A stretch of 64,000 bases of DNA from a virus. The stretch lies in IMG/VR virus record IMGVR_UViG_3300045988_139374, positions 160,001 through 224,000 of that record. The stretch is one strand, 5' to 3'. The notes below the pieces were generated by a model. It worked only from the letters and a program-made list of their open reading frames with translations. It was not told the DNA's origin and did no database searches. Shown here piece by piece: positions 1 to 64,000 of this stretch; within the stretch, counting starts at the first letter, position 1, and each line of letters begins with the position of its first letter. Both the position numbers and the translations under genes were made by a program.

Positions 1-41
1 GTCCTATCAGAGAATTTTTAATCAAAAAGGAGTAGTCTATT

Positions 42-1250
42 ATGATGACGAAAAAAGAATTAATTGACTTTTTAGTTGTATCTGGATACACTAGTAAGTT
101 AATTAAAAAGATCAAATATGTTGGAGTAAATTATAAAGGAGAAGATATATTTGAATTTACCCACATTGGTCGCACGATATTGATCAATGCTACCGATCTA
201 GCAAACTATCTCAGAGAATATGGTAGCTATATTAGTAGATATGAAGATGAAGAGAAAGATAGCTTTAAATATTTGTGCCAAAAGTATAGTTCTCATATTC
301 TTGAACCTATTGTAAGATATTGTGATAATATCTTTGATCCAAATGATTATATTGGGTATAGACATGCAGATGATCATTATACATTTGGAAGTTGCACTAT
401 TTTAAAGAATCTTGCAAGTAAAGATTGGAAGTATAAAACTATCAATGCAGAATTTACTCCAAATAATGCAATAAAGTTCTTGACTACTACATATGTATAT
501 ACAATGTGTAGATGCGGAACTGTTAATTATATTACATTAGACGATGCAATGTCTCAATACCCTACATGTACCAAATGTAGTTTGATCAGCCACATTACTT
601 ATCAATTGAATCATGATAGAAGTGAATCTAATTCTAGTATTCACTTCTATGATGCAATTGATATTAATCATTGTAGATTTAAATGTATTAATTGCGGTAC
701 TATATACACTGAAAATATGGAAAGTGTTGTGGTACAAAATAGGAGATATGGTAAATGCGTAGCTTGCTATGCTAAAGAGCAGATTCCGAAAATTATTGGA
801 AAGAAGCATGGCAAACTTACAATAGTTGATGCAGTTCCTGTAATTGATGAGAATGATCATCATATATCTTACTATAATGCAAAATGCAAATGCAAGTGTG
901 GAAGAACTGTATACGCTAAATATGAAATTAGACCTTCTGGGAACAAATTATACGGAACCAGCTGCAAATATTGCGATAAGAAATATCCTGGGTCCATGGA
1001 GGGTATTGATGCTCGTAAAGGAGAGAAGCATGGTAAGTTAAAAATCATAAAGAAAGCATATACATATTACAATGCTGATGGCATTAAAGATTTTAATACT
1101 GTGCAACGTGTAATCTGTCAATGTGAATGTGGAAACTTTACCATAGTTCCATTTAGTGCTCTTAAATTAGGTAAAGTAAAATCTTGTGGTCATTGCGGAA
1201 AGAAAATAACTCTTCCTTTCCCTTATGATTTGTCATTTTATGAAATGTAG
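42..1250 (+). CDS. Cys-rich multi zinc-ribbon repeat protein, function unknown (paralog of 30393..31142)
   Basis: 402-aa ORF; AAGGAG about 11 nt upstream of ATG; repeated modules KHGKLTI/KHGKLKI followed by CxC...CG...CxxC; hairpin terminator follows. Confidence 0.6.
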   Translation: MMTKKELIDFLVVSGYTSKLIKKIKYVGVNYKGEDIFEFTHIGRTILINATDLANYLREYGSYISRYEDEEKDSFKYLCQKYSSHILEPIVRYCDNIFDPNDYIGYRHADDHYTFGSCTILKNLASKDWKYKTINAEFTPNNAIKFLTTTYVYTMCRCGTVNYITLDDAMSQYPTCTKCSLISHITYQLNHDRSESNSSIHFYDAIDINHCRFKCINCGTIYTENMESVVVQNRRYGKCVACYAKEQIPKIIGKKHGKLTIVDAVPVIDENDHHISYYNAKCKCKCGRTVYAKYEIRPSGNKLYGTSCKYCDKKYPGSMEGIDARKGEKHGKLKIIKKAYTYYNADGIKDFNTVQRVICQCECGNFTIVPFSALKLGKVKSCGHCGKKITLPFPYDLSFYEM

Positions 1251-1285
1251 TATAATAAAGAAGGTAAATAATCTTTAATATAAAA

Positions 1286-1325
1286 GGAGTGGATTCCATT
1301 CGCCCACTCCTTTTATTTTTTTTTC
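1286..1325 (+). terminator. rho-independent terminator
   Basis: GGAGTGG 1286-1292 pairs with CCACTCC 1304-1310, followed by T-run. Confidence 0.7.
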
Positions 1326-1330
1326 AAAAA

Positions 1331-1344
1331 GTAGATTAAAATTC
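1331..1344 (+). promoter_or_regulatory. candidate phage promoter box GTAGATTAAAAT
   Basis: ATTAAAAT(A/T)C box recurs at 2622-2631, 6934-6943, 11683-11692, 48807-48816, each time just 3' of a terminator or gene end; here ~50 nt upstream of the fibre ATG. Confidence 0.3.
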
Positions 1345-1394
1345 AACTTCATAGTAATCCATATTGTGATAATGGTAGAATGGGGGTTAAAATA

Positions 1395-2218
1395 ATGGCT
1401 ACAATTAGGCAAATTAAAGTTAAAGATACATTGTATGATATTTCACCGTCTCCTAGTGGTACGCTTGATACCACTACTAAAGATAATGCATTTGCTTCTA
1501 GTGATGTTGCTCAAGCAAGTGCAACTTCTTGGACTGATGTAGCTGCTCTTGCTGCAACTGAAACTAACAAGAGCATGTTCACAAAAGCTACTCAGATGAT
1601 GAAAAATACCAGATACCTATATAATATTATTGGTACTGGTTTTAGTACTTCTAGTACTATTAAGAAAGCTATTGATGGAAAAGCAGCATCTAATCATAGT
1701 CATGATCTGAGTGCTATGATCAATGGACTTTCTGTTGGATCTGCTACTCCTCAAGATGCGGATTATTATGTGTGCCAATATGCGGGGGGGGGAACACCAC
1801 TTCCACATATCATAGAAGGCCGATGACTGCTCTTTGGGATTATATTAAGTCTAAAGGAAATAGTACTTGGCAACCTAAAGGAAGCTATGCTGCTGCAAAC
1901 CATAGTCACAATTATGCAGGATCTGGAAGTGCTGGTGGATCTGCAAATAGTGCAGTAAAGTTGGATACAGCAACTGCTGGTTCTACTACTCAACCTGTAT
2001 ACTTTAGTGGTGGTAAACCTGTAGCAATTGGATATACTATTGCTAAGAGCGTTCCTGCTGATGCTAATTTTAGTAATACTTGGCGTGGAATTCAGAATAA
2101 TCTTACTTCTACAGCAACAGATCAGTCCCTATCTGCTGCTCAGGGTAAAATTTTGAAAGATGCTCTTGATAAAAAGACTGGAGTTAGTGTATCTGGTACC
2201 ACTGTAGTATTTGGATAA
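1395..2218 (+). CDS. tail fibre protein with HxH motifs; reading frame broken at a G9 tract
   Basis: Track ORFs 1380..1826 and 1772..2218 overlap at G9 (1784-1792). The joined product reads ...YYVCQYAGGG|NTTSTYHRRP.... N-terminal ~110 aa are paralogous to 3172..4431 (FASSDVAQ, RYLYN, GTGFST, NHSH). ATG at 1395 follows GGGGG. Confidence 0.7.
1784..1792 (+). repeat. G9 homopolymer at the frame junction of the fibre gene
   Basis: Counted directly: gcGGGGGGGGGaacacc; +1 G or -2 G (or a -1 slip) fuses the two frames. Confidence 0.9.
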
Positions 2219-2234
2219 TAAATATTATAAATAA

Positions 2235-2276
2235 AATTCCCATAGGATTTTTATATCCTATGGGATTCTTTTATAA
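2235..2276 (+). terminator. rho-independent terminator after fibre gene
   Basis: AATTCCCATAGGA 2235-2247 pairs with TCCTATGGGATT 2256-2267, then CTTTTAT; identical copy at 11765-11806. Confidence 0.7.
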
Positions 2277-2570
2277 TCTGACGCTTCTATTAAGATCAAA
2301 ACAAAGTCTGGAAAATTTTCATATAGTAGCACTTACGGAAGAAATTATACATTTTATGATTATGAAGGAATATTTATTTCTGCATCAATTGACGGTATTG
2401 CATTTAACAATGATAATTATTTGTATAATTTGTATTATCCATCATTATATTCAATTCGTGTTAGTGATAAATATATTATTAAATCTTTCAATATTATAAG
2501 TTCTGATTCAGGAGGAAATAATATTTCTGGTATTGGAGATAATTTAAACATTATTATTTGCTATATTTAA
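2277..2570 (+). other. start-less fibre-tip-like cassette C1 (97 codons)
   Basis: Signal TGACGCTTCTATTAAG at 2279-2294. Frame TCT GAC GCT... gives SDASIKIKTKSGKF...NLNIIICYI-stop. TAA lies directly upstream in frame; no RBS or start codon. Confidence 0.6.
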
Positions 2571-2577
2571 AATTATT

Positions 2578-2612
2578 CAATAGAGAAATCTCTATTGGTT
2601 TTATTTTTTTTT
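2578..2612 (+). terminator. rho-independent terminator
   Basis: CAATAGAGA/TCTCTATTG palindrome 2578-2597 followed by T-run. Confidence 0.55.
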
Positions 2613-2634
2613 GTAGAATATATTAAAATACAAT

Positions 2635-3015
2635 AATCTGACGCTATTACGAAGTAGTCTGAGAAATCTGCCAAACCTCTATAAAAGGGCCTAAAATGGG
2701 CATTTTAAGAGGGTAAAATCGAGTGATTTTACACTTATTTTCAGTACTAAAAATTCAATTCAAGATAATAAATGTTTGATCAATAATCAATCTTAATTTA
2801 AAATATATAACAATATGGTAATGAAAGATGGTAGAAAAATCTTTTACCTTTAACAGCAGACACACAAACTATCTTTCATACATGAAGCATTCGATTTAAG
2901 ATTTATTGTGAAGACCGCTTTTAAGAGAGTCCCTTGGACTATAAACTGTGAAGACTTCGTTTAAGAAAATCAGATAAATCCATATCCAAGCCATTAAATG
3001 TAGTAGCGTCAGATT
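2635..3015. repeat. 16-bp inverted repeats (variant cassette signals) bounding a 349-bp non-coding segment
   Basis: AATCTGACGCTATTAC 2635-2650 versus the reverse complement of 3000-3015 (AATCTGACGCTACTAC): 15/16 match. Confidence 0.8.
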
Positions 3016-3065
3016 AAAATTGTGAAGCCTGCTTATATAGATTTTTGTGAAGACGACGGTTAAGA
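2882..3065 (+). repeat. five direct repeats of type GTGAAGAC-N5-TTAAGA
   Basis: R0 2882-2901, R1 2908-2926, R2 2948-2966, R3 3022-3041, R4 3047-3065; R1, R2 and R4 are each exactly 19 nt (GTGAAGAC N5 TTAAGA). Confidence 0.7.
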
Positions 3066-3073
3066 TTATTACT

Positions 3074-3111
3074 CGGTGTGGTCTTTATGATCACCCCGGA
3101 ATTTCTTTTTT
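3074..3111 (+). terminator. rho-independent terminator closing the non-coding module
   Basis: CGGTGTGGTC 3074-3083 pairs with GATCACCCCG 3089-3098 (9 of 10 positions), then a T-run. Confidence 0.5.
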
Positions 3112-3171
3112 AACAAAATATCACTATAAATAGCCCAAAATGGGTAATTTTAAGAAAGGAAATTTAATTTT

Positions 3172-4431
3172 ATGGCTATAATTGATAAAATTAAGGTTGG
3201 TAGCACTACCTATGATGTGTCGCCTTCTGCTTCTGGTACTCTGAACACTACTGGCACTACTAAGTTTGCTTCTAGTGACGTTGCTCAGGGAAATGCAACT
3301 GGCTGGACTAATGTAGATCAGATGACCACTGCTGATAACCATGCTACTCTGTTTACTAAGATCACTCAGATGGCAAAGAACGTCCGCTATCTGTACAATG
3401 TTCTTGGTACTGGCTTCTCCACTGGTTCTACTGTTAAGGGTCAGATTGATGGAAAAGCAGCAGCTAATCACTCTCACAAGGTTGCTCAACTGCCTACTTC
3501 TAGTACTCAAGTTAACTCCAATGACTATATTCCTACTTCTGCTCTGATCTATTCTATGAATCAGACTCTAACTTCGCTAAATGACGCTAGTAATAAACTT
3601 GGAGTCAGGATTTATAATACTAAATATGCAGTTGGAGGTATTCCTACCAAATCCCAATTTGCTGCAACTGACACTGTACAAAGCATTATTATTAAAATGC
3701 TAGGAGATATGGGTCAGAAACCCATTGACTCTTCTACACCTAATACAAGATATAAGTCTCAGAATCTTGGTACTTGGTCTAGTGTTAGTGATGTAGATAA
3801 TTTTCTTTATAGTTGTTGTCATGATACTGGTTATTATGGTGCTACTATTGGTAGTTATGTTACGATTAAAGATGGTGTATATAATAAAGAATGGATTATT
3901 GCTGGTTTTGATTGTGAAAAGAATCATAAAGCTTCCGATGGCAATACAAAGGATAATGGATATGGTATATGCTTAATACCTAAGAAGAGCTTAGGTAATT
4001 ATGTATGGGATTCTAATTCTATTATAAATGGATACAACGGATCTGAAATGCATAAGTCTACATTACCTGTAGTTGCGAATAATCTTAGAAAAGTATTAGG
4101 AAATCATCTTGTACAGCGTAATGTCCTTCTGAGTAATGCTGTAGATTCTAACTATTATGCTAAAGGCTATTTTTGGACTACTGCATATTGTACTCTTATG
4201 AGTACAGGACAAGTAACTGGTACATTTGCTTCTAATAGAAACAAGTATGATGATGGAGAAGCTAATTATAAACTTCCTTTGTTTAATTATGAAATATGGA
4301 GTTTTGATACCTGGGCCTGGTTGCGAGGGCTATTCGGCTACGGTGTCTATGGCCTTACCACTTCTGGTGGTTCTGGTTATGACATCTGTTACGTTAGTCA
4401 CGGTCTTCGCCCGCTCATTTATATTAGGTAA
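3172..4431 (+). CDS. DGR target: tail fibre / receptor-binding protein with C-terminal variable region
   Basis: 419-aa ORF. The N-terminus is paralogous to fibre 1395..2218 and includes NHSH. The C-terminus WAWLRGLFGYGVYGLTTSGGSGYDICYVSHGLRPLIYIR-stop resembles the CLec/FGE-type VR scaffold; the VR lies within the last ~115 nt of the ORF. Confidence 0.85.
   Translation: MAIIDKIKVGSTTYDVSPSASGTLNTTGTTKFASSDVAQGNATGWTNVDQMTTADNHATLFTKITQMAKNVRYLYNVLGTGFSTGSTVKGQIDGKAAANHSHKVAQLPTSSTQVNSNDYIPTSALIYSMNQTLTSLNDASNKLGVRIYNTKYAVGGIPTKSQFAATDTVQSIIIKMLGDMGQKPIDSSTPNTRYKSQNLGTWSSVSDVDNFLYSCCHDTGYYGATIGSYVTIKDGVYNKEWIIAGFDCEKNHKASDGNTKDNGYGICLIPKKSLGNYVWDSNSIINGYNGSEMHKSTLPVVANNLRKVLGNHLVQRNVLLSNAVDSNYYAKGYFWTTAYCTLMSTGQVTGTFASNRNKYDDGEANYKLPLFNYEIWSFDTWAWLRGLFGYGVYGLTTSGGSGYDICYVSHGLRPLIYIR
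4317..4417 (+). repeat. DGR variable region (VR)
   Basis: 101 nt align to TR with 12 mismatches, every one opposite a TR adenine. Confidence 0.9.
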
Positions 4432-4437
4432 TGGAAC

Positions 4438-4456
4438 TAGCCACCTTGTGTGGCTA
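4438..4456 (+). promoter_or_regulatory. hairpin just 3' of VR (candidate DGR homing-enhancing hairpin/cruciform)
   Basis: TAGCCAC 4438-4444 / loop CTTGT / GTGGCTA 4450-4456, about 20 nt after the VR end and 7 nt after the stop codon. Confidence 0.5.
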
Positions 4457-4537
4457 AGTGGAATTACCGTAATATAAATGAAAGGTGAAGGCTTAACGAG
4501 TAAATATATTATTAATATAAAATAAGAGGTGGTTTGT

Positions 4538-5347
4538 GTGTCTGTCGTTAAGGGTAAAAGAAATCAATCTGATGTTGAATATTTTGATTATGCATATAAA
4601 GTTGTGGAGCATATAACTAAATTTCTTTTATCTGATCTTGGGATTAAGAAAACTTATAGAGACTTAAAAGTTTTTACTTATAAATCTCATATGGAGGAAG
4701 CTGATAAAGAAGAATTTGAGCATTTAGTAAATAAGTATGATTTGGAATTGGAAACAGATTTTCCTAATTGGCTAATGTGCTATTATAGAGAAACATTATT
4801 AACAATCATGAGAGATCTAATCAATAATATATCTGCAGCTTATACACTATATCCAAATTCTGTTTATGAATTTAATATCAAGAAACAGTATATTTCTGAT
4901 TCTATAGCTAATTGTTTCGATTTAAAACATCAACTCCAATTAGTAATTAGAATATTTCCAGCAAATATGAAGAAATATATTCCATTTGTAAAAGAAATCG
5001 ATAAGGAAATAGAGCTTCTTAAACAGTGGCGAAAGAACTTTACAGGAATTTCTAAGAAGCATTGCTACAATCAAGATGAAATCGCTAAGAGAGATGCTAT
5101 TAAGAGAGTAAATAAGATTGAAGCAAAGAATGAGCGTAAACTTCAAGTGAACAATAATTTCCTTGTAGAATATATGAAAGCAGTTTACACTCAACAAGTG
5201 CTTATGGATAATCTATATCATACAACCTTCTATTATAATCAGCAAAATCAGTATTGCTCCGAACTGCCTATTGCAGCTTGTACATTCTTTGATCAAAATG
5301 GATATTATATTGGAGATTCTGCTCATGATTTTGTTACAACTAACTAA
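4538..5347 (+). CDS. candidate DGR accessory protein (Avd-like by position), otherwise hypothetical
   Basis: ORF lies between the target gene and TR. In-frame GTG at 4538 follows AAGAGGTGG. Predicted helical and basic. At ~270 aa it is longer than a typical Avd. Confidence 0.5.
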   Translation: MSVVKGKRNQSDVEYFDYAYKVVEHITKFLLSDLGIKKTYRDLKVFTYKSHMEEADKEEFEHLVNKYDLELETDFPNWLMCYYRETLLTIMRDLINNISAAYTLYPNSVYEFNIKKQYISDSIANCFDLKHQLQLVIRIFPANMKKYIPFVKEIDKEIELLKQWRKNFTGISKKHCYNQDEIAKRDAIKRVNKIEAKNERKLQVNNNFLVEYMKAVYTQQVLMDNLYHTTFYYNQQNQYCSELPIAACTFFDQNGYYIGDSAHDFVTTN

Positions 5348-5378
5348 ATAGTAAGGTGACTCTCTATAAATAATCTCG

Positions 5379-5497
5379 CTGGTTGCGAGGGCTATACGGC
5401 AACAACAACCTCAACAACAACAATGTCTATGGCCTTACCACTTCTGGTGGTTCTGATTATAACAACTGTAACAATAGTAACGGTCTTCGCCCGATCA
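5379..5497 (+). repeat. DGR template region (TR)
   Basis: 119 nt, AAC/AAT-rich (WLRGLYGNNNLNNNNVYGLTTSGGSDYNNCNNSNGLRPIN in the VR frame), intergenic between avd-like gene and RT. Confidence 0.9.
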
Positions 5498-5651
5498 ACA
5501 GCATCTTGGCAATTTAAGGATCGAAAGATCTGGCCAGGATGTCTGTATGAGGAGGGAGTTCCCTTTCCGAAAGGAAGAAACAATAAAGCTGGCTACGGTT
5601 CTGGCATTACGATGCTGAATCTATTGGGCTGGTATATTTTTTTTTATTTTT

Positions 5652-6938
5652 ATGATTATTGATTTTAGTAATGAAGATTGGGGCGAAAATCCCTGTGAAT
5701 ATACTGAAGGAAAATTAGATTCTATTGCAGATCCAGATAAATTATATCAATCTTATAGAAAAGCTTCTAAACCAATTTATTATAAAGCATCTACTCAAAG
5801 ATATGGATTAAATCTATTATCTAATATTGCTATTGCAAATGAAGCATTAAATAATGGATCTTATAAAATTGGAGATCCATATGAATTTATTCTCACAGAA
5901 CGCGGTAGAATTAGATATGTAAAAGCATTATATATGTTTGATCAAGTAGTGCAGAGATCTTTCAATGATAATGTATTAAATCCTGCTATTGCTAATAAGA
6001 TGATTTATGATAATGGAGCTTGTGTAAAAGGAAAAGGTGTTGCTTTTACAAGAATGAGATTTAAGCAGCATCTACAACAAGCATATTATCAATTTGGATA
6101 TGATGGTTATATAATGATCATCGATTTTTCTAAATATTTTGATAATATTCTTCATCAAGAAGCTTTAAAACAATTCGAACCTCTATTAACGCCAGAAGAA
6201 TACAATTTTCTTAAAATTACTTTTGATACATTCAAACTAGATGTATCTTATATGTCAGATGCAGAATATCTAGAAGCTAGAGATTCTCTGTTTAATCTTC
6301 TAGAATATTCTATGATGGCAAAAGAAAATTTCAAAGGATTAAAGCTTCTTGAAAAGTCTGTTGGAATTGGTAATCAAACTTCTCAAGGAACTGGAATGTA
6401 CTATCCTCATGAAATAGACAATTATGTGACTATAGTAAGAGGATATGGATTATATGGAAGGCATATGGATGATACATATGTATTTGCTAAAACTAAAGAA
6501 GAATTACAACAACTTCTTGAAGAAATAAAAGAATTGTGTAAGAATCTTGGAATTCATATTAATCTTAAGAAAACTAGAATAGAACCCATCAAGAATACAA
6601 TTTCATATCTTAAAATAAATTATAAAATTATTGAAACTGGAAGAGTATTTGAATTAGTCCCAAATAAAGTATTTAAAAGAGAAAAAGATAAATTAACAAA
6701 ATATAGGGATCTTTGCATTCAATATAAAATGACTGCTATTACAGTTCTTCAATGTTATCTTAGTTGGAGAGGTGTATATAATAAATTTGATTCTAAAAGA
6801 AAAATATATGCACTGGATTGCTATTTTAAAGATCTTTATTGTTTAGGATTTAGAGATACAAATCTATATGATTTGTTGCATTTCTATATGCGTGTAGAAA
6901 GAGAGAAATTAAATAACTATCCAGTCATGAAATATTAA
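5652..6938 (+). CDS. DGR reverse transcriptase
   Basis: IIDFSKYFDNI (motif A-like), VGIGNQTSQ (the DGR-typical [I/L]GNxxSQ), YGRHMDDTYVF (YxDD box). Confidence 0.9.
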   Translation: MIIDFSNEDWGENPCEYTEGKLDSIADPDKLYQSYRKASKPIYYKASTQRYGLNLLSNIAIANEALNNGSYKIGDPYEFILTERGRIRYVKALYMFDQVVQRSFNDNVLNPAIANKMIYDNGACVKGKGVAFTRMRFKQHLQQAYYQFGYDGYIMIIDFSKYFDNILHQEALKQFEPLLTPEEYNFLKITFDTFKLDVSYMSDAEYLEARDSLFNLLEYSMMAKENFKGLKLLEKSVGIGNQTSQGTGMYYPHEIDNYVTIVRGYGLYGRHMDDTYVFAKTKEELQQLLEEIKELCKNLGIHINLKKTRIEPIKNTISYLKINYKIIETGRVFELVPNKVFKREKDKLTKYRDLCIQYKMTAITVLQCYLSWRGVYNKFDSKRKIYALDCYFKDLYCLGFRDTNLYDLLHFYMRVEREKLNNYPVMKY

Positions 6939-6943
6939 AATAC

Positions 6944-6980
6944 TAGGTAAGGAATTTATTTCCTTACCTATTTTATTTTT
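6944..6980 (+). terminator. rho-independent terminator
   Basis: TAGGTAAGGAA 6944-6954 pairs with TTCCTTACCTA 6960-6970, followed by T-run. Confidence 0.7.
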
Positions 6981-7026
6981 AATTTTTTATTTGACAATTA
7001 ATTACTAAATTTAAGGAGGCTTATAT

Positions 7027-7617
7027 ATGTCCGACAAACGTACTGATTACATTTCTAAAGATCAAATGTATATGGGAATTGCTCAACTTGCTGCAATGAG
7101 ATCTAAAGATCCTAATTCTCAAGTTGGTGCAGTTTTTGTATCTTCTAATGATCGTATCCTTAGCATTGGTTATAATGGATTTCCTAATGGAATTTCTGAT
7201 GATGAATTCCCTTGGGCAAGAGAAGCTGAATCTGAAGAGAATACTAAATATCCTTATGTAGTTCATGCAGAAGAAAATGCTATTCTTAACTTCCGTGGAG
7301 ACCTTTCTGCTTTTAAAGGCTCTACTCTTTACGTAACAATGTTTCCTTGCCATAACTGTACGAAGGCTCTTATTCAAGTTGGCGTTAAGCATATTTATTA
7401 TGGTATTAATAAATATCCTGATACGGCAGATTTTAGAGAAGCTACTAGAATGCTTGATGCTGTTGGAATCAAGTATGAACAACTGGTCAATGATATGATT
7501 ATTATATCAACAAAAGATTTTATTGATGCTTTTAATAATCTATCAGATAAATCAAGAGATTTAACAGATCTAACAGGGTTTGTTGATAGGATGAATTTTC
7601 CTGAGTATTATAAATAA
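7027..7617 (+). CDS. dCMP deaminase (cytidine/deoxycytidylate deaminase fold)
   Basis: VVHAEENAI and MFPCHNCTKALIQVG (HAE...PCxxC zinc motifs); AAGGAGG RBS. Confidence 0.8.
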   Translation: MSDKRTDYISKDQMYMGIAQLAAMRSKDPNSQVGAVFVSSNDRILSIGYNGFPNGISDDEFPWAREAESEENTKYPYVVHAEENAILNFRGDLSAFKGSTLYVTMFPCHNCTKALIQVGVKHIYYGINKYPDTADFREATRMLDAVGIKYEQLVNDMIIISTKDFIDAFNNLSDKSRDLTDLTGFVDRMNFPEYYK

Positions 7618-7747
7618 TTCTTAAAATTTCTTTTGAGGATATATTATAATATTGATAGAAAGGAGTGGTAATATGATTAGGCCACCGTAACAATAGTATT
7701 CTTAAATCTCCAAAAGTATAAAATCACTAAGGAGGATAATTTCAAAC

Positions 7748-9463
7748 ATGGAAAACAATAATGTCAATCTATCTAAATATGGATATCAAGAGCAAAGATA
7801 TCCTATTGATACTACTGGCTATAAGCAACTTCATGACTATAACATCGAGTATCAGATGGCACATCAGAAGGAGTTTAACTTCCTTCAGCCTCTTCCTAAT
7901 GATCTTATGTCTACTACTAAGACATATCCTCATTCTGATGAGTTTGAGTTTTCTGGACAGCTTGAAATCATTAATTATGATAAAGCTTGTGAAGAAGACC
8001 TTAGGGAAGGAAATGGTTTTATTGTAGAACCAGCTGGTAGAAATATCAAGAAAGATCTTCATGCTGAGGATGGTATTTTCTCTCCTAAGTTTGGACAAAC
8101 CTTGGCTGATACTAATCCTTTTATGGATCGTTATCGTTGTCGGTGTAAAGAAGGAGGGCTTCGTGGCCGTAATAATGCCGGTTTGCGTTGTCCAAAATGT
8201 GGTCATCTATGTTCTTATGTAGATGATAATTTTAATTATCGTGGATGGATTAAACTTTCTGAGCCTTATAAGTTTATTCATCCTACCTTCTACACTTATA
8301 TCGATTCTATCCTTGGTAAAGGTATCTATATCCAGGGTAATAAGCGTACTAAGCTTGAAAATATTCTTGACGTTACTGATACTCAATTGGTTCTTAATTC
8401 TATTAAGATTGATGATCCCAAACTTAAAGATGAACCGTTCTTTGGTATTGGAATGATTGCTTTTGTCGAACGCTTTGATGAGATCATGGATTATTATATC
8501 AAGAAGCGCCCTAATAAGCGTAATTATTATGATGCCATTTATCAGTCTCGTGATTCTGTATTTTCATCTTCGCTTCCTGTCATCACTACATTGCTTCGTC
8601 CGTTCGATATAGATGGCAACAACATGACCTATGAGCCAACGAATGCAATGTATACAATGATTAATAAACTTGCTACTTCTATTAATAAGAATAAAACTGC
8701 TATCCAGAGAGAACCTAAAATCAAGAACCAGCAGCTTTATAATCTTCAAAAGAAGTTTATGGAAATTTATGCTGAACAAATTTCTATTCTAGCAGGTAAG
8801 AAGGGAGATTTTAGATGTCTACTTGGTGGACGTTATAACTTCTCTTCTCGTTGTGTTATTGTTCAAAATCCTAATCTTCGTATTGATGAGATTACTATGC
8901 CTGCTGTAGCATTGACTGTTATGCTTGAGCAAAGAATTAAAAATATTCTCTGCCGTATGCATGGTATGACTCCTACACAAGCACATGATATTTGGTATAA
9001 AGCTACTATTGAGCCTAATAAACGTATAAATACCATTATTCAATCCATCATCGATGATTTTAAACACAAAGGCATGCGTGGGCTTCCGGTTATCATTGGA
9101 CGAAATCCTACACTTGCTTATGGCTCTATTCTGCAAATGTTCTGTGTTGGGATTACTGATTCTTATACCTTAGCAGTTCCTCTACAGATCTTAAAATTCT
9201 TGGCTGCTGACTTCGACGGCGACGTTATATATTGCTTGGTTCCGATGAATCAGACTTTTATTCGTCTTGCTTGGGAAAAATTCAATCCTAGGAATGCTAT
9301 GTATATTTCTAGAGATAATGGATATTTCAATCCCAATGCATTGATGCAAAGAGATACACTTATTAATGCTAATACTTTAGCAAGATTAGGAAGGGAGAAT
9401 TACACACAAGAAGATCTTAATAAGTTCGATAGAATTCAGAAAGCTATTAAAGCAGCTGGTTAA
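7748..9463 (+). CDS. multisubunit RNA polymerase beta-prime-like subunit, N-terminal fragment
   Basis: CRCKEGGLRGRNNAGLRCPKCGH (CxC...CxxC zinc ribbon); GRNPTLAYGSILQM (compare NRAPTLHRLGIQAF); LAADFDGDVIY (catalytic DFDGD at 9209-9223); only 571 aa, so a split beta-prime. Confidence 0.8.
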   Translation: MENNNVNLSKYGYQEQRYPIDTTGYKQLHDYNIEYQMAHQKEFNFLQPLPNDLMSTTKTYPHSDEFEFSGQLEIINYDKACEEDLREGNGFIVEPAGRNIKKDLHAEDGIFSPKFGQTLADTNPFMDRYRCRCKEGGLRGRNNAGLRCPKCGHLCSYVDDNFNYRGWIKLSEPYKFIHPTFYTYIDSILGKGIYIQGNKRTKLENILDVTDTQLVLNSIKIDDPKLKDEPFFGIGMIAFVERFDEIMDYYIKKRPNKRNYYDAIYQSRDSVFSSSLPVITTLLRPFDIDGNNMTYEPTNAMYTMINKLATSINKNKTAIQREPKIKNQQLYNLQKKFMEIYAEQISILAGKKGDFRCLLGGRYNFSSRCVIVQNPNLRIDEITMPAVALTVMLEQRIKNILCRMHGMTPTQAHDIWYKATIEPNKRINTIIQSIIDDFKHKGMRGLPVIIGRNPTLAYGSILQMFCVGITDSYTLAVPLQILKFLAADFDGDVIYCLVPMNQTFIRLAWEKFNPRNAMYISRDNGYFNPNALMQRDTLINANTLARLGRENYTQEDLNKFDRIQKAIKAAG

Positions 9464-9590
9464 TGCTAAATGCGCAATAGTAGTAGCCAGCATTTCTGAA
9501 TGAATGCTATACTCTATCATTGATATTATCAGTATATAGGCAGTACTGATGATATAAGTCAATCTCCTATTTTATAAATCTCTTAAAGAG

Positions 9591-9635
9591 GGCCGGTAGA
9601 GATTTGATTCTCTACCGGCTTTTCTTTTTTTTTTA
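9591..9635. terminator. rho-independent terminator
   Basis: CCGGTAGAG 9593-9601 pairs with CTCTACCGG 9610-9618, followed by a long T-run. Confidence 0.75.
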
Positions 9636-9641
9636 TTTATT

Positions 9642-9875
9642 TTAGATATAAAATATTCTTACATTATATTTTACTATAGAAATAAGTTGTTTATTTAGAT
9701 CGATATTAAATGTAACGATTACATAATTTAAATAATCAGGGACGTAATATATGGCAACATATGGAAATCCAGAGATTGAATTTATGTCTGCACATATTGC
9801 AGATATTACAATTATATTGTTAAATGATTTCATTTCTGAAATATACATATCTCTTTGCTTAATAGAAGCGTCATT
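9642..9875 (-). other. start-less cassette C4 (77 codons), last of the minus-strand array
   Basis: Signal at 9858-9873 (rev); NDASIKQRDMYISEM...VRIFYI-stop. Confidence 0.55.
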
Positions 9876-10168
9876 TACATATCAAAATACCAACATTTGC
9901 ATGTAATAGGATTTTTACCATCGGTATATATTTCATTATCTGCAAGCCTTCCGACTTTTGTCATATAAACTTCACAGTTAGTAACTTTAAATGTACCATC
10001 ATCAAAATATCCACTGGCAGCTATTACAGGAAATGTATAATATCCAGCATTTCCTTTTGGATATAGTATTGGCATTGCTTGAATTATATATGCTTTAGAT
10101 AAGTACCCGCATGATGCATATTCACTATATGGAACTTTACAAGTATTAGTTTTAAGAGAAGCGTCATT
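9875..10168 (-). other. start-less cassette C5 (97 codons)
   Basis: Signal at 10151-10166 (rev, TGACGCTTCTCTTAAA); NDASLKTNTCKV...KCWYFDM-stop. Confidence 0.55.
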
Positions 10169-10496
10169 GTGCTTTACCTTTAATATAAAATATATTAATG
10201 ATGACTTCTGCATTTGATAAAGATGTTTTGTTAAAAGGCATAATTTTTTCATGCAATGTATCAATACCTAGTATATATAATTTTCTGCCAGTTGTCCAAA
10301 TACCAGTATTTGGATCTTGTGTTGAATCGATACTTGTAGATAGGAAAGTTAAATACATTCTAACAGTATTACTACAATATGCATAGTGAGCTATAATATC
10401 ATCATCAGTAACAGAAATATCTGTATCAAGAATAAAATAAGAAATATCATTCTTTACTCTACCTTGCTTCATTTTAATTTTAGTAGAAGCGTCATT
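10164..10496 (-). other. start-less cassette C6 (110 codons)
   Basis: Signal at 10479-10494 (rev); NDASTKIKMKQGRV...INIFYIKGKAQ; the stop is the TGA inside the next signal. Confidence 0.55.
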
Positions 10497-10506
10497 TATA
10501 TTGGTA

Positions 10507-10767
10507 TTATAGATTTTTTAAATAAAATACAATTAATCTTCTAATAGATGAATGCATTGTTAAAGTATTATTAGGGAATCCTCTTATATCTATATAATAA
10601 CATGAATCATCTTCATCATACCATATATCTACATATTCAGCTTGCTCAGTTTTACCTGTTATTTTAGATTCAATATAAAGTCCAACAATTGGAATTCCTA
10701 AATAAAAAGCTTGTTTACTACTTTTTGGAAGAGTTAATTCTATATTATATATAATAGAAGCGTCATT
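10507..10767 (-). other. start-less cassette C7 (86 codons)
   Basis: Signal at 10750-10765 (rev); NDASIIYNIELT...LIVFYLKNL-stop. Confidence 0.55.
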
Positions 10768-11065
10768 TACCAAAATAATAATATATTTTTATATTAAATG
10801 CTGTATTTACTTTTATTAATTTATAATCATTAATTTCAAACAATTGAATTATAGAATAAAAACTACCCTTTTCATATATTCCTTGATACATTGCTGGAAA
10901 TATATACTTAGGAGAATAATTGATAGGAAATAATGTTTGATTATACGTGGTACTATACACAGCAAATATTATATATGCTGATAGCCCAGATGGCACATCA
11001 TATCTTTCTTTATATATTCCATTCTCATCAGTTGTTACATCTTTACTCTTAATAGAAGCGTCATT
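10763..11065 (-). other. start-less cassette C8 (100 codons)
   Basis: Signal at 11048-11063 (rev); NDASIKSKDVTT...IKIYYYFGK; the stop is the TGA inside the next signal. Confidence 0.55.
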
Positions 11066-11384
11066 CACTAATATAATAGTATATTTTAATACCAATTTTA
11101 TCTGATGGCTTTATAAGCTGTCCATTGTCATTTATTTTATATACTTGAATTACAATATATCTATTAACAGCATCTGCAATTTTTCCATATGAGCCAGAAT
11201 ATATTGCAGGAATTATATATATTGGAACATTCATTTGATTTACTAGATTTCCAGTCATTGTGGATGTATTACTATATATCGCTAAAATATTTTTATGAGA
11301 ACTAATTCCAAATACGCCTAATGCAATTTTATATTCTCCACTGCTATCAGTTTCCACTATTTCATGTTTAATAGAAGCGTCAGA
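11061..11384 (-). other. start-less cassette C9 (107 codons)
   Basis: Signal at 11367-11382 (rev); SDASIKHEIVET...IKIYYYISE; the stop is the TGA inside the next signal. Confidence 0.55.
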
Positions 11385-11388
11385 CTTG

Positions 11389-11673
11389 TTAAATATAATA
11401 TATAATAATTGAAACATTACGTCCATTACGAGATGCCGTGCTGCCATTAATATCTGATGTATATACAAGAATAGTTCTAATTACCCATTCAACATCTGTA
11501 GTTTTAAATATTTGAATTAATGGAATAGATGAACTGGTATTTACAGCTGGATTTATGTATGCATTTATTAAAATTCCATTAGTAAATTTATATAAGTAAT
11601 CATTGTCATTTAAACCATTTGAATATTTTCTAGGATATACGGTATCAGTTTTAATCTTAATAGAAGCGTCAAA
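11389..11673 (-). other. start-less cassette C10 (94 codons), first of the minus-strand array
   Basis: Signal at 11656-11671 (rev); FDASIKIKTDTVYPRK...VSIIIYYI-stop; no ATG/GTG/TTG in frame, so it is absent from the ORF track. Confidence 0.55.
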
Positions 11674-11704
11674 TTATTAGATATTAAAATACTAGGTAAG
11701 GAAT

Positions 11705-11748
11705 CTACTAATGTTACAGTCGATGGTACCACTATAGTATTTGGATAA
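11705..11748 (+). pseudogene. orphan 3' end of a tail-fibre paralog
   Basis: Encodes ...TNVTVDGTTIVFG-stop (compare ...GVSVSGTTVVFG-stop of 1395..2218); 11725-11806 matches 2195-2276 with 1 mismatch; no upstream ORF. Confidence 0.55.
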
Positions 11749-11764
11749 TAAATATTATAAATAA

Positions 11765-11806
11765 AATTCCCATAGGATTTTTATATCCTATGGGATTCTT
11801 TTATAG
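11765..11806 (+). terminator. duplicate of the fibre-gene terminator
   Basis: Same hairpin as at 2235-2267. Confidence 0.6.
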
Positions 11807-11814
11807 TCTTATAA

Positions 11815-12393
11815 TCTGACGCTACTAAGAATTTTGGAAATGGAAGTCTAATTAAATCTATTACTTATGAAGGATCCTATACTACAAGTACTGTTTATTC
11901 ATATCAAATCGATGATTGGCTAAAAGTAAATTGTACTTCTACTAATCCTATTAGAACAAAAATATCTAGATTATATGATATTGTATTTTTCTTCGATACA
12001 GATGTTGAGGAGTTAGCTATAAATATGCTTAGACATTTATTTGCTGTTGGAGCTGACTATAAGTATCTTGGTGGATTTATACTCATGAAGAAAATATCAA
12101 ATGAATGGACACCTGGTAGATCTCTTTCTCAGGCTAGCTTTGATTATTTTTTAGGCCCATATATAGAATATGGATTGGCACCTAAACAATTTGTTAAATA
12201 TCGAGTAATTAGAGAGAATAATGCATATTATATAGATAGATATGTTGATACATCAGAGAAAAACTACAAAAATGATAATATTTCCTATCAGATATTATAT
12301 AGGAATACAGAACCGCATAAATATTTAATATATGGAATAGATTTTGAAGATCATGTATCTGATGTTGTGAATAGTAAGCCAGTAGATCAGTAA
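11815..12393 (+). other. start-less large cassette C11 (192 codons)
   Basis: Variant signal TGACGCTACTAAGAAT at 11817-11832; SDATKNFGNGSLIKSITYEG... is homologous to C17; TAA directly upstream in frame. Confidence 0.55.
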
Positions 12394-12404
12394 ATATAGT
12401 ATAC

Positions 12405-12679
12405 AATGACACTTCTAAAATAAAAACAATATACATGGATTAGGTAATGTAAAAACAACAACTAGGTATATAGATAATCAATATGGTAGTTATTATGAAA
12501 AATGCTATTATCTAGCTTCTGGAATTATGGTTGGGTATATGCTTGATCAAAGTACAATAGGATTATTATCTACATTCTTAACACAAGTAGGTAAATATAT
12601 AATGGCATTTAGATATGATAACACTGCAAAATCAATGAATACGATAGAGTGCACTATATCTATGCTTTATTATATTTAA
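12405..12679 (+). pseudogene. degenerate, frameshifted cassette C11b
   Basis: Variant signal TGACACTTCT at 12407; the head frame stops after 12 codons; another frame carries ...ECTISMLYYI-stop; length 275 nt is not a multiple of 3. Confidence 0.45.
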
Positions 12680-12730
12680 ACTTTAATTCCCCCTAAACAA
12701 TATATTACAAAATATTGTAGGAGGAATATT

Positions 12731-12898
12731 ATGGACAAATCTGATTTTTATAAAATTCTTTGTTCATCTACACCTGAAGAAATTAATCACTTTATTTCTT
12801 CTAAAGGCAAGATTAAAAATGTAAATGCTATTACATTTTTAGATGATCAAACTTTACAAGATCTACATTCTAATACGGATTCGAATCAATCTAATTAA
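12731..12898 (+). CDS. small hypothetical protein (55 aa)
   Basis: TAGGAGGA RBS 6 nt before ATG; MDKSDFYKILCSSTPEEINHF...; below the ORF-track size cut-off. Confidence 0.5.
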   Translation: MDKSDFYKILCSSTPEEINHFISSKGKIKNVNAITFLDDQTLQDLHSNTDSNQSN

Positions 12899-12919
12899 GT
12901 TATTAGCTCTTTTATATTT

Positions 12920-13001
12920 GCAGGAATGGTGGAATGGCAGACACGCTAGACTTAGGATCTAGTTCTTCGGAGTGAGGGTTCAAGTCCCTTTTCCTGCACC
13001 A
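12920..13001 (+). tRNA. tRNA-Leu (anticodon TAG), class II with long variable arm, CCA encoded
   Basis: Acceptor GCAGGAA/TTCCTGC; anticodon stem CTAGA/TCTAG with loop CTTAGGA; T-arm GAGGG-TTCAAGT-CCCTT; variable hairpin TTC-TTCG-GAG. Confidence 0.85.
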
Positions 13002-13033
13002 TGTAGAATTATCTCCCCTAATTCTACTCATAA

Positions 13034-13110
13034 GGGCTATTAGCTTAGTTGGTCAGAGCTTCTGGCTCATAACCGGATGGTCGTAGGTTCGAGTCCTACA
13101 TGGCCCACCA
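13034..13110 (+). tRNA. tRNA with CAT anticodon (elongator Met or Ile2), CCA encoded
   Basis: Acceptor GGGCTAT/ATGGCCC; anticodon loop CTCATAA; T-arm GTAGG-TTCGAGT-CCTAC. Confidence 0.85.
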
Positions 13111-14040
13111 TTAGAGATTAAGATACCACACACGCTAACGCTATTTTAATCTCTTTTCTTTCTTGTGTATAGAGGGTGGAAGAAACACAAGATAGAGATT
13201 CAAGTTCATTTCTTTCTTTCTTCTTGAATCTCGAAGCGAGGTTCGATTCATTAGTTCCGCAACCTAATGATGGTGCAGTACGATTCTGCAGGGGATAAAT
13301 AGATTTGGCCACTCCTTTCAATTTATTCCTAACGCTTAGATCCATTTGATCTAGCCTGCGTGCCTATTTGATCGGTTACGTAAAGATTCCTGACGGGAAC
13401 TACGTTTAATTTGAAATACAATAGCCGCGTATAAAAATTGTATTTATTATTTCTTTTCTTTCTGATCAATAGAATTAAATTATAAATGCAATGGAGGATT
13501 AGATGGCCCAAATAATGACTACTGGGAGAATGTAGTAAGTCTCGAAAGTATCTACCGAGACGGGAGAATATAATGTGGCTCATATAACTATTCCTTCTGT
13601 AGGCTAGTTATTATTGCCACATTATGAATGGACATAGATACTCTTGTAAATTCTAAGGAGGCTAAGTTATACTTGTTACTACTGATCATAGTGGGTATAA
13701 CTTTATTAATGGTGGCCGCAGATGTAAAGAATTTACTGGATCTAATGTAAATCATCTAGCATTAGATTAAGAAAATAATTATGTATTTATATTGTGCGAT
13801 ATAAATATCTTAATTAAGATGAGCTGTGGGTATGAGATTGGATTATTGACCCTCTATACTACCATCTAAAGCATCCTTTTGGTAGTGAAGTTAGATGCCT
13901 TTTTCTGGTATTGGTTTTCGAAGGAAGAATAGATGTGCTCGGGCAGAACGAGCGGAATAACCTATACCCTCCTAACTAAGATTGTGGTGGACATTTATCA
14001 AGTTCGAGCCTTGAATCTTGGACAATAAGAATGATTCTAT
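13111..14040 (+). ncRNA. candidate large structured non-coding RNA (class unknown)
   Basis: ~0.93 kb without an RBS-led ORF. Locally GC-richer (28/60 G+C in 13241-13300). Several 8-10 bp helices, e.g. 13113-13121/13146-13154, 13195-13204/13223-13232, 13414-13422/13437-13445, 13570-13579/13616-13625. Strand assumed from the tRNAs. Confidence 0.35.
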
Positions 14041-14069
14041 TTGAGAAAAAGAAAGAGAGATGACCGATC

Positions 14070-14573
14070 ATGACAAGTGCATATGATATCATTAAAGATG
14101 TCAAAAGTAATGTCACCCAGTGCTCTTCATCTAAAAAGGATGAGATTACTGTTATGCAGGCTATGATGAATGATACTAACTTTTCAGTTGATGTTTATTC
14201 TAAGGGTGGCAAGGTTGATGAGTACTATCCTTCTCGTGAGTTGAGAAAGGTAGTAACTAACGTAGTAGCTTCTACTACTCATATTCCTGTTAAGGAAGCT
14301 ACTGAACTTGTTAATGCTTATGAATTCACTAGAGTAGATGCGGCTGCTATGGTGAATATGTCTAAGGAATTTGTTAATACTTATCTTCAGACTGGTAGAA
14401 AACTTCCTCTTGGAGGCCGTAAGAATTCTGATATTGAACTCATGTGGAAGAACATTGAAGATCGTACTACAGAAATTCCTATTAAATCTGAAACTGGTGA
14501 ACGTCTGAATACGTTCATTCCCGCTCATGGTGGCATTAAGGCTATCAATCCTTGCCCTGAGTGGTTGAAATAA
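14070..14573 (+). CDS. hypothetical protein upstream of the giant tape-measure-like gene
   Basis: 167-aa ORF with purine-rich leader; hairpin GGGGAAGGCC.../...GGTCTTCCCC follows. Confidence 0.6.
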   Translation: MTSAYDIIKDVKSNVTQCSSSKKDEITVMQAMMNDTNFSVDVYSKGGKVDEYYPSRELRKVVTNVVASTTHIPVKEATELVNAYEFTRVDAAAMVNMSKEFVNTYLQTGRKLPLGGRKNSDIELMWKNIEDRTTEIPIKSETGERLNTFIPAHGGIKAINPCPEWLK

Positions 14574-14672
14574 ATTTTTAAGATTCTGGGGAAGGCCATT
14601 TAGGTCTTCCCCGCTTCTTTTGTATAAACTCAACTTTAGTATAATACTTTTATATGTAAGGAGGTAATCAAG

Positions 14673-17600
14673 ATGGCTAAGTCTAAAAACAAAGACAACA
14701 ATAAAACTGGCCCTATTGCATATGCCAAAAATGTAGTAAAGTCTGCTAAGTATATTGCTGTTGAGACTGCCAAGGGTGTTAATCCTACACTTACTAGCTA
14801 TATTGCTGATAATGCTTCTGCTGCAAAGGATATGTACAATGCAGCGAAGGATTATAAAGGAACTATTCGTAAGAAGCTAGAAGACTCTATTGGATCTAAA
14901 AATACCGATCAACTTGGACAAATTAAGAAAGATATTTTTAGTGATCTAAAATCTGGTAAATTCTACAATCCTGAACGTGAAGCAGAGTCCATGAACAAAC
15001 TAGCAGAATCTTGGGGAATGACTTCCTTTGATTTTGATATGGATGATGATTTCGATCTAGATTCTGATAATGATGACGATACTGATAGCTCTACTACATC
15101 TTCTAAATCTAATGATATAGATGTAGTTACTGGAGCTATCCATGGTCTTGGAAATCAGATTTCTTATCACCAGCTTATTACTGGTGAGGGAATTGCTGGT
15201 AAGATCGGTGGAGCTAATATCAAGAATACTAGAGCAATGATGACAAATAATAATAGACTCGCTGGAATGTTGAATAATTCCTTGTCTGTTATTAATACTT
15301 CTATTCTTGATCTTCATAAGGATCTAGTAGAACCTCTCAATGGACACATTCAGAATTCTACTAGTTTTTATCAAACAGCTACATCTGAGCTGGCTAAGCA
15401 AACTAGTTATTTGGAGACTATCACTAAACTACTAACAGATAGATTTGCTCCCGTTGCCACTAGTAAAGGTAGTGGAATTAAAGAGACTCCTTGGGAAGCA
15501 GTTATGGGTGGAGATTTGCCGAATCTAGGTAACTGGATTAAGCATGCCAAGAATAAATCAATGGAAGATTCTGGAATGGACTCCCTTGCTGCTATTATGA
15601 ATCCTGAGATGCTGGAGACTTTACTAGGTGCTGGTATGCATTCTCCTATTGCATTGGCAATTACTATGGCTCTTACATCTAAGATTCAAAATGGCCCTAC
15701 CGGTAAAGCTCTAGATAGAACTGTCAATATTTTTAGAGATGGTATGATGAAGGTCGCTGGACAGATTCATAAAGCATCTAAGAATGATGGTATTCTAGGT
15801 ACCATTGCTAGTTTCTTTGACATTACTCCTCATTTTAATCCTAAGATGAATTTCGGTAATTATAATAAGGGACGAGTAGATTGGACTGGTAAGGACTCTA
15901 AAGCACTGAGAGATGTTATTCCTACTTATCTAGCAAATATTGAAGCTTTGCTATCTGGCAGAGAAGCTAAAGTATTTAACTATGAAACTGGTAGATTTAC
16001 ATCTGCAAGTAATGGCTTTAATGAATTTAAGAAATCTAGACAGGCTAATATCGGTAATGCTTCTAAGGGTATGAAGGAAGAACTTCTTCAAGAATTTATC
16101 GATGAAGATAAAGAGAAGTATAAGAATGATGAAAACCATATTGCTTATACTAGAGAATCTAGAGCTGTTAGAAATCTATCTGATGATTATGATAAGATGA
16201 TGTCTCTTATTACTCTAAATCATATTGATCCTTCTAAATTTGATTCTGCTCAGAGTATGCTTACTCTTCTTCGTCAAAGAGGATGGATTAATGATGATCC
16301 TACTAAGGGATTCATTTCTAACAAGAATGCTCGTGCTATTGCTAGACTTATTTTCAAGAAAAAGTCTGGTGTTGGTAAAATGAATAATGCTATCTATTCT
16401 GGACAGATTGCAAATGCTAGATTTGTTGATACTATCAATGAAACTAATCCTATGTTTGCTGCAGTGGCAAATGGATCTGGTATGACTAATACTCACAAAC
16501 TAAAAAGCAATCTAAATAAGAATAGTGCAGATGCTGTTACTATGGCACTTGATGATCATGGTAATAATATTTTCTTCTATCTGCAAGATTATTATAAGCA
16601 AATTAGAGTTATGGTAGACTCTATGTCTGCATCTAACTTTAATTTGTCTACTATCAAGAATGAAATTATTAGTAGATTTAATGGAGGATTTGGTAATACA
16701 GAAAACTCCACTGGAACTTCTGGTAATAGACGCCAGCCTAAGAAGAGAAAAGAATCTTCTAGAGCAAGTAGAGCAGCTGCTGCAGATGCTGGAGCTGGCG
16801 GCTCAGACTCTGGATTTAGATCTCTATATAATTTCAATTACGACGTTCCTAACAATATAGCTCCTGAGATTATTACTCCTGAAATGGCCGAAGCTTCTGC
16901 TGGAGCTTCGGAGAGAGAAGCTGCAATTGAAGATCCTGAAGGAAGAATGGTATATAATTCCTCTACTAAGCGATATGAAGCTCCTAAGGCTTCTTCTAGA
17001 GGATCTTTCCTAAAGTTTAAGGAAAATGCTAAAGATCATAGTATCCTATCTATCATCGTTGATAAATTCAATGATTTTATGGATAATACGCTCTTCGGTA
17101 ATGCGCCTGCTGCATTTAAGCAGAAGATTGACGAAGAAGGTGGTCTGTTCGGATACCTGCAATCTTTGCCCAATAAGATTGCTACAGGTCTACAGGATCT
17201 TCCTGATAAAATTGCAAATAAAACTAGTGAATTATGGAAGAAGTTCCAGGAATCTGATTTTGGCAAGAAATTCATGGAATCTTCTAAGAATATTATTTCT
17301 AGTTTCTTTAAAGATACAGAACAATATGCTGAAAGAAAAGCTCAGGGTACTTTAAAGTATCTATTTAAGAATACTAGATTTGATCTCGATAAGAAAGAAA
17401 AAGAAAACGAAGAGGCAATTAATGGACCTATTGCTCTATTACCTCAACATGCTGAATCTTTAATTCCTGAAGATGCTAATCCTGAAGGATCTTATAGAGG
17501 TGGATTAGTTAATAAATCTGGAATGGTTTCTGTTTCTAAAGGTGAATTGATTGTTCCTGCAAAATATAATCCTCTTTATAATGGTGGATTGTCTGATAAA

Positions 17601-20600
17601 CAGAGAGAACAGATTGAGCATAGAAACTATAGAAACTGGAAAAAGGCTGGTGGCAAGGGTAAGTTCTTTGGATTCTTTGCTGAAGGCGGTACTGTTGGAG
17701 AAGCGGATAATTCTCCAAATCTAACTGATGAACAGGCTAATATTATTCTTAATGGATTTAAGAATAACAAGCCTACTGTAGATATTGCTAATGAAGCTGG
17801 AATTGATGAAAAAGTCATTCAAGACATGAGAGTTGAGTATGAGAAAGATAAACTCAATGCAAGTCTTGAATCTATGAAAAAGAGTTTCAAGAAATTTGCT
17901 AAAGTAGCATCTAAAGTTGGCAATGCTGTTAAGAATCAAGCAAAGAAAACTTCCGTGTATCAAACTATTGAGCACGGAGTTAAATATGTATATGAAAGAG
18001 CAAAGCAATCTTCTGACTATATTTTTGGCGATTCTGATGTATATAAAAATATCAAGAAAACTGGAAATGAAGTTGTAAAGGCTGCTAAAGCTGATCTTCC
18101 TAAGGTTGCTGCTGGTGGTGCACTGGGTGCACTTGCAGGTGCTGCTCTAACTGGATCTGGATTGGGTCTAGTTGGTGGTATGGCCATTGGTGCTGGTAGC
18201 ATTATTCTTAAGAATTCTGATACTCTATCTGAAGCACTGTTTGGTAAATTTGATGAAAATGATAAGCTAGTTAAGAAGGGAATCTTACCTCCTAAACTTT
18301 CTAAATTCATTACTGATAAACTTCCAGATGCTGCTAAAGCTGGTGCTATTGGTGCAACGCTTGGTACCTTTGGATTAGCTCCTGGAGGTATCATGGGAGG
18401 CTTTGTACTTGGAGCTGGACTTGATCTAGTTTCTAATACAAATGCTTTCCAAAACATTATGTTTGGACCTAAAGGTGCAGATGGAGAAAGACACGGTGGC
18501 ATCGCTGGATCTATCAAGAATAGAGTTGTTGATCCTCTTATTGCATTTACTGAAAATGGAATGGAGAAGATCAAGAATTTCTTTACTACTAATTTTGTAG
18601 ATCCTGTAAAGAGATTTGTTAATCCTCTAATAGACTATGTCAAGGGTAAAGCTAAGAGTATTGTATCAGATTTTATTGATAGTGCTAAAGATATTGTCAA
18701 GCGCACTATCGGTGAAAAGTTTGATATTCTATTTGGACCTCTTGTAAATCTTGCTAAAGGATTAGGTAAGAAAGCCTTTAGACTAGCAAAGGGTGTAGTT
18801 ACTGCTCCTTTTAAAGCTCTTGGTGGTGTTGGTGATGCTCTGCAAAGACACAATATCAATGCAGGCTATACTAGACTATCTGTTGAAGAACGTGAATATT
18901 GGCGCAAAGAGCATAATAAGAATAAATTCTTTGGACTCAGAGGAAAGAAGATTAAAGAATCTGCTCTTGATAAGTGGGAACTCAGCCTTGATGAGAATAA
19001 GAGAGGCGATCTCATTAGAGAAGCAAATGATTATCTTAATTCTCCTACTGAGCTAAAGAATCAGAAGCATAAAGCTCGTCAGGAATTAAGGGATAAGATC
19101 ACTGCTTCTATGCCTAATGCTGGACTTGGTGAAGATCATGCACTAGGTAAAAAACTCAATAGACTGATGAATAGTGAAGACGTTGTAAAAAATAATGACT
19201 ACACTAAAGTCAGAAAATTTGTCGAAGGGCTGAATATCAGTGATGAAGACAAAGAGAAACTTAAGAAGTCTATTATTGATACAACTGCTAAAACAACTAA
19301 AATTACTGATAAGATTGCTAATTTTGATGTCAATAAAGAGCAATTCTTTAGAGAACAAGGTCTAGATATCAATAACATGTCTAGTAAAGAACTCAGAAGA
19401 ATGAGAAATCAGCTAGGTATTGATGTCAAGAATGAAGATGAGAAAGCAAAAGCTAAATCTGAGGATAGACTCAAAGAGCTCAAAGAAAAGGATGAAAAGG
19501 CTAAGAAGCTAGCAGAAGAAAAGCGTATGAATATGATTGGCAATATTGTCGATTATGTTTCCATTATCGCTGGATACGTTGAAACTCTAATGGGTAAGAC
19601 TAAATCTTCTGTTACTGGAAAGCCTTTTGAATCTCCTAGTGAGAATTTTGAGACCTCTCTAATGACTAATGAACAAGCTAAAGCTGAAGAAGCTAAATCT
19701 AGAATTGGTAAAGATACAGCAATAGATGCTGAATTTACTGAAGTTAAAGATGATAAGAAGAAGCCTGAAATTGCTATTAATGCAGATGCTATTGATAGAG
19801 TAGTAAATCTTGCTACAAGAGGAGTATCTGTAGCAATAATTGCTAAACGACTCAGTATTTCTGTAGATAAAGTAAAAGAGATTATTGCTAATAATAGAGC
19901 TGCTATTCTTGCTGCTAAAGCTACTGGACAACTAGATGGAGTTGGAAAGGCTGGCGCATCTGTAAAAGATGGTGGTAAGCTTATTGGGAACAATTCTCAA
20001 GATGATGGCGAACAAGGAATCATTACTAAGATAGATGCAGATGGCAATCCTATGCAATACATGCGTAATGCCAAAGGAGAGCTCGTTCTTAATACTGCCG
20101 ATGCTGCTACCAAAACTGCATCTGAAGAAAAGAAAAAGTCTAATGAACTAAGAGATAGATTCTATGGAATGTGGGTCAATGGAGGAATCCTCGGAAAACT
20201 CAAAGATCTACTATCTCCTAAACAGGAAAAAGAAAAGAAGAAAACTCTACTGGATACTATTAAGGAGAAACTTGCCGATGCTGCAGGCGCAGTTGGCGGA
20301 GCAGTTTCGAATTTCTTAGGATCTAGTATCGGAACTTCTCTTACATCTTTCCTTGGATCTCTAGGTAAAGATATTATCACTAATCTTCCTTCTATTCTAG
20401 GAACTGCTGCTACAGTAGCTGGTGCTGTTTACCTTGGTAAGAATGCTGCTGGTACAAATAACGATTCCGGAATGCGTAAAGGAATGGATCCTGAAGAACG
20501 TAAGAAGGAAGTAGAGAATTCCAGCCTCTTTAATAAATTCACTCTTGGCGTAGATTCTCTAGAAACTAGAATTAGTGGCAAAAAGATGACCACCTATGAT

Positions 20601-23600
20601 CAAGATGATCATGTGAGTGAATTCTTCACTTCTAAGTGGAAAAAGAGAATTGGAAAGAATGCTCTCATGAGCTTTAATCCTGAGACAGCCGCATCTGCTA
20701 CTGCTGCTTCTAAGCTTATTAGTAAGATTCCTATTGTAGGAAAGACTTTTGGTAAACCTCTAGAAGCTGGCGCTAATGCTGCATCCATTGTTGGTAAAGC
20801 AGGAAAGGCTCTAACTGGTAATTTCTCTATCATTGATCCAGATAAGGCATCCACTGCTGATAAGGGTCTAGAACTAGTTTCTAAGATTTCTAGTAAGGCT
20901 CTTGGTTCTGTTAAACAAATTCTAAAACTTATATCTAAGAAGCTTGGAAATTCTGGAGAATGGGTAGATTCTGCTGCTGAGAGTATTTCTACTGCTTTGG
21001 GCAAAGCTGGATCTAAAGTATCTGGAGTGCTATCCAAGCTTACTGGTGTTATCTATATTGCACAAATTGCACTCGCTGTTGAAGATGGCTTTGAAGATGC
21101 AAGAGCTATGAGCATCTTGGGTATCATTGAAAAGCCTTCTCTTGGCGAAAAGTGTCTAGCTGCTGCATGTAATGGTATTAACTATGCTATTCCTGGTATT
21201 GGTGGTATTATTGGTACTTCCACTATCTTTAATATCGTATTTAATGTCCTTTCTAATTTTATTAAGTTTGGTACTCTTGCTACTAAGAGAGCTGAAGCTC
21301 AAGAGACTGTTAAGCAATATAATGAGGAAACTGGTCATACATACAATGTAGAAGAGTACATCTACAATGTATTGAATATGAGCACTACTCAGGATAAGGT
21401 TAAGTCTTGGGCAAAGAATACTGTAAGTTCTGTTAAGAACACTATTACAGATATCAAAGAAGGTAAACTTACTGTTGGACAAGCAGCAGCAAAGGTAGGT
21501 AAAGGTATTGTAAATGCTGGAAAATCTGCTGGACATTGGATTGCCGGTGTTGGTAAATCTGCAGTTAATGCTCTTGATAGTACTAAGATAGGGCACAAAG
21601 TAGTTTCTGGAGTTAAGACAGTTGCTAAAGCTGCTGGAGAGAAAATCTCTAGTGGTGTTGATGTAGTTAAGGATGCTGTATCTGCATTTAATAAAATGCA
21701 AGATAAGCTGAAAGCTACATTTAAGAGCAAGGATACTACATTTGCTGATATGGTAAATACCCATGTTGATATCGATGAAGATAATCCTCTTGCTGGATTT
21801 ACCAAGGGTGTAGGTGAAGTATCTAAGGTTGTTATGATTCCTAGCCTCTACATTGGAGCTATCGGAAGAAAACTATATAATGACGTTTTGAAACCTACTG
21901 GGCAATCTCTATTACAGGCCGGTACTGATACTCTTGAAACTTTGAAGTCTGATGGACAACTTGCACTACAAGGAGATCTGATTGGACTCTGGAAAAATTC
22001 TACTACTGCAAGTCAAGACAACGATATGTGGTTCATTCCTGGAATGGCTAATATCGGAGCTAAGGTTGCACTTACTGGGCCTACTATGATATTCGGAGCT
22101 GCTAAGCAAGCTTGGGGAGTCATTAAGGGTATTGGCAGCGGAATTAAAGCTGCTGCTGATACACTAGGTGCTAGTTATGATGCAGCTAAGGGTTATTGCT
22201 CTAATGGCGATATGGGAGGTCTATGGACCAAGACTGATTCCGATAAGGGTGAAGAAGGTCAAACTGCTCTAGGCTCTATTCTATCTGCAACTTCTGATTC
22301 TGTCATGAAGGTTGCATTGACTATACCTACTGCTGTAAACTGGGTTGGAAAGAAACTCGGTGGACTGTTCAGCAACATAGCAGCTGCAATGCCTGATGTT
22401 GGTGTAATGGTTGATGATCTTTGGTCTTTCACATCTTCTGATAAGAACATGGATGATTTCTCTAAGACTGTTGATTCTTATAAGTCTAAAGACACTGGTG
22501 TATTTAGTCTCATTGGTAATGGCATAACTACTATTATTGGTGGTATTATGCACCTAGCAGTTGGTTTCTTAAAGCCTTTTATTTCTCTTGGAAATAAATT
22601 CTCCAATGTGGTTAATTCCGCTGGAGATTGGGTTAATAGTAAACTTACTAGCTTTAAGAATTGGCTAAATGGAGACGATGATGATTCTGATTCTAAAGAA
22701 GCATCTGGATCTGGCTCTGGAATTCATACTGAGCAAAAGGGTAACTATACTAAGTTTGGCAATAGTACAATTGATGCAGATGGATGTGGTCCTGCTGTAG
22801 CTTCTACTGTTCTTAAAGCTTGGGGTAAGAAGTCCAATATTTACAGTGCTGCAAAGTATGCTGAAAAGATGGGCTATGTAGCTGGAAGTTCTAAGGTAGT
22901 AGATAGAGGTACTAAGGCATCTTACTTTGGAGATATCTTCAGTAAGAATGGAATTAGTACTAGATATACAGATAATCAATCTGATATTAATTCCGCTATT
23001 GCATCTGGTAATCCTACTGTCTTGCTTGGTAAAGATTCTCAGAATACTTCCAAGTCTAATAGTCCGTTTGGACCTAATCCTCATTATGTCGTAGCACGTG
23101 GTGAAGATAATAAGGGAAATGTTATTGTTGATGATCCTGAGCTGAAAGGAACTGCACTTTATAAAAAGAGCATTCTTAAGAATGTTAAACTTGGTGCTGT
23201 TACCGGTGGTGCATCTGGAGCAACTGATATTATTAATACTGGACTAAATGCTGGATTTAATGCTATGGCTAATAATTCTAGTGGACCTATGTCTAGTATT
23301 ATTAAGACAATCTTTAGTGGATTTAGTTCCTCCTCTACTGATGCTTCTGGTGATTCCTATGGAGATAGTAGTGCAGGATATGTTTATTCTGGAGATTCTC
23401 CGTTCCCCATTGTTACATCTAAACCTAGTGCTGGTGATCCTTATATTTCTTATTATAATAACTCCAATCGTGGTGGGCAGAATACTTGTATCAATGGATC
23501 TCCTACAGACCCTGTATGCAATGTCTTGTCTAACTGTGTTGGCTGGGTTTCTGGTCGTTTCAATCATATATATAGCGTACTATCTGGTGATAAGACCATG

Positions 23601-24971
23601 AAGTATAAAGCATTCCATAGCAATGCTGGTGATATGTATGAAAAGGCTGCTTCTTTCGGACTTAAAACTGGTTCTACTCCTCAAGCTGGCGCTATCATGG
23701 TTTGGGGTAAACAAGGTGGAGCTGGTCACGTTGCTATTGTAGAAAAGGTTATATCTAGTGATGAAGTCATGACCTCTGAATCTGGATATAATTCTTATGC
23801 ATTTAGAAACAAGAATCGTAAGAAGGGTAATGGAAATTGGGGATCTAATTCTCCTTATTATTTCAAGGGATTTGTTTATAATCCTGCTGTTCAAGATTAT
23901 TATGCTACTCATTCTACTTCTGGCTCTACTAGTAAGAATGCTAAAACTATCTGGCAGAGACTTAAGACTAAGGGAATGTCTGAAAATGGTATTGCTGGTC
24001 TTATGGGATGCTGGAAGAATGAATCGAATTTTAACCCCATTAATTTGGAGAATAAATTCGAAAAGAAGTATGGTAATGATCAGCAATACACTCAGTACGT
24101 TGATACAAATAATAAATGGCCTGATTCTCCTAATGATCATGTCGGATATGGTTTGGCTCAATGGACAGGTGCAAATGGAAATGCTACTTCTGGTAATCGT
24201 AAGCATAATCTACTTGCATACGCTAAGAGTAAAGGAACATCTGTTGGTGATCTGAATACTCAGGTTGATTTTGCTTATGATGAGGTCAAGAATAATTATC
24301 CTAAGGCTTATAGTGCATTGATGAGTGCTTCTAGTCCTTCGGATGGTGCTGCAGCAGCTCTTGGACTTTATGAAATGCCTGGTTGGGGTGTTGATAGAGC
24401 TAAGAGAGATACTAAGTATTATCCGAAACGTAATCAAGCTGCAAATGAGCTTTACAACTCTCTACATGGAACTGCTACTCTTACCGGTACGATTGGTGGT
24501 TCTGGTAGTGCACTTGATACATTGGATAAAGAGGCTCAAGCAATTGAAGCTTCTAGAAGAAACTCTGTATCTAAGAAACCTATTCCTGTTTCTTATGACT
24601 TTACTAAGTCTAAGAATACAGCAAAGAAATTCTCTATTAAGAAGAAAGCAATTTCTAGAGGTTCTGCATCTGATATACCTGAGAATCAAGACATCAATAC
24701 TTCTTCTATGAGTAATGATGAACTTATGCAGGCTATTATACAGTATCTACAGCAAATTGCTAATAATACTTCCAATAATAATACTCTACCTGCAATTCAA
24801 AGTATCTTGAGTGGAATTATCTCGAATATGGGTAGCCTTGCTCAACTAGCAACTTCTGCTGCTTCTAGTGGTGGAAATCTATCTGATAAAGCTGCTCAAA
24901 TGAAAGATAATATCGAACAAGAACTGAATGCAATGAGATCTAAAATGGAAGCATTAGCATCTACTCCGTAA
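14673..24971 (+). CDS. giant virion protein (3432 aa): tape-measure-like with C-terminal triple cell-wall hydrolase module
   Basis: TAAGGAGG RBS. Gly-zipper hydrophobic segments (GGALGALAGAALTGSGLGLVGGMAIGAG). C39-like Cys peptidase (DADGCGPAVAS...PHYVVARG, ~22720-23150). CHAP/NlpC-P60-like domain (SNCVGWVSGRF...GAGHVAIVEKV, ~23470-23830). Phage tail lysozyme-like domain (GIAGLMGCWKNESNF...YGLAQWTG, ~23935-24430). Confidence 0.8.
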   Translation: MAKSKNKDNNKTGPIAYAKNVVKSAKYIAVETAKGVNPTLTSYIADNASAAKDMYNAAKDYKGTIRKKLEDSIGSKNTDQLGQIKKDIFSDLKSGKFYNPEREAESMNKLAESWGMTSFDFDMDDDFDLDSDNDDDTDSSTTSSKSNDIDVVTGAIHGLGNQISYHQLITGEGIAGKIGGANIKNTRAMMTNNNRLAGMLNNSLSVINTSILDLHKDLVEPLNGHIQNSTSFYQTATSELAKQTSYLETITKLLTDRFAPVATSKGSGIKETPWEAVMGGDLPNLGNWIKHAKNKSMEDSGMDSLAAIMNPEMLETLLGAGMHSPIALAITMALTSKIQNGPTGKALDRTVNIFRDGMMKVAGQIHKASKNDGILGTIASFFDITPHFNPKMNFGNYNKGRVDWTGKDSKALRDVIPTYLANIEALLSGREAKVFNYETGRFTSASNGFNEFKKSRQANIGNASKGMKEELLQEFIDEDKEKYKNDENHIAYTRESRAVRNLSDDYDKMMSLITLNHIDPSKFDSAQSMLTLLRQRGWINDDPTKGFISNKNARAIARLIFKKKSGVGKMNNAIYSGQIANARFVDTINETNPMFAAVANGSGMTNTHKLKSNLNKNSADAVTMALDDHGNNIFFYLQDYYKQIRVMVDSMSASNFNLSTIKNEIISRFNGGFGNTENSTGTSGNRRQPKKRKESSRASRAAAADAGAGGSDSGFRSLYNFNYDVPNNIAPEIITPEMAEASAGASEREAAIEDPEGRMVYNSSTKRYEAPKASSRGSFLKFKENAKDHSILSIIVDKFNDFMDNTLFGNAPAAFKQKIDEEGGLFGYLQSLPNKIATGLQDLPDKIANKTSELWKKFQESDFGKKFMESSKNIISSFFKDTEQYAERKAQGTLKYLFKNTRFDLDKKEKENEEAINGPIALLPQHAESLIPEDANPEGSYRGGLVNKSGMVSVSKGELIVPAKYNPLYNGGLSDKQREQIEHRNYRNWKKAGGKGKFFGFFAEGGTVGEADNSPNLTDEQANIILNGFKNNKPTVDIANEAGIDEKVIQDMRVEYEKDKLNASLESMKKSFKKFAKVASKVGNAVKNQAKKTSVYQTIEHGVKYVYERAKQSSDYIFGDSDVYKNIKKTGNEVVKAAKADLPKVAAGGALGALAGAALTGSGLGLVGGMAIGAGSIILKNSDTLSEALFGKFDENDKLVKKGILPPKLSKFITDKLPDAAKAGAIGATLGTFGLAPGGIMGGFVLGAGLDLVSNTNAFQNIMFGPKGADGERHGGIAGSIKNRVVDPLIAFTENGMEKIKNFFTTNFVDPVKRFVNPLIDYVKGKAKSIVSDFIDSAKDIVKRTIGEKFDILFGPLVNLAKGLGKKAFRLAKGVVTAPFKALGGVGDALQRHNINAGYTRLSVEEREYWRKEHNKNKFFGLRGKKIKESALDKWELSLDENKRGDLIREANDYLNSPTELKNQKHKARQELRDKITASMPNAGLGEDHALGKKLNRLMNSEDVVKNNDYTKVRKFVEGLNISDEDKEKLKKSIIDTTAKTTKITDKIANFDVNKEQFFREQGLDINNMSSKELRRMRNQLGIDVKNEDEKAKAKSEDRLKELKEKDEKAKKLAEEKRMNMIGNIVDYVSIIAGYVETLMGKTKSSVTGKPFESPSENFETSLMTNEQAKAEEAKSRIGKDTAIDAEFTEVKDDKKKPEIAINADAIDRVVNLATRGVSVAIIAKRLSISVDKVKEIIANNRAAILAAKATGQLDGVGKAGASVKDGGKLIGNNSQDDGEQGIITKIDADGNPMQYMRNAKGELVLNTADAATKTASEEKKKSNELRDRFYGMWVNGGILGKLKDLLSPKQEKEKKKTLLDTIKEKLADAAGAVGGAVSNFLGSSIGTSLTSFLGSLGKDIITNLPSILGTAATVAGAVYLGKNAAGTNNDSGMRKGMDPEERKKEVENSSLFNKFTLGVDSLETRISGKKMTTYDQDDHVSEFFTSKWKKRIGKNALMSFNPETAASATAASKLISKIPIVGKTFGKPLEAGANAASIVGKAGKALTGNFSIIDPDKASTADKGLELVSKISSKALGSVKQILKLISKKLGNSGEWVDSAAESISTALGKAGSKVSGVLSKLTGVIYIAQIALAVEDGFEDARAMSILGIIEKPSLGEKCLAAACNGINYAIPGIGGIIGTSTIFNIVFNVLSNFIKFGTLATKRAEAQETVKQYNEETGHTYNVEEYIYNVLNMSTTQDKVKSWAKNTVSSVKNTITDIKEGKLTVGQAAAKVGKGIVNAGKSAGHWIAGVGKSAVNALDSTKIGHKVVSGVKTVAKAAGEKISSGVDVVKDAVSAFNKMQDKLKATFKSKDTTFADMVNTHVDIDEDNPLAGFTKGVGEVSKVVMIPSLYIGAIGRKLYNDVLKPTGQSLLQAGTDTLETLKSDGQLALQGDLIGLWKNSTTASQDNDMWFIPGMANIGAKVALTGPTMIFGAAKQAWGVIKGIGSGIKAAADTLGASYDAAKGYCSNGDMGGLWTKTDSDKGEEGQTALGSILSATSDSVMKVALTIPTAVNWVGKKLGGLFSNIAAAMPDVGVMVDDLWSFTSSDKNMDDFSKTVDSYKSKDTGVFSLIGNGITTIIGGIMHLAVGFLKPFISLGNKFSNVVNSAGDWVNSKLTSFKNWLNGDDDDSDSKEASGSGSGIHTEQKGNYTKFGNSTIDADGCGPAVASTVLKAWGKKSNIYSAAKYAEKMGYVAGSSKVVDRGTKASYFGDIFSKNGISTRYTDNQSDINSAIASGNPTVLLGKDSQNTSKSNSPFGPNPHYVVARGEDNKGNVIVDDPELKGTALYKKSILKNVKLGAVTGGASGATDIINTGLNAGFNAMANNSSGPMSSIIKTIFSGFSSSSTDASGDSYGDSSAGYVYSGDSPFPIVTSKPSAGDPYISYYNNSNRGGQNTCINGSPTDPVCNVLSNCVGWVSGRFNHIYSVLSGDKTMKYKAFHSNAGDMYEKAASFGLKTGSTPQAGAIMVWGKQGGAGHVAIVEKVISSDEVMTSESGYNSYAFRNKNRKKGNGNWGSNSPYYFKGFVYNPAVQDYYATHSTSGSTSKNAKTIWQRLKTKGMSENGIAGLMGCWKNESNFNPINLENKFEKKYGNDQQYTQYVDTNNKWPDSPNDHVGYGLAQWTGANGNATSGNRKHNLLAYAKSKGTSVGDLNTQVDFAYDEVKNNYPKAYSALMSASSPSDGAAAALGLYEMPGWGVDRAKRDTKYYPKRNQAANELYNSLHGTATLTGTIGGSGSALDTLDKEAQAIEASRRNSVSKKPIPVSYDFTKSKNTAKKFSIKKKAISRGSASDIPENQDINTSSMSNDELMQAIIQYLQQIANNTSNNNTLPAIQSILSGIISNMGSLAQLATSAASSGGNLSDKAAQMKDNIEQELNAMRSKMEALASTP

Positions 24972-24980
24972 ATATTTAAT

Positions 24981-25015
24981 GGGAGTTGGGTGTAATAGCC
25001 CAACTCCCTATTAAT
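24981..25015 (+). terminator. hairpin terminator
   Basis: GGGAGTTGGG 24981-24990 pairs with CCCAACTCCC 24999-25008; weak T-run. Confidence 0.5.
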
Positions 25016-25041
25016 ATTTTATCTGAAAGGAGAATAATATT

Positions 25042-26550
25042 ATGGCAGTCGTAAGCACAGTTGGTGGAACACTAGAAGTGCCTGAATTCACAGAAGATGA
25101 AAGGGCTGGAATGTCGGCTAATGAACTTACAGAAACTGAAAAGTTTCTTGGAGATATTCAGAAAACTACCCAACAACCTAATTTCCATTCTATGTCTACT
25201 AATATTGCTGGTATATTTGGAATGCCTTACCAGTTTTCTGATTATGTAGATCCTTGTATTAAGCTAAATGGAAAAGATACTCATATTGGACGTAAGTTTA
25301 ATGAAAAAATATTTTCCATTATGCCTATTCTATTTTTGACTCCTGGTGAACCTAAATTTATGGCTGACTATGGAAATAAAAAATATAAAGCTGTAAAGCA
25401 ACAGACAGCTGCTAGACTTGCTGGTATGCTAGATGATCCTGGTGATGATGAGTCTAATGAATATGATGAAGGAAGATATTATTCTTTTGAATCCAACTTT
25501 CAAGAATATAAAAAGTATGCTAATGTTTCTTTAAGAGCACTAGCTCTATATATGGGAATTGATAAAGTCAGAATACCTGTTCCTGGTGGAAATAAAACTG
25601 TTAAATTAGGAAAGCTTAATATAGAAGATTTTCTTAATAGTAGTTTTGCAAAACTATTTGGGTCTCAAGTAACAGTTCCTTTTTTCCTTGATGCAGAAAC
25701 TGCTATAAGTGAATCATTCTCTAATGGAACTACTGAATCTGCACTTTCTCAAACTGTAAATCAATTTTCTCAGAATGCTAGAGAAATTCAATTTATTATG
25801 GGATCTAAAGACTTTGGTGGATTAATGGGAAATGTTCAAGATGCAGTTACTGATGTTTCTCAAGCAGTTACTGGAGCAATGTCTGGCATTAGTGATGCTC
25901 TTATGGGAAAAAATATGATTAGTAGGGTTGCTGGAGAATTGACTACTATTGTTACTGGTGGTAAGATCGTTTTCCCTGAGATCTGGTCAGATTCTGATTA
26001 TGATAGATCTTATGATATTAATATTAAACTCAGATCTCCTGACCCTGATCCTGTAAGTATATTCCTTAATGTTTATATGCCTATAGTTCTTTTGGTCTCT
26101 ATGACAGCTCCTAGACAGATTGGAAATAGCTCTAATTCTTATGAAGCACCTTTCATTGTAAGAGCGACTTATAAATCTATCTTTAGCTGTGATATGGGAA
26201 TTATTACTAGCCTATCTATTAATAAAGGTGGATCTGGTAACTGGAACTCTATGGGTATGCCTACATCTGCAGATGTCACTATTAGTCTAAAAGATCTTTA
26301 TGGATCTATGCAAATTTCTAAGAGAATGGGTCTATTGACAAATACTGCTCAGATGGATTATCTTGCTACAATGGCTGGTGTAGACCTTAATGAATTTGAG
26401 CCTACACGACAAATTAGACTTGCATCTCAAATCATTGGTAATACATTTAATGATTGGGGTGATTATGCATGGGGTGGTATTAAAGCAACAGCAAATAAAG
26501 CTGGTGGTAAAATATTCTCTAGATTTACAGACACAAGATATTTGACATAA
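25042..26550 (+). CDS. hypothetical virion/tail-associated protein
   Basis: 502-aa ORF with GAAAGGAG RBS, immediately downstream of the tape-measure-like gene. Confidence 0.6.
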   Translation: MAVVSTVGGTLEVPEFTEDERAGMSANELTETEKFLGDIQKTTQQPNFHSMSTNIAGIFGMPYQFSDYVDPCIKLNGKDTHIGRKFNEKIFSIMPILFLTPGEPKFMADYGNKKYKAVKQQTAARLAGMLDDPGDDESNEYDEGRYYSFESNFQEYKKYANVSLRALALYMGIDKVRIPVPGGNKTVKLGKLNIEDFLNSSFAKLFGSQVTVPFFLDAETAISESFSNGTTESALSQTVNQFSQNAREIQFIMGSKDFGGLMGNVQDAVTDVSQAVTGAMSGISDALMGKNMISRVAGELTTIVTGGKIVFPEIWSDSDYDRSYDINIKLRSPDPDPVSIFLNVYMPIVLLVSMTAPRQIGNSSNSYEAPFIVRATYKSIFSCDMGIITSLSINKGGSGNWNSMGMPTSADVTISLKDLYGSMQISKRMGLLTNTAQMDYLATMAGVDLNEFEPTRQIRLASQIIGNTFNDWGDYAWGGIKATANKAGGKIFSRFTDTRYLT

Positions 26551-26557
26551 ATAATGT

Positions 26558-26590
26558 CCAGAAGGTATTTAATACCTTCTGGATTTTTAA
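26558..26590 (+). terminator. rho-independent terminator
   Basis: CCAGAAGGTATT/AATACCTTCTGG palindrome followed by T-run. Confidence 0.65.
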
Positions 26591-26697
26591 TTTAATATTG
26601 GAAATAAATGGATATTATAAAAATGAATATAAAGGAGGATATTCAAATAAATATGAATAATTCGTTTTAGATCAATTATATAATAAAGGAGTTGCAT

Positions 26698-27438
26698 ATG
26701 GATTATAATAGACCTGGTAAGCATAATCTTGAAGATTTATATTATTCACTTGATGTTTATTGCTCTGATAATTTTTATCTATTTGATAATGTACCAAGTG
26801 TAATAAGAGTATATGGAATGGAGGGATTTGTAGATCCGCATATTCATATTTGCACAGATGGTCGTCCAGATATATGTATTAAGCTTTATACAAATGAATA
26901 TTTTGGAAGGCCAACTACTATTTTAAATACAAATCAATGTAGTATCTTAAATGAGTTTATTAATAGCCATTGGGATGAATTAATAGATGCATGGGATTCT
27001 AGTGATGGAAATATTGTATATTCTAAATGGGAAAGTGTTAATACTTGTCCAAATTATCTATATATAGAATTGGATAAAAAGTTTAGTATTTTCATTTCTG
27101 ATACAATTGATTTGCCATTTGGAATTGGGCATTTTAGCATTATTAATTCTAACCTTGATGGAATCTGTGTATCTATTGATGTTTCTGGATATAATACAAT
27201 TTATATCGGTTTGATATCTAGAATTGCTATTATCAAGGATAATAAAATTGATAAATCATTTAGAAGTGAGATTTATGATGCAATTAATAATAAAATTAGG
27301 TGGAGAGCTCCAATAAGTAATCCATATCTATATTTGTATCAATATCTTATAATGCATTCAATGCATATTGGTATGAATGTAGGAAATGATTATCAAAAAT
27401 ATTATTACGATAATAAAAAGATTAAAATTATATATTAA
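26698..27438 (+). CDS. hypothetical protein, possible DUF4160-like N-terminus (paralog of 27453..27920)
   Basis: ATG at 26698 follows AAAGGAG; VDPHIHICTDGRPDICIKLYTNEYFG parallels NIPHFHVERSNKSHDCAIMIMDNQYFSHG in the next gene. Confidence 0.5.
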   Translation: MDYNRPGKHNLEDLYYSLDVYCSDNFYLFDNVPSVIRVYGMEGFVDPHIHICTDGRPDICIKLYTNEYFGRPTTILNTNQCSILNEFINSHWDELIDAWDSSDGNIVYSKWESVNTCPNYLYIELDKKFSIFISDTIDLPFGIGHFSIINSNLDGICVSIDVSGYNTIYIGLISRIAIIKDNKIDKSFRSEIYDAINNKIRWRAPISNPYLYLYQYLIMHSMHIGMNVGNDYQKYYYDNKKIKIIY

Positions 27439-27452
27439 GGAGAATTTTTATC

Positions 27453-27920
27453 ATGGCTATATTTACTGAAGATTATTGTAATGAGTATCTAAATAATAAA
27501 CCTGTTGTAATTGGTACGATTAGAATTCCGATTGAAGAAGCTATTACTGAAGATAAAATAAACAATCCTAAGAAATTCTCTCCATTGGAATCTTTACCTG
27601 GATATGATGATCTAGTGATTAAGGTTTGGCCAAATGATGATGGAAATATTCCTCATTTCCATGTAGAAAGATCTAATAAGTCTCATGATTGCGCAATAAT
27701 GATCATGGATAATCAATACTTTTCTCATGGAATTCATGATGCTGAACTTTCAGGAAAAGGTCCCAAAATTTTAAATAAATGGCTGATGCAAGTTAGGAAT
27801 GGAAAGACTCCATGGGATGCAATTAAAGAGGCATGGCAAAAGTCTAATGCAAGAAATGGTAAAGTTCCTGATGATTGGCCTCAGCCCGATTATTCTTATA
27901 TTAAGCCTTATAAGGGCTAA
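27453..27920 (+). CDS. hypothetical protein, DUF4160-like (PHFH motif)
   Basis: 155-aa ORF, AAGGAG RBS, NIPHFHVE motif. Confidence 0.5.
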   Translation: MAIFTEDYCNEYLNNKPVVIGTIRIPIEEAITEDKINNPKKFSPLESLPGYDDLVIKVWPNDDGNIPHFHVERSNKSHDCAIMIMDNQYFSHGIHDAELSGKGPKILNKWLMQVRNGKTPWDAIKEAWQKSNARNGKVPDDWPQPDYSYIKPYKG

Positions 27921-27930
27921 ATAATGTACA

Positions 27931-27978
27931 GGAGGAGTAGGATACTAATATCCTTACTCCTCTTTATTTTTTTTTATT
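27931..27978 (+). terminator. rho-independent terminator
   Basis: GGAGGAGTAGGATA pairs with TATCCTTACTCCTC, followed by a long T-run. Confidence 0.7.
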
Positions 27979-28024
27979 TTTAAATTAGCGATAACGGTAC
28001 AATAAAGAATTTCTGAAAGGAGGT

Positions 28025-28759
28025 GTGTTTCTTTTGAGTAAATCTAGAAAAGAAAAATCAGAAGAATATGATCAAAAATATGGATGTATTCCAAGAGATA
28101 ATGACGAACGATTAGCTTGGCTAATTGATCAATTCAAATTATCTCCAGTAAGAATGAATGATATTATTGAGAAGAAAAGAAATATGGAAACTTTTCTTCA
28201 ATATTATGAATATAAACTCATTCTGTATGAAGATCCAGAAGGTGCTAAGAGACCTAGATTTAGATTAGTAAATAGAAAGAATTATATGAACGTAGCAATT
28301 CAAGCAAAAGATTTCGTTCATGTATATTCTCCTAATGCTGCAGATGATCATAGATTTATGCATAGATTAGTGGATCAAGAGTTAATTCAGTTAAATGGAC
28401 TCATTTCTACACCTATGCAAGTATCAATAAACACATTTTCGCGTACACCGTCTTATTTCAATCAAGCAGATACTATACTTGCCGAAATTGGTCTTCATAG
28501 ACCAATGCAGAAGCCAGATGTAGACAATATTGAGAAAAAATATTATGATGCATTCAATTATAATATTTGGCTAGATGATAGTCTTATTATAGATGCAGAC
28601 ATACATAAATATTATTCAGTATTGCCAAGACTTGAAATATATATTCGATATTTAAATTATATTACCAATGCTTATCAATATAATCAGATAATCAATAGAA
28701 AAGATTATAAACCTGAATTTGGTGTAAGTTATCTAGATAGCATGGGTAATCCAGTATAG
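28025..28759 (+). CDS. RusA-like Holliday junction resolvase domain protein
   Basis: C-terminal PDVDNIEKKYYDAFNYNIWLDDSLIIDADIHKYY resembles the RusA signature (DxDN..K...D......DD..I). Start is uncertain (GTG 28025 or TTG 28034). Confidence 0.55.
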   Translation: MFLLSKSRKEKSEEYDQKYGCIPRDNDERLAWLIDQFKLSPVRMNDIIEKKRNMETFLQYYEYKLILYEDPEGAKRPRFRLVNRKNYMNVAIQAKDFVHVYSPNAADDHRFMHRLVDQELIQLNGLISTPMQVSINTFSRTPSYFNQADTILAEIGLHRPMQKPDVDNIEKKYYDAFNYNIWLDDSLIIDADIHKYYSVLPRLEIYIRYLNYITNAYQYNQIINRKDYKPEFGVSYLDSMGNPV

Positions 28760-28771
28760 GAGTGAATTATA

Positions 28772-29335
28772 ATGGCTATTCCTTTTAGTAAAAGTGCTCT
28801 CAGAAATGAAAAAGATAAAATGGCTAAAGAACTATATGAACAGAAAAAAGCAGCTATAAATAATAATACTCATACTTATGATGAGGATACATCTTCTCTA
28901 AGTGGAACAGCTACTGAATTTAAATTTAGAAAGAATCCAGTAGATGAAGATAAATCTACTGTTCTATCTAAGAATATTCAGTGTGCTAAAGCAGACAAAG
29001 GTAAGTTGCCTATTTCTTTGGTTCCGATGTTTATTATCAAATGTATTGCAGCTATTCGTAAGTATGGTGAAGAAAAATACCATGCTCCTAATAACTGGGT
29101 TCTAGTAGACAAACAAAGATATGTAGATGCAATGTGGAGGCATCTAATTGCATATCAAGAGGGAGAAATATATGATAAAGAATCTGGTCTTCCTCATCTC
29201 TGGCATGCTGCCTGTAATATGGCATTTATCCTTGAAATGGAATCTCCTGATTGGGATGTCCGTAAACAACAGCTAATTGCATCTGATCCTAAACTGCAGG
29301 AACAGCTGAAGAAATATATGGAGGATAATAAGTAA
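28772..29335 (+). CDS. hypothetical; resembles the phage dATP/dGTP diphosphohydrolase N-terminal-like domain
   Basis: KGKLPISLVP...AIRKYGEEKYHAPNNW...DAMWRHL...ESGLPHLWHAACN pattern recalled from that family; not verifiable here. Confidence 0.35.
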   Translation: MAIPFSKSALRNEKDKMAKELYEQKKAAINNNTHTYDEDTSSLSGTATEFKFRKNPVDEDKSTVLSKNIQCAKADKGKLPISLVPMFIIKCIAAIRKYGEEKYHAPNNWVLVDKQRYVDAMWRHLIAYQEGEIYDKESGLPHLWHAACNMAFILEMESPDWDVRKQQLIASDPKLQEQLKKYMEDNK

Positions 29336-29674
29336 ATGAACGCAACTTATACTGATGAGATTACTAGTATGATTAGTAATCTTCGAAATAGTATTTATAA
29401 CTCCGATGCTTTTATTCAGAATACTATTAATAAGCTAAATGTTTCTGGATATAATCCTGTATTTAGCTATGATCCTGCTGGTGGTATTAATATCCTAATT
29501 ACTATTGATGGCTTTAATATTAATGCTATCAATGAGTATATCATTGAGATTAAATCTGCTATCTATTCTGCTATTCGAATTGTTAATCCTGATATGACTA
29601 TTACTAATGATATTCTTAGTATTCTATTCAATATAATCTATGCAGGAAATAATACATTAATGGTGAAGCTATGA
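29336..29674 (+). CDS. hypothetical protein
   Basis: 112-aa ORF; its ATG directly abuts the upstream stop (TAAATG). Confidence 0.55.
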   Translation: MNATYTDEITSMISNLRNSIYNSDAFIQNTINKLNVSGYNPVFSYDPAGGINILITIDGFNINAINEYIIEIKSAIYSAIRIVNPDMTITNDILSILFNIIYAGNNTLMVKL

Positions 29675-30273
29675 AACTTATTGCATCTAAAGGTTCTAAA
29701 ACTAAAGCATTCCATTATGCCTATTGCAAATGTGCTAAGAATATTAAGAGTAGTAATATTATAGAATTTAACAGTATTGATGAAGCAGAAGAACAAGGAT
29801 ATTATCAATGCCCTATATGCTCTAGAATTATTGTAAAATATAATGAAGATAGAGTAAATATAGATAATTATTTATGCTCTCATTATCTGAAAATGTATAT
29901 TGAAGGTGGATCGATGTACATTGATAATGTATTTTCTTCTTGGAAAATATGTGCAAGACCTAAAGCAATGGATCTTATGCTATATCATGCAAATACTGAA
30001 AATTATGGTGAGCTACCAATTAAGAATGGCCATCTAATTCATCATTATCATATTCAGAAATATCGTGGTAAATCTGATATTCTGAGTATGCTAAAATATA
30101 TTGTAGCTCATGATAAGTATAAGGTAAAAGTTCTAAATGATTTTAGAAGACTTCCTTGCCATACTCATAAACAGAGACTTATTCATGATGCAGAGATGAA
30201 AAAGTCTCGTAAACTCCAAGAAGTATACAAGAGAAACTTTATTCTTAAAGTAAAGCTAGAATCTGATGAATAA
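29671..30273 (+). CDS. hypothetical protein with Ada-like metal-binding N-terminus
   Basis: ATGA overlap with the upstream gene; FHYAYCKCAKN...FNSIDEAEEQGYYQCPIC resembles the Ada Zn-binding pattern. Confidence 0.4.
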   Translation: MKLIASKGSKTKAFHYAYCKCAKNIKSSNIIEFNSIDEAEEQGYYQCPICSRIIVKYNEDRVNIDNYLCSHYLKMYIEGGSMYIDNVFSSWKICARPKAMDLMLYHANTENYGELPIKNGHLIHHYHIQKYRGKSDILSMLKYIVAHDKYKVKVLNDFRRLPCHTHKQRLIHDAEMKKSRKLQEVYKRNFILKVKLESDE

Positions 30274-30278
30274 GAATA

Positions 30279-30316
30279 GGAGTAGATCGTAATGATCTAC
30301 TCCTTTTATTTTATTT
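30279..30316 (+). terminator. rho-independent terminator
   Basis: GGAGTAGATC 30279-30288 pairs with GATCTACTCC 30294-30303, followed by T-run. Confidence 0.7.
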
Positions 30317-30392
30317 CAAATAGATATTATAAAATTGATAAGAATGAAATCTCTTATCAAAAAATATTAAAAAGAAAGAAGAGAAATATTAT

Positions 30393-31142
30393 ATGAGTAA
30401 GAAGTTAGATTTAAATGACTTTATTGGTAAAAAATATGGATGCTTAACTATTATTGGAATTGCAGAACCGAATACATCTGTTAGGCAATCAAAAGTAAAA
30501 GTTAAATGTGATTGTGGAAATGAATCTGTTAAAGTGTTAGAAAATGTGTTACATTCACTTAGCAGATGCTCAAAAGAGTGTGGAATATTTGCTGATGATC
30601 AAATCATAAAAATGGTAGATAAATATATTGGCAAAAAATACAATCATTTAACAATACGATCATTTGTAAGAAAAATAGAAAATCCTTCTTACAGTGACTG
30701 TTATGGTGCAAAACGGTATATTGTAAGATGCAAATGCGATTGTGGTCGGACGATAGATCTTAATTTATATAGCGTTATTTATGGAGTTAAAACTACATGC
30801 GGGCAATGTAGGCTTTCAATAGTAAGGCATTTAGAATCTCGTAATAAAGATAACGATCCAGTTGTATCAAAATTATATGGTATATATAATCATATGGTTA
30901 AGCATGCTCGCACGTCCACAGGATTTCTCTCTAAAGAATGGTTCAATGATAAAGATCCTGTACCTGCTATTCATAACTTTATGAATTATTGTAGACCACT
31001 ATATGAAAAGACTATGAATGATGGTAATAATAAAAATGTTTTTATTCATAGGATAGACATCAATAAGCCATTAGGACCTGATAATGTATATTTTGATCAC
31101 CATATATTTAATATTCATTATTCTGGTAGAGTGTATTATTAA
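30393..31142 (+). CDS. Cys-rich zinc-ribbon repeat protein (paralog of 42..1250)
   Basis: Repeats KKYGCLTIIG...CDCGNE..., KKYNHLTIRS...CKCDCGR...TCGQC. Confidence 0.6.
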   Translation: MSKKLDLNDFIGKKYGCLTIIGIAEPNTSVRQSKVKVKCDCGNESVKVLENVLHSLSRCSKECGIFADDQIIKMVDKYIGKKYNHLTIRSFVRKIENPSYSDCYGAKRYIVRCKCDCGRTIDLNLYSVIYGVKTTCGQCRLSIVRHLESRNKDNDPVVSKLYGIYNHMVKHARTSTGFLSKEWFNDKDPVPAIHNFMNYCRPLYEKTMNDGNNKNVFIHRIDINKPLGPDNVYFDHHIFNIHYSGRVYY

Positions 31143-31151
31143 AAAAATAAG

Positions 31152-31190
31152 GCCGAGTGGACTAAATATCCACCCGGCTTTATTTTTTTT
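31152..31190. terminator. bidirectional terminator between convergent genes
   Basis: GCCGAGTGG pairs with CCACCCGGC (one mismatch), flanked by an A-run and a T-run. Confidence 0.55.
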
Positions 31191-32118
31191 AATACTTAAT
31201 AGACTTCAGTGTATCTTCAATGTACTTATTATCAACCTTTTCCAGTTGAATAGTACCAATAGTTTCCAGCAAAGAATACATGCAGCGAGCAGATTCAACA
31301 ATAGAATCCATATTCAGCTTGCCATTCTCATCAATCAGAGAACCCTTTGCATCCTTATTCTTAACAGCTGCTTCAGACAGGTTACGAACCATACGATCAA
31401 AGACACTACGATAGCCTTCATGTTGAATCTTGTAGATCTTATCTTTAGCAATACGAGTTTCAGATTCCTCTACACTCTCAGCATAATCATTATCATTAGT
31501 ATCCTTAGCCATCTGAACACGATCAGCAGTCTGCTTTAGAACAGTCTTTACATTCTCCTTATCCTGCTGGTTTCTATTAACAAAATTCTCTTCTGCATTA
31601 GAAACACGCATTCTAATAAGGTTAGTGATATCGTCAACGTCTTCAGTATTATCGACATCCTTCCAGAAATCATCAAGACTTCCAGAATCAATATACTGAG
31701 TATCTTCATCACGAGTAGCATCCTCAGTAATAGTCTTATAATGACTATTAATTTCAGACCAGCAAGTACGCAGGAATCCATTCTCAGAGAAACGCATATT
31801 CTTTAGCAGAGTAGTTTCTCCAACCTCGGAGATATAATTCTCAATAAGATTCTCACAAATAGAATACTCACGATGAGTATAGTTGGGAATAGAACCAACA
31901 CAGAGTTCCATAAGCATCTTTTTAATCAGAGACTTCTTTACATTAGCCTTGAATTCGAAGAGCTTATCCACACTCTTATTGAATGCTATCTTCTGATTTT
32001 CTTCTTCAACAATATGCTGATTAAATTCATTAATGGACTTTTGGCGAGCAAGCTTTGCTGCTTCTTCCTTAGCCTTACGCTGTTCAGCAAGATACTGACG
32101 ATCTTCTCTAAGACTCAT
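31189..32118 (-). CDS. hypothetical charged/coiled protein (possible scaffold-like)
   Basis: 309-aa ORF; TAGGAGGA RBS on the minus strand; K/E-rich N-terminus. Confidence 0.6.
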   Translation of the reverse strand: MSLREDRQYLAEQRKAKEEAAKLARQKSINEFNQHIVEEENQKIAFNKSVDKLFEFKANVKKSLIKKMLMELCVGSIPNYTHREYSICENLIENYISEVGETTLLKNMRFSENGFLRTCWSEINSHYKTITEDATRDEDTQYIDSGSLDDFWKDVDNTEDVDDITNLIRMRVSNAEENFVNRNQQDKENVKTVLKQTADRVQMAKDTNDNDYAESVEESETRIAKDKIYKIQHEGYRSVFDRMVRNLSEAAVKNKDAKGSLIDENGKLNMDSIVESARCMYSLLETIGTIQLEKVDNKYIEDTLKSIKY

Positions 32119-32142
32119 TGTATAATCCTCCTAGATTTATTA

Positions 32143-35100
32143 TTAAATTTCAGAAACATAGATATTGATATCAGGAGCTGTAGTTCCATCCTTTTCAAGA
32201 ACATTATTTACATTCAAGAATTCAGGAGCAACATGAATAGGAATCTTAGAATCATCCAGCTTATAAATATGCTGGACATCTGCACCATAATCATTAAACC
32301 CTAGATACTCGAAATAAGTAATTTGTTCTTTATAGTTAGTAGTAATCTGTGTAACCAGATTAGGAATATGCAGCTCACTAAGATCATTAAGATCTTCAAT
32401 GTAATCCTTAATTTCTTGTACAATATTTCCCTTAGTATAAGAATCATTATCTGCAACCAATTTGACTCTGAAGTATAGAGATAGATTAACCTTATTAATG
32501 AATTCAATATTGTCATCGAGCAGACCATTATTGTCTTTATCTTTGATAATATAGAATGTCTTAGAAGGCCCATAAGTATTGAACAGCTTAAAGTCAATTC
32601 CGAAAGAATTTTCGAGTCTAATCAGAGCAGATTCGATATATGCTTTTCTATAATTCAAAGCATTGATTGCAGATTGTACAAGAGCTTCATCTTGCGTATA
32701 ATCATATCCAATCATCGGAACGGATGCTACATAATAGCCTTTAAGATCCATAGTAGTTGCACTAGTATCAGATTCAGCCTTTTTCACATCGGTTCCATAA
32801 GGCTTAACTCTAGATCCCATAATTTCAGAATAGTTATGATACATCGTAACACCATTGACAACGTCATAGGTATTAGTCAATGTCCAATTTCTCAAACCAG
32901 GGCAAATAGAATCGAAACCATTTCTTGAATATGTTCCACTAGTATCAGGAATTGCTACTAGAGTGTAAATCTTCATTTCCGTAGTAGGATTGAAGAATCC
33001 ATATTCAGTTGTAGCAGGCTGAGTGCTAGTAGCAGTCAGAATAGTAGGTGTATCAGTAGTTTTGTCAGTATAAGCAATTTGAATATCACCAGAAAAATCA
33101 GTGAGAGAAATTACTTTATAATCAATGATCTTTTCATCTTCATCCTTAATAGGAATTAGAGTAAGAGCACTATTATTACTGACTACCATAGTATCAAACT
33201 CTGTAGGAACTTTGATTCCTAGAGTATTTAGAATAGCAGATAGAGTAACTATTGCACCATTGTTTAGAGTATACTTTGTATCTTTATTACTTTCTCCAGT
33301 AATAGTGACAATATATTCATTCTGACCACAGACTTGTACATTAGTCAGTCTAATATTATTGTCTTGATCAAAGATATCTTCTGCATTAAATTGCTGAGTA
33401 AAAGTGAAAGAGTAGTTACTCTTATCAAAAGACTCTAGATTCAATGCTCTATATCTATAATCAATATTATTACGTCTAAAGACAACAAATGCTTTGATAA
33501 GAGGAACAACCTCATCATCTTCACCTTCAGGAATAACACCAAGATCATCCTGAACAGATTGCATAAGCTCGATTCTTAAAGTATACTTATCTTTTTTATC
33601 TTCACAGAAAGGTCTATTCCAATTAATATTTGTAGAAATAAATTGGATATTAGATTTATCATTTATATAATCGAAATGCAGATAAGGATTCTCTTCCATA
33701 GACATCATATAGAATGCGGAATATAGACGATATCCATTAATATTAATTGCATAGGGATTAGTATAAACAAATCCACGTTTTCCTTCCATAGAAGTTTCAG
33801 TAGGTTCATGCTGATAGTTTTTATCTCCGTACTTGAGATAATTACTAAATGGCAGATAATCCAAACCTCTAGAAAGTTTAATAATAATCTTAGGATTATA
33901 ATTATAGCTAGTAGATCGATAGCTAATCTTATAAGTAATCTGTGTATTGTTTGTAACAGAATTAATCTTATTGACTACTTCGATCTTAGGTACATAGGTA
34001 ATATGAATATCTTTCTTAGTCTGTACTGCACCCTCAGTAACATACATACCATTTTCAATAGCATATACATCTTGAGTTAGATTAATAGTATAAAGCTTAC
34101 TATCAATAACTACATTCAGACTAATAGGTTTATCATCACCAAATTGCTTAGCAATAGTAATGATATATTCATTACCTCTCATACGATTAGTAGGCTTCTC
34201 GGGATCATCAGGATCACCTTCAGCATATTCTACTCCATCGACGATATAATACCAATTGTTCTGAGGACGATCTTCGATAGCAGGAAGTTCATCTTCTTTA
34301 ACAACATTCAGGCTATAATCATTCTTATCATCAGATTCTTGTTGTTCTGCTCCATTAGGAACTCTAGTAGAACTAACGATACCCATGTACCATTCATTTT
34401 CTTTACGATCTTTCAAAGCAGGCATATCCTTTTCAGAAGTAACTTTAAGATCATAATTATCTAGAGTTCCAGCAGGTTTAGTAGAAGCATCTTGATCAGT
34501 TTGCTCTACTTCCATTTCTCTGTAGAACCATTCATTCTTTTCTCGAATGCTTACAGGAGGAATAGTCTCATCTGTAACAACACTGAGCTTATAAGGCTTA
34601 TTAGTTTCACTTTCAGATGGAACTCCTGCTTCAGGATCATTAGGATCCATGATAAGAGGTTTATCTATTGTACCATTAGGAGTTACTGTTACATAATCAG
34701 TATTAGAAGATTTACAATCAGAAATCTCACCAGAAAAATCTAGTGCACTTAGAACAGTAGACAGATTCACCTTAAGATTCTGAACGAGATTATACTGATT
34801 GGACCCATATTTGAAATATGTAATGCCATTAGATTTATCATTCAATCTACGAACGATACCAAAAGTAATCTTAGTATCTTTGGGAAGATCTGTGATAACA
34901 ATAGGTAGGCTACTAAAATGTCTAGTGATCCCATCCACTGTGTAATATGCATCAACAAAATCTAGATTAGAAAGATACTTATCTCTTGCTTGAATGATAG
35001 AATTATCATTCTGAGTAATATATTCAGTAGTGTAGACATATTTCTTACCTACGCCCATTTGAATATAATCTTCTACTTGCTGAGAAGGAGTAGACTCATC

Positions 35101-36663
35101 TTTCTCATAAGTAAATTTGCCGTCAAGAGATCCTGTAGTAGTATCAGGAAATATATGAGTAGCAGAATTACATCCTCCAATTTCTACAGTAGTAGAAAAT
35201 TGTTTCTTTTCTTCTTCTGTAATTTCAATAGTGAAATTACTTTCCACTATATCTCCACGAGAAACAGAAGGTCCAGTGAATTCATATCCATTACCTAGGA
35301 TAGGCATTTCATTAATATATCCTACTCCATCTGTTCCAAGTTTAAAACAAGTTCCAGCAGGCAATAGATATCTAGGAGAATCTACTTCATTAATTCTAGA
35401 CTCAATTAGAGCATCAATAGGAACTTTAATATCAATAGTATTAGAAGGAATGATGTCTCCATTTGTATCTTTTGCTACAAAGTAAGCATAATAGACACGT
35501 TCAATCTGATTATCAATCTTCTTTTGAATGACAATTCTACCATAATCAGAATCAAGCATTCCAAAGTAGTTATTCAGATCTGTAATAGTAGTAAGAGATC
35601 CTCTAGACAAAGCTTCTTTAGGAATAATTCCTTGAAGTTCTTTCTTAGATTTTCTATCAATACCACCAGAAGAATTACTAATAGGAGTAATCAAGCAAGT
35701 GATATTCTTATAGTTATAATTACTCGATTCAAGAGTAGCATAGACATCTTTACCATAAGTAAAGTTTCCACTAGCACCTTGACAAGTCTTTACTAGGCAT
35801 TCAACAGTAGCATTTAGACCAGGCATATAGGACTGCCGGTCAAAACGAACTCTGATAAGATTAGTATCAATATATTGATACCAGCAGTAATACTGAGCAT
35901 TTACATCATCAGGAACTGCACTGCCCTCAAAGACTGGAGTAATATAATAATCTTGATCAGATTCTTTAGAATGAATTTCGAAATAAGCCAATTGATTGGT
36001 AAACTCAAAATTCATAGTCTTATTATCAATGATATTAGAAGTAACCAATTTCTTAGAAACTACATTATGCTCAACCTGAGCAAGGATTGCTGTTAAGTAA
36101 ATATAGTTCTCATGATTTACGTTAACAACTGTAGGAGGGCTAAGATATTGGTTAGCAGAGGTAATAGTAGATGTAGGCACATCTCTATTTGCAGGAATGT
36201 CATATTGAGCAGTATAAGTATTAGTAGCTTTCTTCTCAATATAAATTCTTTTTAGCTTAATATCATATTCCAGATGAAACTCATAATCACCAATCATTAG
36301 AGGACAGTCTCTATCAATTGTGAAAATATTATTTTCATCAAAGTAATCGGTAATATCAGATTCTTTTAGAGCTAGAAATGCTGTCATCTTTGCAGGAACT
36401 GCATTGATGTTTTCGATATTCATCATTATTGCATGAGTAATGACATTTCTTTCTAGTCTTGCTCTAGAGGGAAAGACTTCGTTACACAATTCTCCAGTCA
36501 TCTGAACTTGTGTCTGAAGTCTTTTTGCTTCTAGAGCACCAAGATATCCATATGTACCAATTGCTAAGGTTTCTTCATTTTCATCTGGAAGAAATACTGA
36601 CTTAACATCTTCAACCAGTCTAGACAGGTTGTAGATATCAGAGTTGACTGTTTTCTTTGCCAT
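32143..36663 (-). CDS. large virion structural protein (1506 aa), function unknown
   Basis: Uninterrupted ORF, TAAGGAGA RBS, in an operon with 36685..37890 and 31189..32118. Confidence 0.65.
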   Translation of the reverse strand: MAKKTVNSDIYNLSRLVEDVKSVFLPDENEETLAIGTYGYLGALEAKRLQTQVQMTGELCNEVFPSRARLERNVITHAIMMNIENINAVPAKMTAFLALKESDITDYFDENNIFTIDRDCPLMIGDYEFHLEYDIKLKRIYIEKKATNTYTAQYDIPANRDVPTSTITSANQYLSPPTVVNVNHENYIYLTAILAQVEHNVVSKKLVTSNIIDNKTMNFEFTNQLAYFEIHSKESDQDYYITPVFEGSAVPDDVNAQYYCWYQYIDTNLIRVRFDRQSYMPGLNATVECLVKTCQGASGNFTYGKDVYATLESSNYNYKNITCLITPISNSSGGIDRKSKKELQGIIPKEALSRGSLTTITDLNNYFGMLDSDYGRIVIQKKIDNQIERVYYAYFVAKDTNGDIIPSNTIDIKVPIDALIESRINEVDSPRYLLPAGTCFKLGTDGVGYINEMPILGNGYEFTGPSVSRGDIVESNFTIEITEEEKKQFSTTVEIGGCNSATHIFPDTTTGSLDGKFTYEKDESTPSQQVEDYIQMGVGKKYVYTTEYITQNDNSIIQARDKYLSNLDFVDAYYTVDGITRHFSSLPIVITDLPKDTKITFGIVRRLNDKSNGITYFKYGSNQYNLVQNLKVNLSTVLSALDFSGEISDCKSSNTDYVTVTPNGTIDKPLIMDPNDPEAGVPSESETNKPYKLSVVTDETIPPVSIREKNEWFYREMEVEQTDQDASTKPAGTLDNYDLKVTSEKDMPALKDRKENEWYMGIVSSTRVPNGAEQQESDDKNDYSLNVVKEDELPAIEDRPQNNWYYIVDGVEYAEGDPDDPEKPTNRMRGNEYIITIAKQFGDDKPISLNVVIDSKLYTINLTQDVYAIENGMYVTEGAVQTKKDIHITYVPKIEVVNKINSVTNNTQITYKISYRSTSYNYNPKIIIKLSRGLDYLPFSNYLKYGDKNYQHEPTETSMEGKRGFVYTNPYAININGYRLYSAFYMMSMEENPYLHFDYINDKSNIQFISTNINWNRPFCEDKKDKYTLRIELMQSVQDDLGVIPEGEDDEVVPLIKAFVVFRRNNIDYRYRALNLESFDKSNYSFTFTQQFNAEDIFDQDNNIRLTNVQVCGQNEYIVTITGESNKDTKYTLNNGAIVTLSAILNTLGIKVPTEFDTMVVSNNSALTLIPIKDEDEKIIDYKVISLTDFSGDIQIAYTDKTTDTPTILTATSTQPATTEYGFFNPTTEMKIYTLVAIPDTSGTYSRNGFDSICPGLRNWTLTNTYDVVNGVTMYHNYSEIMGSRVKPYGTDVKKAESDTSATTMDLKGYYVASVPMIGYDYTQDEALVQSAINALNYRKAYIESALIRLENSFGIDFKLFNTYGPSKTFYIIKDKDNNGLLDDNIEFINKVNLSLYFRVKLVADNDSYTKGNIVQEIKDYIEDLNDLSELHIPNLVTQITTNYKEQITYFEYLGFNDYGADVQHIYKLDDSKIPIHVAPEFLNVNNVLEKDGTTAPDINIYVSEI

Positions 36664-36684
36664 CTGAAATTCTCCTTATCAATT

Positions 36685-37890
36685 TTATTTTTTGCCATAC
36701 CATCTAAGACGATATTTTGCTCTTTCATCTGTAGCTAATTTTCTACCATCAACAAGAGCAGCAACTGGTAATGTACCATCTATTCTTTCAGTGGCTCCAA
36801 TATTATAGGTAGTTTTACCGATTTTTTGAGTAGAGCCACCGAGACTAATAGAAGTATCATAACTATGATTTCTACCATATAGCATATCAGATTTTCTGTT
36901 TTGACGAATAACTGGTAACCAGTTATTTTTGTTAAGTCCATGCTTAGACATAACTCTATTCATCAAAGTATTAAATTGATATAGAATAGTAGGAGTCATA
37001 TCTTCGATAAACGCTGCATCAAAGCTAACAGAGAAAGTTAAGCCGTCAGAAAAAGATGCATCCTGAAATGCATCTCTAGGACAAGATGTTGGGTATACAC
37101 CCCATAAATATGCCCAGTAGATTAGGGTTTCCATATCTTCATCTACAATGAATTTGTATATGCCCATTGTATTATGAAGCTTTTTGTATTGATAATATTT
37201 CATATCTGGAGGAGTTACCAAACCAGATTTTCTAGCAATATGATATTCAGAGTATGCTTTGAAGAATTGGTAAGTATTTAAACTTCTGTCATCTACAAAT
37301 TCTAGAGAGAAAGTATAACTTTCATCAGAAGGTTCTGAATCTTGAAGATATTTGTAAGATGTACCATATATTGTAGCAGGGTTATCCATAGTTTGAGCAC
37401 TAGAAGAATCTAGAGGTAAGCTACTATTAACAGAGAAACTTAATAGATGGCTAAAAGGATCTGGATTATAAACAGCACTCATTTGAAGCTCTTTAATAAC
37501 ATCTGGATTTGTATTAAGCAAACCAGAGAAATATGGAGCAGAAGTTAATTGAGGATTTAATCTCAATCCATTGTTAGAAATAACTCTAGATTTTTGAAAT
37601 CCTCCCATTGTATATAATGTATCAGCTTGTGATTTTCCATATGGTATACATATATGAAGATCAGGTTTCACAAAGAAAAGGTATTCTCTTCCTCCGTTGA
37701 GTCTTCCATATGGATCAAGGACTCTACCAAATCTAGAATACTTATTAAACTTAGCATTGTTAATATCCTTTTTAGAATATAATCCTTGAGAATTTAACAG
37801 CTCATCAGTTACATAAGTAGACGCTTTGGCATTACCACGATCATTAAGTTCTCCATATTGGATAGACTCTTTCGTGTATTGACTAGACAA
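36685..37890 (-). CDS. hypothetical structural protein (401 aa)
   Basis: TTG start 8 nt after GGAGG; first gene of the leftward operon. Confidence 0.6.
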   Translation of the reverse strand: MSSQYTKESIQYGELNDRGNAKASTYVTDELLNSQGLYSKKDINNAKFNKYSRFGRVLDPYGRLNGGREYLFFVKPDLHICIPYGKSQADTLYTMGGFQKSRVISNNGLRLNPQLTSAPYFSGLLNTNPDVIKELQMSAVYNPDPFSHLLSFSVNSSLPLDSSSAQTMDNPATIYGTSYKYLQDSEPSDESYTFSLEFVDDRSLNTYQFFKAYSEYHIARKSGLVTPPDMKYYQYKKLHNTMGIYKFIVDEDMETLIYWAYLWGVYPTSCPRDAFQDASFSDGLTFSVSFDAAFIEDMTPTILYQFNTLMNRVMSKHGLNKNNWLPVIRQNRKSDMLYGRNHSYDTSISLGGSTQKIGKTTYNIGATERIDGTLPVAALVDGRKLATDERAKYRLRWYGKK

Positions 37891-38040
37891 TACTCTTACC
37901 TCCTTTTCTTATATAATAAATATTATACGGATGTTCCAGTACTAACATTATAGAGCCAAATTCGGATATAAAAAGATATTATAAACTTGAGAGAGTATGG
38001 AAACGTATTTTCTCAAATAAAATAAAAGAGGTTGGTAAAA

Positions 38041-38298
38041 ATGGAAATCTGTATTGAATCTATCTTCAGAGATGCAATCCCCTATGTAGTAGACACGGTA
38101 GTATATACCGCCTACGATGCAGGACGCAGATTCGTAGGTAATTATGATAAGCGCCGTGACGTAGGATTTACCCCTTGGCCTTCTGTAAAGGGTTCTTTCC
38201 AAGAGACTAAGCGGTATTATTGTGATACTATCATGGGAAGAACATTTATCGAAGATAAAGCAACCGTATATTTTGTTAATGGAAGGAAGGCAAAATAA
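38041..38298 (+). CDS. hypothetical protein
   Basis: ATG at 38041 lies 9 nt after AGAGG; the track start TTG 38032 is less likely. Confidence 0.5.
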   Translation: MEICIESIFRDAIPYVVDTVVYTAYDAGRRFVGNYDKRRDVGFTPWPSVKGSFQETKRYYCDTIMGRTFIEDKATVYFVNGRKAK

Positions 38299-39083
38299 TG
38301 GATGGAGTAATTGTGATTAGTCCTATTCTCGAGAGTGCAATGAAAAGCACTGCAGTAGAGAAAACTAAAAACAGATTTATTGAACTTTCTGCAGAAGATC
38401 CAAGAGTTGAAGAAGCAATTGATGAGATGTATAAATCATTTGCTTTTGTGGATGGAAATTTTAATAATGGTAATTACAATAGGAATGCTAAAGTAAATCT
38501 TGAAAATGTAGAAGGATATATTCGTGGTAGCAGATTAAAAGAGTTAATGGAAATCTGCGAATATTCTATCGTAATCAATAAAGAAGACGGTAAAGAATAT
38601 GTATCATCAATTAATAAAGAAAGCATTGAAAATATTAATGATGCACATGAGTATATCTTTTATATATATAAAGATACTATCACTGTTGCTGATATGACTT
38701 TATATGCTGAATTAAAATATAAGGCAAGCATCAAAGGAGGAAAGAGCAATAAAAGATGGATATCTACAAAGAATAATAAGCTTACGAATAAAGCTAGAAA
38801 TAGACTTTATAAATCTATGGTATTTATGGATGCATGCTATGATGATGTAACAGATAAAACAAACTGTACATCTTTATTTAGAAAGCCTATTAAAGGTAAG
38901 CTTTGTAAGAAATATTTAAGGCATTGTAAATATCCTGGATCTGGCGGAAGTTTTGAAAATACGGAAGATAATAGATACTATGTTTTGGTAAAATATTATG
39001 ATGCATTGGAAATCAGTGAAGTGTATCATCTTTATGGAAAGAGTGTTGCAGAGATTCATGGTGAATTTAGAGTAATCTATTAA
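38298..39083 (+). CDS. hypothetical protein
   Basis: ATG overlaps the upstream TAA by 1 nt; GGAAGGAAGG RBS. Confidence 0.6.
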   Translation: MDGVIVISPILESAMKSTAVEKTKNRFIELSAEDPRVEEAIDEMYKSFAFVDGNFNNGNYNRNAKVNLENVEGYIRGSRLKELMEICEYSIVINKEDGKEYVSSINKESIENINDAHEYIFYIYKDTITVADMTLYAELKYKASIKGGKSNKRWISTKNNKLTNKARNRLYKSMVFMDACYDDVTDKTNCTSLFRKPIKGKLCKKYLRHCKYPGSGGSFENTEDNRYYVLVKYYDALEISEVYHLYGKSVAEIHGEFRVIY

Positions 39084-39094
39084 TCAAGCAAAAG

Positions 39095-39140
39095 TGCTCT
39101 GGAGCCCAGAAATGGCTCCAGAGCATTATTTTTTATTTTT
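39095..39140 (+). terminator. rho-independent terminator
   Basis: TGCTCTGGAGCC 39095-39106 pairs with GGCTCCAGAGCA 39114-39125, followed by T-run; this argues against the track start at 39094. Confidence 0.7.
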
Positions 39141-39189
39141 TAACATTAGTATAATACTTGGTATTATACCTAAAAAGGAGGTTTTACAG

Positions 39190-40743
39190 ATGGGGAATAC
39201 TCTTCATGAAGCCGGTAGTGATACTGTAGATACTATTGTTCAGATCGCTAAAGGACTTAGCAATGTTGCTACAAATAAAGTTGCTAATAAGAGTGAATAT
39301 TCTTATTCCTCTATTGCAAATGCAGCATCTAAGTTGATTGCTGTTTTTCCTGTTCTTACTAGTCGTACTGTAAGCTTCGATACTGCACGTATGACTTCTA
39401 AGTATATTGAACAAATTTCCTGTCAATTCTTCATGTTTGCTCTACAGCAAGCAAATATTAGTAATGCAAAAGATGGTATTACATATCTAAGACAATTTCA
39501 TCAAAACCTAAATATGGGCGATGATAATACAGATGCTGTTATTGCAGCTATGCAGTCTTGGATTGATGCATATACTAAGGGTACACAAGAAAGTACCACA
39601 TTTGCTGATGCTTTGAATAATGAAGTTCTTAGTGAAGCAATGGTAGATCCTTTTATGATGCAATCTGATGATGTTAAGATCAGTGCTTCTGATATGAGAG
39701 AGCTAATGCATGCTATGCAAGAGAGTGCAAATATTCAGTTCTATGATACTAAGCTGAATCCTCTTTCTATTGACGATTACGTTGTTAGAGAATTTGCTAG
39801 CGGTGACTATAGAGTCACTGTTTCTCCTTATATTCTAAATGAAGCTAAGGCTAATAAGAGGAAAGCAAATAATTCTTATAATGAAAATAAAGAGCAGCAT
39901 CGCCATGAAGAAGAGATGAATAAGATCTTGAATGATCGAATGAAGACTTATCAAAAGGCTCAGTCCGAAAGAGATAAGCAGGATGCTGAAAATGAAAAGC
40001 AGCAAAAAGAAGATCAGAAAAGTACAAGTAGAGACAATGATTGGCGAGATGCAAATAGAATGCATAATAATACTGCATTCCTAAAAGATCAAGATATTAA
40101 GAAGATGAATGATGCTCTTCCTTCTATTTTGATTGTTAAATTCTATCAGAAGAATAGTGACGGTGGAGTTTCTGGTGTTGCTACTGAATTCATTATTGGT
40201 GTTAAGTCTAAAGTTGTTCCTATTACTACTACAGAGATTCTTCGCCGTATTATGAATGATAATAAGGATGGTCAGAAATTCCTTAAGTTCATGAGAGTTA
40301 TTACTGGTGAGCTAAAAGCTTCTGATGTTCTTTTGGGATTGTCTCGTATTACTGACGATGTCAAGTCTTATAAGGTTAAGGGAGCTCGTGGTGATATTTG
40401 GACTCTACTGCAGAATCGTGCAGTAGCAGCCAAAGAACAAGTTCGCTCTGGTAAGCATAATGACTTTTCTGCTATCACTACAGTTCTGATTTCTCAGCAA
40501 GATGCTGATGAACTGTATCGTGAAGAGAACTTTGATATCAATGATCCCAAGAATGCTATTCACTTTATGCAATCCTATAATCTAATGGGATTTGCTATTG
40601 CTGATGATTCTAATGAAGTTCTTCATTTGCTACTAGACAATGGTAGTAAGAATTTTGAAGACATTTCTTATAGAATGCTTGAGAGAGAAACTCAAGATAG
40701 TACTTATAAGAAGCTAATCAATCTGATGGCAGCTTCTAAGTAA
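39190..40743 (+). CDS. hypothetical virion-module protein
   Basis: ATG at 39190 follows AAAAGGAGG; central K/E/Q/D-rich stretch. Confidence 0.6.
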   Translation: MGNTLHEAGSDTVDTIVQIAKGLSNVATNKVANKSEYSYSSIANAASKLIAVFPVLTSRTVSFDTARMTSKYIEQISCQFFMFALQQANISNAKDGITYLRQFHQNLNMGDDNTDAVIAAMQSWIDAYTKGTQESTTFADALNNEVLSEAMVDPFMMQSDDVKISASDMRELMHAMQESANIQFYDTKLNPLSIDDYVVREFASGDYRVTVSPYILNEAKANKRKANNSYNENKEQHRHEEEMNKILNDRMKTYQKAQSERDKQDAENEKQQKEDQKSTSRDNDWRDANRMHNNTAFLKDQDIKKMNDALPSILIVKFYQKNSDGGVSGVATEFIIGVKSKVVPITTTEILRRIMNDNKDGQKFLKFMRVITGELKASDVLLGLSRITDDVKSYKVKGARGDIWTLLQNRAVAAKEQVRSGKHNDFSAITTVLISQQDADELYREENFDINDPKNAIHFMQSYNLMGFAIADDSNEVLHLLLDNGSKNFEDISYRMLERETQDSTYKKLINLMAASK

Positions 40744-40763
40744 GAGAAAGGAGAGATACAAAT

Positions 40764-41915
40764 ATGATCACTAATGCTGACTATATGCAGATCGTAAGTG
40801 AAGCATATGATCTATCTGATCCTTATATTAAGAAGAAAGTTATCTTCTGTAATGAAGCAAAGCGTCAAGAAAATATTGAGAATATTGTTGGTAGACTTTA
40901 TACTCATATTAAGAATGACGTTACTGGAATTGATTTTGGTACTATTCCTAGATCTAAAGGAATTATTACTAAGATTGATAATTATAATGGCCTTATTGAT
41001 TGTATTAATAGCATTCATGATCTGGTTAAGAGCTATAATCAACCTACTAAAAGTGTAGATGAACTAACTACAGCTATTAATAATATTAAGAATAGAGAAA
41101 GAGTATTTACTAAGGCTTTTACTCTTAATATTGAATTCCCAATTATGCTATATAATATGACAGTAACTGCCATTGTAAGTGCTACTTCCCTATTGATGAG
41201 CTCTAGTGTAGAATTCATTAAGAATGGTCATGATTCTTTTACTACTTCTCTAGACAAGGTTGGCTATGTGAAATCTAAGGATCACCTTATGATTGAATAT
41301 GTAAGTCAATTCAATAGAAACTGTGCAAATGGTACTATTGATAAGCTTGTCAATAGTTGTATTAAGAATAATATTACTAATACTAATGAATCTACCATTG
41401 TAGATGCTCAGAACGTAAATAGTGTTAACGAGGGAATCTTTTGGAAAGATAATGATGATGGTACCAAGACTCCTACTGCAGCAACCGCAATTACTGGCGT
41501 AATTATGGGTGCTGGAGCTAAATATATAATTCCTGCTATTGCAAGTAGTCCTCTTGGTATTTTTATCACTGCTGTTATTGGTGCTGGTATTACAGCAGTT
41601 CTTTTCCTATTCTTGTTTAGAAAAGTTGCATTCTTTGTTCTTAAGACACGTATGGATATCTCTGATTGGTTTGAGATTCAAGCAAATTATCTTCAGATTA
41701 ATGCTGAAAATCTTAAGTATCGTGATGATCCTAAGGGTGATGACCATAAGAAGAAAGTCTATGATGCTCAGATGAAATGGGTTGATAGATTCAAGAAAAT
41801 TGCTAATAAACTAGCACTCACTGATTCTAAAGCAAGAAAAGAAACTAATGATAATGATAGAAACGAGTCACACCATTATGAAGATGATGAATCTGATAAT
41901 GGTGGATTATTCTAA
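40764..41915 (+). CDS. hypothetical membrane-associated protein
   Basis: GAAAGGAGAG RBS; hydrophobic segment ITGVIMGAGAKYIIPAIASSPLGIFITAVIGAGITAVLFLFLF. Confidence 0.6.
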   Translation: MITNADYMQIVSEAYDLSDPYIKKKVIFCNEAKRQENIENIVGRLYTHIKNDVTGIDFGTIPRSKGIITKIDNYNGLIDCINSIHDLVKSYNQPTKSVDELTTAINNIKNRERVFTKAFTLNIEFPIMLYNMTVTAIVSATSLLMSSSVEFIKNGHDSFTTSLDKVGYVKSKDHLMIEYVSQFNRNCANGTIDKLVNSCIKNNITNTNESTIVDAQNVNSVNEGIFWKDNDDGTKTPTAATAITGVIMGAGAKYIIPAIASSPLGIFITAVIGAGITAVLFLFLFRKVAFFVLKTRMDISDWFEIQANYLQINAENLKYRDDPKGDDHKKKVYDAQMKWVDRFKKIANKLALTDSKARKETNDNDRNESHHYEDDESDNGGLF

Positions 41916-41933
41916 TTTATAAAATAAAAACTT

Positions 41934-41965
41934 GAGATAGATTCCAAAAGAATCTATCTCATTTC
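41934..41965 (+). terminator. hairpin terminator
   Basis: GAGATAGATTC 41934-41944 pairs with GAATCTATCTC 41950-41960; weak T-run. Confidence 0.45.
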
Positions 41966-41989
41966 ACAAAAAATAATCCCGATATAATC

Positions 41990-41999
41990 GGGGGGGGGG
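41990..41999 (+). repeat. G10 homopolymer forming the Shine-Dalgarno region of 42007..42987
   Basis: Counted directly: aatcGGGGGGGGGGtaaaacaATG. Confidence 0.9.
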
Positions 42000-42006
42000 T
42001 AAAACA

Positions 42007-42987
42007 ATGATTGTTTGTACTGAATCTTATGGAGATAAATTTGTCAAAGATCTTAGTAATATTTCTGATATTAGTATTGAAGAAGCATGTGGCCAATTGC
42101 AGGCAAGTGTATCTGATGCATTAGCAGAAATGAATATGAGTATTATTCTTGCTGAAGCAGAAGGAGAAAGTAGTACCGCTCTTACAGTTGGAAGTAAGCT
42201 TTACAATATGACTGCAACTGAAACAGATGCTAAAAAGTCTGTTGTAGGAAATATCAAAGAAAAGGTTTTTCATATCATTGATAAAGTTTCTAGTGAAATT
42301 GCAAAGCTTTGGGATAAGCTTGTTAATTGGTTTAGAATGGAAATTGAAGCCAATGTGCAAGCGTATAAGCAGCAAAAGGCAGCATATTTTAATTATCAAC
42401 TAATTTATGATGATTTTAGGAGATTTGATAAGCCTGAAATTCATTTTGACAAATATGTTGATTCTGATGGAATTGGAAAACTGGATAATACAATTACAGC
42501 AATTAAAAAAGATTTTATAGCAAGCGGAGCTAGATCTTCTGATAAGTTAACATCAGAAAATATTAAAGATACTGTTAAAGGCATATTTAATAAGCTGAAG
42601 ATTGTCAAAGAAGATTATACAATGACTCCACTTCCTGTCGATTTTCTCAAAAGTGCAATTGCTGTATACGATATTAAGAAAGCATCGTCTAGCGTTTTTA
42701 AGAATATTCTTGATACAAAATCTATTATCAATGAAGAATTTAGAAAACTAAAGAACAAGACTAGGGATCAATACGAAGACGTTTCTCAAAGAAGAGAATT
42801 CATGAATGAAGTAAATCTTACTTCTAGAATGTACTCTATGTTTACCTCTGAGGCAATTAAGGTATATCATATTTTTTATGATTGCGCATATAAGATTTGC
42901 AAAGGATGCGTTACTAATTATAGAGAGTATTTGAGAATTACATATACTGATAAAGAAAAAGAGAAAAATAAATTTGATACGATGTAA
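42007..42987 (+). CDS. internal-head-protein-like paralog 1
   Basis: Shares with 43611..44525 and 44584..45447: N-terminal MIV..., (L/I)xE-A site (ISIEEACGQLQ), and the AKLWDKLVNWF block. Confidence 0.6.
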   Translation: MIVCTESYGDKFVKDLSNISDISIEEACGQLQASVSDALAEMNMSIILAEAEGESSTALTVGSKLYNMTATETDAKKSVVGNIKEKVFHIIDKVSSEIAKLWDKLVNWFRMEIEANVQAYKQQKAAYFNYQLIYDDFRRFDKPEIHFDKYVDSDGIGKLDNTITAIKKDFIASGARSSDKLTSENIKDTVKGIFNKLKIVKEDYTMTPLPVDFLKSAIAVYDIKKASSSVFKNILDTKSIINEEFRKLKNKTRDQYEDVSQRREFMNEVNLTSRMYSMFTSEAIKVYHIFYDCAYKICKGCVTNYREYLRITYTDKEKEKNKFDTM

Positions 42988-43023
42988 CTCTATAATAAAT
43001 CTCAGGAAAGGAGAATTTATACA

Positions 43024-43566
43024 ATGAGTATTTTTGAAGATCTTCTTCATGAAGATACTTGGCATAAGGATGAACCTAATGATACCTGGGATGATGACCA
43101 GGCACAGAATATGTCTAATGATGAAGATAAGAACGATGACAATGTGAATGAGAGCGCATTTGATTCTATCTTTAATGAATCTGATGATGGTTCTGGATTT
43201 GATGGATTTGGTGTCGATAAAATTGATCGACCTTCTAAATCTGGTCTAGTTACCGGAGTAGATGCAGCAACTAAGTTTGCTAATGCTACAGATGGTGGTC
43301 TGGATTGTTCTATTGATTTGTCGTACGATGCTTTTGGTGAATCTGACAACTCTGGGTTCGAAAAGGACGCGAGTCTAGTGATGGAAGATGGATCTGAAAG
43401 TATTCCTGTTGATCCAACTACTATCCCTCATCATGATCTAGAAGATGACCAATATTCTGATAGTCTTGATGGCTCGGAGGTCGATGGAGCAAGTCCTGCT
43501 GAATTGGCTGCAGATGACGATAGTAGCTTTGGCGAATCTGCTACAGGATGGGACGATCTATATTAA
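43024..43566 (+). CDS. highly acidic D/E/S-rich protein
   Basis: 180-aa ORF; AGGAAAGGAG RBS; long runs of D, E and S. Confidence 0.6.
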   Translation: MSIFEDLLHEDTWHKDEPNDTWDDDQAQNMSNDEDKNDDNVNESAFDSIFNESDDGSGFDGFGVDKIDRPSKSGLVTGVDAATKFANATDGGLDCSIDLSYDAFGESDNSGFEKDASLVMEDGSESIPVDPTTIPHHDLEDDQYSDSLDGSEVDGASPAELAADDDSSFGESATGWDDLY

Positions 43567-43610
43567 TTCTTTTCTTTACGATCGTAAATTTTAACTAAAG
43601 GAGAATAATT

Positions 43611-44525
43611 ATGATTGTTAATGTTATTAATGGTCAGAGCTCTGGTATCTCTGAGTCTACTGGGCCTAATGTGTTTGAAGGCATGAGCTTGGCTGAAGCA
43701 TGTGGTCAGCTGCAGGCTAACGTGTCTGATATTCTGAATGAGATGAATATGGGCATTCTGCTGAATGAGCATATGTATCTTCGTGAGAATGGTGAGGACA
43801 TCCAGTATGTGAATGAGGCAGATACTAAGCTGAAGGATCGTATTGGCGGTGCTATTGATAATATCATTAAGCAGGTTTCTCAACTGTGGGATAGACTCGT
43901 TATCTGGATTCAGGATCGAGTCGAAGATGCTCGTATGGCATTTGCTCGTGCTGGTATTGATAAGAAGAAGGCAGAAGCTGCTAAGAGTGGATCTGTTGAT
44001 AAGTGCCATGTGAAGTGGGTTGGTTCTGATAAAGTCGATAACCTCATTAAACTAATTAACGCTGGCGATGGTAACAATCTGGATGAGATTGATAAGAAAG
44101 ATTACAATATCTCTGATTGGACTGAGACTAAGGATAAGCTCACCTCTGGCGAGATCACTGATGCATATAATACTGTTTTTGATACGAATAGAACCGTTCT
44201 TGGTAAGGTTCGTGCCGCTAAGAAGACCGCTATTGATGAGCTGAATAAGCAGAAGAAGGCTGCTACTTCTAGCAATAGCGATGATAAGGCTGATCAGATT
44301 AAGAGCATCAATGCAAATTCTCGTAAGATCTCTAAGATCAGTTCCTTTGCAATGAAGGTTTATCATACTCACGTTGAAGGCAGTATTCAGGCTCTGAAGG
44401 CTGCTGTTAAGCCTGAGAAGGCTGCAAAGGCTGTTGATCGTGCTGCTAAGGTTGGCAAGAAGTCTGATAAGGAAGCAACTTCCGAGTCTGCTATCTTCAA
44501 TGACGATCGTTTCTTCAAGGCCTAA
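43611..44525 (+). CDS. internal-head-protein-like paralog 2 (codon usage suggests high expression)
   Basis: MSLAEACGQLQ..., SQLWDRLVIWI; enriched in CTG/ATC/GGC/CGT codons compared with neighbouring genes. Confidence 0.6.
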   Translation: MIVNVINGQSSGISESTGPNVFEGMSLAEACGQLQANVSDILNEMNMGILLNEHMYLRENGEDIQYVNEADTKLKDRIGGAIDNIIKQVSQLWDRLVIWIQDRVEDARMAFARAGIDKKKAEAAKSGSVDKCHVKWVGSDKVDNLIKLINAGDGNNLDEIDKKDYNISDWTETKDKLTSGEITDAYNTVFDTNRTVLGKVRAAKKTAIDELNKQKKAATSSNSDDKADQIKSINANSRKISKISSFAMKVYHTHVEGSIQALKAAVKPEKAAKAVDRAAKVGKKSDKEATSESAIFNDDRFFKA

Positions 44526-44540
44526 TATGTCATAAAATTA

Positions 44541-44580
44541 TCCCGTAGGATCTAAAATGATCCTACGGGATTTATTATTT
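44541..44580. terminator. bidirectional terminator
   Basis: TCCCGTAGGATC 44541-44552 pairs with GATCCTACGGGA 44559-44570. Confidence 0.7.
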
Positions 44581-44583
44581 TAA

Positions 44584-45447
44584 TTATGCATACTCATAAT
44601 CAGGTTCATTATATTTACTATCCCCACCATGGTTAATAATAGCTTTAAGAACTTTTGCACAAGATTTTAGATAATCTCTATATACAGAGATTTCTTCTTT
44701 ACATATTTGAGTAGCAACTTGCGCCATATGCTTAATTTCGCTATCATTGCTTGTAGTATTGTTTTCCTCTTCATTATAAAAAGGATCTATATTCTTCTGA
44801 TTTTTCATAGATTTAATATAATTATTTTTATTTTCTATAACCCCCGATACAAATTTAGATTTAGAATTAAAAATAATATTCCAAGCATTAATTCCAACTT
44901 GTTTCGTAATTTTATATTCATAATCTACACGTCTATATTTAGAAAAATATGTATGAATATCTTTATCTTTTAGATCAATATATTTATTCAATAGCCCATA
45001 GGATGCATTTTCTCTATTTCTTACTATTTTATCATACTGATCATCTGTTACAACAGTTCCTTTAATAGTAACAGTAAAATCTTCTTTCATATTATTAATT
45101 AGATTCCAAGATTTCTTTTTATCTATACCAATAGAAAGAAATTTCTTCATTACCATACTAGTGAAGTTTTGAATAAACTCAATAAACTTATCCCATAATT
45201 TAGATATTTGAGTAATGATCGATTCAATGATATTTTTAATTTTTGATCTATTTACATTATCTCCTTTATTGATAAACTCATCTTCACCATAGTGCCTAAT
45301 ATATGAACCACTGTCATCAACTTTTTCTTCATTCAATATAATATTTACATTTTCTGTAAACATATTAAATGCTTCATCTAATGTCATATTAGAGAAAGGA
45401 TTATTCAATTCAATTAAACTAGATTCACATAATACATTAATAACCAT
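44584..45447 (-). CDS. internal-head-protein-like paralog 3
   Basis: MTLDEAFNMF..., SKLWDKFIEFI; AAGGAGGA RBS on the minus strand. Confidence 0.6.
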   Translation of the reverse strand: MVINVLCESSLIELNNPFSNMTLDEAFNMFTENVNIILNEEKVDDSGSYIRHYGEDEFINKGDNVNRSKIKNIIESIITQISKLWDKFIEFIQNFTSMVMKKFLSIGIDKKKSWNLINNMKEDFTVTIKGTVVTDDQYDKIVRNRENASYGLLNKYIDLKDKDIHTYFSKYRRVDYEYKITKQVGINAWNIIFNSKSKFVSGVIENKNNYIKSMKNQKNIDPFYNEEENNTTSNDSEIKHMAQVATQICKEEISVYRDYLKSCAKVLKAIINHGGDSKYNEPDYEYA

Positions 45448-45648
45448 TTTAATTAATCCTCCTTATGGTTAATCATTATAAAGTAGTAATCAAAAAAAAA
45501 CGATTTGGATTTAATATATAAAATAAATATATATACTATAAATTTTAAATAATATTACTTCTGTCTGTTTAATAAATCGCTAGGTTATTATAAATACAAT
45601 ATTGAATTATAATGAGATTTAAGGTTATAGAATGCAGTAGTTGTATCA

Positions 45649-45879
45649 CTACAATACATACCTTCTAATGAGATACATCCATTTTTTCTGAACAGCATAA
45701 AATAATGTAGCATTCAAATTATTATAATCTCTAGCATATTCAAAATCAAAATCATATCCAATCATAGTTCCATCTATTTTATATGCATGGCCAGAGTCAT
45801 AGACACTACTACAATCATGAACTTTAGATGTATAAACATTAGTTATTTTCTTTATAGAATTATTATTAGAAGCGTCAGA
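45649..45879 (-). other. start-less cassette C12 (76 codons)
   Basis: Signal at 45862-45877 (rev, TGACGCTTCTAATAAT); SDASNNNSIKKITNVYTSK... Confidence 0.5.
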
Positions 45880-45883
45880 CTTA

Positions 45884-46117
45884 TTAAATATAGATGATGT
45901 TTGCATGACATGAAGTATTACCAGATAATGATGAACCATCGGAATAGTGATCCATATCTACGAATCTACAATATAATTTTCCATTATTTTGATAAATATA
46001 GTCTATATCACTGTATTTAATACGATCTAATATATCAAATCCTATCAATGTACCATTTAATGTATATCCATCTTTAGTAATATAAATATTACTAAGCTTT
46101 TTTATAGAAGCGTCATT
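45884..46117 (-). other. start-less cassette C13 (77 codons)
   Basis: Signal at 46100-46115 (rev); NDASIKKLSNIYITKDG...CHANIIYI-stop-stop. Confidence 0.55.
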
Positions 46118-46152
46118 AGTATTTTAAAAAGTATTTATTTTCACTTGTATAG

Positions 46153-46191
46153 TATAAAATTGAAATAGAAAGAAGAAAGAGTACTTCTATT
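46153..46191 (+). promoter_or_regulatory. conserved 39-nt upstream element (TATAAnAnTGA-ATAGAAG-N13-CTTCTAT)
   Basis: 35/39 identical to 47869-47907; both copies end ~30-50 nt upstream of the start codon of a plus-strand gene. Confidence 0.5.
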
Positions 46192-46240
46192 TATGTATTA
46201 GCAAAAAAACAAATATAGTGTACTTATAGGAGGTACAATT

Positions 46241-46567
46241 ATGCTGACCGAAAAAAATATTAATGATGTGGCAACGTTGAGTGTTATTGGTAACGACAAC
46301 GGCAAAGGAATCAATCCGACCGTGATCGATTATAAAATAAACAATGGAGGGTATTACGCCCTCGCATTGGTAAAGCTAAATGATGCATATACCATTTTCA
46401 ACATTGCTGGAATGGTTGCCCCTAGCGGGATACAAGCTGAAAGAGTAGGCTTGTATGTATGCAATCCTGAATGGGATTGCATAATAGATATTGTTTCCAA
46501 GAGCGAATTAATTTCTGACGAGCAGACTGCTCGTCAGAAGTTTGAAGATTACTGCAAGCTTCTATAA
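46241..46567 (+). CDS. hypothetical protein (atypical, GC-richer codons)
   Basis: 108-aa ORF, TAGGAGG RBS, strong terminator; embedded between cassettes. Confidence 0.6.
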   Translation: MLTEKNINDVATLSVIGNDNGKGINPTVIDYKINNGGYYALALVKLNDAYTIFNIAGMVAPSGIQAERVGLYVCNPEWDCIIDIVSKSELISDEQTARQKFEDYCKLL

Positions 46568-46572
46568 AGCAA

Positions 46573-46616
46573 AATGTGAGTAAGAGATATCTCTTACTCA
46601 CATTTATTTTTTTTAT
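46573..46616 (+). terminator. rho-independent terminator
   Basis: Perfect 16-bp palindrome AATGTGAGTAAGAGAT/ATCTCTTACTCACATT followed by T-run. Confidence 0.75.
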
Positions 46617-46621
46617 AATGA

Positions 46622-46879
46622 TTTGACGCTTCTATTAAGAGTACTGTAATCACAACACCTAGTGATTATTCATCTGTAGATTTTAAGCTTGGAATTCCAG
46701 TAGGCGTATTTCCATATTCATCTAGAGATATAAGCGTATATCAATTGTATGAAGTATATTATAGATATTATGATTCTACCATTATATCATTTGGAATTAG
46801 AAGTATTAATATTAAAAATAATGGAAATATAGAGTATTGTATAGGTCAGCAAATTTTAGTGTATTATATTCCAATTTGA
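46622..46879 (+). other. start-less cassette C14 (85 codons)
   Basis: Signal at 46624-46639; FDASIKSTVITTPSDY...QQILVYYIPI-stop; converges on and overlaps C15. Confidence 0.55.
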
Positions 46880-47119
46880 AATATAAAAAATATTTAAAGT
46901 TAACCCTGCAATTCTTTTAAATTTAGTAAAATCATCACCAATAGCTTGACCAACGACTATTACATAATTATCGTTATTATTTTTATATTGCATTATAAAT
47001 TGGAATCCTTCGCTTAAATCATTATTACCAATAATAGTATTAATTAAAATTTTATCTAGTGATATTGTATATCCATTTATAGAACTAATAGCTGTCATCA
47101 TTTTAATAGAAGCGTCAGA
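46856..47119 (-). other. start-less cassette C15 (87 codons)
   Basis: Signal at 47102-47117 (rev); SDASIKMMTAISSINGY...LNIFYISNWNIIH-stop. Confidence 0.55.
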
Positions 47120-47146
47120 CTTATTTATAAAGGAGGTAAATTTATT

Positions 47147-47800
47147 ATGGGAATTATTATAAATGAAAAGTGTGTTACTTATAATAAAATTTATGATATT
47201 AAGAATACTAAAATAGATAAATATAAATTGGTTATCATTGGTGAAATACATGGATCTTCTATGATTGGGGTTTATGATAAACTTCTTAAATCTTCTCATT
47301 ATGATTACTTTCTTGCTGAATTTGCTTATGATGATAAAGCTCTTACTAGAGAAGATATTAAATATAAAATGGATCATGCTACTAATGGTGGAATGGGTCC
47401 GTGTGATTATCAATATAATTATTGGCTTTATGAATTAGCATATAAATATAATATTCCTTTGATTGGTATTGATAGAGGAGATACTAATAGTTTTAAATCT
47501 AGAGAAGAAGAATTTAAAACTAGAGAATCTATTATGATCAATACTATTCAACAATATTCAGGAAAAGGAAGATGCTTAGTGCAAATAGGAGATGCTCATG
47601 TAAGAAATATTCCTATTAGTAAAGAATATATTAAGCAATATAATTATGATGATGAATTCTACGAAGGAAATATTGATAATCAAACAGTATCTTTTGCAAG
47701 TCCAATATATGAAAAATATGTAAATGATCCAAATGCAATTATATTTAGAAATAAAAAAGAATATGAAGATGAACAAAAATTTTTAAAAGAAAATTCATAA
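47147..47800 (+). CDS. hypothetical protein, possible ChaN/Tiki-like fold
   Basis: AAAGGAGG RBS; IIGEIHGS and QIGDAHV motifs; weak call. Confidence 0.5.
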   Translation: MGIIINEKCVTYNKIYDIKNTKIDKYKLVIIGEIHGSSMIGVYDKLLKSSHYDYFLAEFAYDDKALTREDIKYKMDHATNGGMGPCDYQYNYWLYELAYKYNIPLIGIDRGDTNSFKSREEEFKTRESIMINTIQQYSGKGRCLVQIGDAHVRNIPISKEYIKQYNYDDEFYEGNIDNQTVSFASPIYEKYVNDPNAIIFRNKKEYEDEQKFLKENS

Positions 47801-47801
47801 A

Positions 47802-47845
47802 GATAGAGGTAGAGTATTTTTACTCTACCTCTATTATATTTTAAT
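47802..47845 (+). terminator. rho-independent terminator
   Basis: ATAGAGGTAGAGTA pairs with TACTCTACCTCTAT. Confidence 0.6.
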
Positions 47846-47868
47846 TATTGTACTAAATAAATATATAA

Positions 47869-47907
47869 TATAATAATGAGATAGAAGGAAGAAAGAGTAC
47901 TTCTATT
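47869..47907 (+). promoter_or_regulatory. second copy of the conserved 39-nt upstream element
   Basis: See 46153-46191. Confidence 0.5.
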
Positions 47908-47936
47908 GGCCTGTAAATAAAAGTGGAGGTATTAAA

Positions 47937-48749
47937 ATGATTGATGGATTAAAGATGCTTACAGAAGACGATGTAAAAATCGAATTCTTAGAATCAGCAA
48001 ACAATGGAATATGCTATATTGCAATGGTTGAGTATTCGATTAGTTATGGCAAAATCGAATATAAGATGTATTCCGTAAGAACTGTTGTAAAAATACCAAT
48101 TTTTAGAACTCGTCGTTGTATTATTGTAGATAATATTCCTGATAATGAATATATCGATGCTAATTACGATAATGTCAAATGCCGTTATGATAATATGGCT
48201 AAAACATTATTTGAAAATAATAGAATAGTATATGATGGTGTCGAAACCATTGATCAAAATGCGTTTGTATCTAAGATTTGCTTGGATGCATGTGTAAAAA
48301 AGATCAATCGCGCTACAGCAAAATTATATTTCCAAAATATGAACATCAGTTTTTTAAACATTGATGTGAATAAAAAACTTCCGACTCAGTTGGATATGAC
48401 TATATTTATCAATGGTAATCAGGAAACTATTAGCATTATGAATGTGAACAAAATTAAAAAGCATGGCGCTTCTCGTGCAAGGTCTAATAGTTTTTATATC
48501 ATTGATAAGAAAGTTCATAAATCTATAATTTATTGCATGCTAGATGCAATAAGAGAGATATATGGATATGGACTATACGAATATGGTCTTGACAGATGCG
48601 ATTTAAAATCTATTAATGATATTCTCAATAAATATAACATTGAATATGGCGATGATATATTTATTGATATTGAATCTAAATACGAATATATCATTAATAT
48701 GATAGATAATCATATTAATGATAATACTGATGAAATGGTATATCAATAA
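47937..48749 (+). CDS. hypothetical protein
   Basis: 270-aa ORF, GTGGAGG RBS. Confidence 0.6.
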   Translation: MIDGLKMLTEDDVKIEFLESANNGICYIAMVEYSISYGKIEYKMYSVRTVVKIPIFRTRRCIIVDNIPDNEYIDANYDNVKCRYDNMAKTLFENNRIVYDGVETIDQNAFVSKICLDACVKKINRATAKLYFQNMNISFLNIDVNKKLPTQLDMTIFINGNQETISIMNVNKIKKHGASRARSNSFYIIDKKVHKSIIYCMLDAIREIYGYGLYEYGLDRCDLKSINDILNKYNIEYGDDIFIDIESKYEYIINMIDNHINDNTDEMVYQ

Positions 48750-48756
48750 TATAAAA

Positions 48757-48797
48757 GGAGTGGGTTCCATTCGCCCACTCCTTTTATTTTTTTTTTC
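48757..48797 (+). terminator. rho-independent terminator (near-identical to 1286..1325)
   Basis: GGAGTGG 48757-48763 pairs with CCACTCC 48775-48781, followed by T-run. Confidence 0.7.
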
Positions 48798-48821
48798 AAA
48801 AAGTAGATTAAAATACAATAA

Positions 48822-49115
48822 TCTGACGCTTCTATTAAGTACATAGATATTTCATTACATCTAAAGAGTAGTATATCATATGAACATAACATATCATCAA
48901 ATCCTATTATATCTATTATAGGAGTTTTTACAAATATTAGTAATTGTATTCCAATACTTAATAATCTATCTTTTGAAGAAAAAATTGATTCTAATGATAA
49001 CTTAGTCGAATTCCAAGTAATTGACTATAATTTATATACTATAAGTAGTGGAAAATTAATATTAACAAAAGTATCTGGATATGTTACTATATTTTATATT
49101 GAACCTTCCAATTAA
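48822..49115 (+). other. start-less cassette C16 (97 codons)
   Basis: Signal at 48824-48839, directly after the promoter-like box; SDASIKYIDISLHLK...YVTIFYIEPSN-stop. Confidence 0.55.
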
Positions 49116-49119
49116 ATAA

Positions 49120-49626
49120 TCTGACGCTTCTAAGAATTTTGGAAATGGAAGTTTTATTAAATCCATTACTTATGAAGGATATTATACAATTAGTGATAAA
49201 TATATAAACCATATGAGTTCAGATACTTGTATTAGAACTACTGTATCTAAAATGTATGATGTTGTGTTATTCGCTGAATTAGAAACTACAAACAATACTT
49301 TATTAGCTGAGCAAAATCCATATGTTAAAGTATTTCAAAATATTATCAAAGGTTCATTTGCTGGATATGTATTTATGAATTTAATGCCTACATCTTGGAA
49401 GATTTTATATAATAATACTTCTAGCAATGATTTTATTGGGCCATATGTTGAATATGATCATTGTCCTACAAGTGGTGTAGTAGCTAGAAGAAATAGATTA
49501 TCCATAGAAAGATACTGTGCAAAGTATACTAACAATATGGATTATCAATTATTAGCTAGACAAGGCATTAGATATGATGTATATGGTCTAATGCTTAGAG
49601 ATGAAATTGCTAATCTATTTAGATAA
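49120..49626 (+). other. start-less large cassette C17 (168 codons)
   Basis: Signal at 49122-49137; SDASKNFGNGSFIKSITYEG... is homologous to C11. Confidence 0.55.
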
Positions 49627-49627
49627 G

Positions 49628-49881
49628 TATGACGCTTCTATCAAGCGAACTGTTGTTACTCTTAAATATAATAATACCGAAGTAGGATGTAAATTTACAT
49701 TAGGAGCTCCAGTTGGAGGATATATACTTACAGAAATTAATAGCTGGATTGTAATACGTATGGATAAAAATATGAATATTCTATATTTGGAATTTATGTT
49801 CGTACTTGGTTAGGTGACGGATTAATTGAAAAAATTCAATATATAGATAATTATTATAAAGCTACTATATTTTACATTTAA
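49628..49881 (+). pseudogene. frameshifted cassette C18
   Basis: Signal at 49630-49645; YDASIKRTVVTL... stops at TAG 49811-49813, while ...YYKATIFYI-stop lies in another frame; one extra A in the A5 run at ~49766-49770 would fuse them. Confidence 0.5.
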
Positions 49882-49886
49882 AAGTA

Positions 49887-49924
49887 TCCCTATGGATTAA
49901 AAGTCCATAGGGACTTTATTTTGA
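49887..49924 (+). terminator. rho-independent terminator
   Basis: TCCCTATGGA 49887-49896 pairs with TCCATAGGGA 49904-49913, followed by T-run. Confidence 0.7.
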
Positions 49925-49987
49925 AAACTTTATAATAAAATCGTATCGAAATCGATACTCTCACTCTAGAAAGGAGCGTATAATATT

Positions 49988-52444
49988 ATGGGACTTAATA
50001 TGAACTATCATTTTTTCCTTGAAGGATATCAGTCTCATTGCCATATTCCTGATTATATTAGGGCTAATAATTCTCAGATTCCAGTAGATGAATCCATTCT
50101 GAAGGCTACACTAGAATTTGCTAATACTTGTAGAAATTCTGTTTCCACTATTACTTCTGTTTCTGAAGCAGATGCTGGTACTGTTCAATTTGAGCAAATT
50201 TATTCTTCTCTATCCACTGCTATTAGATCTGTAGATTCTGTAAAAGCTACTATGCTTAAGACAATAGAAGATGCAAGAATGAATGTAGATAGATCTAGAG
50301 ATCATAAAAACGATCAAATTGAATCTCAATATAATATTGCAGAGAGAGTAAAGTATCTAGATAAAGCTATTCATTTTGCTAGCACATCTAATCCTGATGA
50401 TCTAATGTATAATTCTACTGCTAAGCTTTCTGCAGATATTACAGTTAAAGATCAATCATTCCCCAATCTGAATGCTATTAAAGATATTCTTCATGGAAAG
50501 TCGATTGCTATTCCTGATAATATCACTGCTTCTTCTGATTATACTACTGGTATGATCATGGATAAAGATTCTGTTCTTTATACTCTGCTTGGTAAGTATT
50601 ATTCTCCTGTAGAATCTGCTAGTATTATGCAATTTGCAGTGAACTTCACTAATGATTTTATGGATAATACTAAAATAGATCATAAGATTGAAGTACAGGA
50701 TTATCTAACCGCATTCTCTAATATCAATGCAGTAGATGATATGATCAAGTATCTAGATAATCTTAAAGCAACTACAGAGTCTGCTTTTAATGATTGTCTA
50801 AAAACTATGTATGATTACTGTGATCATCTTAAGGGAGAAGCTTCTACTAATTATAAAGAAAATTATGGTACTGTAATTAGTGCATTGATTAACAATGTAC
50901 AGAATATTATCTGTGCTGCTAATATTGTCACTACTAGAAAAGTAAATATTATTTCTAATCTATATGGTGCAAATGGAGATAGTTGGAAGACTATTGAATT
51001 TGCCCATTCTCTGATTGGTAAATACTATGATAAGATCATTACTCCTAATGTAATGGCACAAGATGCTGGAAAAGATATTCCTAATAATGCTATTGTATTC
51101 AATGGAGCAGATCAAGTTCAAGAATTTTATAATATTCAGAGCCAGTCTAATATTCTAGATATGCTTATTGAGAATGCTTATAATGAATATATGTATGACG
51201 ATGCTCTAGAAAAGGTTTTGCAAGAAGCTACTGCTTTGCATGAAAATGATAATAACGGTGGAAATGCTACTCCTGCAAATGGTGGACAATCTGTAGGCTC
51301 TGGTGGTGATCAAGGATCTACTGGACAAGCTGGTCAGCAAGCTGCTCCTGCACAACAGCAAAATGCTAATAATGGCCAGCAACAGCAACAATCCGGAACT
51401 CAGAATTCTGCCAATAATACAAATGATAAGACTAAGAAGAATAAGTTTGGTATTCTTAATTGGCTGAAGCAAATGATGGGCAGACTCGGTGAAGCTATCA
51501 ACAAGTTTAAACTTCGTGTTGAGGAAATGATTACTAAAGGCCCTGATAAAAAGTTCTGGGCTGATAATAAAGATAAGATTAGAAATATTGATATTTCTGG
51601 TACTGAAGTTAATCAGTGGTATCAATATAAGTTTGATATCTTTAAGAATTCTACTTATATCAAATTCAATCCTACTGATAATACTCTTAAGTCTGATACT
51701 GATCTACAAGATGCTATTCTTTCTAAGATTAATGGCGGTACAAAACCCAATATTAATACTGATGAAAAGGATACATTTGCTACCAAGATCAATAAAGTAT
51801 ATCAGGGTGAATATATTAATATTGAAAATGGTAATGGCAAGACTCTAGGAGATATTCAATACAATAAGGATGCTGCATTTACCTTTGTTGATCAATTTAT
51901 CAATAAAGGATTTAATAGTGAATCTCTAGGCTCTATTACTGAAGATTATCGTAAGATTGATGAAGACTATAAAGATGCTGCTAAGAGATATGATGAATAT
52001 GCTAATCAGTTTAAGCAGACTCAATCTCAGAATCAAGCATCTAATAATTCTGGTGAACCTAAATCTAATGGTAACACTTCTGGAAACTCTGGCAATCAAA
52101 GTGGTAATACACAACAGCAGCAAGCAAATGCTGAATCTGCATTCTCTGATTTTTCCTCTGGATTTAATCTGGCTGAATGCCTTGGATTGATGAACTGTGG
52201 AAACGCTATTAATGAAGCAGATATTAAGCCTGATCAATCTACTGCACAATCTGCAGATCAAGCTAACGGTACTATTGATAATGCTGAGCTTGATAAGATG
52301 ATTCATCGTTGCTTCTCTATGAATATTTCTGCTATTACTGCTAAACTTACTAATGCTATGGCAGCATATAAACAGAATATGCAACTCTTTAAAGCAGTTA
52401 CTAAAGCATCTGCTGTAAAGAATAAGGATAATAATAAAAAGTAA
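49988..52444 (+). CDS. hypothetical protein (818 aa) with Q/N/G-rich low-complexity linkers
   Basis: GAAAGGAG RBS; GQAGQQAAPAQQQNANNGQQQQQSGTQN and SGNSGNQSGNTQQQQ tracts. Confidence 0.65.
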   Translation: MGLNMNYHFFLEGYQSHCHIPDYIRANNSQIPVDESILKATLEFANTCRNSVSTITSVSEADAGTVQFEQIYSSLSTAIRSVDSVKATMLKTIEDARMNVDRSRDHKNDQIESQYNIAERVKYLDKAIHFASTSNPDDLMYNSTAKLSADITVKDQSFPNLNAIKDILHGKSIAIPDNITASSDYTTGMIMDKDSVLYTLLGKYYSPVESASIMQFAVNFTNDFMDNTKIDHKIEVQDYLTAFSNINAVDDMIKYLDNLKATTESAFNDCLKTMYDYCDHLKGEASTNYKENYGTVISALINNVQNIICAANIVTTRKVNIISNLYGANGDSWKTIEFAHSLIGKYYDKIITPNVMAQDAGKDIPNNAIVFNGADQVQEFYNIQSQSNILDMLIENAYNEYMYDDALEKVLQEATALHENDNNGGNATPANGGQSVGSGGDQGSTGQAGQQAAPAQQQNANNGQQQQQSGTQNSANNTNDKTKKNKFGILNWLKQMMGRLGEAINKFKLRVEEMITKGPDKKFWADNKDKIRNIDISGTEVNQWYQYKFDIFKNSTYIKFNPTDNTLKSDTDLQDAILSKINGGTKPNINTDEKDTFATKINKVYQGEYINIENGNGKTLGDIQYNKDAAFTFVDQFINKGFNSESLGSITEDYRKIDEDYKDAAKRYDEYANQFKQTQSQNQASNNSGEPKSNGNTSGNSGNQSGNTQQQQANAESAFSDFSSGFNLAECLGLMNCGNAINEADIKPDQSTAQSADQANGTIDNAELDKMIHRCFSMNISAITAKLTNAMAAYKQNMQLFKAVTKASAVKNKDNNKK

Positions 52445-52454
52445 AAAAAAATAA

Positions 52455-52490
52455 AGAGGAGTAGAGAATCAAACTCTACTCCTCTTATTA
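52455..52490. terminator. terminator between convergent genes
   Basis: AGAGGAGTAGAG 52455-52466 pairs with CTCTACTCCTCT 52474-52485; the upstream A-run gives a T-run on the minus strand. Confidence 0.6.
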
Positions 52491-52512
52491 CATTATTATA
52501 ATGCAGATTCAA

Positions 52513-52788
52513 TTAGATTGGAGCAAGTGAATTTTTAGCAATAGCCGCTTTAAGTTTGGTATTGAATTCTTTATCTGCTTTACATAGTCGGTCAAAGATA
52601 TTTGGTTTCGATTTCTTCGGAACCTCAATAACTTTCTTATCAAGTGTTGGGAATAGATTTGCTACATTTTCAGGAACTCCAGCAGGGATTGTTTTCATAG
52701 TAACAATGTTTGTAGATCCATCATCATTATGTACAATGAATTCATTTTCCTTGTAAAAATCAAAAGCTTTGTAAGTATTGTTAGACAT
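52513..52788 (-). CDS. hypothetical protein
   Basis: 91-aa ORF, GAAAGGA RBS on the minus strand. Confidence 0.55.
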   Translation of the reverse strand: MSNNTYKAFDFYKENEFIVHNDDGSTNIVTMKTIPAGVPENVANLFPTLDKKVIEVPKKSKPNIFDRLCKADKEFNTKLKAAIAKNSLAPI

Positions 52789-52916
52789 AATGTCATCCTT
52801 TCTTCTATCATACGATAGAGCTAAAATTGTTAATAAATATTGAAACTTTGGTACCTCTAATACTATTATTTCATATTTATAATATCTAATTGAATCTGCA
52901 TTTTATTAAAAATAAT

Positions 52917-52948
52917 CCGGGTAGAGGTTAATCCTCTACCCGGTTTTT
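52917..52948. terminator. bidirectional terminator
   Basis: CCGGGTAGAGG 52917-52927 pairs with CCTCTACCCGG 52933-52943, flanked by A- and T-runs. Confidence 0.7.
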
Positions 52949-52950
52949 AT

Positions 52951-55900
52951 TTATTGAATATTATACCTATCTAATGGTAATGTAGGAATAATTTTTCTAC
53001 ACATGTTATCGATCTTCTTAGAACTATAAACTCCAATACCACCGATAAACATACTGAACAATCTATCATCAATGCTTTTATCAAGATCTCCAGGACTTAC
53101 TAAACTGGCATCTTTAGTAACTCTAAGTTTCAAATTAGCAATTGCTAGGATAGTATAGACGAATTGGCTACACACCATCTCAGTTTTGTTCTTAAATTCA
53201 TTTCCAAAGTCAGAAGCTTTCTTAAAGAAAATATTAATGATAGTCTTCATAGAATATTTGGTATCATCTTGATGCTTAATATACCAATCTACAGCATCTC
53301 TCATCATATCTCTCTGAGCTGCAGTGACAAACAATGCATGAACTTTGAATTTAATACTAGGATCAATTTTCCAATACTTCTCAATGGATTCAATAGTGAA
53401 TCCTGCAGACTTACCATCTGCAAAGACATTATTATTTGCATTGAAAGTATACATTTGTTTCATAGAAGAATCAAAGCTCATTGCTGCATGAGACCATTCT
53501 GTATGAGTATACCATTCAATTGCTCTACTATGTAATGCTTTACCACTGAATAGGCAAATATACACAGGAACAATTTTATCCTTTAATTCTTCATAAGTAG
53601 CTTTATTAAAAGAATGGATACTTTTGATATAATCTTCAGCATCAACTTCTCTAAAGATATGCATTGTATGCTTACTATTTCTAACTCTTTCCAATGCTTC
53701 TTCATTAAATGGTATTTCAGGATTCCAACCAAGTATAGAGATTTCACTCTTGATTGCATTTTTTTGTTCAGAGTCACTAGTATTCTTCATTCTTACACAA
53801 AGTTCACTAATAACTCTTTTCCAAGAAGTTTCATCTACTACTTCTTCATGAGAAACATTTACATCAGAACTAAAATAATCAATTTTATCAGTAGGAGAAT
53901 AATATTGATCAATAGGAGCAATAACCATATTAGAATTATCACTAGTATATCCATCTTGATTATTCATATATTTGGATAATAGTCTTGAATACATAGTATC
54001 ATTATCATATCCAAAGATATTATATGCAGTTCTGTTAGATAGAGTTCTCTTATCCTGATTAAGAGCAAGGTATTGATTATACTTTGTTTTCAATCTATCA
54101 ATATCTTCTTTACCTTTATTAGAAACAATATTATCTGGATAGATAAGTACTAGTCCATAATTCTTTTCTGCTTCCTCTGCTTGTTTAATTTTTGCTACAT
54201 AAGTTGTAGCATCATCAGAAAAGACAGTATCATGGCTACTAGAAGTAGAAGCTTCATGAAGAGTATTTAGATTTGCTAGATTAGAAACCTGTTCTTCTAG
54301 TCTAGTAATAGGATCACCAAGAATAAAGGATCTTACCCCTTCACAGATATCTTGAATCTGTTCATCAAAACTCTGTACCTGCTCAAACCTAGTATCATAT
54401 TTAATTTGATCATCGGATAGAAGTTTAGAACCTTCTGTAAGCCTTCTATAGATATAGTCTCTAGAAACTTCTCCTGCAAAGAAAATCTTTCCATAAGCTT
54501 CACACATTGCTAGCTCGTCATATAGCTCTTTTGCTGTTTGCTTATCTTTGATCTTAAACGTGGTATATTTTTTAGAGATTTTAGATTTATCAGTTTTAAA
54601 GACTTTATAGAATCCATGTTCCTCAGGATCTACAGAGTACATTGTATATTGTACAGGATCTTTAGTAATAGAATAATTAAATACATTATTTTGCATATGC
54701 TGGATAATATAATAATTATCTTTATCACATTCATAAGGAATAGGATTCGGAGTTAGAGGAATAGCAGATCCAATAGCACCAGACATAGACTCTGTAATCT
54801 TGCTATTAGTAATAAAAGGCTTAATCATTTTTTCATCTTCAGGAAGGCAAGCATTTACATAATCATTTAGATTCATACCATTCTTAATTTTAGAGCTATT
54901 TACAGAGCCAACATATAGATTTTTATAATTACCCCAAATCCATGCATTTGCAATAGCAATTTTAAGATCGAAAATACTATTATAAGGACCATGAATTCCA
55001 GTTTGTCCATACCAAGCATTTTCAATCCAATAATATTTTCCATTCTGCTTATAATAAGCAGCAGTATGAGTTTTTCCTCCAGGAGAATTTAGATTATTAT
55101 ATTCAATTACAAATAATCTTCCATTAGAAATATCTTTAGTAGACAATTTACTATGAATATAATTTGCTTGATCGTGACAATCTCCATATCCATATTCTTC
55201 TACCTCTTCAGGAGATAGAAGAATTCCAGTAGATTTATATCTAATATTTGTATTCATCCAACTATAAAGCTCTTTAGGATAATTACTATTAGATACAAAT
55301 TCTAGCAAAGTAGATTCATTTACTTTAACAGGATTTGCTTCTAGGGTCATATAGTACAAATCATCGTCTTCATAATAGACTTTAAATCCATATTCATCAT
55401 AAATCATTTTAGCAAGTTTATTATTCTTATCCACAGAGAGATACTTGCAGTTCATAGTTTTAGTAGCGAAATCAAGAATCTGCTTACTCAAACCATGACC
55501 CTTATAATCTTTCATAATATCTAAACTTACAATCCATTTAGTACCATCATCTAGATATTCGCAAGATCCTACTTGAGCTACTAGATTCTCTTTATCAAAC
55601 CACATGTAGCCGTCACATTTATAAGTATCAGTATCTTTACATCTAACATGGCGTAGATCAGGATACTGCTTTTTATACTTTTCAATGATAGTTTCAGTAA
55701 TATGAACCCTCTTTAGAGAAGATAACTCAATTCTATCCTTAGGTTTAAAATTTCTATCTACGGTACTAGCAGTTTCTAGAAGCATACTTTCATTAACTTT
55801 AATAACAGGATCCTTATATCTATGAGCCATGTTATACTTTAGTACTGCCATGATGCTCAATACCTGACTAAAGTCATTATTAACTACTCTTACATAGCTA

Positions 55901-56610
55901 AATTCATTAAGCTGCCTAATAGCTTCTTCCTTTGCTCTAAGCTTCAGCTCATCTTCTCCAGTACGATGAGGATGATTATTTGGATTACTTCCACCATCTT
56001 TAATCTCAATAATAAGATTATAAGGAATATAATAGAAATCAGGAATATAAAGATGAGTCTTTCCTTCATATTGATATTTAATACTAGGAGCAGGAGCTAG
56101 AATATCTTCAGATTCACAATGCATTACTTGATCCATAAACTGAAGAAACTTTCTCTCATAGCTGCCAAAATACTCAATTTTTCCACCATCGGCGAAAGTA
56201 TATTCTCCATGCATTTTACGTCCAGCTAGTGCTTTTCTCTGGACATATTCTGCATACTCAGGATCAGTCTGAAGACGTTCAGTACCATATTTCTTTTTTG
56301 TTCTTTCTGCAACCATCTTCTTATATGCTTCATGACATTTAGGATCATTACAGAGTCTTTCGTATCTTCCTTTATCTTCATTCCAATCAGTAACATTGCC
56401 GCACATGATGCAATGTCCTTCAGTTTTATTATTAATAGTATTAAAAGCAACTCTAAGCGCAGTATATCCTTCAGGAATTAAATCTTCATGTTTTTCTTGA
56501 ATATGAATATGAAGCTTTGCTCTTGTGAATCGTCCTTCACAATAAGGACACTTATATTTTTTCTGGTAAGTGCTCTTAGTAGCATTGGAAACCATAGCTT
56601 CTGATTGCAT
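52951..56610 (-). CDS. 1219-aa multidomain protein: zinc finger + PD-(D/E)xK (TnsA-N-like) nuclease + GNAT acetyltransferase + transglutaminase-like Cys protease + permuted papain/YiiX-like (C92) domain
   Basis: YKCPYCEGRF...HIHIQEKH; YIPDFYY...IIEIKD (~55966-56208); DYKGHGLSKQIL...YGFKV (~55336-55713); YGDCHDQANY...THTAAYY...WIENAW (~54931-55278); TEWSHAAMSF...MVCSQFVYTIL (~53050-53580); AAGGAGGA RBS. Confidence 0.65.
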   Translation of the reverse strand: MQSEAMVSNATKSTYQKKYKCPYCEGRFTRAKLHIHIQEKHEDLIPEGYTALRVAFNTINNKTEGHCIMCGNVTDWNEDKGRYERLCNDPKCHEAYKKMVAERTKKKYGTERLQTDPEYAEYVQRKALAGRKMHGEYTFADGGKIEYFGSYERKFLQFMDQVMHCESEDILAPAPSIKYQYEGKTHLYIPDFYYIPYNLIIEIKDGGSNPNNHPHRTGEDELKLRAKEEAIRQLNEFSYVRVVNNDFSQVLSIMAVLKYNMAHRYKDPVIKVNESMLLETASTVDRNFKPKDRIELSSLKRVHITETIIEKYKKQYPDLRHVRCKDTDTYKCDGYMWFDKENLVAQVGSCEYLDDGTKWIVSLDIMKDYKGHGLSKQILDFATKTMNCKYLSVDKNNKLAKMIYDEYGFKVYYEDDDLYYMTLEANPVKVNESTLLEFVSNSNYPKELYSWMNTNIRYKSTGILLSPEEVEEYGYGDCHDQANYIHSKLSTKDISNGRLFVIEYNNLNSPGGKTHTAAYYKQNGKYYWIENAWYGQTGIHGPYNSIFDLKIAIANAWIWGNYKNLYVGSVNSSKIKNGMNLNDYVNACLPEDEKMIKPFITNSKITESMSGAIGSAIPLTPNPIPYECDKDNYYIIQHMQNNVFNYSITKDPVQYTMYSVDPEEHGFYKVFKTDKSKISKKYTTFKIKDKQTAKELYDELAMCEAYGKIFFAGEVSRDYIYRRLTEGSKLLSDDQIKYDTRFEQVQSFDEQIQDICEGVRSFILGDPITRLEEQVSNLANLNTLHEASTSSSHDTVFSDDATTYVAKIKQAEEAEKNYGLVLIYPDNIVSNKGKEDIDRLKTKYNQYLALNQDKRTLSNRTAYNIFGYDNDTMYSRLLSKYMNNQDGYTSDNSNMVIAPIDQYYSPTDKIDYFSSDVNVSHEEVVDETSWKRVISELCVRMKNTSDSEQKNAIKSEISILGWNPEIPFNEEALERVRNSKHTMHIFREVDAEDYIKSIHSFNKATYEELKDKIVPVYICLFSGKALHSRAIEWYTHTEWSHAAMSFDSSMKQMYTFNANNNVFADGKSAGFTIESIEKYWKIDPSIKFKVHALFVTAAQRDMMRDAVDWYIKHQDDTKYSMKTIINIFFKKASDFGNEFKNKTEMVCSQFVYTILAIANLKLRVTKDASLVSPGDLDKSIDDRLFSMFIGGIGVYSSKKIDNMCRKIIPTLPLDRYNIQ

Positions 56611-56738
56611 ATTTATTCCTCCTTAAATGATATAATCAGTGAATTATTGTGATGTTTTAGAGGTCCTATTTTCACTGACTTACTATTAATATTTGATATT
56701 TAATACAATTATATAATTAGGTAAAGGTGGTAATTCAT

Positions 56739-57113
56739 ATGGTAGAACATTTGCTAACTACAAATGAGTATCTTGAACCTAAAACTCTAAAAGGAGCAGA
56801 TGCTTATGGAACATTGCTTTTTCGTCTATTAATTTTACAACCTGGAGAGAATCCATTACATCCTAGAATGGGTGTTGGATTAGGTCCAAAATATAGATTT
56901 ATTTCTGAAGACGATCTTGAAATGCTAAGATCTAGAATTCAAAATCAAATTGAGACTTATCTTCCTGGTGAATTTCTAACATTGGATGTAAATCTGAACC
57001 TAAAAGAGAATAGTAAGTATTTGCAAATAATTATTATCACTGATGAAACAAAATTTGTATATGATACAGAGAGTAGTTCTACTCCTATAGAGTTGAGTGA
57101 TCTTGTATCATAA
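56739..57113 (+). CDS. baseplate wedge protein, gp25/GPW-like
   Basis: LLFRLLILQPGENPLHPRMGVGL...RSRIQNQIETYLP fits the GPW_gp25 pattern; ATG at 56739 follows AAAGGTGG. Confidence 0.6.
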   Translation: MVEHLLTTNEYLEPKTLKGADAYGTLLFRLLILQPGENPLHPRMGVGLGPKYRFISEDDLEMLRSRIQNQIETYLPGEFLTLDVNLNLKENSKYLQIIIITDETKFVYDTESSSTPIELSDLVS

Positions 57114-57146
57114 CATTGAAATCTTTTAAAGAAGGAGAATCAACAA

Positions 57147-59093
57147 ATGAACGTAAACGATCTAAATCGTACAGATACTCAAAGAGTGGTAATTTCTCAG
57201 CCTGGTGTATCTAATAATAATGCTACACAAAATATTAGTATTTCTGCTGTTAAGCCTGAAAACGCTCCTATTTCCATTAATGCAACCAATGGAGCTTCTG
57301 GAATTGAAGAAGATACTAATGGAAATCGACCCGTGATTAGAATTAATCCTAATCGTAGAAAGGGTCATCGCTCTGTTGGTGCTAATGAGACTATTGAGAC
57401 TGTGAATCCTGATGATTATATCCAGACTCAGACTAAGAAGGTAGATCCTAAGTTCTTCCAGGATAAGTATATGACTGAGCTAGATGCTGCAGTTGCTCGT
57501 AAGCAGCAGGAATATGTAGATGCTGTTGAAAGTATGAGCGCTCAAGATGCTGCTAATAGAGAAAAGGTTGAAGCAGGCCTAGAAGATGTCGGTGGCGAAA
57601 TTCAGTATATGCCCGATCCTCTGCACCATCCTATGAGTGAAGATGAAAAGGTTAAGACTACTGCTCCTATTAATCCTAATCGTGGCATTGTTACTGAAGA
57701 TCTAGAAGATGAAGTTCTAGATAATGATGATGAGGAAGAAGAGATTTCTTCTCCTGTGAGAATTCAGGGTAGTGACTATCAGCCTATTAATGATCCTTTC
57801 AATACTCCTGCACATCAGGCAGAGCCTACTTATGGTTCTGGACCTGAGTCTGATGAGGTAGATGAAGATATCGTTGATGATGAGCCTGTAGAAGAGGAAG
57901 AGATTATTCCTGAGGCTCATCCTTCTAAGGTTGAGGATCTTGACACTAAAGTTATTAGTGTTACTTCTGATGATCTAGAAGATATTGATGATTCTGACTT
58001 TGATGAAGAAGATGATGAAGATACAACTTACGATGATGATGAGGAGCAACAGAAGCTGTCTGAAGCTGCTGCTAATAATCTTCGTAATGATATTATTACT
58101 AAGATTATTAATGCTGGCCGTAAGATGAATACTTCTCAGCTAGTTGTTTCTAATAAGGTCATTAATATTAAGGACGCTATGAAGAATATGAAGACTACTA
58201 CTGCTAAGACTGCAGTATGGCCTCTAATGTTTGCAAATCGTCCTTATATTGCATCTGCTCTTAAGGGTGCTGAGCTTGCTATGCTTAATGAGGATAGTAA
58301 TAATAATGGTATTATGACTGTGCCTCAGATGCAGATTCTCTTTGAGCACGATGTTAATCCAAATCGTCCTTCTACTGTTGAAGCTTGGGCTAAGACTATC
58401 CCTTATGCAGATTTGGACAATGTCTTTGCTGCACTATTTATGGCATCTCTTGACGGAGCTAATTTTATGCCTTGCAATTGCTCCAATGATAAGTGTCTGA
58501 ATTCTTGGCTGTCTGATGATGTACCTATGGAGAAGCTCATGCACTTTACAGATGATGATACTAAGAAGAAGTTTGAAAAGATTAAGAAAATGGAACTAAC
58601 TCCTGAAAACTCTGGAGCATATGAGTCCGTGGTTACTGTTATTAATAATAATCTAGCCGTTGGCGTTAAGATTCCTTCTCTGTATACAATTATGTATGAA
58701 ATTGGAGCTCTTGATGATGCATTCGTAAATAAGTATGAATCTATCATCAATATTACTCGCTTCATTGATCGTCTATATATGATTGATGAAAATGGTAATA
58801 TGTATCCCATTGGATGGAAAAAGTATCCTGGCGATCATGCTAAGTCTTTCAAGTCTAAGATTATCACTTATGCTAAGATTCTTAAGAATCTAGATCCTGT
58901 TGAATTTGGCGTCGTATCTACTCTGATTATTACTATGATGAATAATATGCATGCCAATATTACTTATAGTATTCCTAAGTATACTTGTCCTAAGTGTGGC
59001 CATAGTAGCAACGAGGTTGAAGTGAGTCCTCGTAACCTACTTTTTTTGCGCCAGCAGTTGGTCCGTATAGCAACTTCTCTTGGAACAAAATAA
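57147..59093 (+). CDS. hypothetical baseplate-module protein with acidic linker and C-terminal zinc ribbon
   Basis: 648-aa ORF; GAAGGAGA RBS; long D/E region; CPKCGH near the C-terminus; possible -1 frameshift extension (see findings). Confidence 0.6.
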   Translation: MNVNDLNRTDTQRVVISQPGVSNNNATQNISISAVKPENAPISINATNGASGIEEDTNGNRPVIRINPNRRKGHRSVGANETIETVNPDDYIQTQTKKVDPKFFQDKYMTELDAAVARKQQEYVDAVESMSAQDAANREKVEAGLEDVGGEIQYMPDPLHHPMSEDEKVKTTAPINPNRGIVTEDLEDEVLDNDDEEEEISSPVRIQGSDYQPINDPFNTPAHQAEPTYGSGPESDEVDEDIVDDEPVEEEEIIPEAHPSKVEDLDTKVISVTSDDLEDIDDSDFDEEDDEDTTYDDDEEQQKLSEAAANNLRNDIITKIINAGRKMNTSQLVVSNKVINIKDAMKNMKTTTAKTAVWPLMFANRPYIASALKGAELAMLNEDSNNNGIMTVPQMQILFEHDVNPNRPSTVEAWAKTIPYADLDNVFAALFMASLDGANFMPCNCSNDKCLNSWLSDDVPMEKLMHFTDDDTKKKFEKIKKMELTPENSGAYESVVTVINNNLAVGVKIPSLYTIMYEIGALDDAFVNKYESIINITRFIDRLYMIDENGNMYPIGWKKYPGDHAKSFKSKIITYAKILKNLDPVEFGVVSTLIITMMNNMHANITYSIPKYTCPKCGHSSNEVEVSPRNLLFLRQQLVRIATSLGTK

Positions 59094-59286
59094 TTCTAGC
59101 ACGACATTTTAAAGGTGCTACATCTATATCAGAACTGAATGATCTTCCTGTATATGAACTTCAAATGCTTAATTATATTTGTAATAAAGAAAGAGAAGAG
59201 GAAGCTAAACTTTCTGATAAAGAAAAAGGAGCTAGACAATTTGGTAGAATGATAGAAGACAATCTATCTTAAAGGAGTAGCTTCTA

Positions 59287-59610
59287 ATGAATATGCCTGA
59301 TTTCATTGGACAGACATATCAAGCATCTGTTTATCCTATAGATGATATACTTAGATTCTTTGACCATTCTATGGCTATATATGACATCATTAAGAGCTAT
59401 AATGTGACTGGTGTGTATGGTATCACAGATAACAACCATTATTCTCTTCAAATGCAAATTATGGCTGCTAATCCTGCCGATTTAGATAGTATGGTAAACT
59501 ATATTAATTGTACTATTCATAATCGTAAGGATATGTATGGCAAAACATTTCAAGTAAATGCTCAATCTATAGGAACCTGTGCTAGTCTGTCTGTACAAGA
59601 GTGTCGCTAA
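59287..59610 (+). CDS. hypothetical protein
   Basis: 107-aa ORF, AAAGGAG RBS. Confidence 0.55.
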   Translation: MNMPDFIGQTYQASVYPIDDILRFFDHSMAIYDIIKSYNVTGVYGITDNNHYSLQMQIMAANPADLDSMVNYINCTIHNRKDMYGKTFQVNAQSIGTCASLSVQECR

Positions 59611-59640
59611 ACTTCCAATTGCTTAGATATTATAAAAATG

Positions 59641-59680
59641 AGACCAATAGGAGAAATCCTATTGGTCTTTTATTGTTTTA
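59641..59680 (+). terminator. rho-independent terminator
   Basis: AGACCAATAGGA 59641-59652 pairs with TCCTATTGGTCT 59657-59668, followed by T-run. Confidence 0.7.
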
Positions 59681-59731
59681 TTACAATAAAAACTGTACAA
59701 TAACAAGTATAAAGAAAAGGAGTAGCAAAAT

Positions 59732-60787
59732 ATGGAAGACCAGATTAAGACTAATATCGGTAAAATCTTTACTAAGTATAATAAGGATACAGATTCATTT
59801 GATATGATTCGTATTGTTCATACTGATAATGATAGTATTTTCTATAGAAAATTAAATGAAGATTATAATTTTGGGCAGAATAGAATTGAGTTTCTTAAGA
59901 TTAACGAATTCAAAGAAACCTTTAAGGATTGGGATGTATTGTCTCCTGATGGTATTTTGTCTTTGACAAATGCTGTTGTTACAGAAACAGAAAATGGATC
60001 TCCTATTAGAGATATCATCATGATGTTTTTCATTAGAGATAATACTACTCATACCTTTAATCCTCAGAAGCCTTGCGTAATTGCGCGTCAGGCTATCAAT
60101 AATATTTATAAGATGGCATTTGATGACCATGCTGATGATGTAGGAGTTTCTGTTACTGAAGATTGTATGCCTCCTGAATATACATTTGCAGATTTTACAG
60201 CTGCTGAAAAATGTATTAATTCTTATCTTACTTGTGTTTATAAAATTGACACTCCTAAAACTCTAGCAGCAATTCTTAATAATGAAACCACTACTGATAT
60301 TCTTCACACTCTTTATCAGAGTGCCATTGATTATGATAAGAATACTATCATTAATTTCAATAAGGCAATTGAAGACGATTGCTATAAAGGATATTGTAAT
60401 ACTCTATCTGCATTCATTGGTAATTCTGGATTGATTATTGATATCTATTCTAAACTTGGAATCGTAAAGGTAGATTTCGAATTGAAATCTAATGAACCTA
60501 TCAATGATGAGAATAAAGTATTTCTTTCTATGCTTTATGGTGGAATTACTATTGTAAAAGCAATTCCTCTTAAGTTTGGATTTGATATTAATCTATCTTG
60601 TATTAAGATGAAATATATGCTGGTAATGGATTCTACCAGTACTCTTTGGATTGTTCCTTTTACTTCTACAAAGGATGAGTTTAGCCCTGTAGAATTTTAC
60701 AAAATTACTGCAGAGCAAACTAATAAAATACAGGAAAGATTGAAGAAGTGTATTGAGTCGTATGATGCCATTCAAAATAATACCTAA
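59732..60787 (+). CDS. hypothetical protein
   Basis: 351-aa ORF, AAAAGGAG RBS. Confidence 0.6.
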   Translation: MEDQIKTNIGKIFTKYNKDTDSFDMIRIVHTDNDSIFYRKLNEDYNFGQNRIEFLKINEFKETFKDWDVLSPDGILSLTNAVVTETENGSPIRDIIMMFFIRDNTTHTFNPQKPCVIARQAINNIYKMAFDDHADDVGVSVTEDCMPPEYTFADFTAAEKCINSYLTCVYKIDTPKTLAAILNNETTTDILHTLYQSAIDYDKNTIINFNKAIEDDCYKGYCNTLSAFIGNSGLIIDIYSKLGIVKVDFELKSNEPINDENKVFLSMLYGGITIVKAIPLKFGFDINLSCIKMKYMLVMDSTSTLWIVPFTSTKDEFSPVEFYKITAEQTNKIQERLKKCIESYDAIQNNT

Positions 60788-60919
60788 AAATGGGATGTTA
60801 AAATTAAGAATGGCAAGATATTATAATAGTGATAGAAAGGTATGAAAATATCTTTTTATTGATAGCACCAAAGTACACGGTGTATCTAACAATCTATTTT
60901 ATTTTAGGAGGCATTTTCC

Positions 60920-61768
60920 ATGGAAAACAACATCAACAAAATCACTGGCGCTCACATCAATGACAAGCTCACTCTTAGTGAAAGCGGTGTCAAGAACATT
61001 GACAACGATTGCAATGTCAAGCGTGTCATGACCACTACGTATGAGCTTGGCCCTATCATCACCGATATCTTTAAGAAGACTTTCGCTGATTATTGTGGCA
61101 CCGTGATCGAGGTCGCAACTGTTAACAATGTTCAGACTGTTGTTAACGTCCGTATGGTCTTTAACATCTTTAAGCCCAATGAGTATCGCGATGATGCTTA
61201 TTATGCATTCAAGCCTGAAGGTGCTAACATCGCTAGCACTGGCAGCCTGGATAGCAAGACTATTGTTGAGAACATTGTTCGCAAGAGTTCTTCTGTTCAG
61301 CGTAGCACTCGTAGTATGTACAATGTTGACATCACTCAGGATGGCAAGGATGTTCTGTCCGACTTCCTGTACACCACTAATCAGGCTGTTGAATGGGGTA
61401 AGCTGTTCAAAGCTTTTGATATTGCTGATTATTACAATCAGTATCGTGGTACTAAGGTTATCCTCAGTGGCATGGATATTACTAAGATCCTGAACCAGAT
61501 CTATAATACCCGTGATGATGAAGGTAATCAGATCGGTAAGCACAGCTATGCTGTTATTCCTCTGCGTCCTCTGGTTGATACCAATTCTCAGTTCAACTAT
61601 CAGCAGGCTATGTATCAGCAGCAGTTCCCGATGATCCAGACTAACAATAGTCCTAAGGATAACTGGCTGATCGCTATCGATGAGTACGATGAGAAGAACA
61701 TCGCTAAGGTCTTCAGAAATGTTTATCACATCCAGCCGCAGACCGACAACGATATTTGGTATCTGTAA
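60920..61768 (+). CDS. abundant structural protein candidate (282 aa), function unknown
   Basis: TAGGAGG RBS, strong terminator, markedly GC-richer and biased codons (CTG, ATC, GGC, CGT, AAC). Confidence 0.65.
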   Translation: MENNINKITGAHINDKLTLSESGVKNIDNDCNVKRVMTTTYELGPIITDIFKKTFADYCGTVIEVATVNNVQTVVNVRMVFNIFKPNEYRDDAYYAFKPEGANIASTGSLDSKTIVENIVRKSSSVQRSTRSMYNVDITQDGKDVLSDFLYTTNQAVEWGKLFKAFDIADYYNQYRGTKVILSGMDITKILNQIYNTRDDEGNQIGKHSYAVIPLRPLVDTNSQFNYQQAMYQQQFPMIQTNNSPKDNWLIAIDEYDEKNIAKVFRNVYHIQPQTDNDIWYL

Positions 61769-61802
61769 TTCTCAATTCTCTTAAGCAATAAAATAGGTAA
61801 AG

Positions 61803-61843
61803 GGTCTGGGGAACTTAAGGTCTCCCCAGACCTTTTATTTTTT
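61803..61843 (+). terminator. rho-independent terminator
   Basis: GGTCTGGGGA 61803-61812 pairs with TCCCCAGACC 61823-61832, followed by T-run. Confidence 0.75.
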
Positions 61844-61871
61844 AAAGGATAAAAGAAAGAAGGAAATAATT

Positions 61872-62267
61872 ATGGCTTTCCGTAATAATGCAGAATTTAA
61901 ATACTCTATTCGTGGCATCAATCGTATCGTTGATGAAAAGAATAATCAGTTTATTCGTCTTGCAGAGATTGCATGGGCTGGAGCAGATGAAGAGGTTGAT
62001 CCTAGTAAGATTAAGCTTGACATTCGTAAATATACTACAGATGCAGATGGAAATGAGAGAATGCTTAAGGGTTGTAGTTTCTTGACAGAAGATGGTCCTC
62101 ATGAGCTTACTCATGCTCTTGTAGAAGAAGGATTCGGCAATACTGAAAAGATTCTTACTGCTATTAAGCAGCGTAGTGATTTTCCTGATGCTGTAAAGTC
62201 TTGCTATGGTGAGAAAGCAGCTGATGCTACAGATGATACATTTGATCTGCGTAATATCATTGATTAA
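61872..62267 (+). CDS. PC4/YdbC-like ssDNA-binding protein (putative)
   Basis: IRLAEIAWAG...SKIKLDIRKY...RMLKGCSFLTEDGPHELTHAL resembles the bacterial PC4-like pattern (W...K.DIR.W....KG..L..eE...L). Confidence 0.45.
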   Translation: MAFRNNAEFKYSIRGINRIVDEKNNQFIRLAEIAWAGADEEVDPSKIKLDIRKYTTDADGNERMLKGCSFLTEDGPHELTHALVEEGFGNTEKILTAIKQRSDFPDAVKSCYGEKAADATDDTFDLRNIID

Positions 62268-62275
62268 ATAAATAC

Positions 62276-62310
62276 GGAGTAGAGAATAATATCTCTACTC
62301 CTTTTAATTT
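62276..62310 (+). terminator. hairpin terminator
   Basis: GGAGTAGAG 62276-62284 pairs with CTCTACTCC 62293-62301. Confidence 0.55.
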
Positions 62311-62323
62311 GGAGGATTATAAA

Positions 62324-62680
62324 ATGGGATGCGTAAAAACTACTACGTATGAATCTGTAGAACAGGCTTTACTGACTACTGAAGTTAAATGGAATCTTAT
62401 TGAGAAGATTAAAGAAATTAGAAAAGAGAAAGATATTTCTCAAGACGAATTAGCAAAAAGAGTAGGAGTATCTCATGCTACTATTAGTAAAATTGAATCT
62501 AGACATCAAGTAGGATTGGATACATTGATTCTAATTTATGAAGCTCTTGATCTCGATTTTGATTTGCTAAAAGAGACTAAAAAAGCTAAAGAGAAACTTG
62601 AACTTAAACTTCCATCAGATATGGAACATCGTCATACAGGAAAGTACAATCCAAATAGAAAGGAAGATATTAATGGTTGA
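62324..62680 (+). CDS. XRE-family helix-turn-helix protein
   Basis: ISQDELAKRVGVSHATISKIESRHQ; ATG at 62324 follows GGAGG. Confidence 0.7.
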   Translation: MGCVKTTTYESVEQALLTTEVKWNLIEKIKEIRKEKDISQDELAKRVGVSHATISKIESRHQVGLDTLILIYEALDLDFDLLKETKKAKEKLELKLPSDMEHRHTGKYNPNRKEDING

Positions 62681-63749
62681 TGAAAAGTATACACTTGAGC
62701 AATTGCTAACTGGACACTTTATAAAATATAATAGACTATCTGAATTGATTAGTGCATCGTATGCTGGATCCAATTGCACTAAAATTAATTTATTTATAGA
62801 TTTAAATTCTCTTGTAAAAGGTTTATATAGCATTGATGCTTGGGGATATAAATCTGTAAGTAGATATGAAATGACCGCCATTATTTTAAACATGTGCGGG
62901 CATTATAGACAGTTCTTCAGAAACCTTGGAGTGTCTACCAATATCTATCTTATATATGGATTAAATTGTCCGAAGAGTAATGAAACTTATGTATTCGGAT
63001 ATAATAATTCTTTTGTAAGATCGTTTCAGAAGAAGCCTTCTGTCACTAATCTTATTGATGATAATATGGCAGCATTAAGTATTATCACTCAGTATCTTCC
63101 GAATATATTTTTCTTTAATGTAGGATTATGTGAAGTATCTTCTATGATTGCTCATATTCTCAGAAAGTCTAATGCTGTACAGAATGGATTTGAGAATATT
63201 GTAATTAGTAAAGATATTCTGATGCTTCAATTGGTACCAGAATATAATGTCAGAGTTCTTAGACCTATTAAGACTAAGAATGGTGATGAATCTATCATTG
63301 TAGACAACAATAATCTTTGGCAGCAATTCTATGCTACCTATAGAAAATTGAAGTCTCCTCCTGATAGTATTCCTACTACTTTTATCTCTAATATTCTAGC
63401 AATGACAAACGTAAGAGAAAGAAGTATTAGTACAATCTTTACTATTCCTAAAGCTATGAAATATATTAATATTGCTATAGCTAGTGGATTCCTAGAACCT
63501 AATAAGTTTTATACTCAAGCATCTATGAATACTGCATTGGAAATTATGGATGTAGCAGCATATAATCCAGTAGAATTTGATATGCGATATAAAGCAATAT
63601 CTACTCAATTTCAATCTATGTATATTCTTCCAATTGAAAGACCTGATCTTGTAGATTATCAGTTAGTAAATTTGGAAGATGTACAAGGACTTCAGATGGT
63701 TATCTCTAAGTATTTATACAAAACTCCGATTGACTTAGACAGGTTGTGA
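62673..63749 (+). CDS. putative FEN/RNase H-like 5'-3' exonuclease (PIN-like)
   Basis: ATG at 62673 follows AAGGAAG and overlaps the upstream stop (ATGGTTGA); INLFIDLNSLV and IVISKDILMLQLV resemble the FEN motifs (LIDG..., SGDKDLLQLV). Confidence 0.4.
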   Translation: MVDEKYTLEQLLTGHFIKYNRLSELISASYAGSNCTKINLFIDLNSLVKGLYSIDAWGYKSVSRYEMTAIILNMCGHYRQFFRNLGVSTNIYLIYGLNCPKSNETYVFGYNNSFVRSFQKKPSVTNLIDDNMAALSIITQYLPNIFFFNVGLCEVSSMIAHILRKSNAVQNGFENIVISKDILMLQLVPEYNVRVLRPIKTKNGDESIIVDNNNLWQQFYATYRKLKSPPDSIPTTFISNILAMTNVRERSISTIFTIPKAMKYINIAIASGFLEPNKFYTQASMNTALEIMDVAAYNPVEFDMRYKAISTQFQSMYILPIERPDLVDYQLVNLEDVQGLQMVISKYLYKTPIDLDRL

Positions 63750-63755
63750 TAATAA

Positions 63756-63998
63756 ATGAATTTTAAAGAAACTTATGATGACTATCAGGTTGGCAATCTA
63801 ATTACCAAAACAAGAATTGAGGAAGGAATTCCTCAGAAAGAATTAGCAGAGCAATTGGGAATTGCAGCTTCTACAATTTCTAAGATCGAAAATGGTCATA
63901 GAGATTGTAGAATTAAAGAGCTTAGAAAAATTGCCCATGCTCTTGGGAAAGAATTGAAAATTTCTTTTGTAGATCCTGAAGAGGAGAATGATAAATGA
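63756..63998 (+). CDS. XRE-family helix-turn-helix protein
   Basis: IPQKELAEQLGIAASTISKIENGHRD. Confidence 0.7.
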   Translation: MNFKETYDDYQVGNLITKTRIEEGIPQKELAEQLGIAASTISKIENGHRDCRIKELRKIAHALGKELKISFVDPEEENDK

Positions 63999-64000
63999 AA

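Follow-up and report, generated by a model that had tools for sequence, protein, structure and literature searches.

Diversity-generating retroelements (DGRs) are very common in gut phages, and the element described here is therefore a well-documented case of a known kind, not a new kind. [quoted passage not shown] Among phages of gut Clostridia (Faecalibacterium prophages, phages nd4/nd12, and Toutatisvirus), putative receptor-binding proteins carry the variable repeat (VR) at the C-terminal end of a DUF6273 / C-lec-like domain (PMC10743442, PMC11792537, bioRxiv 10.1101/2024.10.15.618418); DUF6273 is C-type-lectin-like and a recurrent DGR target in gut phages (PMC10743442, PMC11792537). In-frame length differences between the template repeat (TR) and the VR at AAC repeats have been described in ~7% of DGRs, mostly 'Lineage 4-related' (Wu et al. 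2018, NAR 46:11; PMC5758913), with slippage of the reverse transcriptase (RT) as the proposed cause (PMC5758913; the model also appears in PMC12875486).

We analyzed a 64-kb window, meaning the whole stretch of DNA and not the DGR cassette alone, from a human-gut phage of ~270 kb. Positions 3172-6938 almost certainly constitute a complete and currently active BPP-1-type DGR ordered target - avd - TR - RT. A sequence-only reading had proposed a complete DGR in this order, and it was right on both counts, as each canonical component was tested and found: a fibre target gene with its VR, an Avd-type accessory gene, a TR, a structured spacer, and an RT.

Components of the cassette and its modular fibre

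The features, read from the sequence, are as follows.

1395..2218, + strand: paralogous fibre gene with the same shaft, outside the DGR, in two frames (ORFs 1395-1826 and 1823-2218)
2577-2598: terminator-like hairpin upstream of the cassette, matching that at 6944..6970
3172..4431, + strand: DGR target gene (ORF), 419 aa, with an N-terminal fibre shaft (aa 1-136), NDASNK as the junction (aa 137-142), and a DUF6273 / C-type-lectin-like head at the C-terminus (about aa 185-419)
3580..3597, + strand: shaft/head junction motif AAT GAC GCT AGT AAT AAA (NDASNK), a copy of the recurring cassette-junction motif TGACGCTTCTAWTAAG that has diverged
4317..4417, + strand: VR, 101 nt, encoding aa 383-416 (WLRGLFGYGVYGLTTSGGSGYDICYVSHGLRPL)
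4402..4417, + strand: IMH-like VR 3' end, GC-rich GGTCTTCGCCCG then CTCA (75% GC against 33% for the genome)
4438..4456, + strand: hairpin TAGCCAC-CTTGT-GTGGCTA, 21 nt past the VR, a candidate target-recognition cruciform
4538..5347, + strand: accessory gene, 269 aa, starting at GTG 4538
5379..5497, + strand: TR, 119 nt, non-coding, reading WLRGLYGNNNLNNNNVYGLTTSGGSDYNNCNNSNGLRPI in the VR frame
5400..5417, + strand: piece of the TR Asn-codon tract (CAACAACAACCTCAACAA), 18 nt, without VR counterpart
5482-5497: IMH*-like TR counterpart of the IMH-like VR end, ending ATCA
5498..5651, + strand: spacer between TR and RT, probably forming the structured 3' portion of the DGR RNA
5518-5531 and 5562-5577: spacer hairpins, each with a GAAA loop
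5603-5616: spacer hairpin GGCAT-TACG-ATGCT
5652..6938, + strand: DGR reverse transcriptase, 428 aa
6944..6970, + strand: intrinsic-terminator-like hairpin and T-run at the end of the cassette

Over its N-terminal 108 aa the target shares 58% identity with ORF 1395-1826 (E=7e-40). The shaft had been described as common to a single fibre gene at 1395..2218; the sharing stands, but a G9 homopolymer (1784-1792) divides that gene into two ORFs read in different frames, and Pfam Phage_fiber_rpt is found in ORF 1823-2218. The head matches phage DUF6273, receptor-binding, and tail-fibre proteins (best E 2e-19), and four members of the target family match Pfam DUF6273. Modeling of the C-terminal domain, suggested as a check on a proposed CLec-fold scaffold, gave a confident head model (pLDDT ~90) but weak direct structural matches to solved C-type lectins or Mtd; the CLec fold is supported via DUF6273, not via a strong match to a solved C-type lectin.

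We also observe that the fibre is modular: a junction motif with 19 copies in the window marks where the shaft is joined to one or another start-less head cassette; silent start-less head cassettes occur in both orientations, and the copy in the DGR target has 3 mismatches to the repeated motif. In a related locus (L096), another head cassette follows the sequence that lies upstream of the junction here (window 2635-3603), and relatives differ by gained or lost cassettes and relocated modules, with the breakpoints lying at the junction motif. Phage Mu Gin/G, P1 Cin/C, p15B Min, and the R64 shufflon are multiple-inversion/cassette systems for phage tail-fibre C-termini and, for this side observation alone, offer a parallel: a short conserved sequence links a constant N-terminal fibre part to one of several C-terminal cassettes. 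In contrast to those systems, no invertase was found in the 64-kb window, no inversion of cassettes was seen among relatives, and the junction copy in the DGR target has diverged.

The RT is of the DGR type and a full-length homologue of BPP-1 Brt by profile comparison (family HHalign 99.1%, E=1e-18, 301 columns), and its only PDB relative is 8ub7_A, BPP-1 Brt itself. Searches with RT models, as had been recommended, gave RVT_1 at E=1e-12 and phrog_1423 at E=7e-50. The IGNQTSQ and HMDD motifs already noticed lie at aa 239-245 and aa 271-274 (the catalytic box), and a further aspartate, D158, lies in IDFSKYFDNI. All members of the family retain the [IVL]GxxxSQ motif and the catalytic D and MDD residues, although the window RT has HMDD where 105/120 relatives have YMDD.

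The accessory gene is conserved between VR and TR in ~55 related loci. Its product, about twice the usual Avd size, has a predicted Avd-type four-helix core (~aa 1-175) with a ~36-aa insertion between helices 1 and 2 and a clade-specific C-terminal extension of ~95 aa. Sequence searches against Pfam, PHROG, NCBIfam, and PDB give no match to it, nor does it detectably resemble bAvd in sequence; its best fold matches are the four-helix bundles 2rld and 2gsc, at a weak E-value (0.3). The family nevertheless aligns over its full length with the annotated Avd of Shimadzu (HHalign 98.4%, E=4.5e-15), by which it is homologous to an annotated phage Avd. The earlier designation 'avd-like' is apt as to family, for a protein that at 269 aa is oversized and escapes those sequence searches.

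The post-VR hairpin (DNA fold -18.2 kcal/mol, z=-6.2) sits within a longer inverted repeat (4416-4480), and related loci carry hairpins at the same place with unrelated, covarying stems and mostly the same CTTGT loop. The spacer (RNA fold z=-3.0) shows compensatory changes relative to locus L007, and distant relatives share a covarying YACG-loop hairpin; a covariance model built from these relatives matches the window spacer weakly, at a non-significant 4.2 bits.

Adenine bias and length mismatch of the repeats

The TR and VR are the sole such repeat pair in the window. On a recomputed alignment all 12 substitutions fall at TR adenines, exactly where they had been placed before (hypergeometric P=4.4e-9, given that 25 of the 101 aligned TR bases are A). 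The bias extends across the clade, with 106/114 pooled mismatches at A over nine loci and 11/11, 13/15, and 15/16 in three further loci. AAC or AAT makes up 12 of the 39 TR codons, bearing out the reported richness, and 32/34 in-frame TR adenines occupy the first or second position of a codon. We reject one of the 12 differences, TR 5494, as a mutagenized site: the TR base is indeed A, as claimed, but the difference from VR 4414 (A versus C) is identical in 12/12 related clade loci examined, and it is therefore a fixed IMH/IMH*-type boundary difference, leaving 11 variable sites. The seventh variable codon encodes Tyr in all clade alleles read there (window, L002, L003, L012, P0123, P0124, and P0126), which shows selection.

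The repeats differ in length, which, like the modular make-up of the fibre, the sequence-only reading missed; its 101-nt alignment reflects a real repeat pair that is not collinear. The TR exceeds the VR by 18 nt (5400-5417), such that TR codons G-NNNLNNNN-V correspond to G-YG-V in the VR; the six absent Asn codons are six of the eight templated codons of the first variable patch. VR minus TR length is 0, -3, -6, or -18 in 12 clade loci and is never positive, and the changes are always multiples of 3 within the AAC tract. Some separate genomes with no more than one other substitution in 9 kb, and natural target alleles range from 419 to 439 aa, with a first loop of 2 to ~12 residues.

RT slippage on the AAC repeats is the most likely cause of VR shortening; since an (AAC)n tract templates the first patch, homing would also give in-frame length variants. 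The mismatch could instead have arisen in DNA, either by replication slippage expanding the TR (AAC)n after the last full-length homing or by the VR losing codons through DNA-level slippage or selection. TR tracts do vary by strain (3+3, 4+2, 4+3, and 3+2 AAC codons flanking a variable middle codon), and loss of 15 nt between TAC repeats could turn an L003-like VR into the short VR of L002. We nonetheless consider a DNA route unlikely, if deserving of some weight: the 119-nt TR is identical in the window, L002, L003, and L012, whose VRs are 101 or 116 nt; the VR never exceeds the TR across up to 7 independent events (one-sided sign test, 0.008); and the -18 form accompanies two different TR variants (window and L014). 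Slippage in VR DNA is also less likely than RT slippage on AAC-repeat RNA because the mutagenized VR tract is no longer repetitive. In-frame mismatch at AAC repeats is an already described phenomenon, and the DGRs of Wu et al. (PMC5758913) share multiple-of-3 indels within or adjacent to TR AAC codons. The present case differs in being seen at the population level (9/12 clade loci mismatched, the VR always shorter) and among otherwise near-clonal genomes.

Variation in natural populations

Population diversity of the VR, proposed earlier as a test, is evident in public assemblies. Relative to the window, near-identical genomes from other samples place 6/7, 5/5, and 22/23 of their differences over 8-13 kb inside the 101-nt VR (86-100%; P 1e-10 to 1e-15), where they affect A-templated positions and the length of the loop. 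The window, L002, L003, and L012 carry the same TR and RT, and L005 the same TR, yet the VRs differ. These consensus assemblies argue that the DGR is active in natural populations.

That the cassette is instead a decaying, non-functional relic, with the 18-nt mismatch and the His of the YxDD box as marks of decay and with old VR differences, is very improbable. It would accommodate the unequal repeats and HMDD in place of YMDD, as well as L093, a related phage that keeps the head gene with no DGR alongside, and L013, a related locus in which 6/18 TR/VR mismatches are non-A. It is at odds with genomes 99.9% identical over 8-13 kb that have the same TR and RT and differ almost only at A-templated VR sites, with intact and conserved RT, accessory, and target ORFs in every clade locus, and with invariant catalytic Asp residues; in-frame AAC-repeat differences are, moreover, known from functional-looking DGRs (PMC5758913).

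VR alleles look like mosaics: L002 has its 5' part in common with the window, whereas L002 and L003 share the 3' half and differ in the 5' half, which simple 3'-anchored homing does not account for, so that recombination between alleles or patchy repair would be needed. Together with a fibre locus that is demonstrably recombinogenic at the cassette motif and the selection evident from the fixed Tyr, this could be taken to mean that ordinary mutation under strong diversifying selection, or fibre-allele recombination, generates the variability and the RT is uninvolved. We regard this as scarcely credible: neither selection nor recombination is expected to confine changes to the adenines of a non-coding TR (12/12 in the window, ~93% over the clade), the TR is invariant where the VR varies, and each VR tracks the TR of its own strain at non-A positions (L014 and L010).

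Proposed mechanism and comparison with known DGRs

By analogy with BPP-1, the active DGR would work as follows. The cassette is presumably transcribed, and the RT and the Avd-type accessory protein would jointly bind RNA comprising the TR and structured spacer. Reverse transcription of the TR, with random misincorporation opposite adenines, would yield cDNA that takes the place of the VR at the 3' terminus of the fibre gene, and the GC-rich IMH-like end would direct homing along with the hairpin shortly after it. On the DUF6273 (C-type-lectin-like) fibre head, the recoded residues would form two patches, aa 388-391 and aa 402-410, and receptor specificity would change as a result if the head binds the receptor as we suppose. 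The DGR rewrites the tip of a tail-fibre protein.

The element has the gene order of BPP-1, the VR at the 3' end of a (here putative) receptor-binding tail-fibre gene, the TR between accessory gene and RT, and an RT homologous along its whole length; adenine-only mutagenesis, a GC-rich IMH-like end with a TR/VR difference, a post-VR hairpin, and a structured spacer before the RT are also shared. It differs in an RT of 428 aa (328 in BPP-1) with a ~45-aa insertion between motifs and HMDD rather than YMDD, an accessory protein of 269 aa (128 in BPP-1) without detectable similarity to bAvd, a DUF6273 head without Mtd domains, TR and VR of unequal length, and a CTTGT hairpin loop rather than the GRNA tetraloop sought by myDGR (PMC6602519).

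Shimadzu has the same architecture, a full-length homologue of the accessory family (98.4%), and a tail fibre likewise ending in DUF6273. Its RT ranks with the nearest annotated phage RTs (31% identity across 89% of the query), with that of Acutalibacter phage Fontainebleau scoring similarly. Sequence identity is low throughout, however, and Shimadzu is a 45-kb phage whose Avd of 136 aa has neither the 36-aa insertion nor the C-terminal extension. The DUF6273-targeting DGRs of gut Clostridia phages likewise place the VR at a C-terminal DUF6273 / C-lec-like domain and have RTs distantly related to the one described here, and some of their relatives keep the target without a DGR, as L093 does. 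Those phages are 30-60 kb and often have two targets (tentaclins), whereas here a single target, in a ~270-kb genome, is fused to a fibre shaft common to other head cassettes.

The DGR cassette and VR turnover in natural genomes

The sequence-only reading had described a complete DGR diversifying a tail-fibre protein, and the present analysis supports that interpretation: the cassette at 3172-6938 is a real DGR, complete and, as judged from comparative sequence, evidently active, and it is directed at the head of a tail fibre. The component parts are as follows.

3172-4431: target, a 419-aa tail fibre with an N-terminal shaft (aa 1-136) and a DUF6273 head
4317-4417: VR, 101 nt
4538-5347: accessory ORF, 269 aa, between VR and TR
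5379-5497: TR, 119 nt
5498-5651: TR-RT spacer
5652-6938: RT, 428 aa, matching RVT_1 and PHROG 1423

All 12 TR/VR differences fall at TR adenines, as had been claimed, and with 25 adenines in 101 aligned TR bases this is very unlikely to arise by chance (P=4.4e-9); the differences are likewise essentially confined to adenines in 11 sister loci. The 101-nt alignment proposed earlier is a real repeat pair, but an 18-nt indel between TR and VR had gone unreported. In an ungapped comparison of 4290-4450 with 5370-5530, the 5' 21 nt match at an offset of 1062 and the 3' 80 nt at one of 1080, and gapped alignment reconciles the two repeats with a single 18-nt gap, leaving TR 5400-5417 with no counterpart in VR. 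The gap is in frame, and in the target frame TR reads WLRGLYG-NNNLNNNN-VYGLTTSGGSDYNNCNNSNGLRPI and VR reads WLRGLFG-YG-VYGLTTSGGSGYDICYVSHGLRPL. Nearly all TR adenines (32 of 34) occupy codon position 1 or 2, and the reported richness in AAC/AAT holds, with 12 of the 39 codons. No further copies of the repeat are present within the window.

Both repeats end in the GC-rich GGTCTTCGCCCG (75% GC vs 33% in the genome), followed by CTCA in VR and ATCA in TR, where the homology stops. The same CTCA/ATCA difference is fixed in all 12 loci of the clade (the window and its close relatives), and we thus interpret it as marking an IMH/IMH*-type boundary and do not count it among the mutagenised sites, with the repeat ends forming a putative IMH and a non-identical IMH*. 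The inverted repeat expected shortly 3' of a DGR VR is also present, as a hairpin (TAGCCAC-CTTGT-GTGGCTA, 4438-4456) with a 7-bp stem, 21 nt past VR and within a longer inverted repeat (z=-6.2). Hairpins occupy the same place in about 30 related loci, and as their stems are unrelated and the loop is mostly CTTGT, the covariation is clear. This loop is unlike the GRNA type of BPP-1, the Bordetella phage DGR prototype.

The RT carries both IGNQTSQ and the YxDD-type box HMDD, as previously read, conforming to the [I/V/L]GxxxSQ and catalytic xxDD motifs of DGR RTs. Among PDB sequences its sole relative of solved structure is 8ub7_A, which a search with the Brt sequence from NC_005357 shows to be BPP-1 Brt, and an RT profile built from 22 relatives aligns with Brt over 301 columns, of the 328 Brt residues (HHalign 99.1%, E=1e-18). 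Residues D158, M272, D273 and D274 and the motif [IV]G.Q.SQ are invariant or nearly so in the family, whereas the first position of the catalytic box is His in the window clade (HMDD) and Tyr (YMDD) in 105 of 120 relatives; the His-for-Tyr box is evidently compatible with activity. The closest annotated RTs belong to DGRs of gut Clostridia phages (Roseburia, Acutalibacter, and Faecalibacterium; 27-35% identity). Peptide-pattern scans of IMG/VR and GTDB representative genomes yielded no close RT relative, and therefore no clue to a host or a prophage, and the cassette DNA has no match among GenBank phages.

The exact RT protein is found on nine public contigs, and the 90% cluster of the target comprises six alleles, each 419 or 425 aa long, whose contigs measure 269-271 kb. 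Four clade loci (the window, L002, L012, and L003) have identical TR and RT and different VRs, and whole-locus alignments place nearly all of their differences within VR.

Differences from the window in whole-locus alignments of consensus assemblies
L002: span 12,938 nt; 7 differences; 6 in VR; 1 elsewhere, in a G homopolymer
L012: span 8,431 nt; 5 differences; 5 in VR; 0 elsewhere
L003: span 9,405 nt; 23 alignment columns; 22 in VR, including a 15-nt length change; 1 elsewhere

The probabilities of such concentration in VR are 1e-10 to 1e-15. The population-level check suggested earlier, diversity at VR, is thus answered by near-clonal public genomes that differ almost only there. VR-restricted differences are what an active DGR would predict, and VR turnover against a constant TR in these consensus assemblies is indirect evidence of ongoing mutagenic retrohoming. 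The alleles are mosaic: L002 has the 5' half of VR in common with the window and the 3' half in common with L003. Only part of this pattern would follow from 3'-anchored partial homing that crosses over within the central, A-poor 32 nt; the relation between the L002 and L003 VRs needs recombination or patchy repair.

The 154-nt TR-RT spacer, whose BPP-1 counterpart is a structured RNA and the priming region, folds better than its shuffles (z=-3.0), and comparison with L007, an intermediate relative with a 73% identical RT, reveals compensatory changes (GGCAT/ATGCT to GGTAT/ATACT, and TTGGC/GCCAG to CTAGC/GCTAG). In distant relatives the spacer has a YACG-loop hairpin in which all nine pairs covary, and in a targeted search a covariance model of those relatives finds the window spacer weakly at the expected place (4.2 bits); a whole-window search with the same model does not find it. 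An Rfam scan of the window reports two tRNAs only, and no described RNA family over the spacer. Terminator-like hairpins flank the cassette (2577-2598 and 6944-6970) and none lies within it; a sigma-70 promoter scan is uninformative (27 found vs 25.5 expected). We note that the region upstream of the target has four direct copies of ATTGTGAAGAC…TTAAGA (2905-3070) and a duplicated CTATAAA(T)A…AAAATGGG…TTTTAAGA element (2679-2717 and 3124-3162), the second copy of which contains TATAAATA and sits 10 nt before the target start codon. These repeats are candidate phage promoter or regulatory sites, and the region bearing them travels with the shaft module in the related locus L096.

The accessory protein and the target head

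The cassette has an accessory gene adjoining TR, the position held in DGRs by genes of the Avd, HRDC, MSL or CH1 class. Calling it avd-like, as the sequence-only reading did, is sound insofar as the protein is homologous to an annotated Avd from Roseburia phage Shimadzu, although it has no similarity to bAvd, the BPP-1 accessory protein, and is a protein of about twice the usual Avd size with no profile-library match. Neither the protein nor its profile matches Pfam, PHROGs, NCBIfam, or PDB sequences. The profile has no similarity to bAvd (probability 0.07%), which itself matches PF22296, and is negative against the candidate accessory ORF of phage nd12; by sequence, the protein falls outside the bAvd-like and 23S-IVP four-helix-bundle families.

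In about 55 related loci, VR and TR nevertheless enclose an ORF with the same motifs (KR..S..EF, LLLRDFG, ANSIYP, RR.YQ..AI..C, and LLKGWRKSDN), and the profile of this family (A2) aligns with Shimadzu orf23, labelled 'Avd' by its depositor and not by experiment, over columns 1-132 of 136 (HHalign 98.4%, E=4.5e-15). The AlphaFold model has four long helices (pLDDT 65 overall, about 80 in the core), and its five best fold matches among 350,542 PDB chains are the four-helix bundles 2rld and 2gsc, with target-normalised TM up to 0.82 and a weak E value (0.3). These bundles belong to the S23/IVP family, a family with which Avd has a relationship. The core is mildly basic (pI 8.3; family mean 8.4). 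From the conserved family, the Shimadzu match, the four-helix model and the basic core together, we accept the 269-aa protein as Avd-type. For comparison, bAvd is a pentamer of 128-aa subunits with a pI of about 9.5. Set against the Shimadzu Avd (136 aa), the window protein has about 36 aa inserted, and its clade has gained about 95 aa at the C terminus. These proteins define a larger Avd variant that is missed by Pfam, PHROGs and NCBIfam profiles, and annotation with those libraries therefore probably scores such cassettes as accessory-less.

The head of the target (aa 185-419) is modelled with high confidence and the N-terminal shaft poorly, and VR covers aa 383-416 of the 419 residues. Searches of BFVD with the head return DUF6273 proteins (probability 1.0, E down to 2e-19), together with annotated receptor-binding and tail-fibre proteins; PF19789 (DUF6273) is matched by 4 of 33 target-family members, and the window protein lies below the Pfam threshold. 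In published work, DUF6273 is C-type-lectin-like and repeatedly serves as a target of DGRs, VR being at its C terminus (PMC10743442, PMC11792537, bioRxiv 10.1101/2024.10.15.618418), and with this equivalence taken from PMC10743442 the target is a C-type-lectin-fold DGR target of the DUF6273 subclass, with VR at the C-terminal end of the head. The CLec fold inferred earlier for the head is thus upheld by way of DUF6273. Direct whole-chain fold matches to C-type lectins and to Mtd, the BPP-1 target, are present in the PDB and weak, because the shaft is disordered in the model. A sequence-profile search of the PDB returns only a coiled-coil match, which we dismiss as spurious.

Length differences between TR and VR

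The 18-nt deficit of the window VR has counterparts across the clade, in which TR and VR lengths were compared at all 12 loci.

TR and VR lengths (TR/VR, nt) in the 12 clade loci
119/101: window, L002, L012, L014
116/110: L097
119/113: L098
119/116: L003
122/119: L010, L011
119/119: L009
122/122: L013, L099

All of these indels are multiples of 3 and lie within the Asn-codon tract, and VR is never longer than TR (one-sided sign test, 0.008 with up to seven independent events). In the encoded proteins, natural alleles have a first variable loop of anywhere between 2 and about 12 residues. In-frame tract indels are found in a minority of distant relatives, in which VR may exceed TR (L022 and L049). 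We note that the VR of L022 is longer by 11 nt and has a 1-nt end offset, that of L049 is longer by 32 nt in the alignment and may contain a duplicated tract, and that of L025 has a 1-nt insertion; some of these oddities may be assembly errors in hypervariable sequence.

Length differences of this kind are already published. Wu et al. (2018) report them in 7% of DGRs, mostly as multiples of 3 and with 74% adjacent to AAC, and propose RT slippage (PMC5758913), a model echoed in PMC12875486. What is new here is the timing, in that length changes occur between genomes with at most one other substitution in 9 kb and with TR unchanged. This timing favours an origin linked to retrohoming over slow change at the DNA level. 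The turnover of both VR sequence and loop length, seen in near-clonal genomes from independent samples, supports the published idea of AAC slippage by DGR RTs.

TR itself also evolves. Among nine clade loci (window, L009, L010, L011, L013, L014, L097, L098, and L099), the AAC codons flanking the middle codon of the tract number 3+3, 4+2, 4+3 or 3+2, and the middle codon is CTC, GGC, GTC, TTC or AGC according to the strain, which is what one would see had an AAC codon at some time undergone adenine mutagenesis and been copied back into TR. In the distant locus L036, the TR (4226-4333) lacks AAC/AAT and equals the VR (3424-3531) at diversified positions; the two differ by seven mismatches, two of them at A, and sister loci such as L027 keep a normal A-rich TR. 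Either the L036 TR was overwritten by VR, which would inactivate the element, or the assembly is chimeric.

Fibre cassettes, phage context, and relation to known systems

The surroundings of the target are modular. With up to 3 mismatches allowed, the window has 19 copies of a 16-nt motif, TGACGCTTCTAWTAAG, in both orientations, compared with 1.6 expected, although two of the 19 look like chance matches.

2279, 3582, 11817, 46624, 48824, 49122, 49630: plus strand, motif copies
9858, 10151, 10479, 10750, 11048, 11367, 11656, 45862, 46100, 47102: minus strand, motif copies

Seven copies form a tandem minus-strand array (9858-11671). The motif translates to (S/N)DAS(I/L)K and begins start-less ORFs about 100 aa long, and a diverged copy in the target, NDASNK (aa 137-142), falls precisely where the shaft meets the head. 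A promoter role for the motif is less likely, since it keeps its reading frame and runs on in that frame into the start-less ORFs.

Gain, loss or relocation of cassettes among relatives has breakpoints exactly at the motif (L010, L004, and L095 vs L096). L010 lacks the cassette between two direct motif copies (window 2285-2633). In L096 another head is attached to the equivalent of window 2635-3603 (the shaft and the region upstream of it), and the DUF6273 head comes after the fused module, as a cassette that is start-less. L095 is 99.7% identical past the motif on its downstream side, but the shaft module is absent there. The syntenic site of L093, in a phage of about 259 kb, has the order integrase, 418-aa gene, head, dCMP deaminase, and RNAP beta', in which the head is a head-only DUF6273 ORF (7001-7990) with a VR-like C terminus; no accessory gene, TR or RT is found at this site, and the target is thus kept without a DGR.

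These motif-bounded differences point to a cassette-exchange system for fibre heads. Among the 12 relatives, insertion, deletion and relocation are the only changes seen at the motif, with no inversion. No recombinase was recognised near the motif arrays within the window; the nearby gene for a tyrosine recombinase is immediately upstream of the window. The combination of recombinase, inverted crossover sites and inversion isomers that marks a shufflon or invertible cassette is not found here. The motif core also forms a 17-nt inverted repeat (TAATCTGACGCTA…, at 2634-2650 and 3000-3016), which bounds a 349-nt segment just upstream of the target. This segment has the geometry of an invertible switch, and its inversion was rejected, the orientation being the same in 7 of 7 relatives.

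It is conceivable, though we consider it improbable, that the DGR-diversified head belongs to a programmed two-tier host-range system. In the first tier, a promoter-plus-shaft module (2635-3597) would recombine at the 16-20-nt motif, (S/N)DAS(I/N/L)K, with any of at least 15 silent, start-less head cassettes; in the second, the DGR would fine-tune the DUF6273 head, including its loop length via (AAC)n slippage. If the motif were the site of a dedicated recombinase, such as the product of the adjacent tyrosine-recombinase gene, this would be a jumbo phage that couples a DGR to a shufflon-like switch.

Genes in the window include those for virion proteins of jumbo-phage type, a dCMP deaminase and a split RNA polymerase beta' subunit, along with two tRNAs. 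Sibling contigs measure 269,204, 270,993, and 271,618 nt, which points to a genome size near 270 kb.

12920-13110: tRNA-Leu(TAG) and tRNA-Met

A single 3432-aa ORF (14673-24971) has an endolysin-like domain near its C terminus (aa 3087-3237); this giant protein probably belongs to the virion, ejection or tape-measure type. The RNA polymerase beta' gene (7748-9463) is uninterrupted at 9211 in the window, the exact position at which six relatives (L001, L004, L005, L013, L014, and L015) have an insertion of 0.54-1.5 kb; that of L005 contains an HNH/NUMOD4 ORF, and the insertion looks like a mobile group I intron or similar element. The fibre gene upstream of the target is divided by a G9 homopolymer (1784-1792) into ORFs 1395-1826 and 1823-2218. 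The run is G8 in the otherwise identical L002 and G9 in L012, and a single 274-aa fibre (…QYAGGGNTTSTYHRRPMTALWDYIK…) results only with G7 or G10; phase variation, programmed frameshifting and homopolymer sequencing error are all possible. Translational bypass over the stop and the hairpin after 2218 was rejected, as translation resumed at the sole GGA landing site would be in a junk frame.

The modular cassettes surrounding the target, with their putative exchange, are the most novel lead and the one most worth following up; they suggest how a large phage may pair coarse receptor-binding switching, by choice of cassette, with fine switching by DGR. Tail-fibre DGRs are very common in human-gut phages, with tens of thousands predicted (PMC8241571), and the existence of the window DGR brings no conceptual change; its use is that of a well-documented natural example, in which the enlarged Avd, the HMDD box and the strong variation in loop length are variations on published themes.

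Follow-up and report, generated by a model that had tools for sequence, protein, structure and literature searches.

Results

A minus-strand array of start-less cassettes

The minus strand between positions 9642 and 11673 of the window (the whole 64,000-nt stretch of viral DNA that was analysed) consists of seven abutting units of 76–109 codons each. Every unit opens with the signal TGACGCTTCTATTAAG, read as GAC GCT TCT ATT AAG (DASIK), and the T of its first six bases, TGACGC, lies at 11671, 11382, 11063, 10765, 10494, 10166 and 9873, respectively. The signals are 271–328 nt apart (spacings of 289, 319, 298, 271, 328 and 293 nt), confirming the head-to-tail arrangement of cassettes C10 to C4 in the original prediction. 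None of the seven heads contains an ATG, GTG or TTG start codon or a Shine–Dalgarno sequence; neighbouring phage genes, unlike the cassettes, have strong GGAGG sites.

C10 (11389–11673, minus strand; signal TGACGCTTCTATTAAG with its T at 11671) is a start-less open reading frame of 93 codons, DASIKIKTDTV...IIIYYI, that ends on its own TAA. It is followed on the same strand by C9 (11061–11384; signal 11382), whose 106 codons (DASIKHEIVETD...IYYYISE) run into the TGA of the next signal (11063–11061), and by C8 (10763–11065; signal 11063; 99 codons), which also stops on the TGA of the following signal. C7 (10507–10767; signal 10765) has 85 codons (DASIIYNIELT...VFYLKNL), C6 (10164–10496; signal 10494) has 109 and again ends on the TGA of the next signal, and C5 (9875–10168; signal 10166) has 96 (DASLKTNTCKV...CWYFDM). 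The last unit, C4 (9642–9875; signal 9873; 76 codons), is followed by a hairpin terminator at about 9592–9619. Several of these cassettes recur in related genomes: C9 has a homologue in contig L036, where the array order differs, a 95% identical copy of C8 is protein P0001 of the same contig, and P0002, in L030–L035, is C7 with different preceding DNA. C6 has a near-identical counterpart (P0004).

The signal is constrained at the nucleotide level

Codon choice within the signal departed strongly from that of the cassette interiors. The Asp codon was GAC in 76/76 unique cassettes compared with 9% in interiors, the Ala codon was GCT throughout (interiors 52%) and the Ser codon was mostly TCT (interiors 36%). 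Among 64 unique sites, positions 10, 14 and 15 of the right arm were invariant or nearly so, and the cassette sites retained only the core and this right arm. A C-terminal [YFW]Y[IVL] motif was present in 49/76 unique cassettes, and its codon use was ordinary (TAT in 47/49, compared with 91% in interiors), which indicates conservation at the protein level rather than a nucleotide boundary. The expectation that units are delimited at the nucleotide level on both sides was therefore borne out at the 5′ signal, where synonymous positions are fixed and homology breakpoints fall, and was not borne out at the 3′ end. There the proposed boundary TATTATATT reduces to the protein motif plus AT-rich codon usage, and no breakpoint was seen at it. 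We also considered the SDASIK peptide as an S74 intramolecular-chaperone cleavage motif (S-D-x-x-x-K), which was rejected as the Ser is variable (N, S or F before D) and there was no Pfam match.

Three of the seven array units (starts 11382, 11063 and 10494) terminate on the TGA of the following signal, the same three that had been predicted. In the TGA frame the consensus signal reads TGA CGC TTC TAT TAA, so that, as also proposed, a second stop follows three codons later. The predicted bias of this TGA towards the frame of the preceding unit (9 of 13 junctions claimed) is real: it was in frame at 8/10 window junctions between a cassette and a following signal, and at 24/34 non-identical junctions when relatives were included (binomial P = 1e-5, an optimistic value because the junctions are partly homologous). 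The gap from cassette stop to next signal was mostly −3, 0, 3, 6 or 12 nt. Since the 3′ neighbour is always a signal, its TGA, with the TAA behind it, ends cassettes that have no stop of their own, and this explains the phase bias. The +1 phase is thus most simply a way of guaranteeing termination, not translational coupling.

Cassettes at four loci on both strands

A search of the whole window for the signal, allowing up to three mismatches, returned 24 occurrences compared with 3.4 expected from shuffles, and 24 was reached in 0/100 shuffles. The resulting inventory comprised 16 cassettes, a decayed copy at 12405 and a DGR-target cassette at 3582, distributed over four loci on both strands, with arrays that are mainly direct repeats. 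All cassettes belong to one divergent protein family.

A silent cassette of 96 codons (2279–2570, plus strand) lies downstream of fibre 1 (1380–2218) and the fibre 1 terminator, and has 73% identity to the tip of P0009, one of the fused proteins described below. Fibre 1 has its own stops and terminator ahead of signal 2279, and so some signals lack an upstream coding partner. Translational bypass as in T4 gene 60, with take-off at the GGA-TAA of the fibre 1 end and the hairpin skipped, was rejected, as there is no matching landing codon in the cassette frame. On the same strand, a copy of the fibre 1 3′ end and terminator (11713–11809) precedes a long silent cassette of 191 codons (DATKNFGNGS..., 11817–12393) that is related to the tip of P0094. 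The end of contig L049, 4 nt before signal 2279, is accounted for by this 97-nt repeat (2183–2279 and 11713–11809) and was discarded as a sign of population heterogeneity. Next to the long cassette lies the decayed copy (12405–12679, plus strand), in which the signal is mutated to TGACACTTCTAAAATAA and an early stop has arisen; the remainder still ends ...ISMLYYI, an intact homologue exists in L030 (8250, minus strand) and a related tip is fused in P0010.

The remaining silent cassettes lie beyond 45 kb. Two silent cassettes (45649–46117, minus strand) have signals at 46115 and 45877, and the former shares 60–64% identity with the tips of P0018, P0057 and P0063, all fused proteins. A silent cassette of 84 codons (46624–46879, plus strand) follows a terminator, and another of 86 codons (46856–47119, minus strand; signal 47117) has a near-identical copy, P0003, and 55% identity to the tip of fused protein P0044. 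Three further silent cassettes (48824–49813, plus strand) have signals at 48824, 49122 and 49630. The middle one, of 167 codons and the NFGNGS type, shares 66% identity with the P0094 tip, and L041 has that tip joined to the N-domain at the equivalent locus. In L037, one cassette homologue carries an ATG of its own and no longer has the GAC codon.

A constant N-terminal domain joined to alternative tips

The expression site is a 137-aa constant N-terminal domain of a short fibre (3172–3581, plus strand), found in about 70 fused proteins. This gene, the partner of the cassettes, lies outside the region covered by the original prediction and did not figure in it. Its last codons (AAT CAG ACT CTA ACT TCG CTA AAT) are also the left arm of the recombination site. 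Querying with the N-domain returned 80 proteins, about 70 of which had it fused to tips (205–307 aa in all); these came from related phage genomes of ~240–280 kb in databases, many on short contigs. Their N-domains were 75–97% identical and joined the tips at ...MNQTLTSLN/DA (...SLN/DAS.K), and about 31 unrelated tip types were represented, relatives of the window cassettes included (in addition to those above, the tips of P0028 and P0016, with 44% identity to C5, and of P0007, with 36% identity to C6). The peptide MNQTLTSLNDA was retained even in N-domains that were only ~50% identical, and the N-domains were mosaic at their own N-termini. Some tips that are fused in one genome are silent cassettes elsewhere (P0094 compared with P0092/P0093, and P0023 compared with P0087/P0090). 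In agreement with the prediction of swappable modules, the same cassettes thus occur silent or N-domain-fused in different genomes, and breakpoints lie at the signal.

The AlphaFold model of one fused protein has a helix up to the junction and, after it, a small beta domain predicted with confidence (pLDDT about 90). When this model was searched against folds in the PDB, nothing matched the tip domain significantly (best E = 0.076), and the TP901-1 and p2 receptor-binding proteins appeared only at E about 1–4. A receptor-binding role is thus suggested by context, and the cassettes may determine host recognition.

A 943–944-bp module with a dif-like site

In the window, the N-domain forms the end of a movable expression module of 943 bp (2639–3581, plus strand), made up of the core and right arm (TGACGC followed by TATTACGAAGT), a 530-nt non-coding leader and the N-domain open reading frame ending ...ACTTCGCTAAA. 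The full module site, ACTTCGCTAAA then TGACGC then TATTACGAAGT, is dif-like, with the end of the N-domain reading frame as its left arm. The inverted arms match at 8/11 positions around the 6-bp centre, an extra CAGACT inverted pair is present, and this Xer/dif architecture was conserved in six sequences.

The window module was 93–96% identical in L037, L040 and L041, and about 75–78% identical in L042, and across these five genomes (window, L037, L040, L041 and L042) it occupied five different signals. The exact empty site was found in L030–L032, and the junction sequences place the crossover inside TGACGC. Contig L038, assembled at k=141, has an exact 141-nt terminal overlap, giving a closed path with a unique length of 944 bp in which the end of the N-domain leads into the start of the module. 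A circle or tandem junction would read ...ACTTCGCTAAA and TGACGC joined to TATTACGAAG. L050 has the same N-domain/module-start junction in a linear context, and the closed path of L038 may reflect a module in tandem and not a free circle.

Within the module leader lies an inverted copy of the core, aatcTGACGCTACTAC (2995–3017, minus strand; T at 3011), also present in the modules of L038, L040, L041 and L042, and flanked by four TGTGAAGAC-N6-TTAAGA repeats (2903–3065). The leader folded better than shuffled sequences (z = −3.7), largely via the inverted core copies. Rfam searches gave two tRNAs only at the gathering threshold, and for the leader nothing credible.

The cassette in the expression site is a DGR target

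The cassette now joined to the N-domain is a 282-aa DGR-diversified domain (3582–4431, plus strand) with the signal variant TGACGCTAGTAATAA. The DGR spans 3172–6938: its TR (5379–5497) differs from the VR (4317–4417) at nine positions, 9/9 at TR adenines, and the RT is encoded at 5652–6938. In L030–L032 this cassette has no start codon, and TAA TC stands directly before its TGACGC. No template repeat was found for C4–C10, and the DGR therefore leaves the cassette finding unexplained; the modules of L037, L040 and L041 are far from any DGR. The RT was rejected as a cassette mover or group II intron, being a standard DGR RT with its own TR and VR.

Rearrangements at signals between related genomes

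Homology breakpoints between related genomes fell on the signal, and the right-hand breakpoints of replaced blocks did not lie at signals. In L032 compared with L030, the stretch between two direct signals is exactly missing, a two-cassette indel with 100% identical flanks. The window at 3582 and L030 at 17066 break at the core, and L031 diverges from L030 from a signal onward. Across these comparisons, made between assemblies from different samples, DNA between direct sites had been deleted or inserted, cassettes had been reordered and the module had been relocated, with no clear case of an inversion isomer among the compared genomes. A blastn search ('distant') of 9400–12500 against phage reference genomes gave no match, and the exact 16-mer gave 29 single chance-like matches in IMG/VR and no related contig. 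RNA-polymerase relatives among the phage references were distant only (phiR1-37, AR9 and PBS1, 23–29% identity).

A Xer-like recombinase gene adjoins the locus

Scans of about 45 open reading frames in the window (Pfam, PHROGs and NCBIfam) identified no recombinase. L046, which is 99.94% identical to window positions 1–11251, encodes a 329-aa Xer-like tyrosine recombinase (L046 8937–9926); the gene stops 34 nt short of the first window position and lies about 1.4 kb from fibre 1. The protein scores 185–209 bits to the XerA, XerC and XerD models, below the curated cut-offs of every Xer model, and 100 bits to the integron-integrase model (cut-off 265). Its gene lies beside gyrB/gyrA and is kept in relatives of 258–283 kb. 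Judging from adjacency, family and site shape, this recombinase is most likely the switching enzyme, although the single arm at cassette sites is no obvious fit for a Xer-type dimer.

A model for switching, and alternatives

On sequence evidence, the cassettes appear to be silent alternatives for the C-terminal domain of a single short fibre protein. In our model, a ~270-kb gut phage would store the seven array units as silent 'head' domains for one short tail-fibre or receptor-binding protein, and the start of each unit would act as a recombination half-site, with a 6-bp core (TGACGC) and a right arm T-N-N-T-A-N-N-A-A-(G/A), read in frame as D-A-S-I-K. A cassette would be expressed only upon joining, at the core, to the constant 137-aa N-domain, and this constant part would move with its own leader and ribosome-binding site as the 943–944-bp module, leaving one signal as a circle or tandem intermediate and entering another on either strand. 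As the module is what moves between signals, the essential genes between cassette loci would not be rearranged. Recombination of one cassette signal with another may produce the deletions, insertions and reordering of cassettes, and a change of tip would probably alter the choice of bacteria to which the phage attaches. We put the probability of this reading, switching of a short tail-fibre or receptor-binding protein by silent start-less tips, a mobile N-domain module and a Xer-like recombinase, at about 0.75. Switching may occur at appreciable frequency within populations, of which the closed contig L038 and the many short contigs with fused genes would be indirect hints. A bolder version, a 'reverse integron', is slightly more doubtful than not: in it, the Xer-like recombinase would hop a 944-bp minicircle (leader, N-half and dif-like site) among dozens of silent tips in a ~270-kb lytic-type genome, so that the virions of a single burst would differ in their tips, one of which is DGR-diversified as well. 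In that version the constancy of MNQTLTSLNDA would reflect the role of its DNA as the arm bound by the recombinase.

The most serious competitor, improbable in our judgement, dispenses with a dedicated recombinase: recombination at homology or microhomology, together with gene conversion, among co-infecting phages would yield a slow mosaicism like that of silent pilS/vls cassettes. Mosaic N-domain N-termini and right-hand breakpoints off the signals fit such a process, and so does the fact that the rearrangement evidence comes solely from assemblies of different samples. It accounts poorly for the crossover between the module and the DGR cassette, which share only TGACGCTA at that point, too little for homology-driven exchange, or for a signal-to-signal deletion despite a 100% identical flank. 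The dif-like inverted repeat at the module site, the adjacent Xer-like recombinase gene, the closed or tandem module junction and the fixing of synonymous sites across 16 nt in very divergent cassettes likewise argue for site-specific exchange.

The other two readings are weaker candidates. That the cassettes are ordinary small paralogous genes or decaying remnants of fibre swaps, with the 'signal' encoding a conserved N-terminal peptide, seems very unlikely. Their single divergent family with its conserved C-terminal strand, the one decayed copy and the L037 homologue with an ATG and no GAC codon would suit it, but no cassette in the window has a start codon or Shine–Dalgarno sequence in a phage that uses strong ones, reading frames of 75–190 codons stay open at about 27% G+C, the signal keeps its codons against the local bias and fused versions exist. 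Hardly credible is a translational explanation, in which programmed +1 frameshifting or termination-reinitiation at the signal UGA, of the RF2/antizyme kind, would chain cassettes or couple them to an upstream reading frame. UGA-C is a weak stop context, and a TGA in frame at 24/34 junctions with the next cassette in the +1 frame is what such a scheme would need. Programmed +1 frameshifting in RF2 and antizyme involves a fixed shift-prone codon and a stimulator, whereas the junctions here have neither a slippery codon nor an upstream Shine–Dalgarno stimulator, and the codon ahead of the TGA varies (AAA, GAA, CAA, ATC, GTC or ATT). Many cassettes moreover have their own stop 0–12 nt earlier, the first cassettes of arrays come after terminators or stops in all frames, and the fused genes in many genomes are joined at the DNA level.

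Relation to known systems

Known ways in which phages vary host recognition are small inversion switches, with two to about six alternatives, and point mutagenesis by a DGR. The closest known kind to the system described here is the phage receptor-binding-protein shufflon (Rin, Min), and the new elements are the dispersed direct-repeat arrays, the mobile expression module and the DGR-diversified cassette. A literature search found no description of such a system, the nearest being the Rin shufflon.

In the Rin shufflon of Bifidobacterium prophages, a constant Rc part of 168 aa is combined with 3–5 Rv segments of 95–100 aa at 11-bp rix sites (Mavrich et al. 2018, PMC6109161). Both systems are phage-encoded and have a constant receptor-binding-protein N-terminus (137 aa here), small start-less C-terminal segments with only 6–30% mutual identity (60–109 aa here, plus a few longer), a short asymmetric in-frame repeat before each segment and an arm-less XerD-like tyrosine recombinase gene adjoining the locus. 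Rin has one compact cluster, works by inversion and keeps its constant part fixed, whereas here at least 16 cassettes lie at four loci over 64 kb, on both strands and mostly as direct repeats. Also unlike Rin, cassettes have been inserted, deleted and reordered, the 944-bp constant unit is found at different signals and with a closed junction, one cassette is a DGR target, and the host genome is that of a ~270-kb phage with an AR9/phiR1-37-type RNA polymerase.

Min (plasmid p15B), Gin (Mu) and Cin (P1) are serine invertases that act with an enhancer and invert within one segment, whereas the enzyme here is likely a tyrosine recombinase with a dif-like site, and arrangements differ by excision, integration and deletion. 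These tail-fibre inversion systems (summarised in PMC6109161) share with ours alternative tail-fibre 3′ parts joined to a constant 5′ part, and short crossover sites within coding sequence. As in a shufflon, the window pairs a constant 5′ part with start-less alternative 3′ segments, and the in-frame crossover site lies at the 5′ edge of each segment and the 3′ edge of the constant part (64 unique sites); inversion within one contiguous invertible cluster, as a shufflon would have, was not seen. The R64 plasmid shufflon, in which the tyrosine recombinase Rci acts at sfx sites on C-terminal segments of the PilV adhesin, is similar in its enzyme class, its asymmetric site with the core and one arm conserved, and its joining of a constant N-part to alternative C-segments. 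It differs in that Rci recombines inverted sites only, inside a single cluster, in that the product is a pilus adhesin instead of a phage fibre, and in lacking a mobile expression module.

Integrons likewise have arrays of promoter-less cassettes moved by a Xer-related tyrosine recombinase and a single place of expression. Integron cassettes are complete genes with a 3′ folded attC that move to a fixed promoter, whereas here gene fragments have their in-frame site at the 5′ end, and it is the promoter with the N-terminal part that moves to the cassettes. An integron also has an IntI-type integrase and an attI with promoter Pc, and the recombinase here scores well below the integron-integrase cut-off. 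The vsa system of Mycoplasma pulmonis has a single expression site with the promoter and gene 5′ end, a short in-frame site and many silent genes lacking their 5′ ends. It serves bacterial surface lipoproteins and works by inversions, and we know of nothing in it comparable to the relocating module.

If correct, our model would add a third scale of variation: each genome would hold a library of tens of ready-made and highly divergent tip domains, and a tip would be chosen by moving the promoter and anchor half rather than the cassettes, with a DGR acting in the same protein. This would help to account for how uncultured jumbo gut phages track diverse hosts. It would also offer a compact natural design for receptor-binding-domain swaps in engineered phages (a 28-bp site, one recombinase and a 137-aa anchor). 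The arrays further flag a class of start-less reading frames that gene callers miss or mis-start.

Two minor observations concern gene calls. Cassette reading frames had been called as 50–135-aa proteins from internal ATGs, and the 135-aa genes that adjoin the arrays in relatives are mutually unrelated.

Start-less cassettes are packed end to end and scattered over four loci

As the original prediction held, seven units (C4 to C10) lie end to end on the minus strand at 9642-11673, each headed by TGACGCTTCTATTAAG, with no more than one mismatch in the first 15 bases. This signal, a short motif with the core TGACGC that we number by its T, occurs at 11671, 11382, 11063, 10765, 10494, 10166 and 9873, giving spacings of 271-328 nt. 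Read in the frame GAC GCT TCT ATT AAG, it opens ORFs of 76-109 codons that start with D-A-S-I-K, the majority of which terminate in a hydrophobic strand, I/V-x-I-(Y/F)-Y-I. A start codon and a ribosome-binding site are absent from the heads of all seven; neighbouring ordinary genes have strong GGAGG ribosome-binding sites. In the window, the signal was matched 24 times (at most 3 mismatches) versus 3.4 expected, and 16 such cassettes (signal plus ORF) occupy both strands at four loci (2279, 9642-12393, 45649-47119 and 48824-49813), besides a decayed copy at 12405. The frame of cassette 47117 (46856-47413, minus strand) is open for 106 codons upstream, antisense to a well-formed gene (47147-47800), which we took as chance.

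Cassettes are silent copies of alternative fibre tips

ORF 3172-4431 carries the signal in frame at nt 3582 (…LTSLN DASNK…), with a 137-aa N-terminal domain (N-domain) and a 282-aa C-terminal domain on either side. When used as a query, the N-domain matched 80 proteins, which come from many metagenomes and lie on contigs of up to 277 kb. In about 70 of these (205-307 aa), the N-domain is 75-97% identical as far as …MNQTLTSLN, after which DAS(I/T/L)K leads into wholly unlike small domains that fall into about 31 types at 40% identity. Among the fused tips are relatives of several window cassettes: cassette 2279 (P0009, 73% identity), 49122 (P0094, 66%), 46115 (P0018, P0057 and P0063, 60-64%), 47117 (P0044, 55%), C5 at 10166 (P0028 and P0016, 44%), C10 at 11671 (P0043, 38%) and C6 at 10494 (P0007, 36%). 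Moreover, inside single 90%-identity clusters, one genome carries a cassette fused and another carries it silent (P0094 versus P0092/P0093; P0023 versus P0087/P0090), with gene callers putting the start of the silent form at an internal Met. Therefore, the window cassettes are silent copies of alternative C-terminal domains, with 3172-3581 as the expression site.

An AlphaFold monomer model of one fused protein has a helix reaching the junction and then a small beta domain (pLDDT about 90), with the N-terminal part poorly modelled. A Foldseek search with this model gave no significant match; resistin and lactococcal phage receptor-binding proteins (helical neck plus small beta head) were reached only at E = 0.2-4. 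The context suggests that the tips are receptor-binding domains. In the related contig L037, a cassette homologue at 9057-9464 (MFNGS DASVEIGTCK...) starts at an ATG of its own, four codons upstream, and has GAT replacing GAC. The recombination core is thereby lost, and the homologue looks like a cassette that has become a fixed independent gene.

Homology breaks at the signal

Close relatives (L030-L036), obtained via cassette proteins, share synteny of the fibre, a diversity-generating retroelement (DGR), dCMP deaminase, RNA polymerase beta', the cassette array, tRNAs and a 3.4-k-aa protein, and vary in cassette number, order and strand. Rearrangements were inferred by comparing assemblies, and all homology breakpoints fell at signals. 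For example, L030 17384-18119, bounded by two direct signals, is exactly missing from L032, with 100% identity in the flank and the 17-nt signal as the overlap. Divergence of L031 from L030 begins at a signal, and window 3582 and L030 17066 part at the core. The domain that the DGR targets is also a start-less cassette in L030-L032, with …TAA TC|TGACGCTAGTAATAAG ahead of it. These breakpoints, with the fused and silent states of one cassette, uphold the view of the units as swappable modules. In the window, 11713-11809, back to back with the seven-cassette array, is a 93% copy of 2183-2279 (the last 36 nt of fibre gene 1, terminator and signal flank) and is probably the scar of an earlier exchange at a signal.

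The constant part also moves

A 943-bp module (2639-3581), which includes the N-domain, is conserved as a unit: its counterparts in L037, L040 and L041 are 93-96% identical, and that in L042 about 75-78%. The module sits at a different signal in each genome. In the window it is ahead of the DGR cassette, in L037 and L040 it adjoins two different cassettes of a locus that follows the DHFR gene, in L041 it is at the equivalent of window 48.8-49.8 kb, and in L042 it comes ahead of the dCMP deaminase gene. The sequence is [variable]|TGACGC|TATTACGAAGT… at the left junctions of the module, …ACTTCGCTAAA|TGACGC|[cassette arm] at its right junctions and [left flank]|TGACGC|[cassette arm] at the empty site of L030-L032; exchange therefore occurs within the 6-7-bp core. 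The two ends of the 1085-bp megahit contig L038 overlap exactly by 141 nt, which is its k-mer size; the contig joins the module start to the N-domain end in a closed path of 944 bp, which means a circle or tandem copies. The same junction lies in a linear context in L050 (ERZ27271590, 1374 bp), so L038 could reflect a tandem or 'parked' state. In L050, an N-domain gene with a fibre-1-like N-terminus directly follows a Zn-ribbon ORF, which shows that N-domains are themselves mosaic; TGACGC and the module right arm then encode DAITK-stop, a 'tip-less' state.

The module site, ACTTCGCTAAA|TGACGC|TATTACGAAGT, is dif-like: the arms match at 8/11 positions and are flanked by another inverted pair, CAGACT. 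The left arm encodes …NQTLTSLN, a peptide invariant even among N-domains only about 50% identical, which fits a role for its DNA as the arm. The module leader has an inverted core copy at 3011, surrounded by four direct TGTGAAGAC-N6-TTAAGA repeats (2903-3065) that could be accessory or arm-type protein-binding sites. Also in the leader, 2840-2879 (40 nt) is an 83% inverted copy of 4522-4561, where the DGR accessory-like ORF has its ribosome-binding site and first codons; the copy could act as an antisense regulator or be left over from the origin of the module. A leader-like element, GCC(T/C)AAAATGGG(C/T)A(A)TTTTAAGA(G/A)(G/A)G, is repeated at 3132-3159, the ribosome-binding region of the N-domain gene, and at 2687-2713, ahead of only an 18-codon ORF.

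A candidate Xer-like recombinase adjoins the window

No recombinase was found among ~45 window ORFs. L042 encodes a 325-aa tyrosine recombinase 4.6 kb upstream of the module, next to a homologue of window ORF 42-1250. Looking up this ORF led to L046, from human gut sample ERR414328 (PRJEB5224), which is 99.94% identical to window 1-11251 and carries a 329-aa recombinase gene ending 34 nt before window position 1. The protein scored 209, 195 and 185 bits against the XerA, XerC and XerD models, all under the curated cut-offs, and is therefore Xer-like and no orthologue. Relatives of 258-283 kb conserve the gene downstream of gyrB/gyrA, and it is frequent among contigs of about 271 kb. We infer from its adjacency, its family and the architecture of the site that it serves this system.

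The signal carries a stop and is constrained as DNA

Three array units take their stop from the next signal's TGA, as had been noted, and the proposed frame bias holds: this TGA is in frame with the preceding cassette at 8/10 window junctions and at 24/34 non-identical junctions in the window and relatives (p = 1e-5, inflated by homologous junctions). Across the latter set, eight cassettes stop on it and the remainder mostly 0, 3, 6 or 12 nt ahead of the signal. The second predicted stop, a TAA three codons on, is present in the signal. The junctions do not support a +1 frameshift at the signal, since the codon ahead of TGA is variable and a stimulator is absent. The simplest reading is that, because another signal always follows each cassette, the signal-borne stops secure termination whatever unit comes next.

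Codon choice was compared in 76 unique cassettes from the window and relatives, chosen by peptide and ORF length independently of the DNA motif. The signal Asp codon is GAC in 76/76 versus 9% in cassette interiors, Ala is GCT throughout (52% in interiors) and Ser mostly TCT (36%), so the 5' boundary is fixed at the nucleotide level, as predicted. Among 64 unique sites picked solely for TGACGCT, there is little or no variation at positions 10 (T), 14 (A) and 15 (A). A second nucleotide boundary at the 3' end, also predicted, did not emerge: Tyr is TAT in 47/49 cassettes versus 91% in interiors and the Ile codons are mixed. With such ordinary codon usage, the 3' motif is a conserved protein strand and no DNA signal.

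Relation to known switching systems

An integron was rejected, as the cassettes are fragments, the site is on their 5' side and the recombinase falls far under the IntI cut-off. The neighbouring DGR was likewise rejected as an explanation, having its own TR/VR pair. Of the systems described so far, the Rin shufflon of Bifidobacterium prophages comes closest, with a constant 168-aa receptor-binding-protein N-terminus, start-less variable C-termini of 95-100 aa, each after an 11-bp asymmetric site, and an arm-less XerD-like recombinase (PMC6109161). Min, Gin and Cin switch in a Rin-like way but use serine invertases. The cassettes here follow the same logic and probably use the enzyme class of Rin. 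Unlike in Rin, changes here were not inversions within one cluster: the arrays are mostly direct repeats scattered over at least four loci, and between genomes cassettes are deleted, inserted or reordered and the constant part is relocated. A literature search found no paper describing this system.

Other features of the neighbourhood

The DGR is canonical (3172-6938), with the VR at 4317-4417 (3' end of ORF 3172-4431), the TR at 5379-5497 (9/9 TR/VR mismatches at TR adenines), the RT at 5652-6938 and a 272-aa accessory-like ORF at 4529-5347. L048, a contig from a sister sample, breaks off at the VR start, as expected of a hypervariable stretch. In tail-fibre gene 1 (1380-2218), a 9-G run at 1784-1792 divides the gene into two overlapping ORFs; the ENA assembly L046, made from the same sequencing run, has 8 G, and with 7 or 10 G the gene would be a single ORF. 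The G tract could be a slippage/phase-variable tract, a site of transcriptional slippage or a homopolymer assembly error. A hairpin terminator, GGAGTGGG..CCCACTCC followed by AAAAAGTAGATTAAAAT(A/T)CAA, is repeated at 1269-1324 and 48749-48795 and also in L037 and L040; it precedes fibre 1, the module and a cassette array, and may be a phage promoter or terminator element. Finally, a single 3432-aa ORF (14673-24971), whose homologues in relatives have Peptidase_C39-like, CHAP and phage lysozyme domains, probably encodes a giant virion-associated protein that degrades the cell wall.

Follow-up and report, generated by a model that had tools for sequence, protein, structure and literature searches.

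The 959 nt between the end of a tRNA-Met gene (13110) and the ATG at 14070 (13111-14069) in the window, that is, the whole 64,000-nt stretch of phage DNA analysed here, probably contain an RNA gene (13111-14040) rather than an empty spacer. Its product would be a large folded non-coding RNA that is made with the tRNAs, trimmed by tRNA-processing enzymes and stable. The non-coding status of the region, the strand, the compensated helices, the membership of the 5' domain in the RAGATH-36 family and the tRNA-array setting of this family are established. The initial annotation had proposed that a large, structured non-coding RNA lies downstream of the tRNAs, and this proposal is now supported by covariation in 15 related sequences and by homology of the 5' domain to RAGATH-36.

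Genomic context and coding potential

The genes and signals that flank the region are listed here (all on the + strand).

12920-13001, +: tRNA-Leu(UAG) (ARAGORN; Rfam tRNA, 58.5 bits)
13034-13110, +: tRNA-Met(CAU) (ARAGORN; Rfam tRNA, 66.9 bits)
14045-14613, +: downstream context, with an invariant purine-rich ribosome-binding region, an ORF and a terminator-like site
14070-14573, +: 167-aa ORF (ORF list)
14587-14613, +: intrinsic-terminator-like site with T run, the first strong one of the unit and the only site in 12300-14800 (terminator scan)

The two tRNA genes, which as a pair show 99.5% identity between the two subclades of related sequences, are on the same strand as the structured RNA and probably share a transcript with it. 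According to the ORF list, only short ORFs are present within 13111-14069, and no ORF of either strand is conserved across the 15 related sequences. Thus, the earlier claims that the region is non-coding and that its antisense ORFs are spurious were borne out. A hydrophobic 40-aa ORF (13628-13750) was considered as a coding candidate and rejected, as it was unconserved in the related sequences. The region had also been described as much GC-richer than its surroundings. Its G+C content is indeed higher than that of the window (35.5% vs 32.8%), but the description was overstated because only the first ∼300 nt (40-44%) differ, and the count of 28/60 given for 13241-13300 is really 26/60. The 167-aa ORF had no match in PHROG or Pfam. 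The upstream reverse transcriptase was examined as a possible partner of the RNA and rejected: it belongs to a diversity-generating retroelement that has its own template repeat, and is therefore unrelated to the RNA.

Folding and covariation

The predicted fold of the + strand (-248 kcal/mol) is more stable than those of shuffled sequences (-219 ± 7 kcal/mol; z = -4.0), none of 20 shuffles being equal to it. The - strand folds at -214.6 kcal/mol (z = -5.2), leaving the + strand 33 kcal/mol lower. Among helix pairs, G.U was found 18 times and A.C once, which indicates an RNA of the + strand.

The two subclades share 67% identity in the RNA region, compared with 86-99.5% for the genes and tRNAs on either side; despite this divergence, loops and junctions are invariant and all helices are kept. 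In a hand-registered comparison of the window with one relative (L002), 20 helices comprising 138 pairs showed changes on both sides in 49 pairs, changes on one side in nine and non-pairs in two. An unguided MAFFT alignment of the 15 sequences agreed with this: 91.2% of cells were paired vs 37-46% when the partners were slid, both-side changes occurred in 25 pairs vs 1-11, and the covariation score was reached by none of 500 shuffles. Covariation with homologs had been named as a check of the proposed RNA, and the helices are kept with compensatory changes across these sequences. It should be noted that covariation in the 3' part of the region (the tail, see below) represents about two or three lineages, because the tail has no relatives outside one phage clade. 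The five helices listed in the initial annotation are all perfect Watson-Crick inverted repeats (9, 8, 10, 9 and 10 bp). Four of them (13113/13154, 13161/13192, 13195/13232 and 13570/13625) have compensatory changes and are kept in the divergent subclade, and the fifth (13414/13445) has, by alignment inspection only, a 7-bp counterpart of different sequence at the same place.

As a separate observation, the locus is a hot spot of divergence and recombination, and two of the related sequences (L003 and L054) are mosaics.

Leader hairpins and RAGATH-36-type 5' domain

13113-13232, +: three leader hairpins, all pairs of which form in both subclades (fold prediction)
13113-13125/13142-13154, +: H1, followed by a U/C-rich run; 5 pairs changed on both sides
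13161-13167/13186-13192, +: H2; 1 pair changed on both sides
13195-13204/13223-13232, +: H3, loop UUCAUUUCUUUCUUUCUU; 4 pairs changed on both sides
13231-13405, +: RAGATH-36-type 5' domain (Rfam and our own model R1)
13234-13249, +: 5' strand AAGCGAGGUUCGAUUC
13241-49, +: T-loop-like motif UUCGAUU of the 5' strand
13248-13254/13264-13270, +: helix Pa, followed by UGG
13274-13278/13286-13290, +: helix Pb, with T-loop-like loop UACGAUU (13279-13285), followed by G
13292-13300/13321-13329, +: helix Pc of the 5' domain
13330-13339, +: invariant strand UAACGCUUAG, after Pc
13339-13342/13370-13373, +: helix Pd, GAUC/GAUC in the window vs UACG/CGUA in L002
13378-13382/13401-13405 and 13387-13391/13395-13399, +: extended helix Pe

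The Rfam RAGATH-36 model (RF03104) matched 13271-13404 with 29.0 bits (E 0.0015), short of its gathering cut-off of 70 bits, and L002 scored similarly (29.6 bits, E 6e-4). Our model R1, built from 22 loci outside the clade of the window, matched 13231-13343 over its full length with 73.2 bits (E 2.8e-14), a score that is partly circular because the 20-nt pattern by which the R1 loci had been gathered derived in part from the window. The 16-mer AAGCGAGGUUCGAUUC lies outside that search pattern and occupies the same position in other family loci. All elements of the RAGATH-36 core, namely UGG, the hairpin with the UACGAUU loop, G, a second hairpin and CUAACGCUUAG, are found at 13271-13339, and a variable hairpin and a terminal hairpin are likewise shared. 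A hairpin immediately 5' of AAGCGAGG is common in other family members too. The setting agrees as well: as in other phages, the domain accompanies tRNA genes on their strand, with tRNA-Met ending 124 nt upstream. On the other hand, the terminal hairpin of the window lacks a GNRA loop, the score is 29 rather than 70 bits, and the canonical 3' domain is replaced by ∼600 nt of clade-specific structure. We conclude that 13231-13405 does belong to the RAGATH-36 family, as a divergent member.

The RAGATH-36 family in other phages

Rfam RAGATH-36 scores across the loci form a continuum (136, 113, 96, 73, 61, 48 down to 29 bits), and the 5' domain is common to dozens of unrelated phages. In the family, Pa, Pb and Pc are 95.5% paired and 13 of their 16 pairs covary. 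The 5' strand AAGCGAGGUUCGAU with its hairpin, which is not modelled in Rfam, is shared by the window and 29 distinct family sequences. The strands of P1 (AAGCG:CGCUU) are both invariant, and one locus breaks the pairing.

The family RNA is complete at 280-440 nt and pseudoknotted, with the RAGATH-36 motif as its front part. In its canonical 3' domain, the hairpin loop GAAAUGCUG forms a pseudoknot with GUGCAUCC (the invariant GUGCAYCC strand); helices Pg and Ph and the strands GUUGGAG and GGUNAAA also belong to it. This domain covaries, its helices having been parsed by hand because the MAFFT alignment was too poorly registered for a model. It was detected in 22 of the 27 canonical copies scanned; in three of the others the available sequence ends first, and the two copies of L007 lack it. 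In most loci the RNA is located within or next to phage tRNA genes and shares their orientation; in four of them (L006, L016, L023 and L025) a tRNA starts 2-3 nt after its closing helix. No paper naming RAGATH-36 was found in the literature searched. The Rfam RAGATH-36 motif is only the front portion of a larger pseudoknotted RNA of phage tRNA arrays, whose 3' domain, outside the Rfam model, is described in this analysis.

Clade-specific tail

No AAGUGCAUCCUU, the mark of the canonical 3' domain, could be identified within two mismatches at 13111-14069; a related loop, UAAAGCAUCCUU, is present in the window in a different topology. The canonical domain is replaced by a tail of ∼600 nt with ∼14 helices, which is restricted to this clade.

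13414-13422/13437-13445, +: Hx, perfect 9 bp, enclosing conserved CGCGUAU..AUAAAAA
13461-13469, +: invariant block UCUGAUCAA, after Hx and a U/C-rich run (alignment)
13507-13642, +: module 1, in which CCC (13507-09) pairs with GGG (13562-64), bracketing two hairpins
13518-22/13532-36, +: hp1, ACUAC/GUAGU vs GGCAC/GUGUC in the other subclade
13539-44/13556-61, +: hpL1, with invariant loop AAAGUAUCUAC (13545-55); C-G to U-A compensation within subclade A
13570-79/13616-25, +: long hairpin of module 1, extendable to 13570-90/13605-25; 3 pairs changed on both sides
13547-54 with 13635-42, +: candidate pseudoknot PK1, 8 bp, arms invariant in 15/15 sequences
13647-13822, +: module 2, in which an outer stem encloses one hairpin, followed by hpL3 and hp4
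13647-54/13728-35, +: outer stem of module 2, UAAAUUCU/AGAAUUUA vs AUUGUUCU/AGAACAAU; 4 pairs changed on both sides
13664-72/13695-13703, +: inner hairpin of module 2; 6 pairs changed on both sides
13744-47/13760-63, +: hpL3, with invariant loop UAAAUCAUCUAG (13748-59); 2 pairs changed on both sides
13787-92/13799-13804, +: hp4 core; 3 pairs changed on both sides
13752-57 with 13817-22, +: candidate pseudoknot PK3, 6 bp
13828-13969, +: module 3, containing invariant UUGACCYUCUA
13828-36/13961-69, +: long-range closing helix of module 3, GGG../..CCC vs AGG../..UCU
13859-64/13880-85, +: hpL2, with loop UCUAAAGCAUCCUUU (13865-79); 5 of 6 pairs changed on both sides
13871-75 with 13894-98, +: candidate pseudoknot PK2, 5 bp; GAUGC to GAUGU (G.U pair) in 4 sequences
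13937-41/13949-53, +: hp5; 5 of 5 pairs changed on both sides

At the place of Hx, subclade B has AAUUGAA/UUUAAUU. Each of the three modules contains one hairpin whose invariant 11-15-nt loop (core AAA-K-Y-AUC-Y) is able to pair with a conserved downstream block, and the hpL2 loop resembles the invariant AAAGUGCAUCCUU strand of the family. The candidate pseudoknots PK1-PK3 are suggested by conservation and by differences among the three paralogous copies, their arms being invariant; the loop motif by itself is not rare, with seven matches in the window vs 3.7 expected.

Neither the region (blastn) nor the 167-aa protein (tblastn) had a match in 50,697 GenBank phages. Searches of IMG/VR for the tail, with an exact 16-mer and with a loop-plus-partner pattern, returned the same three contigs and chance matches in coding sequence, and an nhmmer profile of the tail matched none of 51 other loci. 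A pyrimidine motif, considered as a possible genome-wide signal, did not recur elsewhere in the window.

tRNA-like minihelix and proposed 3' processing

13976-14022, +: tRNA-like minihelix, both stems invariant in 15 sequences
13976-82/14015-21, +: acceptor-like stem, 7 bp, CUAAGAU/AUCUUGG, directly adjoining the T-arm
13998-14002/14010-14, +: T-arm, 5 bp, UCAAG/CUUGA, with 7-nt loop UUCGAGC

A14022 is at the discriminator position of the minihelix. D and anticodon arms are absent, the fold prediction offers another local pairing (GGAC:GUUC) in competition with the T-arm, and neither ARAGORN nor the Rfam tRNA model called a tRNA here. Known tRNA-like modules for 3' processing include the tRNA-like domain of tmRNA and those of the MALAT1 mascRNA type. 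The minihelix would resemble them in that its acceptor stem stacks on a T-arm, at a position where cleavage by RNase P could set the 3' end of the RNA before it, and differs from them in lacking a D/anticodon arm, CCA and G3:U70. We infer that RNase P (and RNase Z) would cut at the minihelix to form the 3' end, mirroring the family members that end 2-3 nt before a real tRNA. It seems that the family RNA is matured by means of signals taken over from tRNA processing.

Alternative explanations

The region may instead yield several small RNAs from one precursor: a RAGATH-36-like RNA of ∼220-330 nt ending near 13414-13445, then two or three clade-specific RNAs and the tRNA-like element. We regard this as possible but rather unlikely. 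The completeness of other family members at 280-440 nt fits such a division, as do the L008-type loci, in which a second, unrelated stretch of ∼430 nt separates the family RNA from the next tRNA. In addition, the tail is built of modules that are each closed by their own pairing, L054 has lost hp5 in a clean deletion, and a hairpin-plus-pyrimidine-run motif occurs three times. However, the window lacks the canonical 3' domain, and the 5' piece alone would therefore be an incomplete family member. No terminator- or promoter-like signal above chance was found inside the RNA region, and in subclade A the H2 loop (13167-77) is complementary to module 3 (13849-59) over 11 bp, although only ∼5 bp of this pairing are left in subclade B.

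That the region serves in cis, as a 5' UTR regulating the 167-aa gene and the late virion operon at the level of translation or stability, is improbable. Such a role would agree with the lack of a terminator between the RNA and the ORF at 14070, with the invariance of the 25 nt before its ATG and with the ending of the family RNA 15-25 nt 5' of a ribosome-binding site in several other loci. The conserved H3 loop (UCUUUCUU) is also complementary to AAGAAAGA at 14049-56, just 5' of the start codon, but this complementarity is of low-complexity purine/pyrimidine type. Moreover, the genes downstream of family members are mutually unrelated, many members precede a tRNA rather than a gene, relatives of the 167-aa gene (38-65% identity) occur where both RNA and tRNAs are absent, and 0.9 kb with ∼20 helices far exceeds known leaders.

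The idea of a decayed tRNA array, in which the region would consist of functionless tRNA-gene remnants, is largely refuted and retains very little probability. The part of it that stood is the acceptor/T-arm minihelix at the 3' end (13976-14022), together with the T-loop-like motifs (13241-49 and 13279-85) and short similarities to the neighbouring tRNAs; tRNA models match nothing here even at E<=10. Furthermore, ∼20 helices are kept by compensatory change across 33% divergence, and dozens of unrelated phages have the 5' domain in common with the window.

That the RNA belongs to a known class or is a ribozyme (GOLLD, ROOL, group I/II intron, tmRNA, RNase P RNA, HDV-like or other self-cleaving ribozyme) is scarcely credible. 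GOLLD and ROOL RNAs are 0.6-0.9 kb long, have many helices and pseudoknots, are encoded by phages and prophages and often lie near tRNA islands, GOLLD env-38 being downstream of a Met-tRNA (PMC12286853, PMC5737381). The size, phage origin and tRNA-Met neighbour of our RNA are similar, and twister and pistol ribozymes occur at other RAGATH-36 loci. However, its conserved motifs differ from those of GOLLD and ROOL, and Rfam searches of the window, of sub-regions and of L002, at gathering cut-offs and at E<=10, returned tRNAs and the weak RAGATH-36 match only. ARAGORN found no tmRNA. The GOLLD/ROOL assignment favoured in the initial annotation, and the group I intron remnant, tmRNA and RNase P that were also raised, thus failed even at E<=10 on short sub-regions.

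Finally, the region could act as DNA, for example as an origin of replication or as a packaging or recombination site with many inverted repeats. The dense repeats, the well-folding - strand and the recombination history could be cited for this reading, but it deserves almost no weight given the tolerance of G.U and not A.C, the 33 kcal/mol advantage of the + strand and the homology of the 5' domain to an RNA family always on the tRNA strand.

Proposed function and significance

Under the explanation that we prefer, a single large RNA, the region would be read rightwards together with tRNA-Leu and tRNA-Met. The product would be an RNA of roughly 0.8-0.9 kb, composed of leader hairpins, the RAGATH-36 multi-helix junction and the clade-specific tail ending in the minihelix, and it would accumulate as a stable trans-acting species. 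Non-tRNA stable RNAs are known from phage T4, whose RNAs C and D (species 1 and 2; ∼120-140 nt) lie within the T4 tRNA cluster, are co-transcribed with the tRNAs and are matured by tRNA-processing enzymes. By this general description they are like our RNA in their tRNA-cluster setting; they are much shorter and unrelated in sequence.

Double T-loop modules that dock on the tRNA elbow occur in T-box stem I, the RNase P S-domain and the ribosomal L1 stalk. The window has two T-loop-like U..GA pentaloop motifs, separated by a few helices and carried by an RNA that always travels with tRNA genes, a likeness at the level of sequence motifs. By analogy, paired T-loops might give the RNA a surface that resembles or binds the tRNA elbow and is connected with the tRNA/translation programme of the phage. 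A bolder and clearly tentative proposal is that the RNA represents a new ∼0.9-kb class of 'ornate' phage RNA, in which the double-T-loop junction of RAGATH-36 would form the core, joined to a scaffold of three pseudoknots and a tRNA-like end. The molecule might act as a mimic or binder of the tRNA elbow, or as a self-assembling particle, that manipulates host tRNA and translation or decoys tRNA-targeting defences during infection; the core might then be ancient and RAGATH-36 the tip of a much larger family of tRNA-array RNAs.

Few large RNAs with intricate folds are known from bacteria and phages, and what they do has long been asked. The locus adds a well-supported large structured RNA, from a human-gut phage contig of ∼190 kb with relatives of up to 259 kb. 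It recasts RAGATH-36, an orphan Rfam motif, as the front of a bigger tRNA-array RNA, and the puzzle of why phages carry tRNA islands is now tied to a companion RNA.

Genomic context of the region

The source is a phage that encodes virion structural proteins, an RNA polymerase beta-like subunit and a 3432-aa protein, and near-identical contigs originated from human-gut metagenomes. IMG/VR contig 3300045988_121810 (190 kb) was 98% identical to the window across the RNA region (the non-coding gap 13111-14069), whose neighbours are as follows:

12920-13001, + strand: tRNA-Leu(UAG)
13034-13110, + strand: tRNA-Met(CAU)
14070 (start): next convincing gene, 167 aa, no family match
14587-14613: terminator-like site 3' of the 167-aa gene, the only strong one in the neighbourhood

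The 959-nt gap contained only short ORFs, and a comparison with 15 related sequences showed that no ORF of either strand was kept. The G+C enrichment noted in the initial annotation held for the first ~300 nt (40-44%), whereas the whole region was only mildly raised (35.5% vs 32.8%) and the quoted 28/60 G+C is really 26/60.

Elsewhere in the window, a row of small paralogous ORFs (four or five, 88-135 aa) with common motifs such as NDASIK and IKIYYY occupies the minus strand of a very A+T-rich stretch (9875-11468, 20-31% G+C). A dCMP/cytidine deaminase-family protein adjoins the RNA polymerase beta-like subunit (7027-7617 and 7748-9463), and 3172-6938 is a diversity-generating retroelement:

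4344-4417: variable repeat, at the 3' end of the 419-aa ORF 3172-4431
5424-5497: template repeat, 89% identical to the variable repeat, 8/8 mismatches being adenines in the template
5652-6938: reverse transcriptase ORF (RVT_1)

The ORF at 4529-5347, between the variable-repeat ORF and the reverse transcriptase ORF, may be an accessory gene of this element.

Identification of a structured RNA

It is strongly supported that the locus is a real structured non-coding RNA. All five helices originally listed were perfect, and the plus strand of the region folded to -248 kcal/mol (z = -4.0 vs dinucleotide shuffles), the minus strand to only -214.6 kcal/mol. At Rfam curated thresholds, only the two tRNAs were found. 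Even permissive thresholds on short sub-regions revealed no likeness to GOLLD, ROOL, intron, tmRNA, RNase P or self-cleaving ribozyme models, and the suggested GOLLD or ROOL identity was rejected on this basis. The one meaningful weak match was RAGATH-36 (RF03104, a candidate structured RNA) at 13271-13404 on the plus strand (29 bits, E 0.0015; Rfam cut-off, 70 bits). Its conserved letters aligned exactly in the window (UGG, a hairpin with loop UACGAUU, GGG, a hairpin and CCUAACGCUUAG), and L002, a divergent relative, was matched independently (29.6 bits, E 6e-4).

The RAGATH-36 family

A search pattern made from the conserved letters of RAGATH-36 (GTACGATTC, 15-45 nt, CTAACGCTTAG) matched 25 contigs in IMG/VR and 8 in genome bins, mostly Clostridia. 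These matches are homologues and not chance hits, because AGCGAGGUUC, which is absent from the pattern, recurred at a fixed upstream place in nearly all 29 distinct sequences (one mismatch allowed); the longer AAGCGAGGUUCGAUUC was present in most of them. Their Rfam scores formed a continuum between 136 and 48 bits. The Rfam model spans only ~130 nt of a 280-440-nt RNA (stretches L006-L029 and L066-L073 of other contigs; for example, L012 6956-7260 and L016 3849-4138). Most copies with enough sequence also had two features outside the model: a 5' strand, AAGCGAGGUUCGAU, with a hairpin, and a 3' domain that covaries and contains a pseudoknot. Covariation in the 5' helices was strong: they were 95.5% paired, compared with 38-49% for slid partners, and 13 of 16 pairs had changed on both sides.

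The 3' domain, absent from Rfam, surrounds an invariant GUGCAYCC strand that lay 195-367 nt after the RNA start in 22 of the 27 copies scanned; among the other five, three end at a stretch edge and two (both in L007) lack it. It consists of a hairpin with loop GAAAUGCUG, Pg, the strand AAAGUGCAUCCUU, Ph capped by GUUGGAG and GGUNAAA, and the closing Pg strand. Helices Pf, Pg and Ph were paired in all 12 parsed sequences, with 11, 8 and 11 different arm sequences, respectively. In 11 of the 12, the loop AUGC was complementary to GCAU within the invariant strand, and in L006 and L009 both sides had changed to GUGC:GCAC.

The family RNA was always on the tRNA strand, often with the end of a tRNA 100-125 nt upstream of it. 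On the other side, the closing helix was followed after 2-3 nt by the start of a tRNA in four separate lineages (tRNA-Gln in three), so RNase P would form the 3' end of the family RNA.

These phage regions are unusually rich in non-coding RNA. Some loci (L013, L025, L016, L012, L014, L007) also had Rfam matches to RAGATH-4, RAGATH-16, RAGATH-27 (sub-threshold), pistol ribozyme or twister-P1 (near-threshold). In a tRNA array of a Herbinix sp. MAG contig (213 kb; L069 4198-6761), two RAGATH-36-like copies were accompanied by a full-length tmRNA gene (6222-6609, 93 bits). A ~430-nt stretch between the RAGATH-36-type RNA and the next tRNA in L008, L024 and L026 (about 440-880 nt from the RNA start) was well conserved among the three, had no Rfam match at gathering cut-offs and could represent a further RNA that lacks annotation. 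At about 2375-2500 of L018, the GUGCAUCC strand and its flanking motifs occur twice, which suggests a duplicated 3' domain.

The 5' domain of the window

Our own covariance model, built solely from 22 RAGATH-36-type loci outside the clade of the window, matched 13231-13343 end to end (73.2 bits, E 2.8e-14), ~20 nt of this match being circular (the loci were fished with them) and the remainder not. The next best match within the 64 kb had an E of 3.8. Helix Pd and an extended Pe hairpin continue from the match up to 13405. Thus, the front end of the RNA (13231-13405) is a divergent RAGATH-36-type domain by all tests but Rfam's own cut-off. The remaining ~600 nt had no relative in anything searched.

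Conservation and architecture of the tail

The RNA region lacks the canonical 3' domain (AAGUGCAUCCUU was not found with up to two mismatches), and 13405-14040 holds a clade-specific structure in its place. Relatives were gathered via the neighbouring 167-aa protein; 16 distinct sequences fell into two subclades, A (with the window) and B (with L002), plus the mosaics L003 and L054, which switch from window-like to L002-like sequence at about the Pb hairpin. Between subclades, identity was 99.5% for the tRNAs, 86-96% for flanking genes and 67% for the RNA region, where invariant blocks alternate with hard-to-align stretches. The RNA region diverges more than any other part of its neighbourhoods, which are otherwise 86-99% identical, and so looks like a hot spot of recombination and divergence.

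The covariation check showed that helices were kept by changes on both sides. When each subclade was folded on its own, hairpins fell at matching distances from the invariant blocks, and their loops hardly differed in size (11/11, 36/37, 73/72 and 124/121 nt). When 20 helices (138 pairs) were compared in a manual register, 49 pairs differed on both sides, 9 on one, and 2 were non-pairing. The same structure, placed on an unguided MAFFT alignment, had 91.2% of cells paired (37-46% with slid partners), the unpaired cells being mostly register shifts within subclade B; 25 pairs had changed on both sides (1-11 with slid partners), and the covariation score was 0.21 (0.02-0.09 with slid partners), which none of 500 shuffles reached. 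The 18 to 1 excess of G.U over A.C pairs fixed the strand. Variation on a small scale was consistent with the structure: stem 13543/13557 had a C-G to U-A swap within subclade A, and one hairpin was cleanly deleted in L054.

Three invariant hairpin loops of the tail resemble one another:

13545-55: loop 1, AAAGUAUCUAC
13748-59: loop 2, UAAAUCAUCUAG
13865-79: loop 3, UCUAAAGCAUCCUUU

Three otherwise unexplained invariant blocks downstream are complementary to them in order (13635-42, 8 bp; 13817-22, 6 bp; 13894-98, 5 bp), and across the three copies loop and block positions change together (G-C/U-A/G-C, then U-A/C-G/C-G). The evidence for these candidate pseudoknots is only suggestive: arm sequences are constant inside the clade, and the loop motif, taken by itself, is not rare. 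As loop 3 resembles the AAAGUGCAUCCUU strand of the family, the tail modules may have arisen, we conjecture, from copies of the lost 3' domain that were then remodelled.

The region ends (13976-14022) in a 7-bp acceptor-like stem adjoining a 5-bp stem with loop UUCGAGC, followed by A. This tRNA minihelix without D or anticodon arms was invariant in all sequences, was not recognised by tRNA finders and competes with an alternative local pairing. Because some family members directly adjoin a real tRNA, the minihelix probably serves, by analogy, as the 3' processing signal.

A low-complexity pyrimidine motif, UUUCUUU(U)CUUUCU, occurred three times (13150-13164, 13209-13222 and 13449-13464) and was complementary to an invariant purine-rich segment (14046-14058) just upstream of the ATG at 14070.

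Number of transcripts and possible function

It is possible that the region yields several processed RNAs, since the modules are self-closing and the combination of a hairpin with a pyrimidine run is seen three times. No promoter- or terminator-like signals above chance were found inside it. In subclade A, the H2 loop of the leader (13167-77) had an 11-bp complementarity to module 3 (13849-59), of which ~5 bp are left in subclade B. A cis-regulatory role is unlikely: genes downstream of family members were unrelated to one another or were tRNAs, and phages with the 167-aa gene at 38-65% identity had neither the tRNAs nor the RNA. The latter also indicates that the tRNA-plus-RNA block is an accessory insertion. 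Most likely, the RNA would be co-transcribed with the tRNAs, matured by tRNA-processing enzymes and act in trans, and its paired T-loop motifs hint that it may mimic or bind tRNA.
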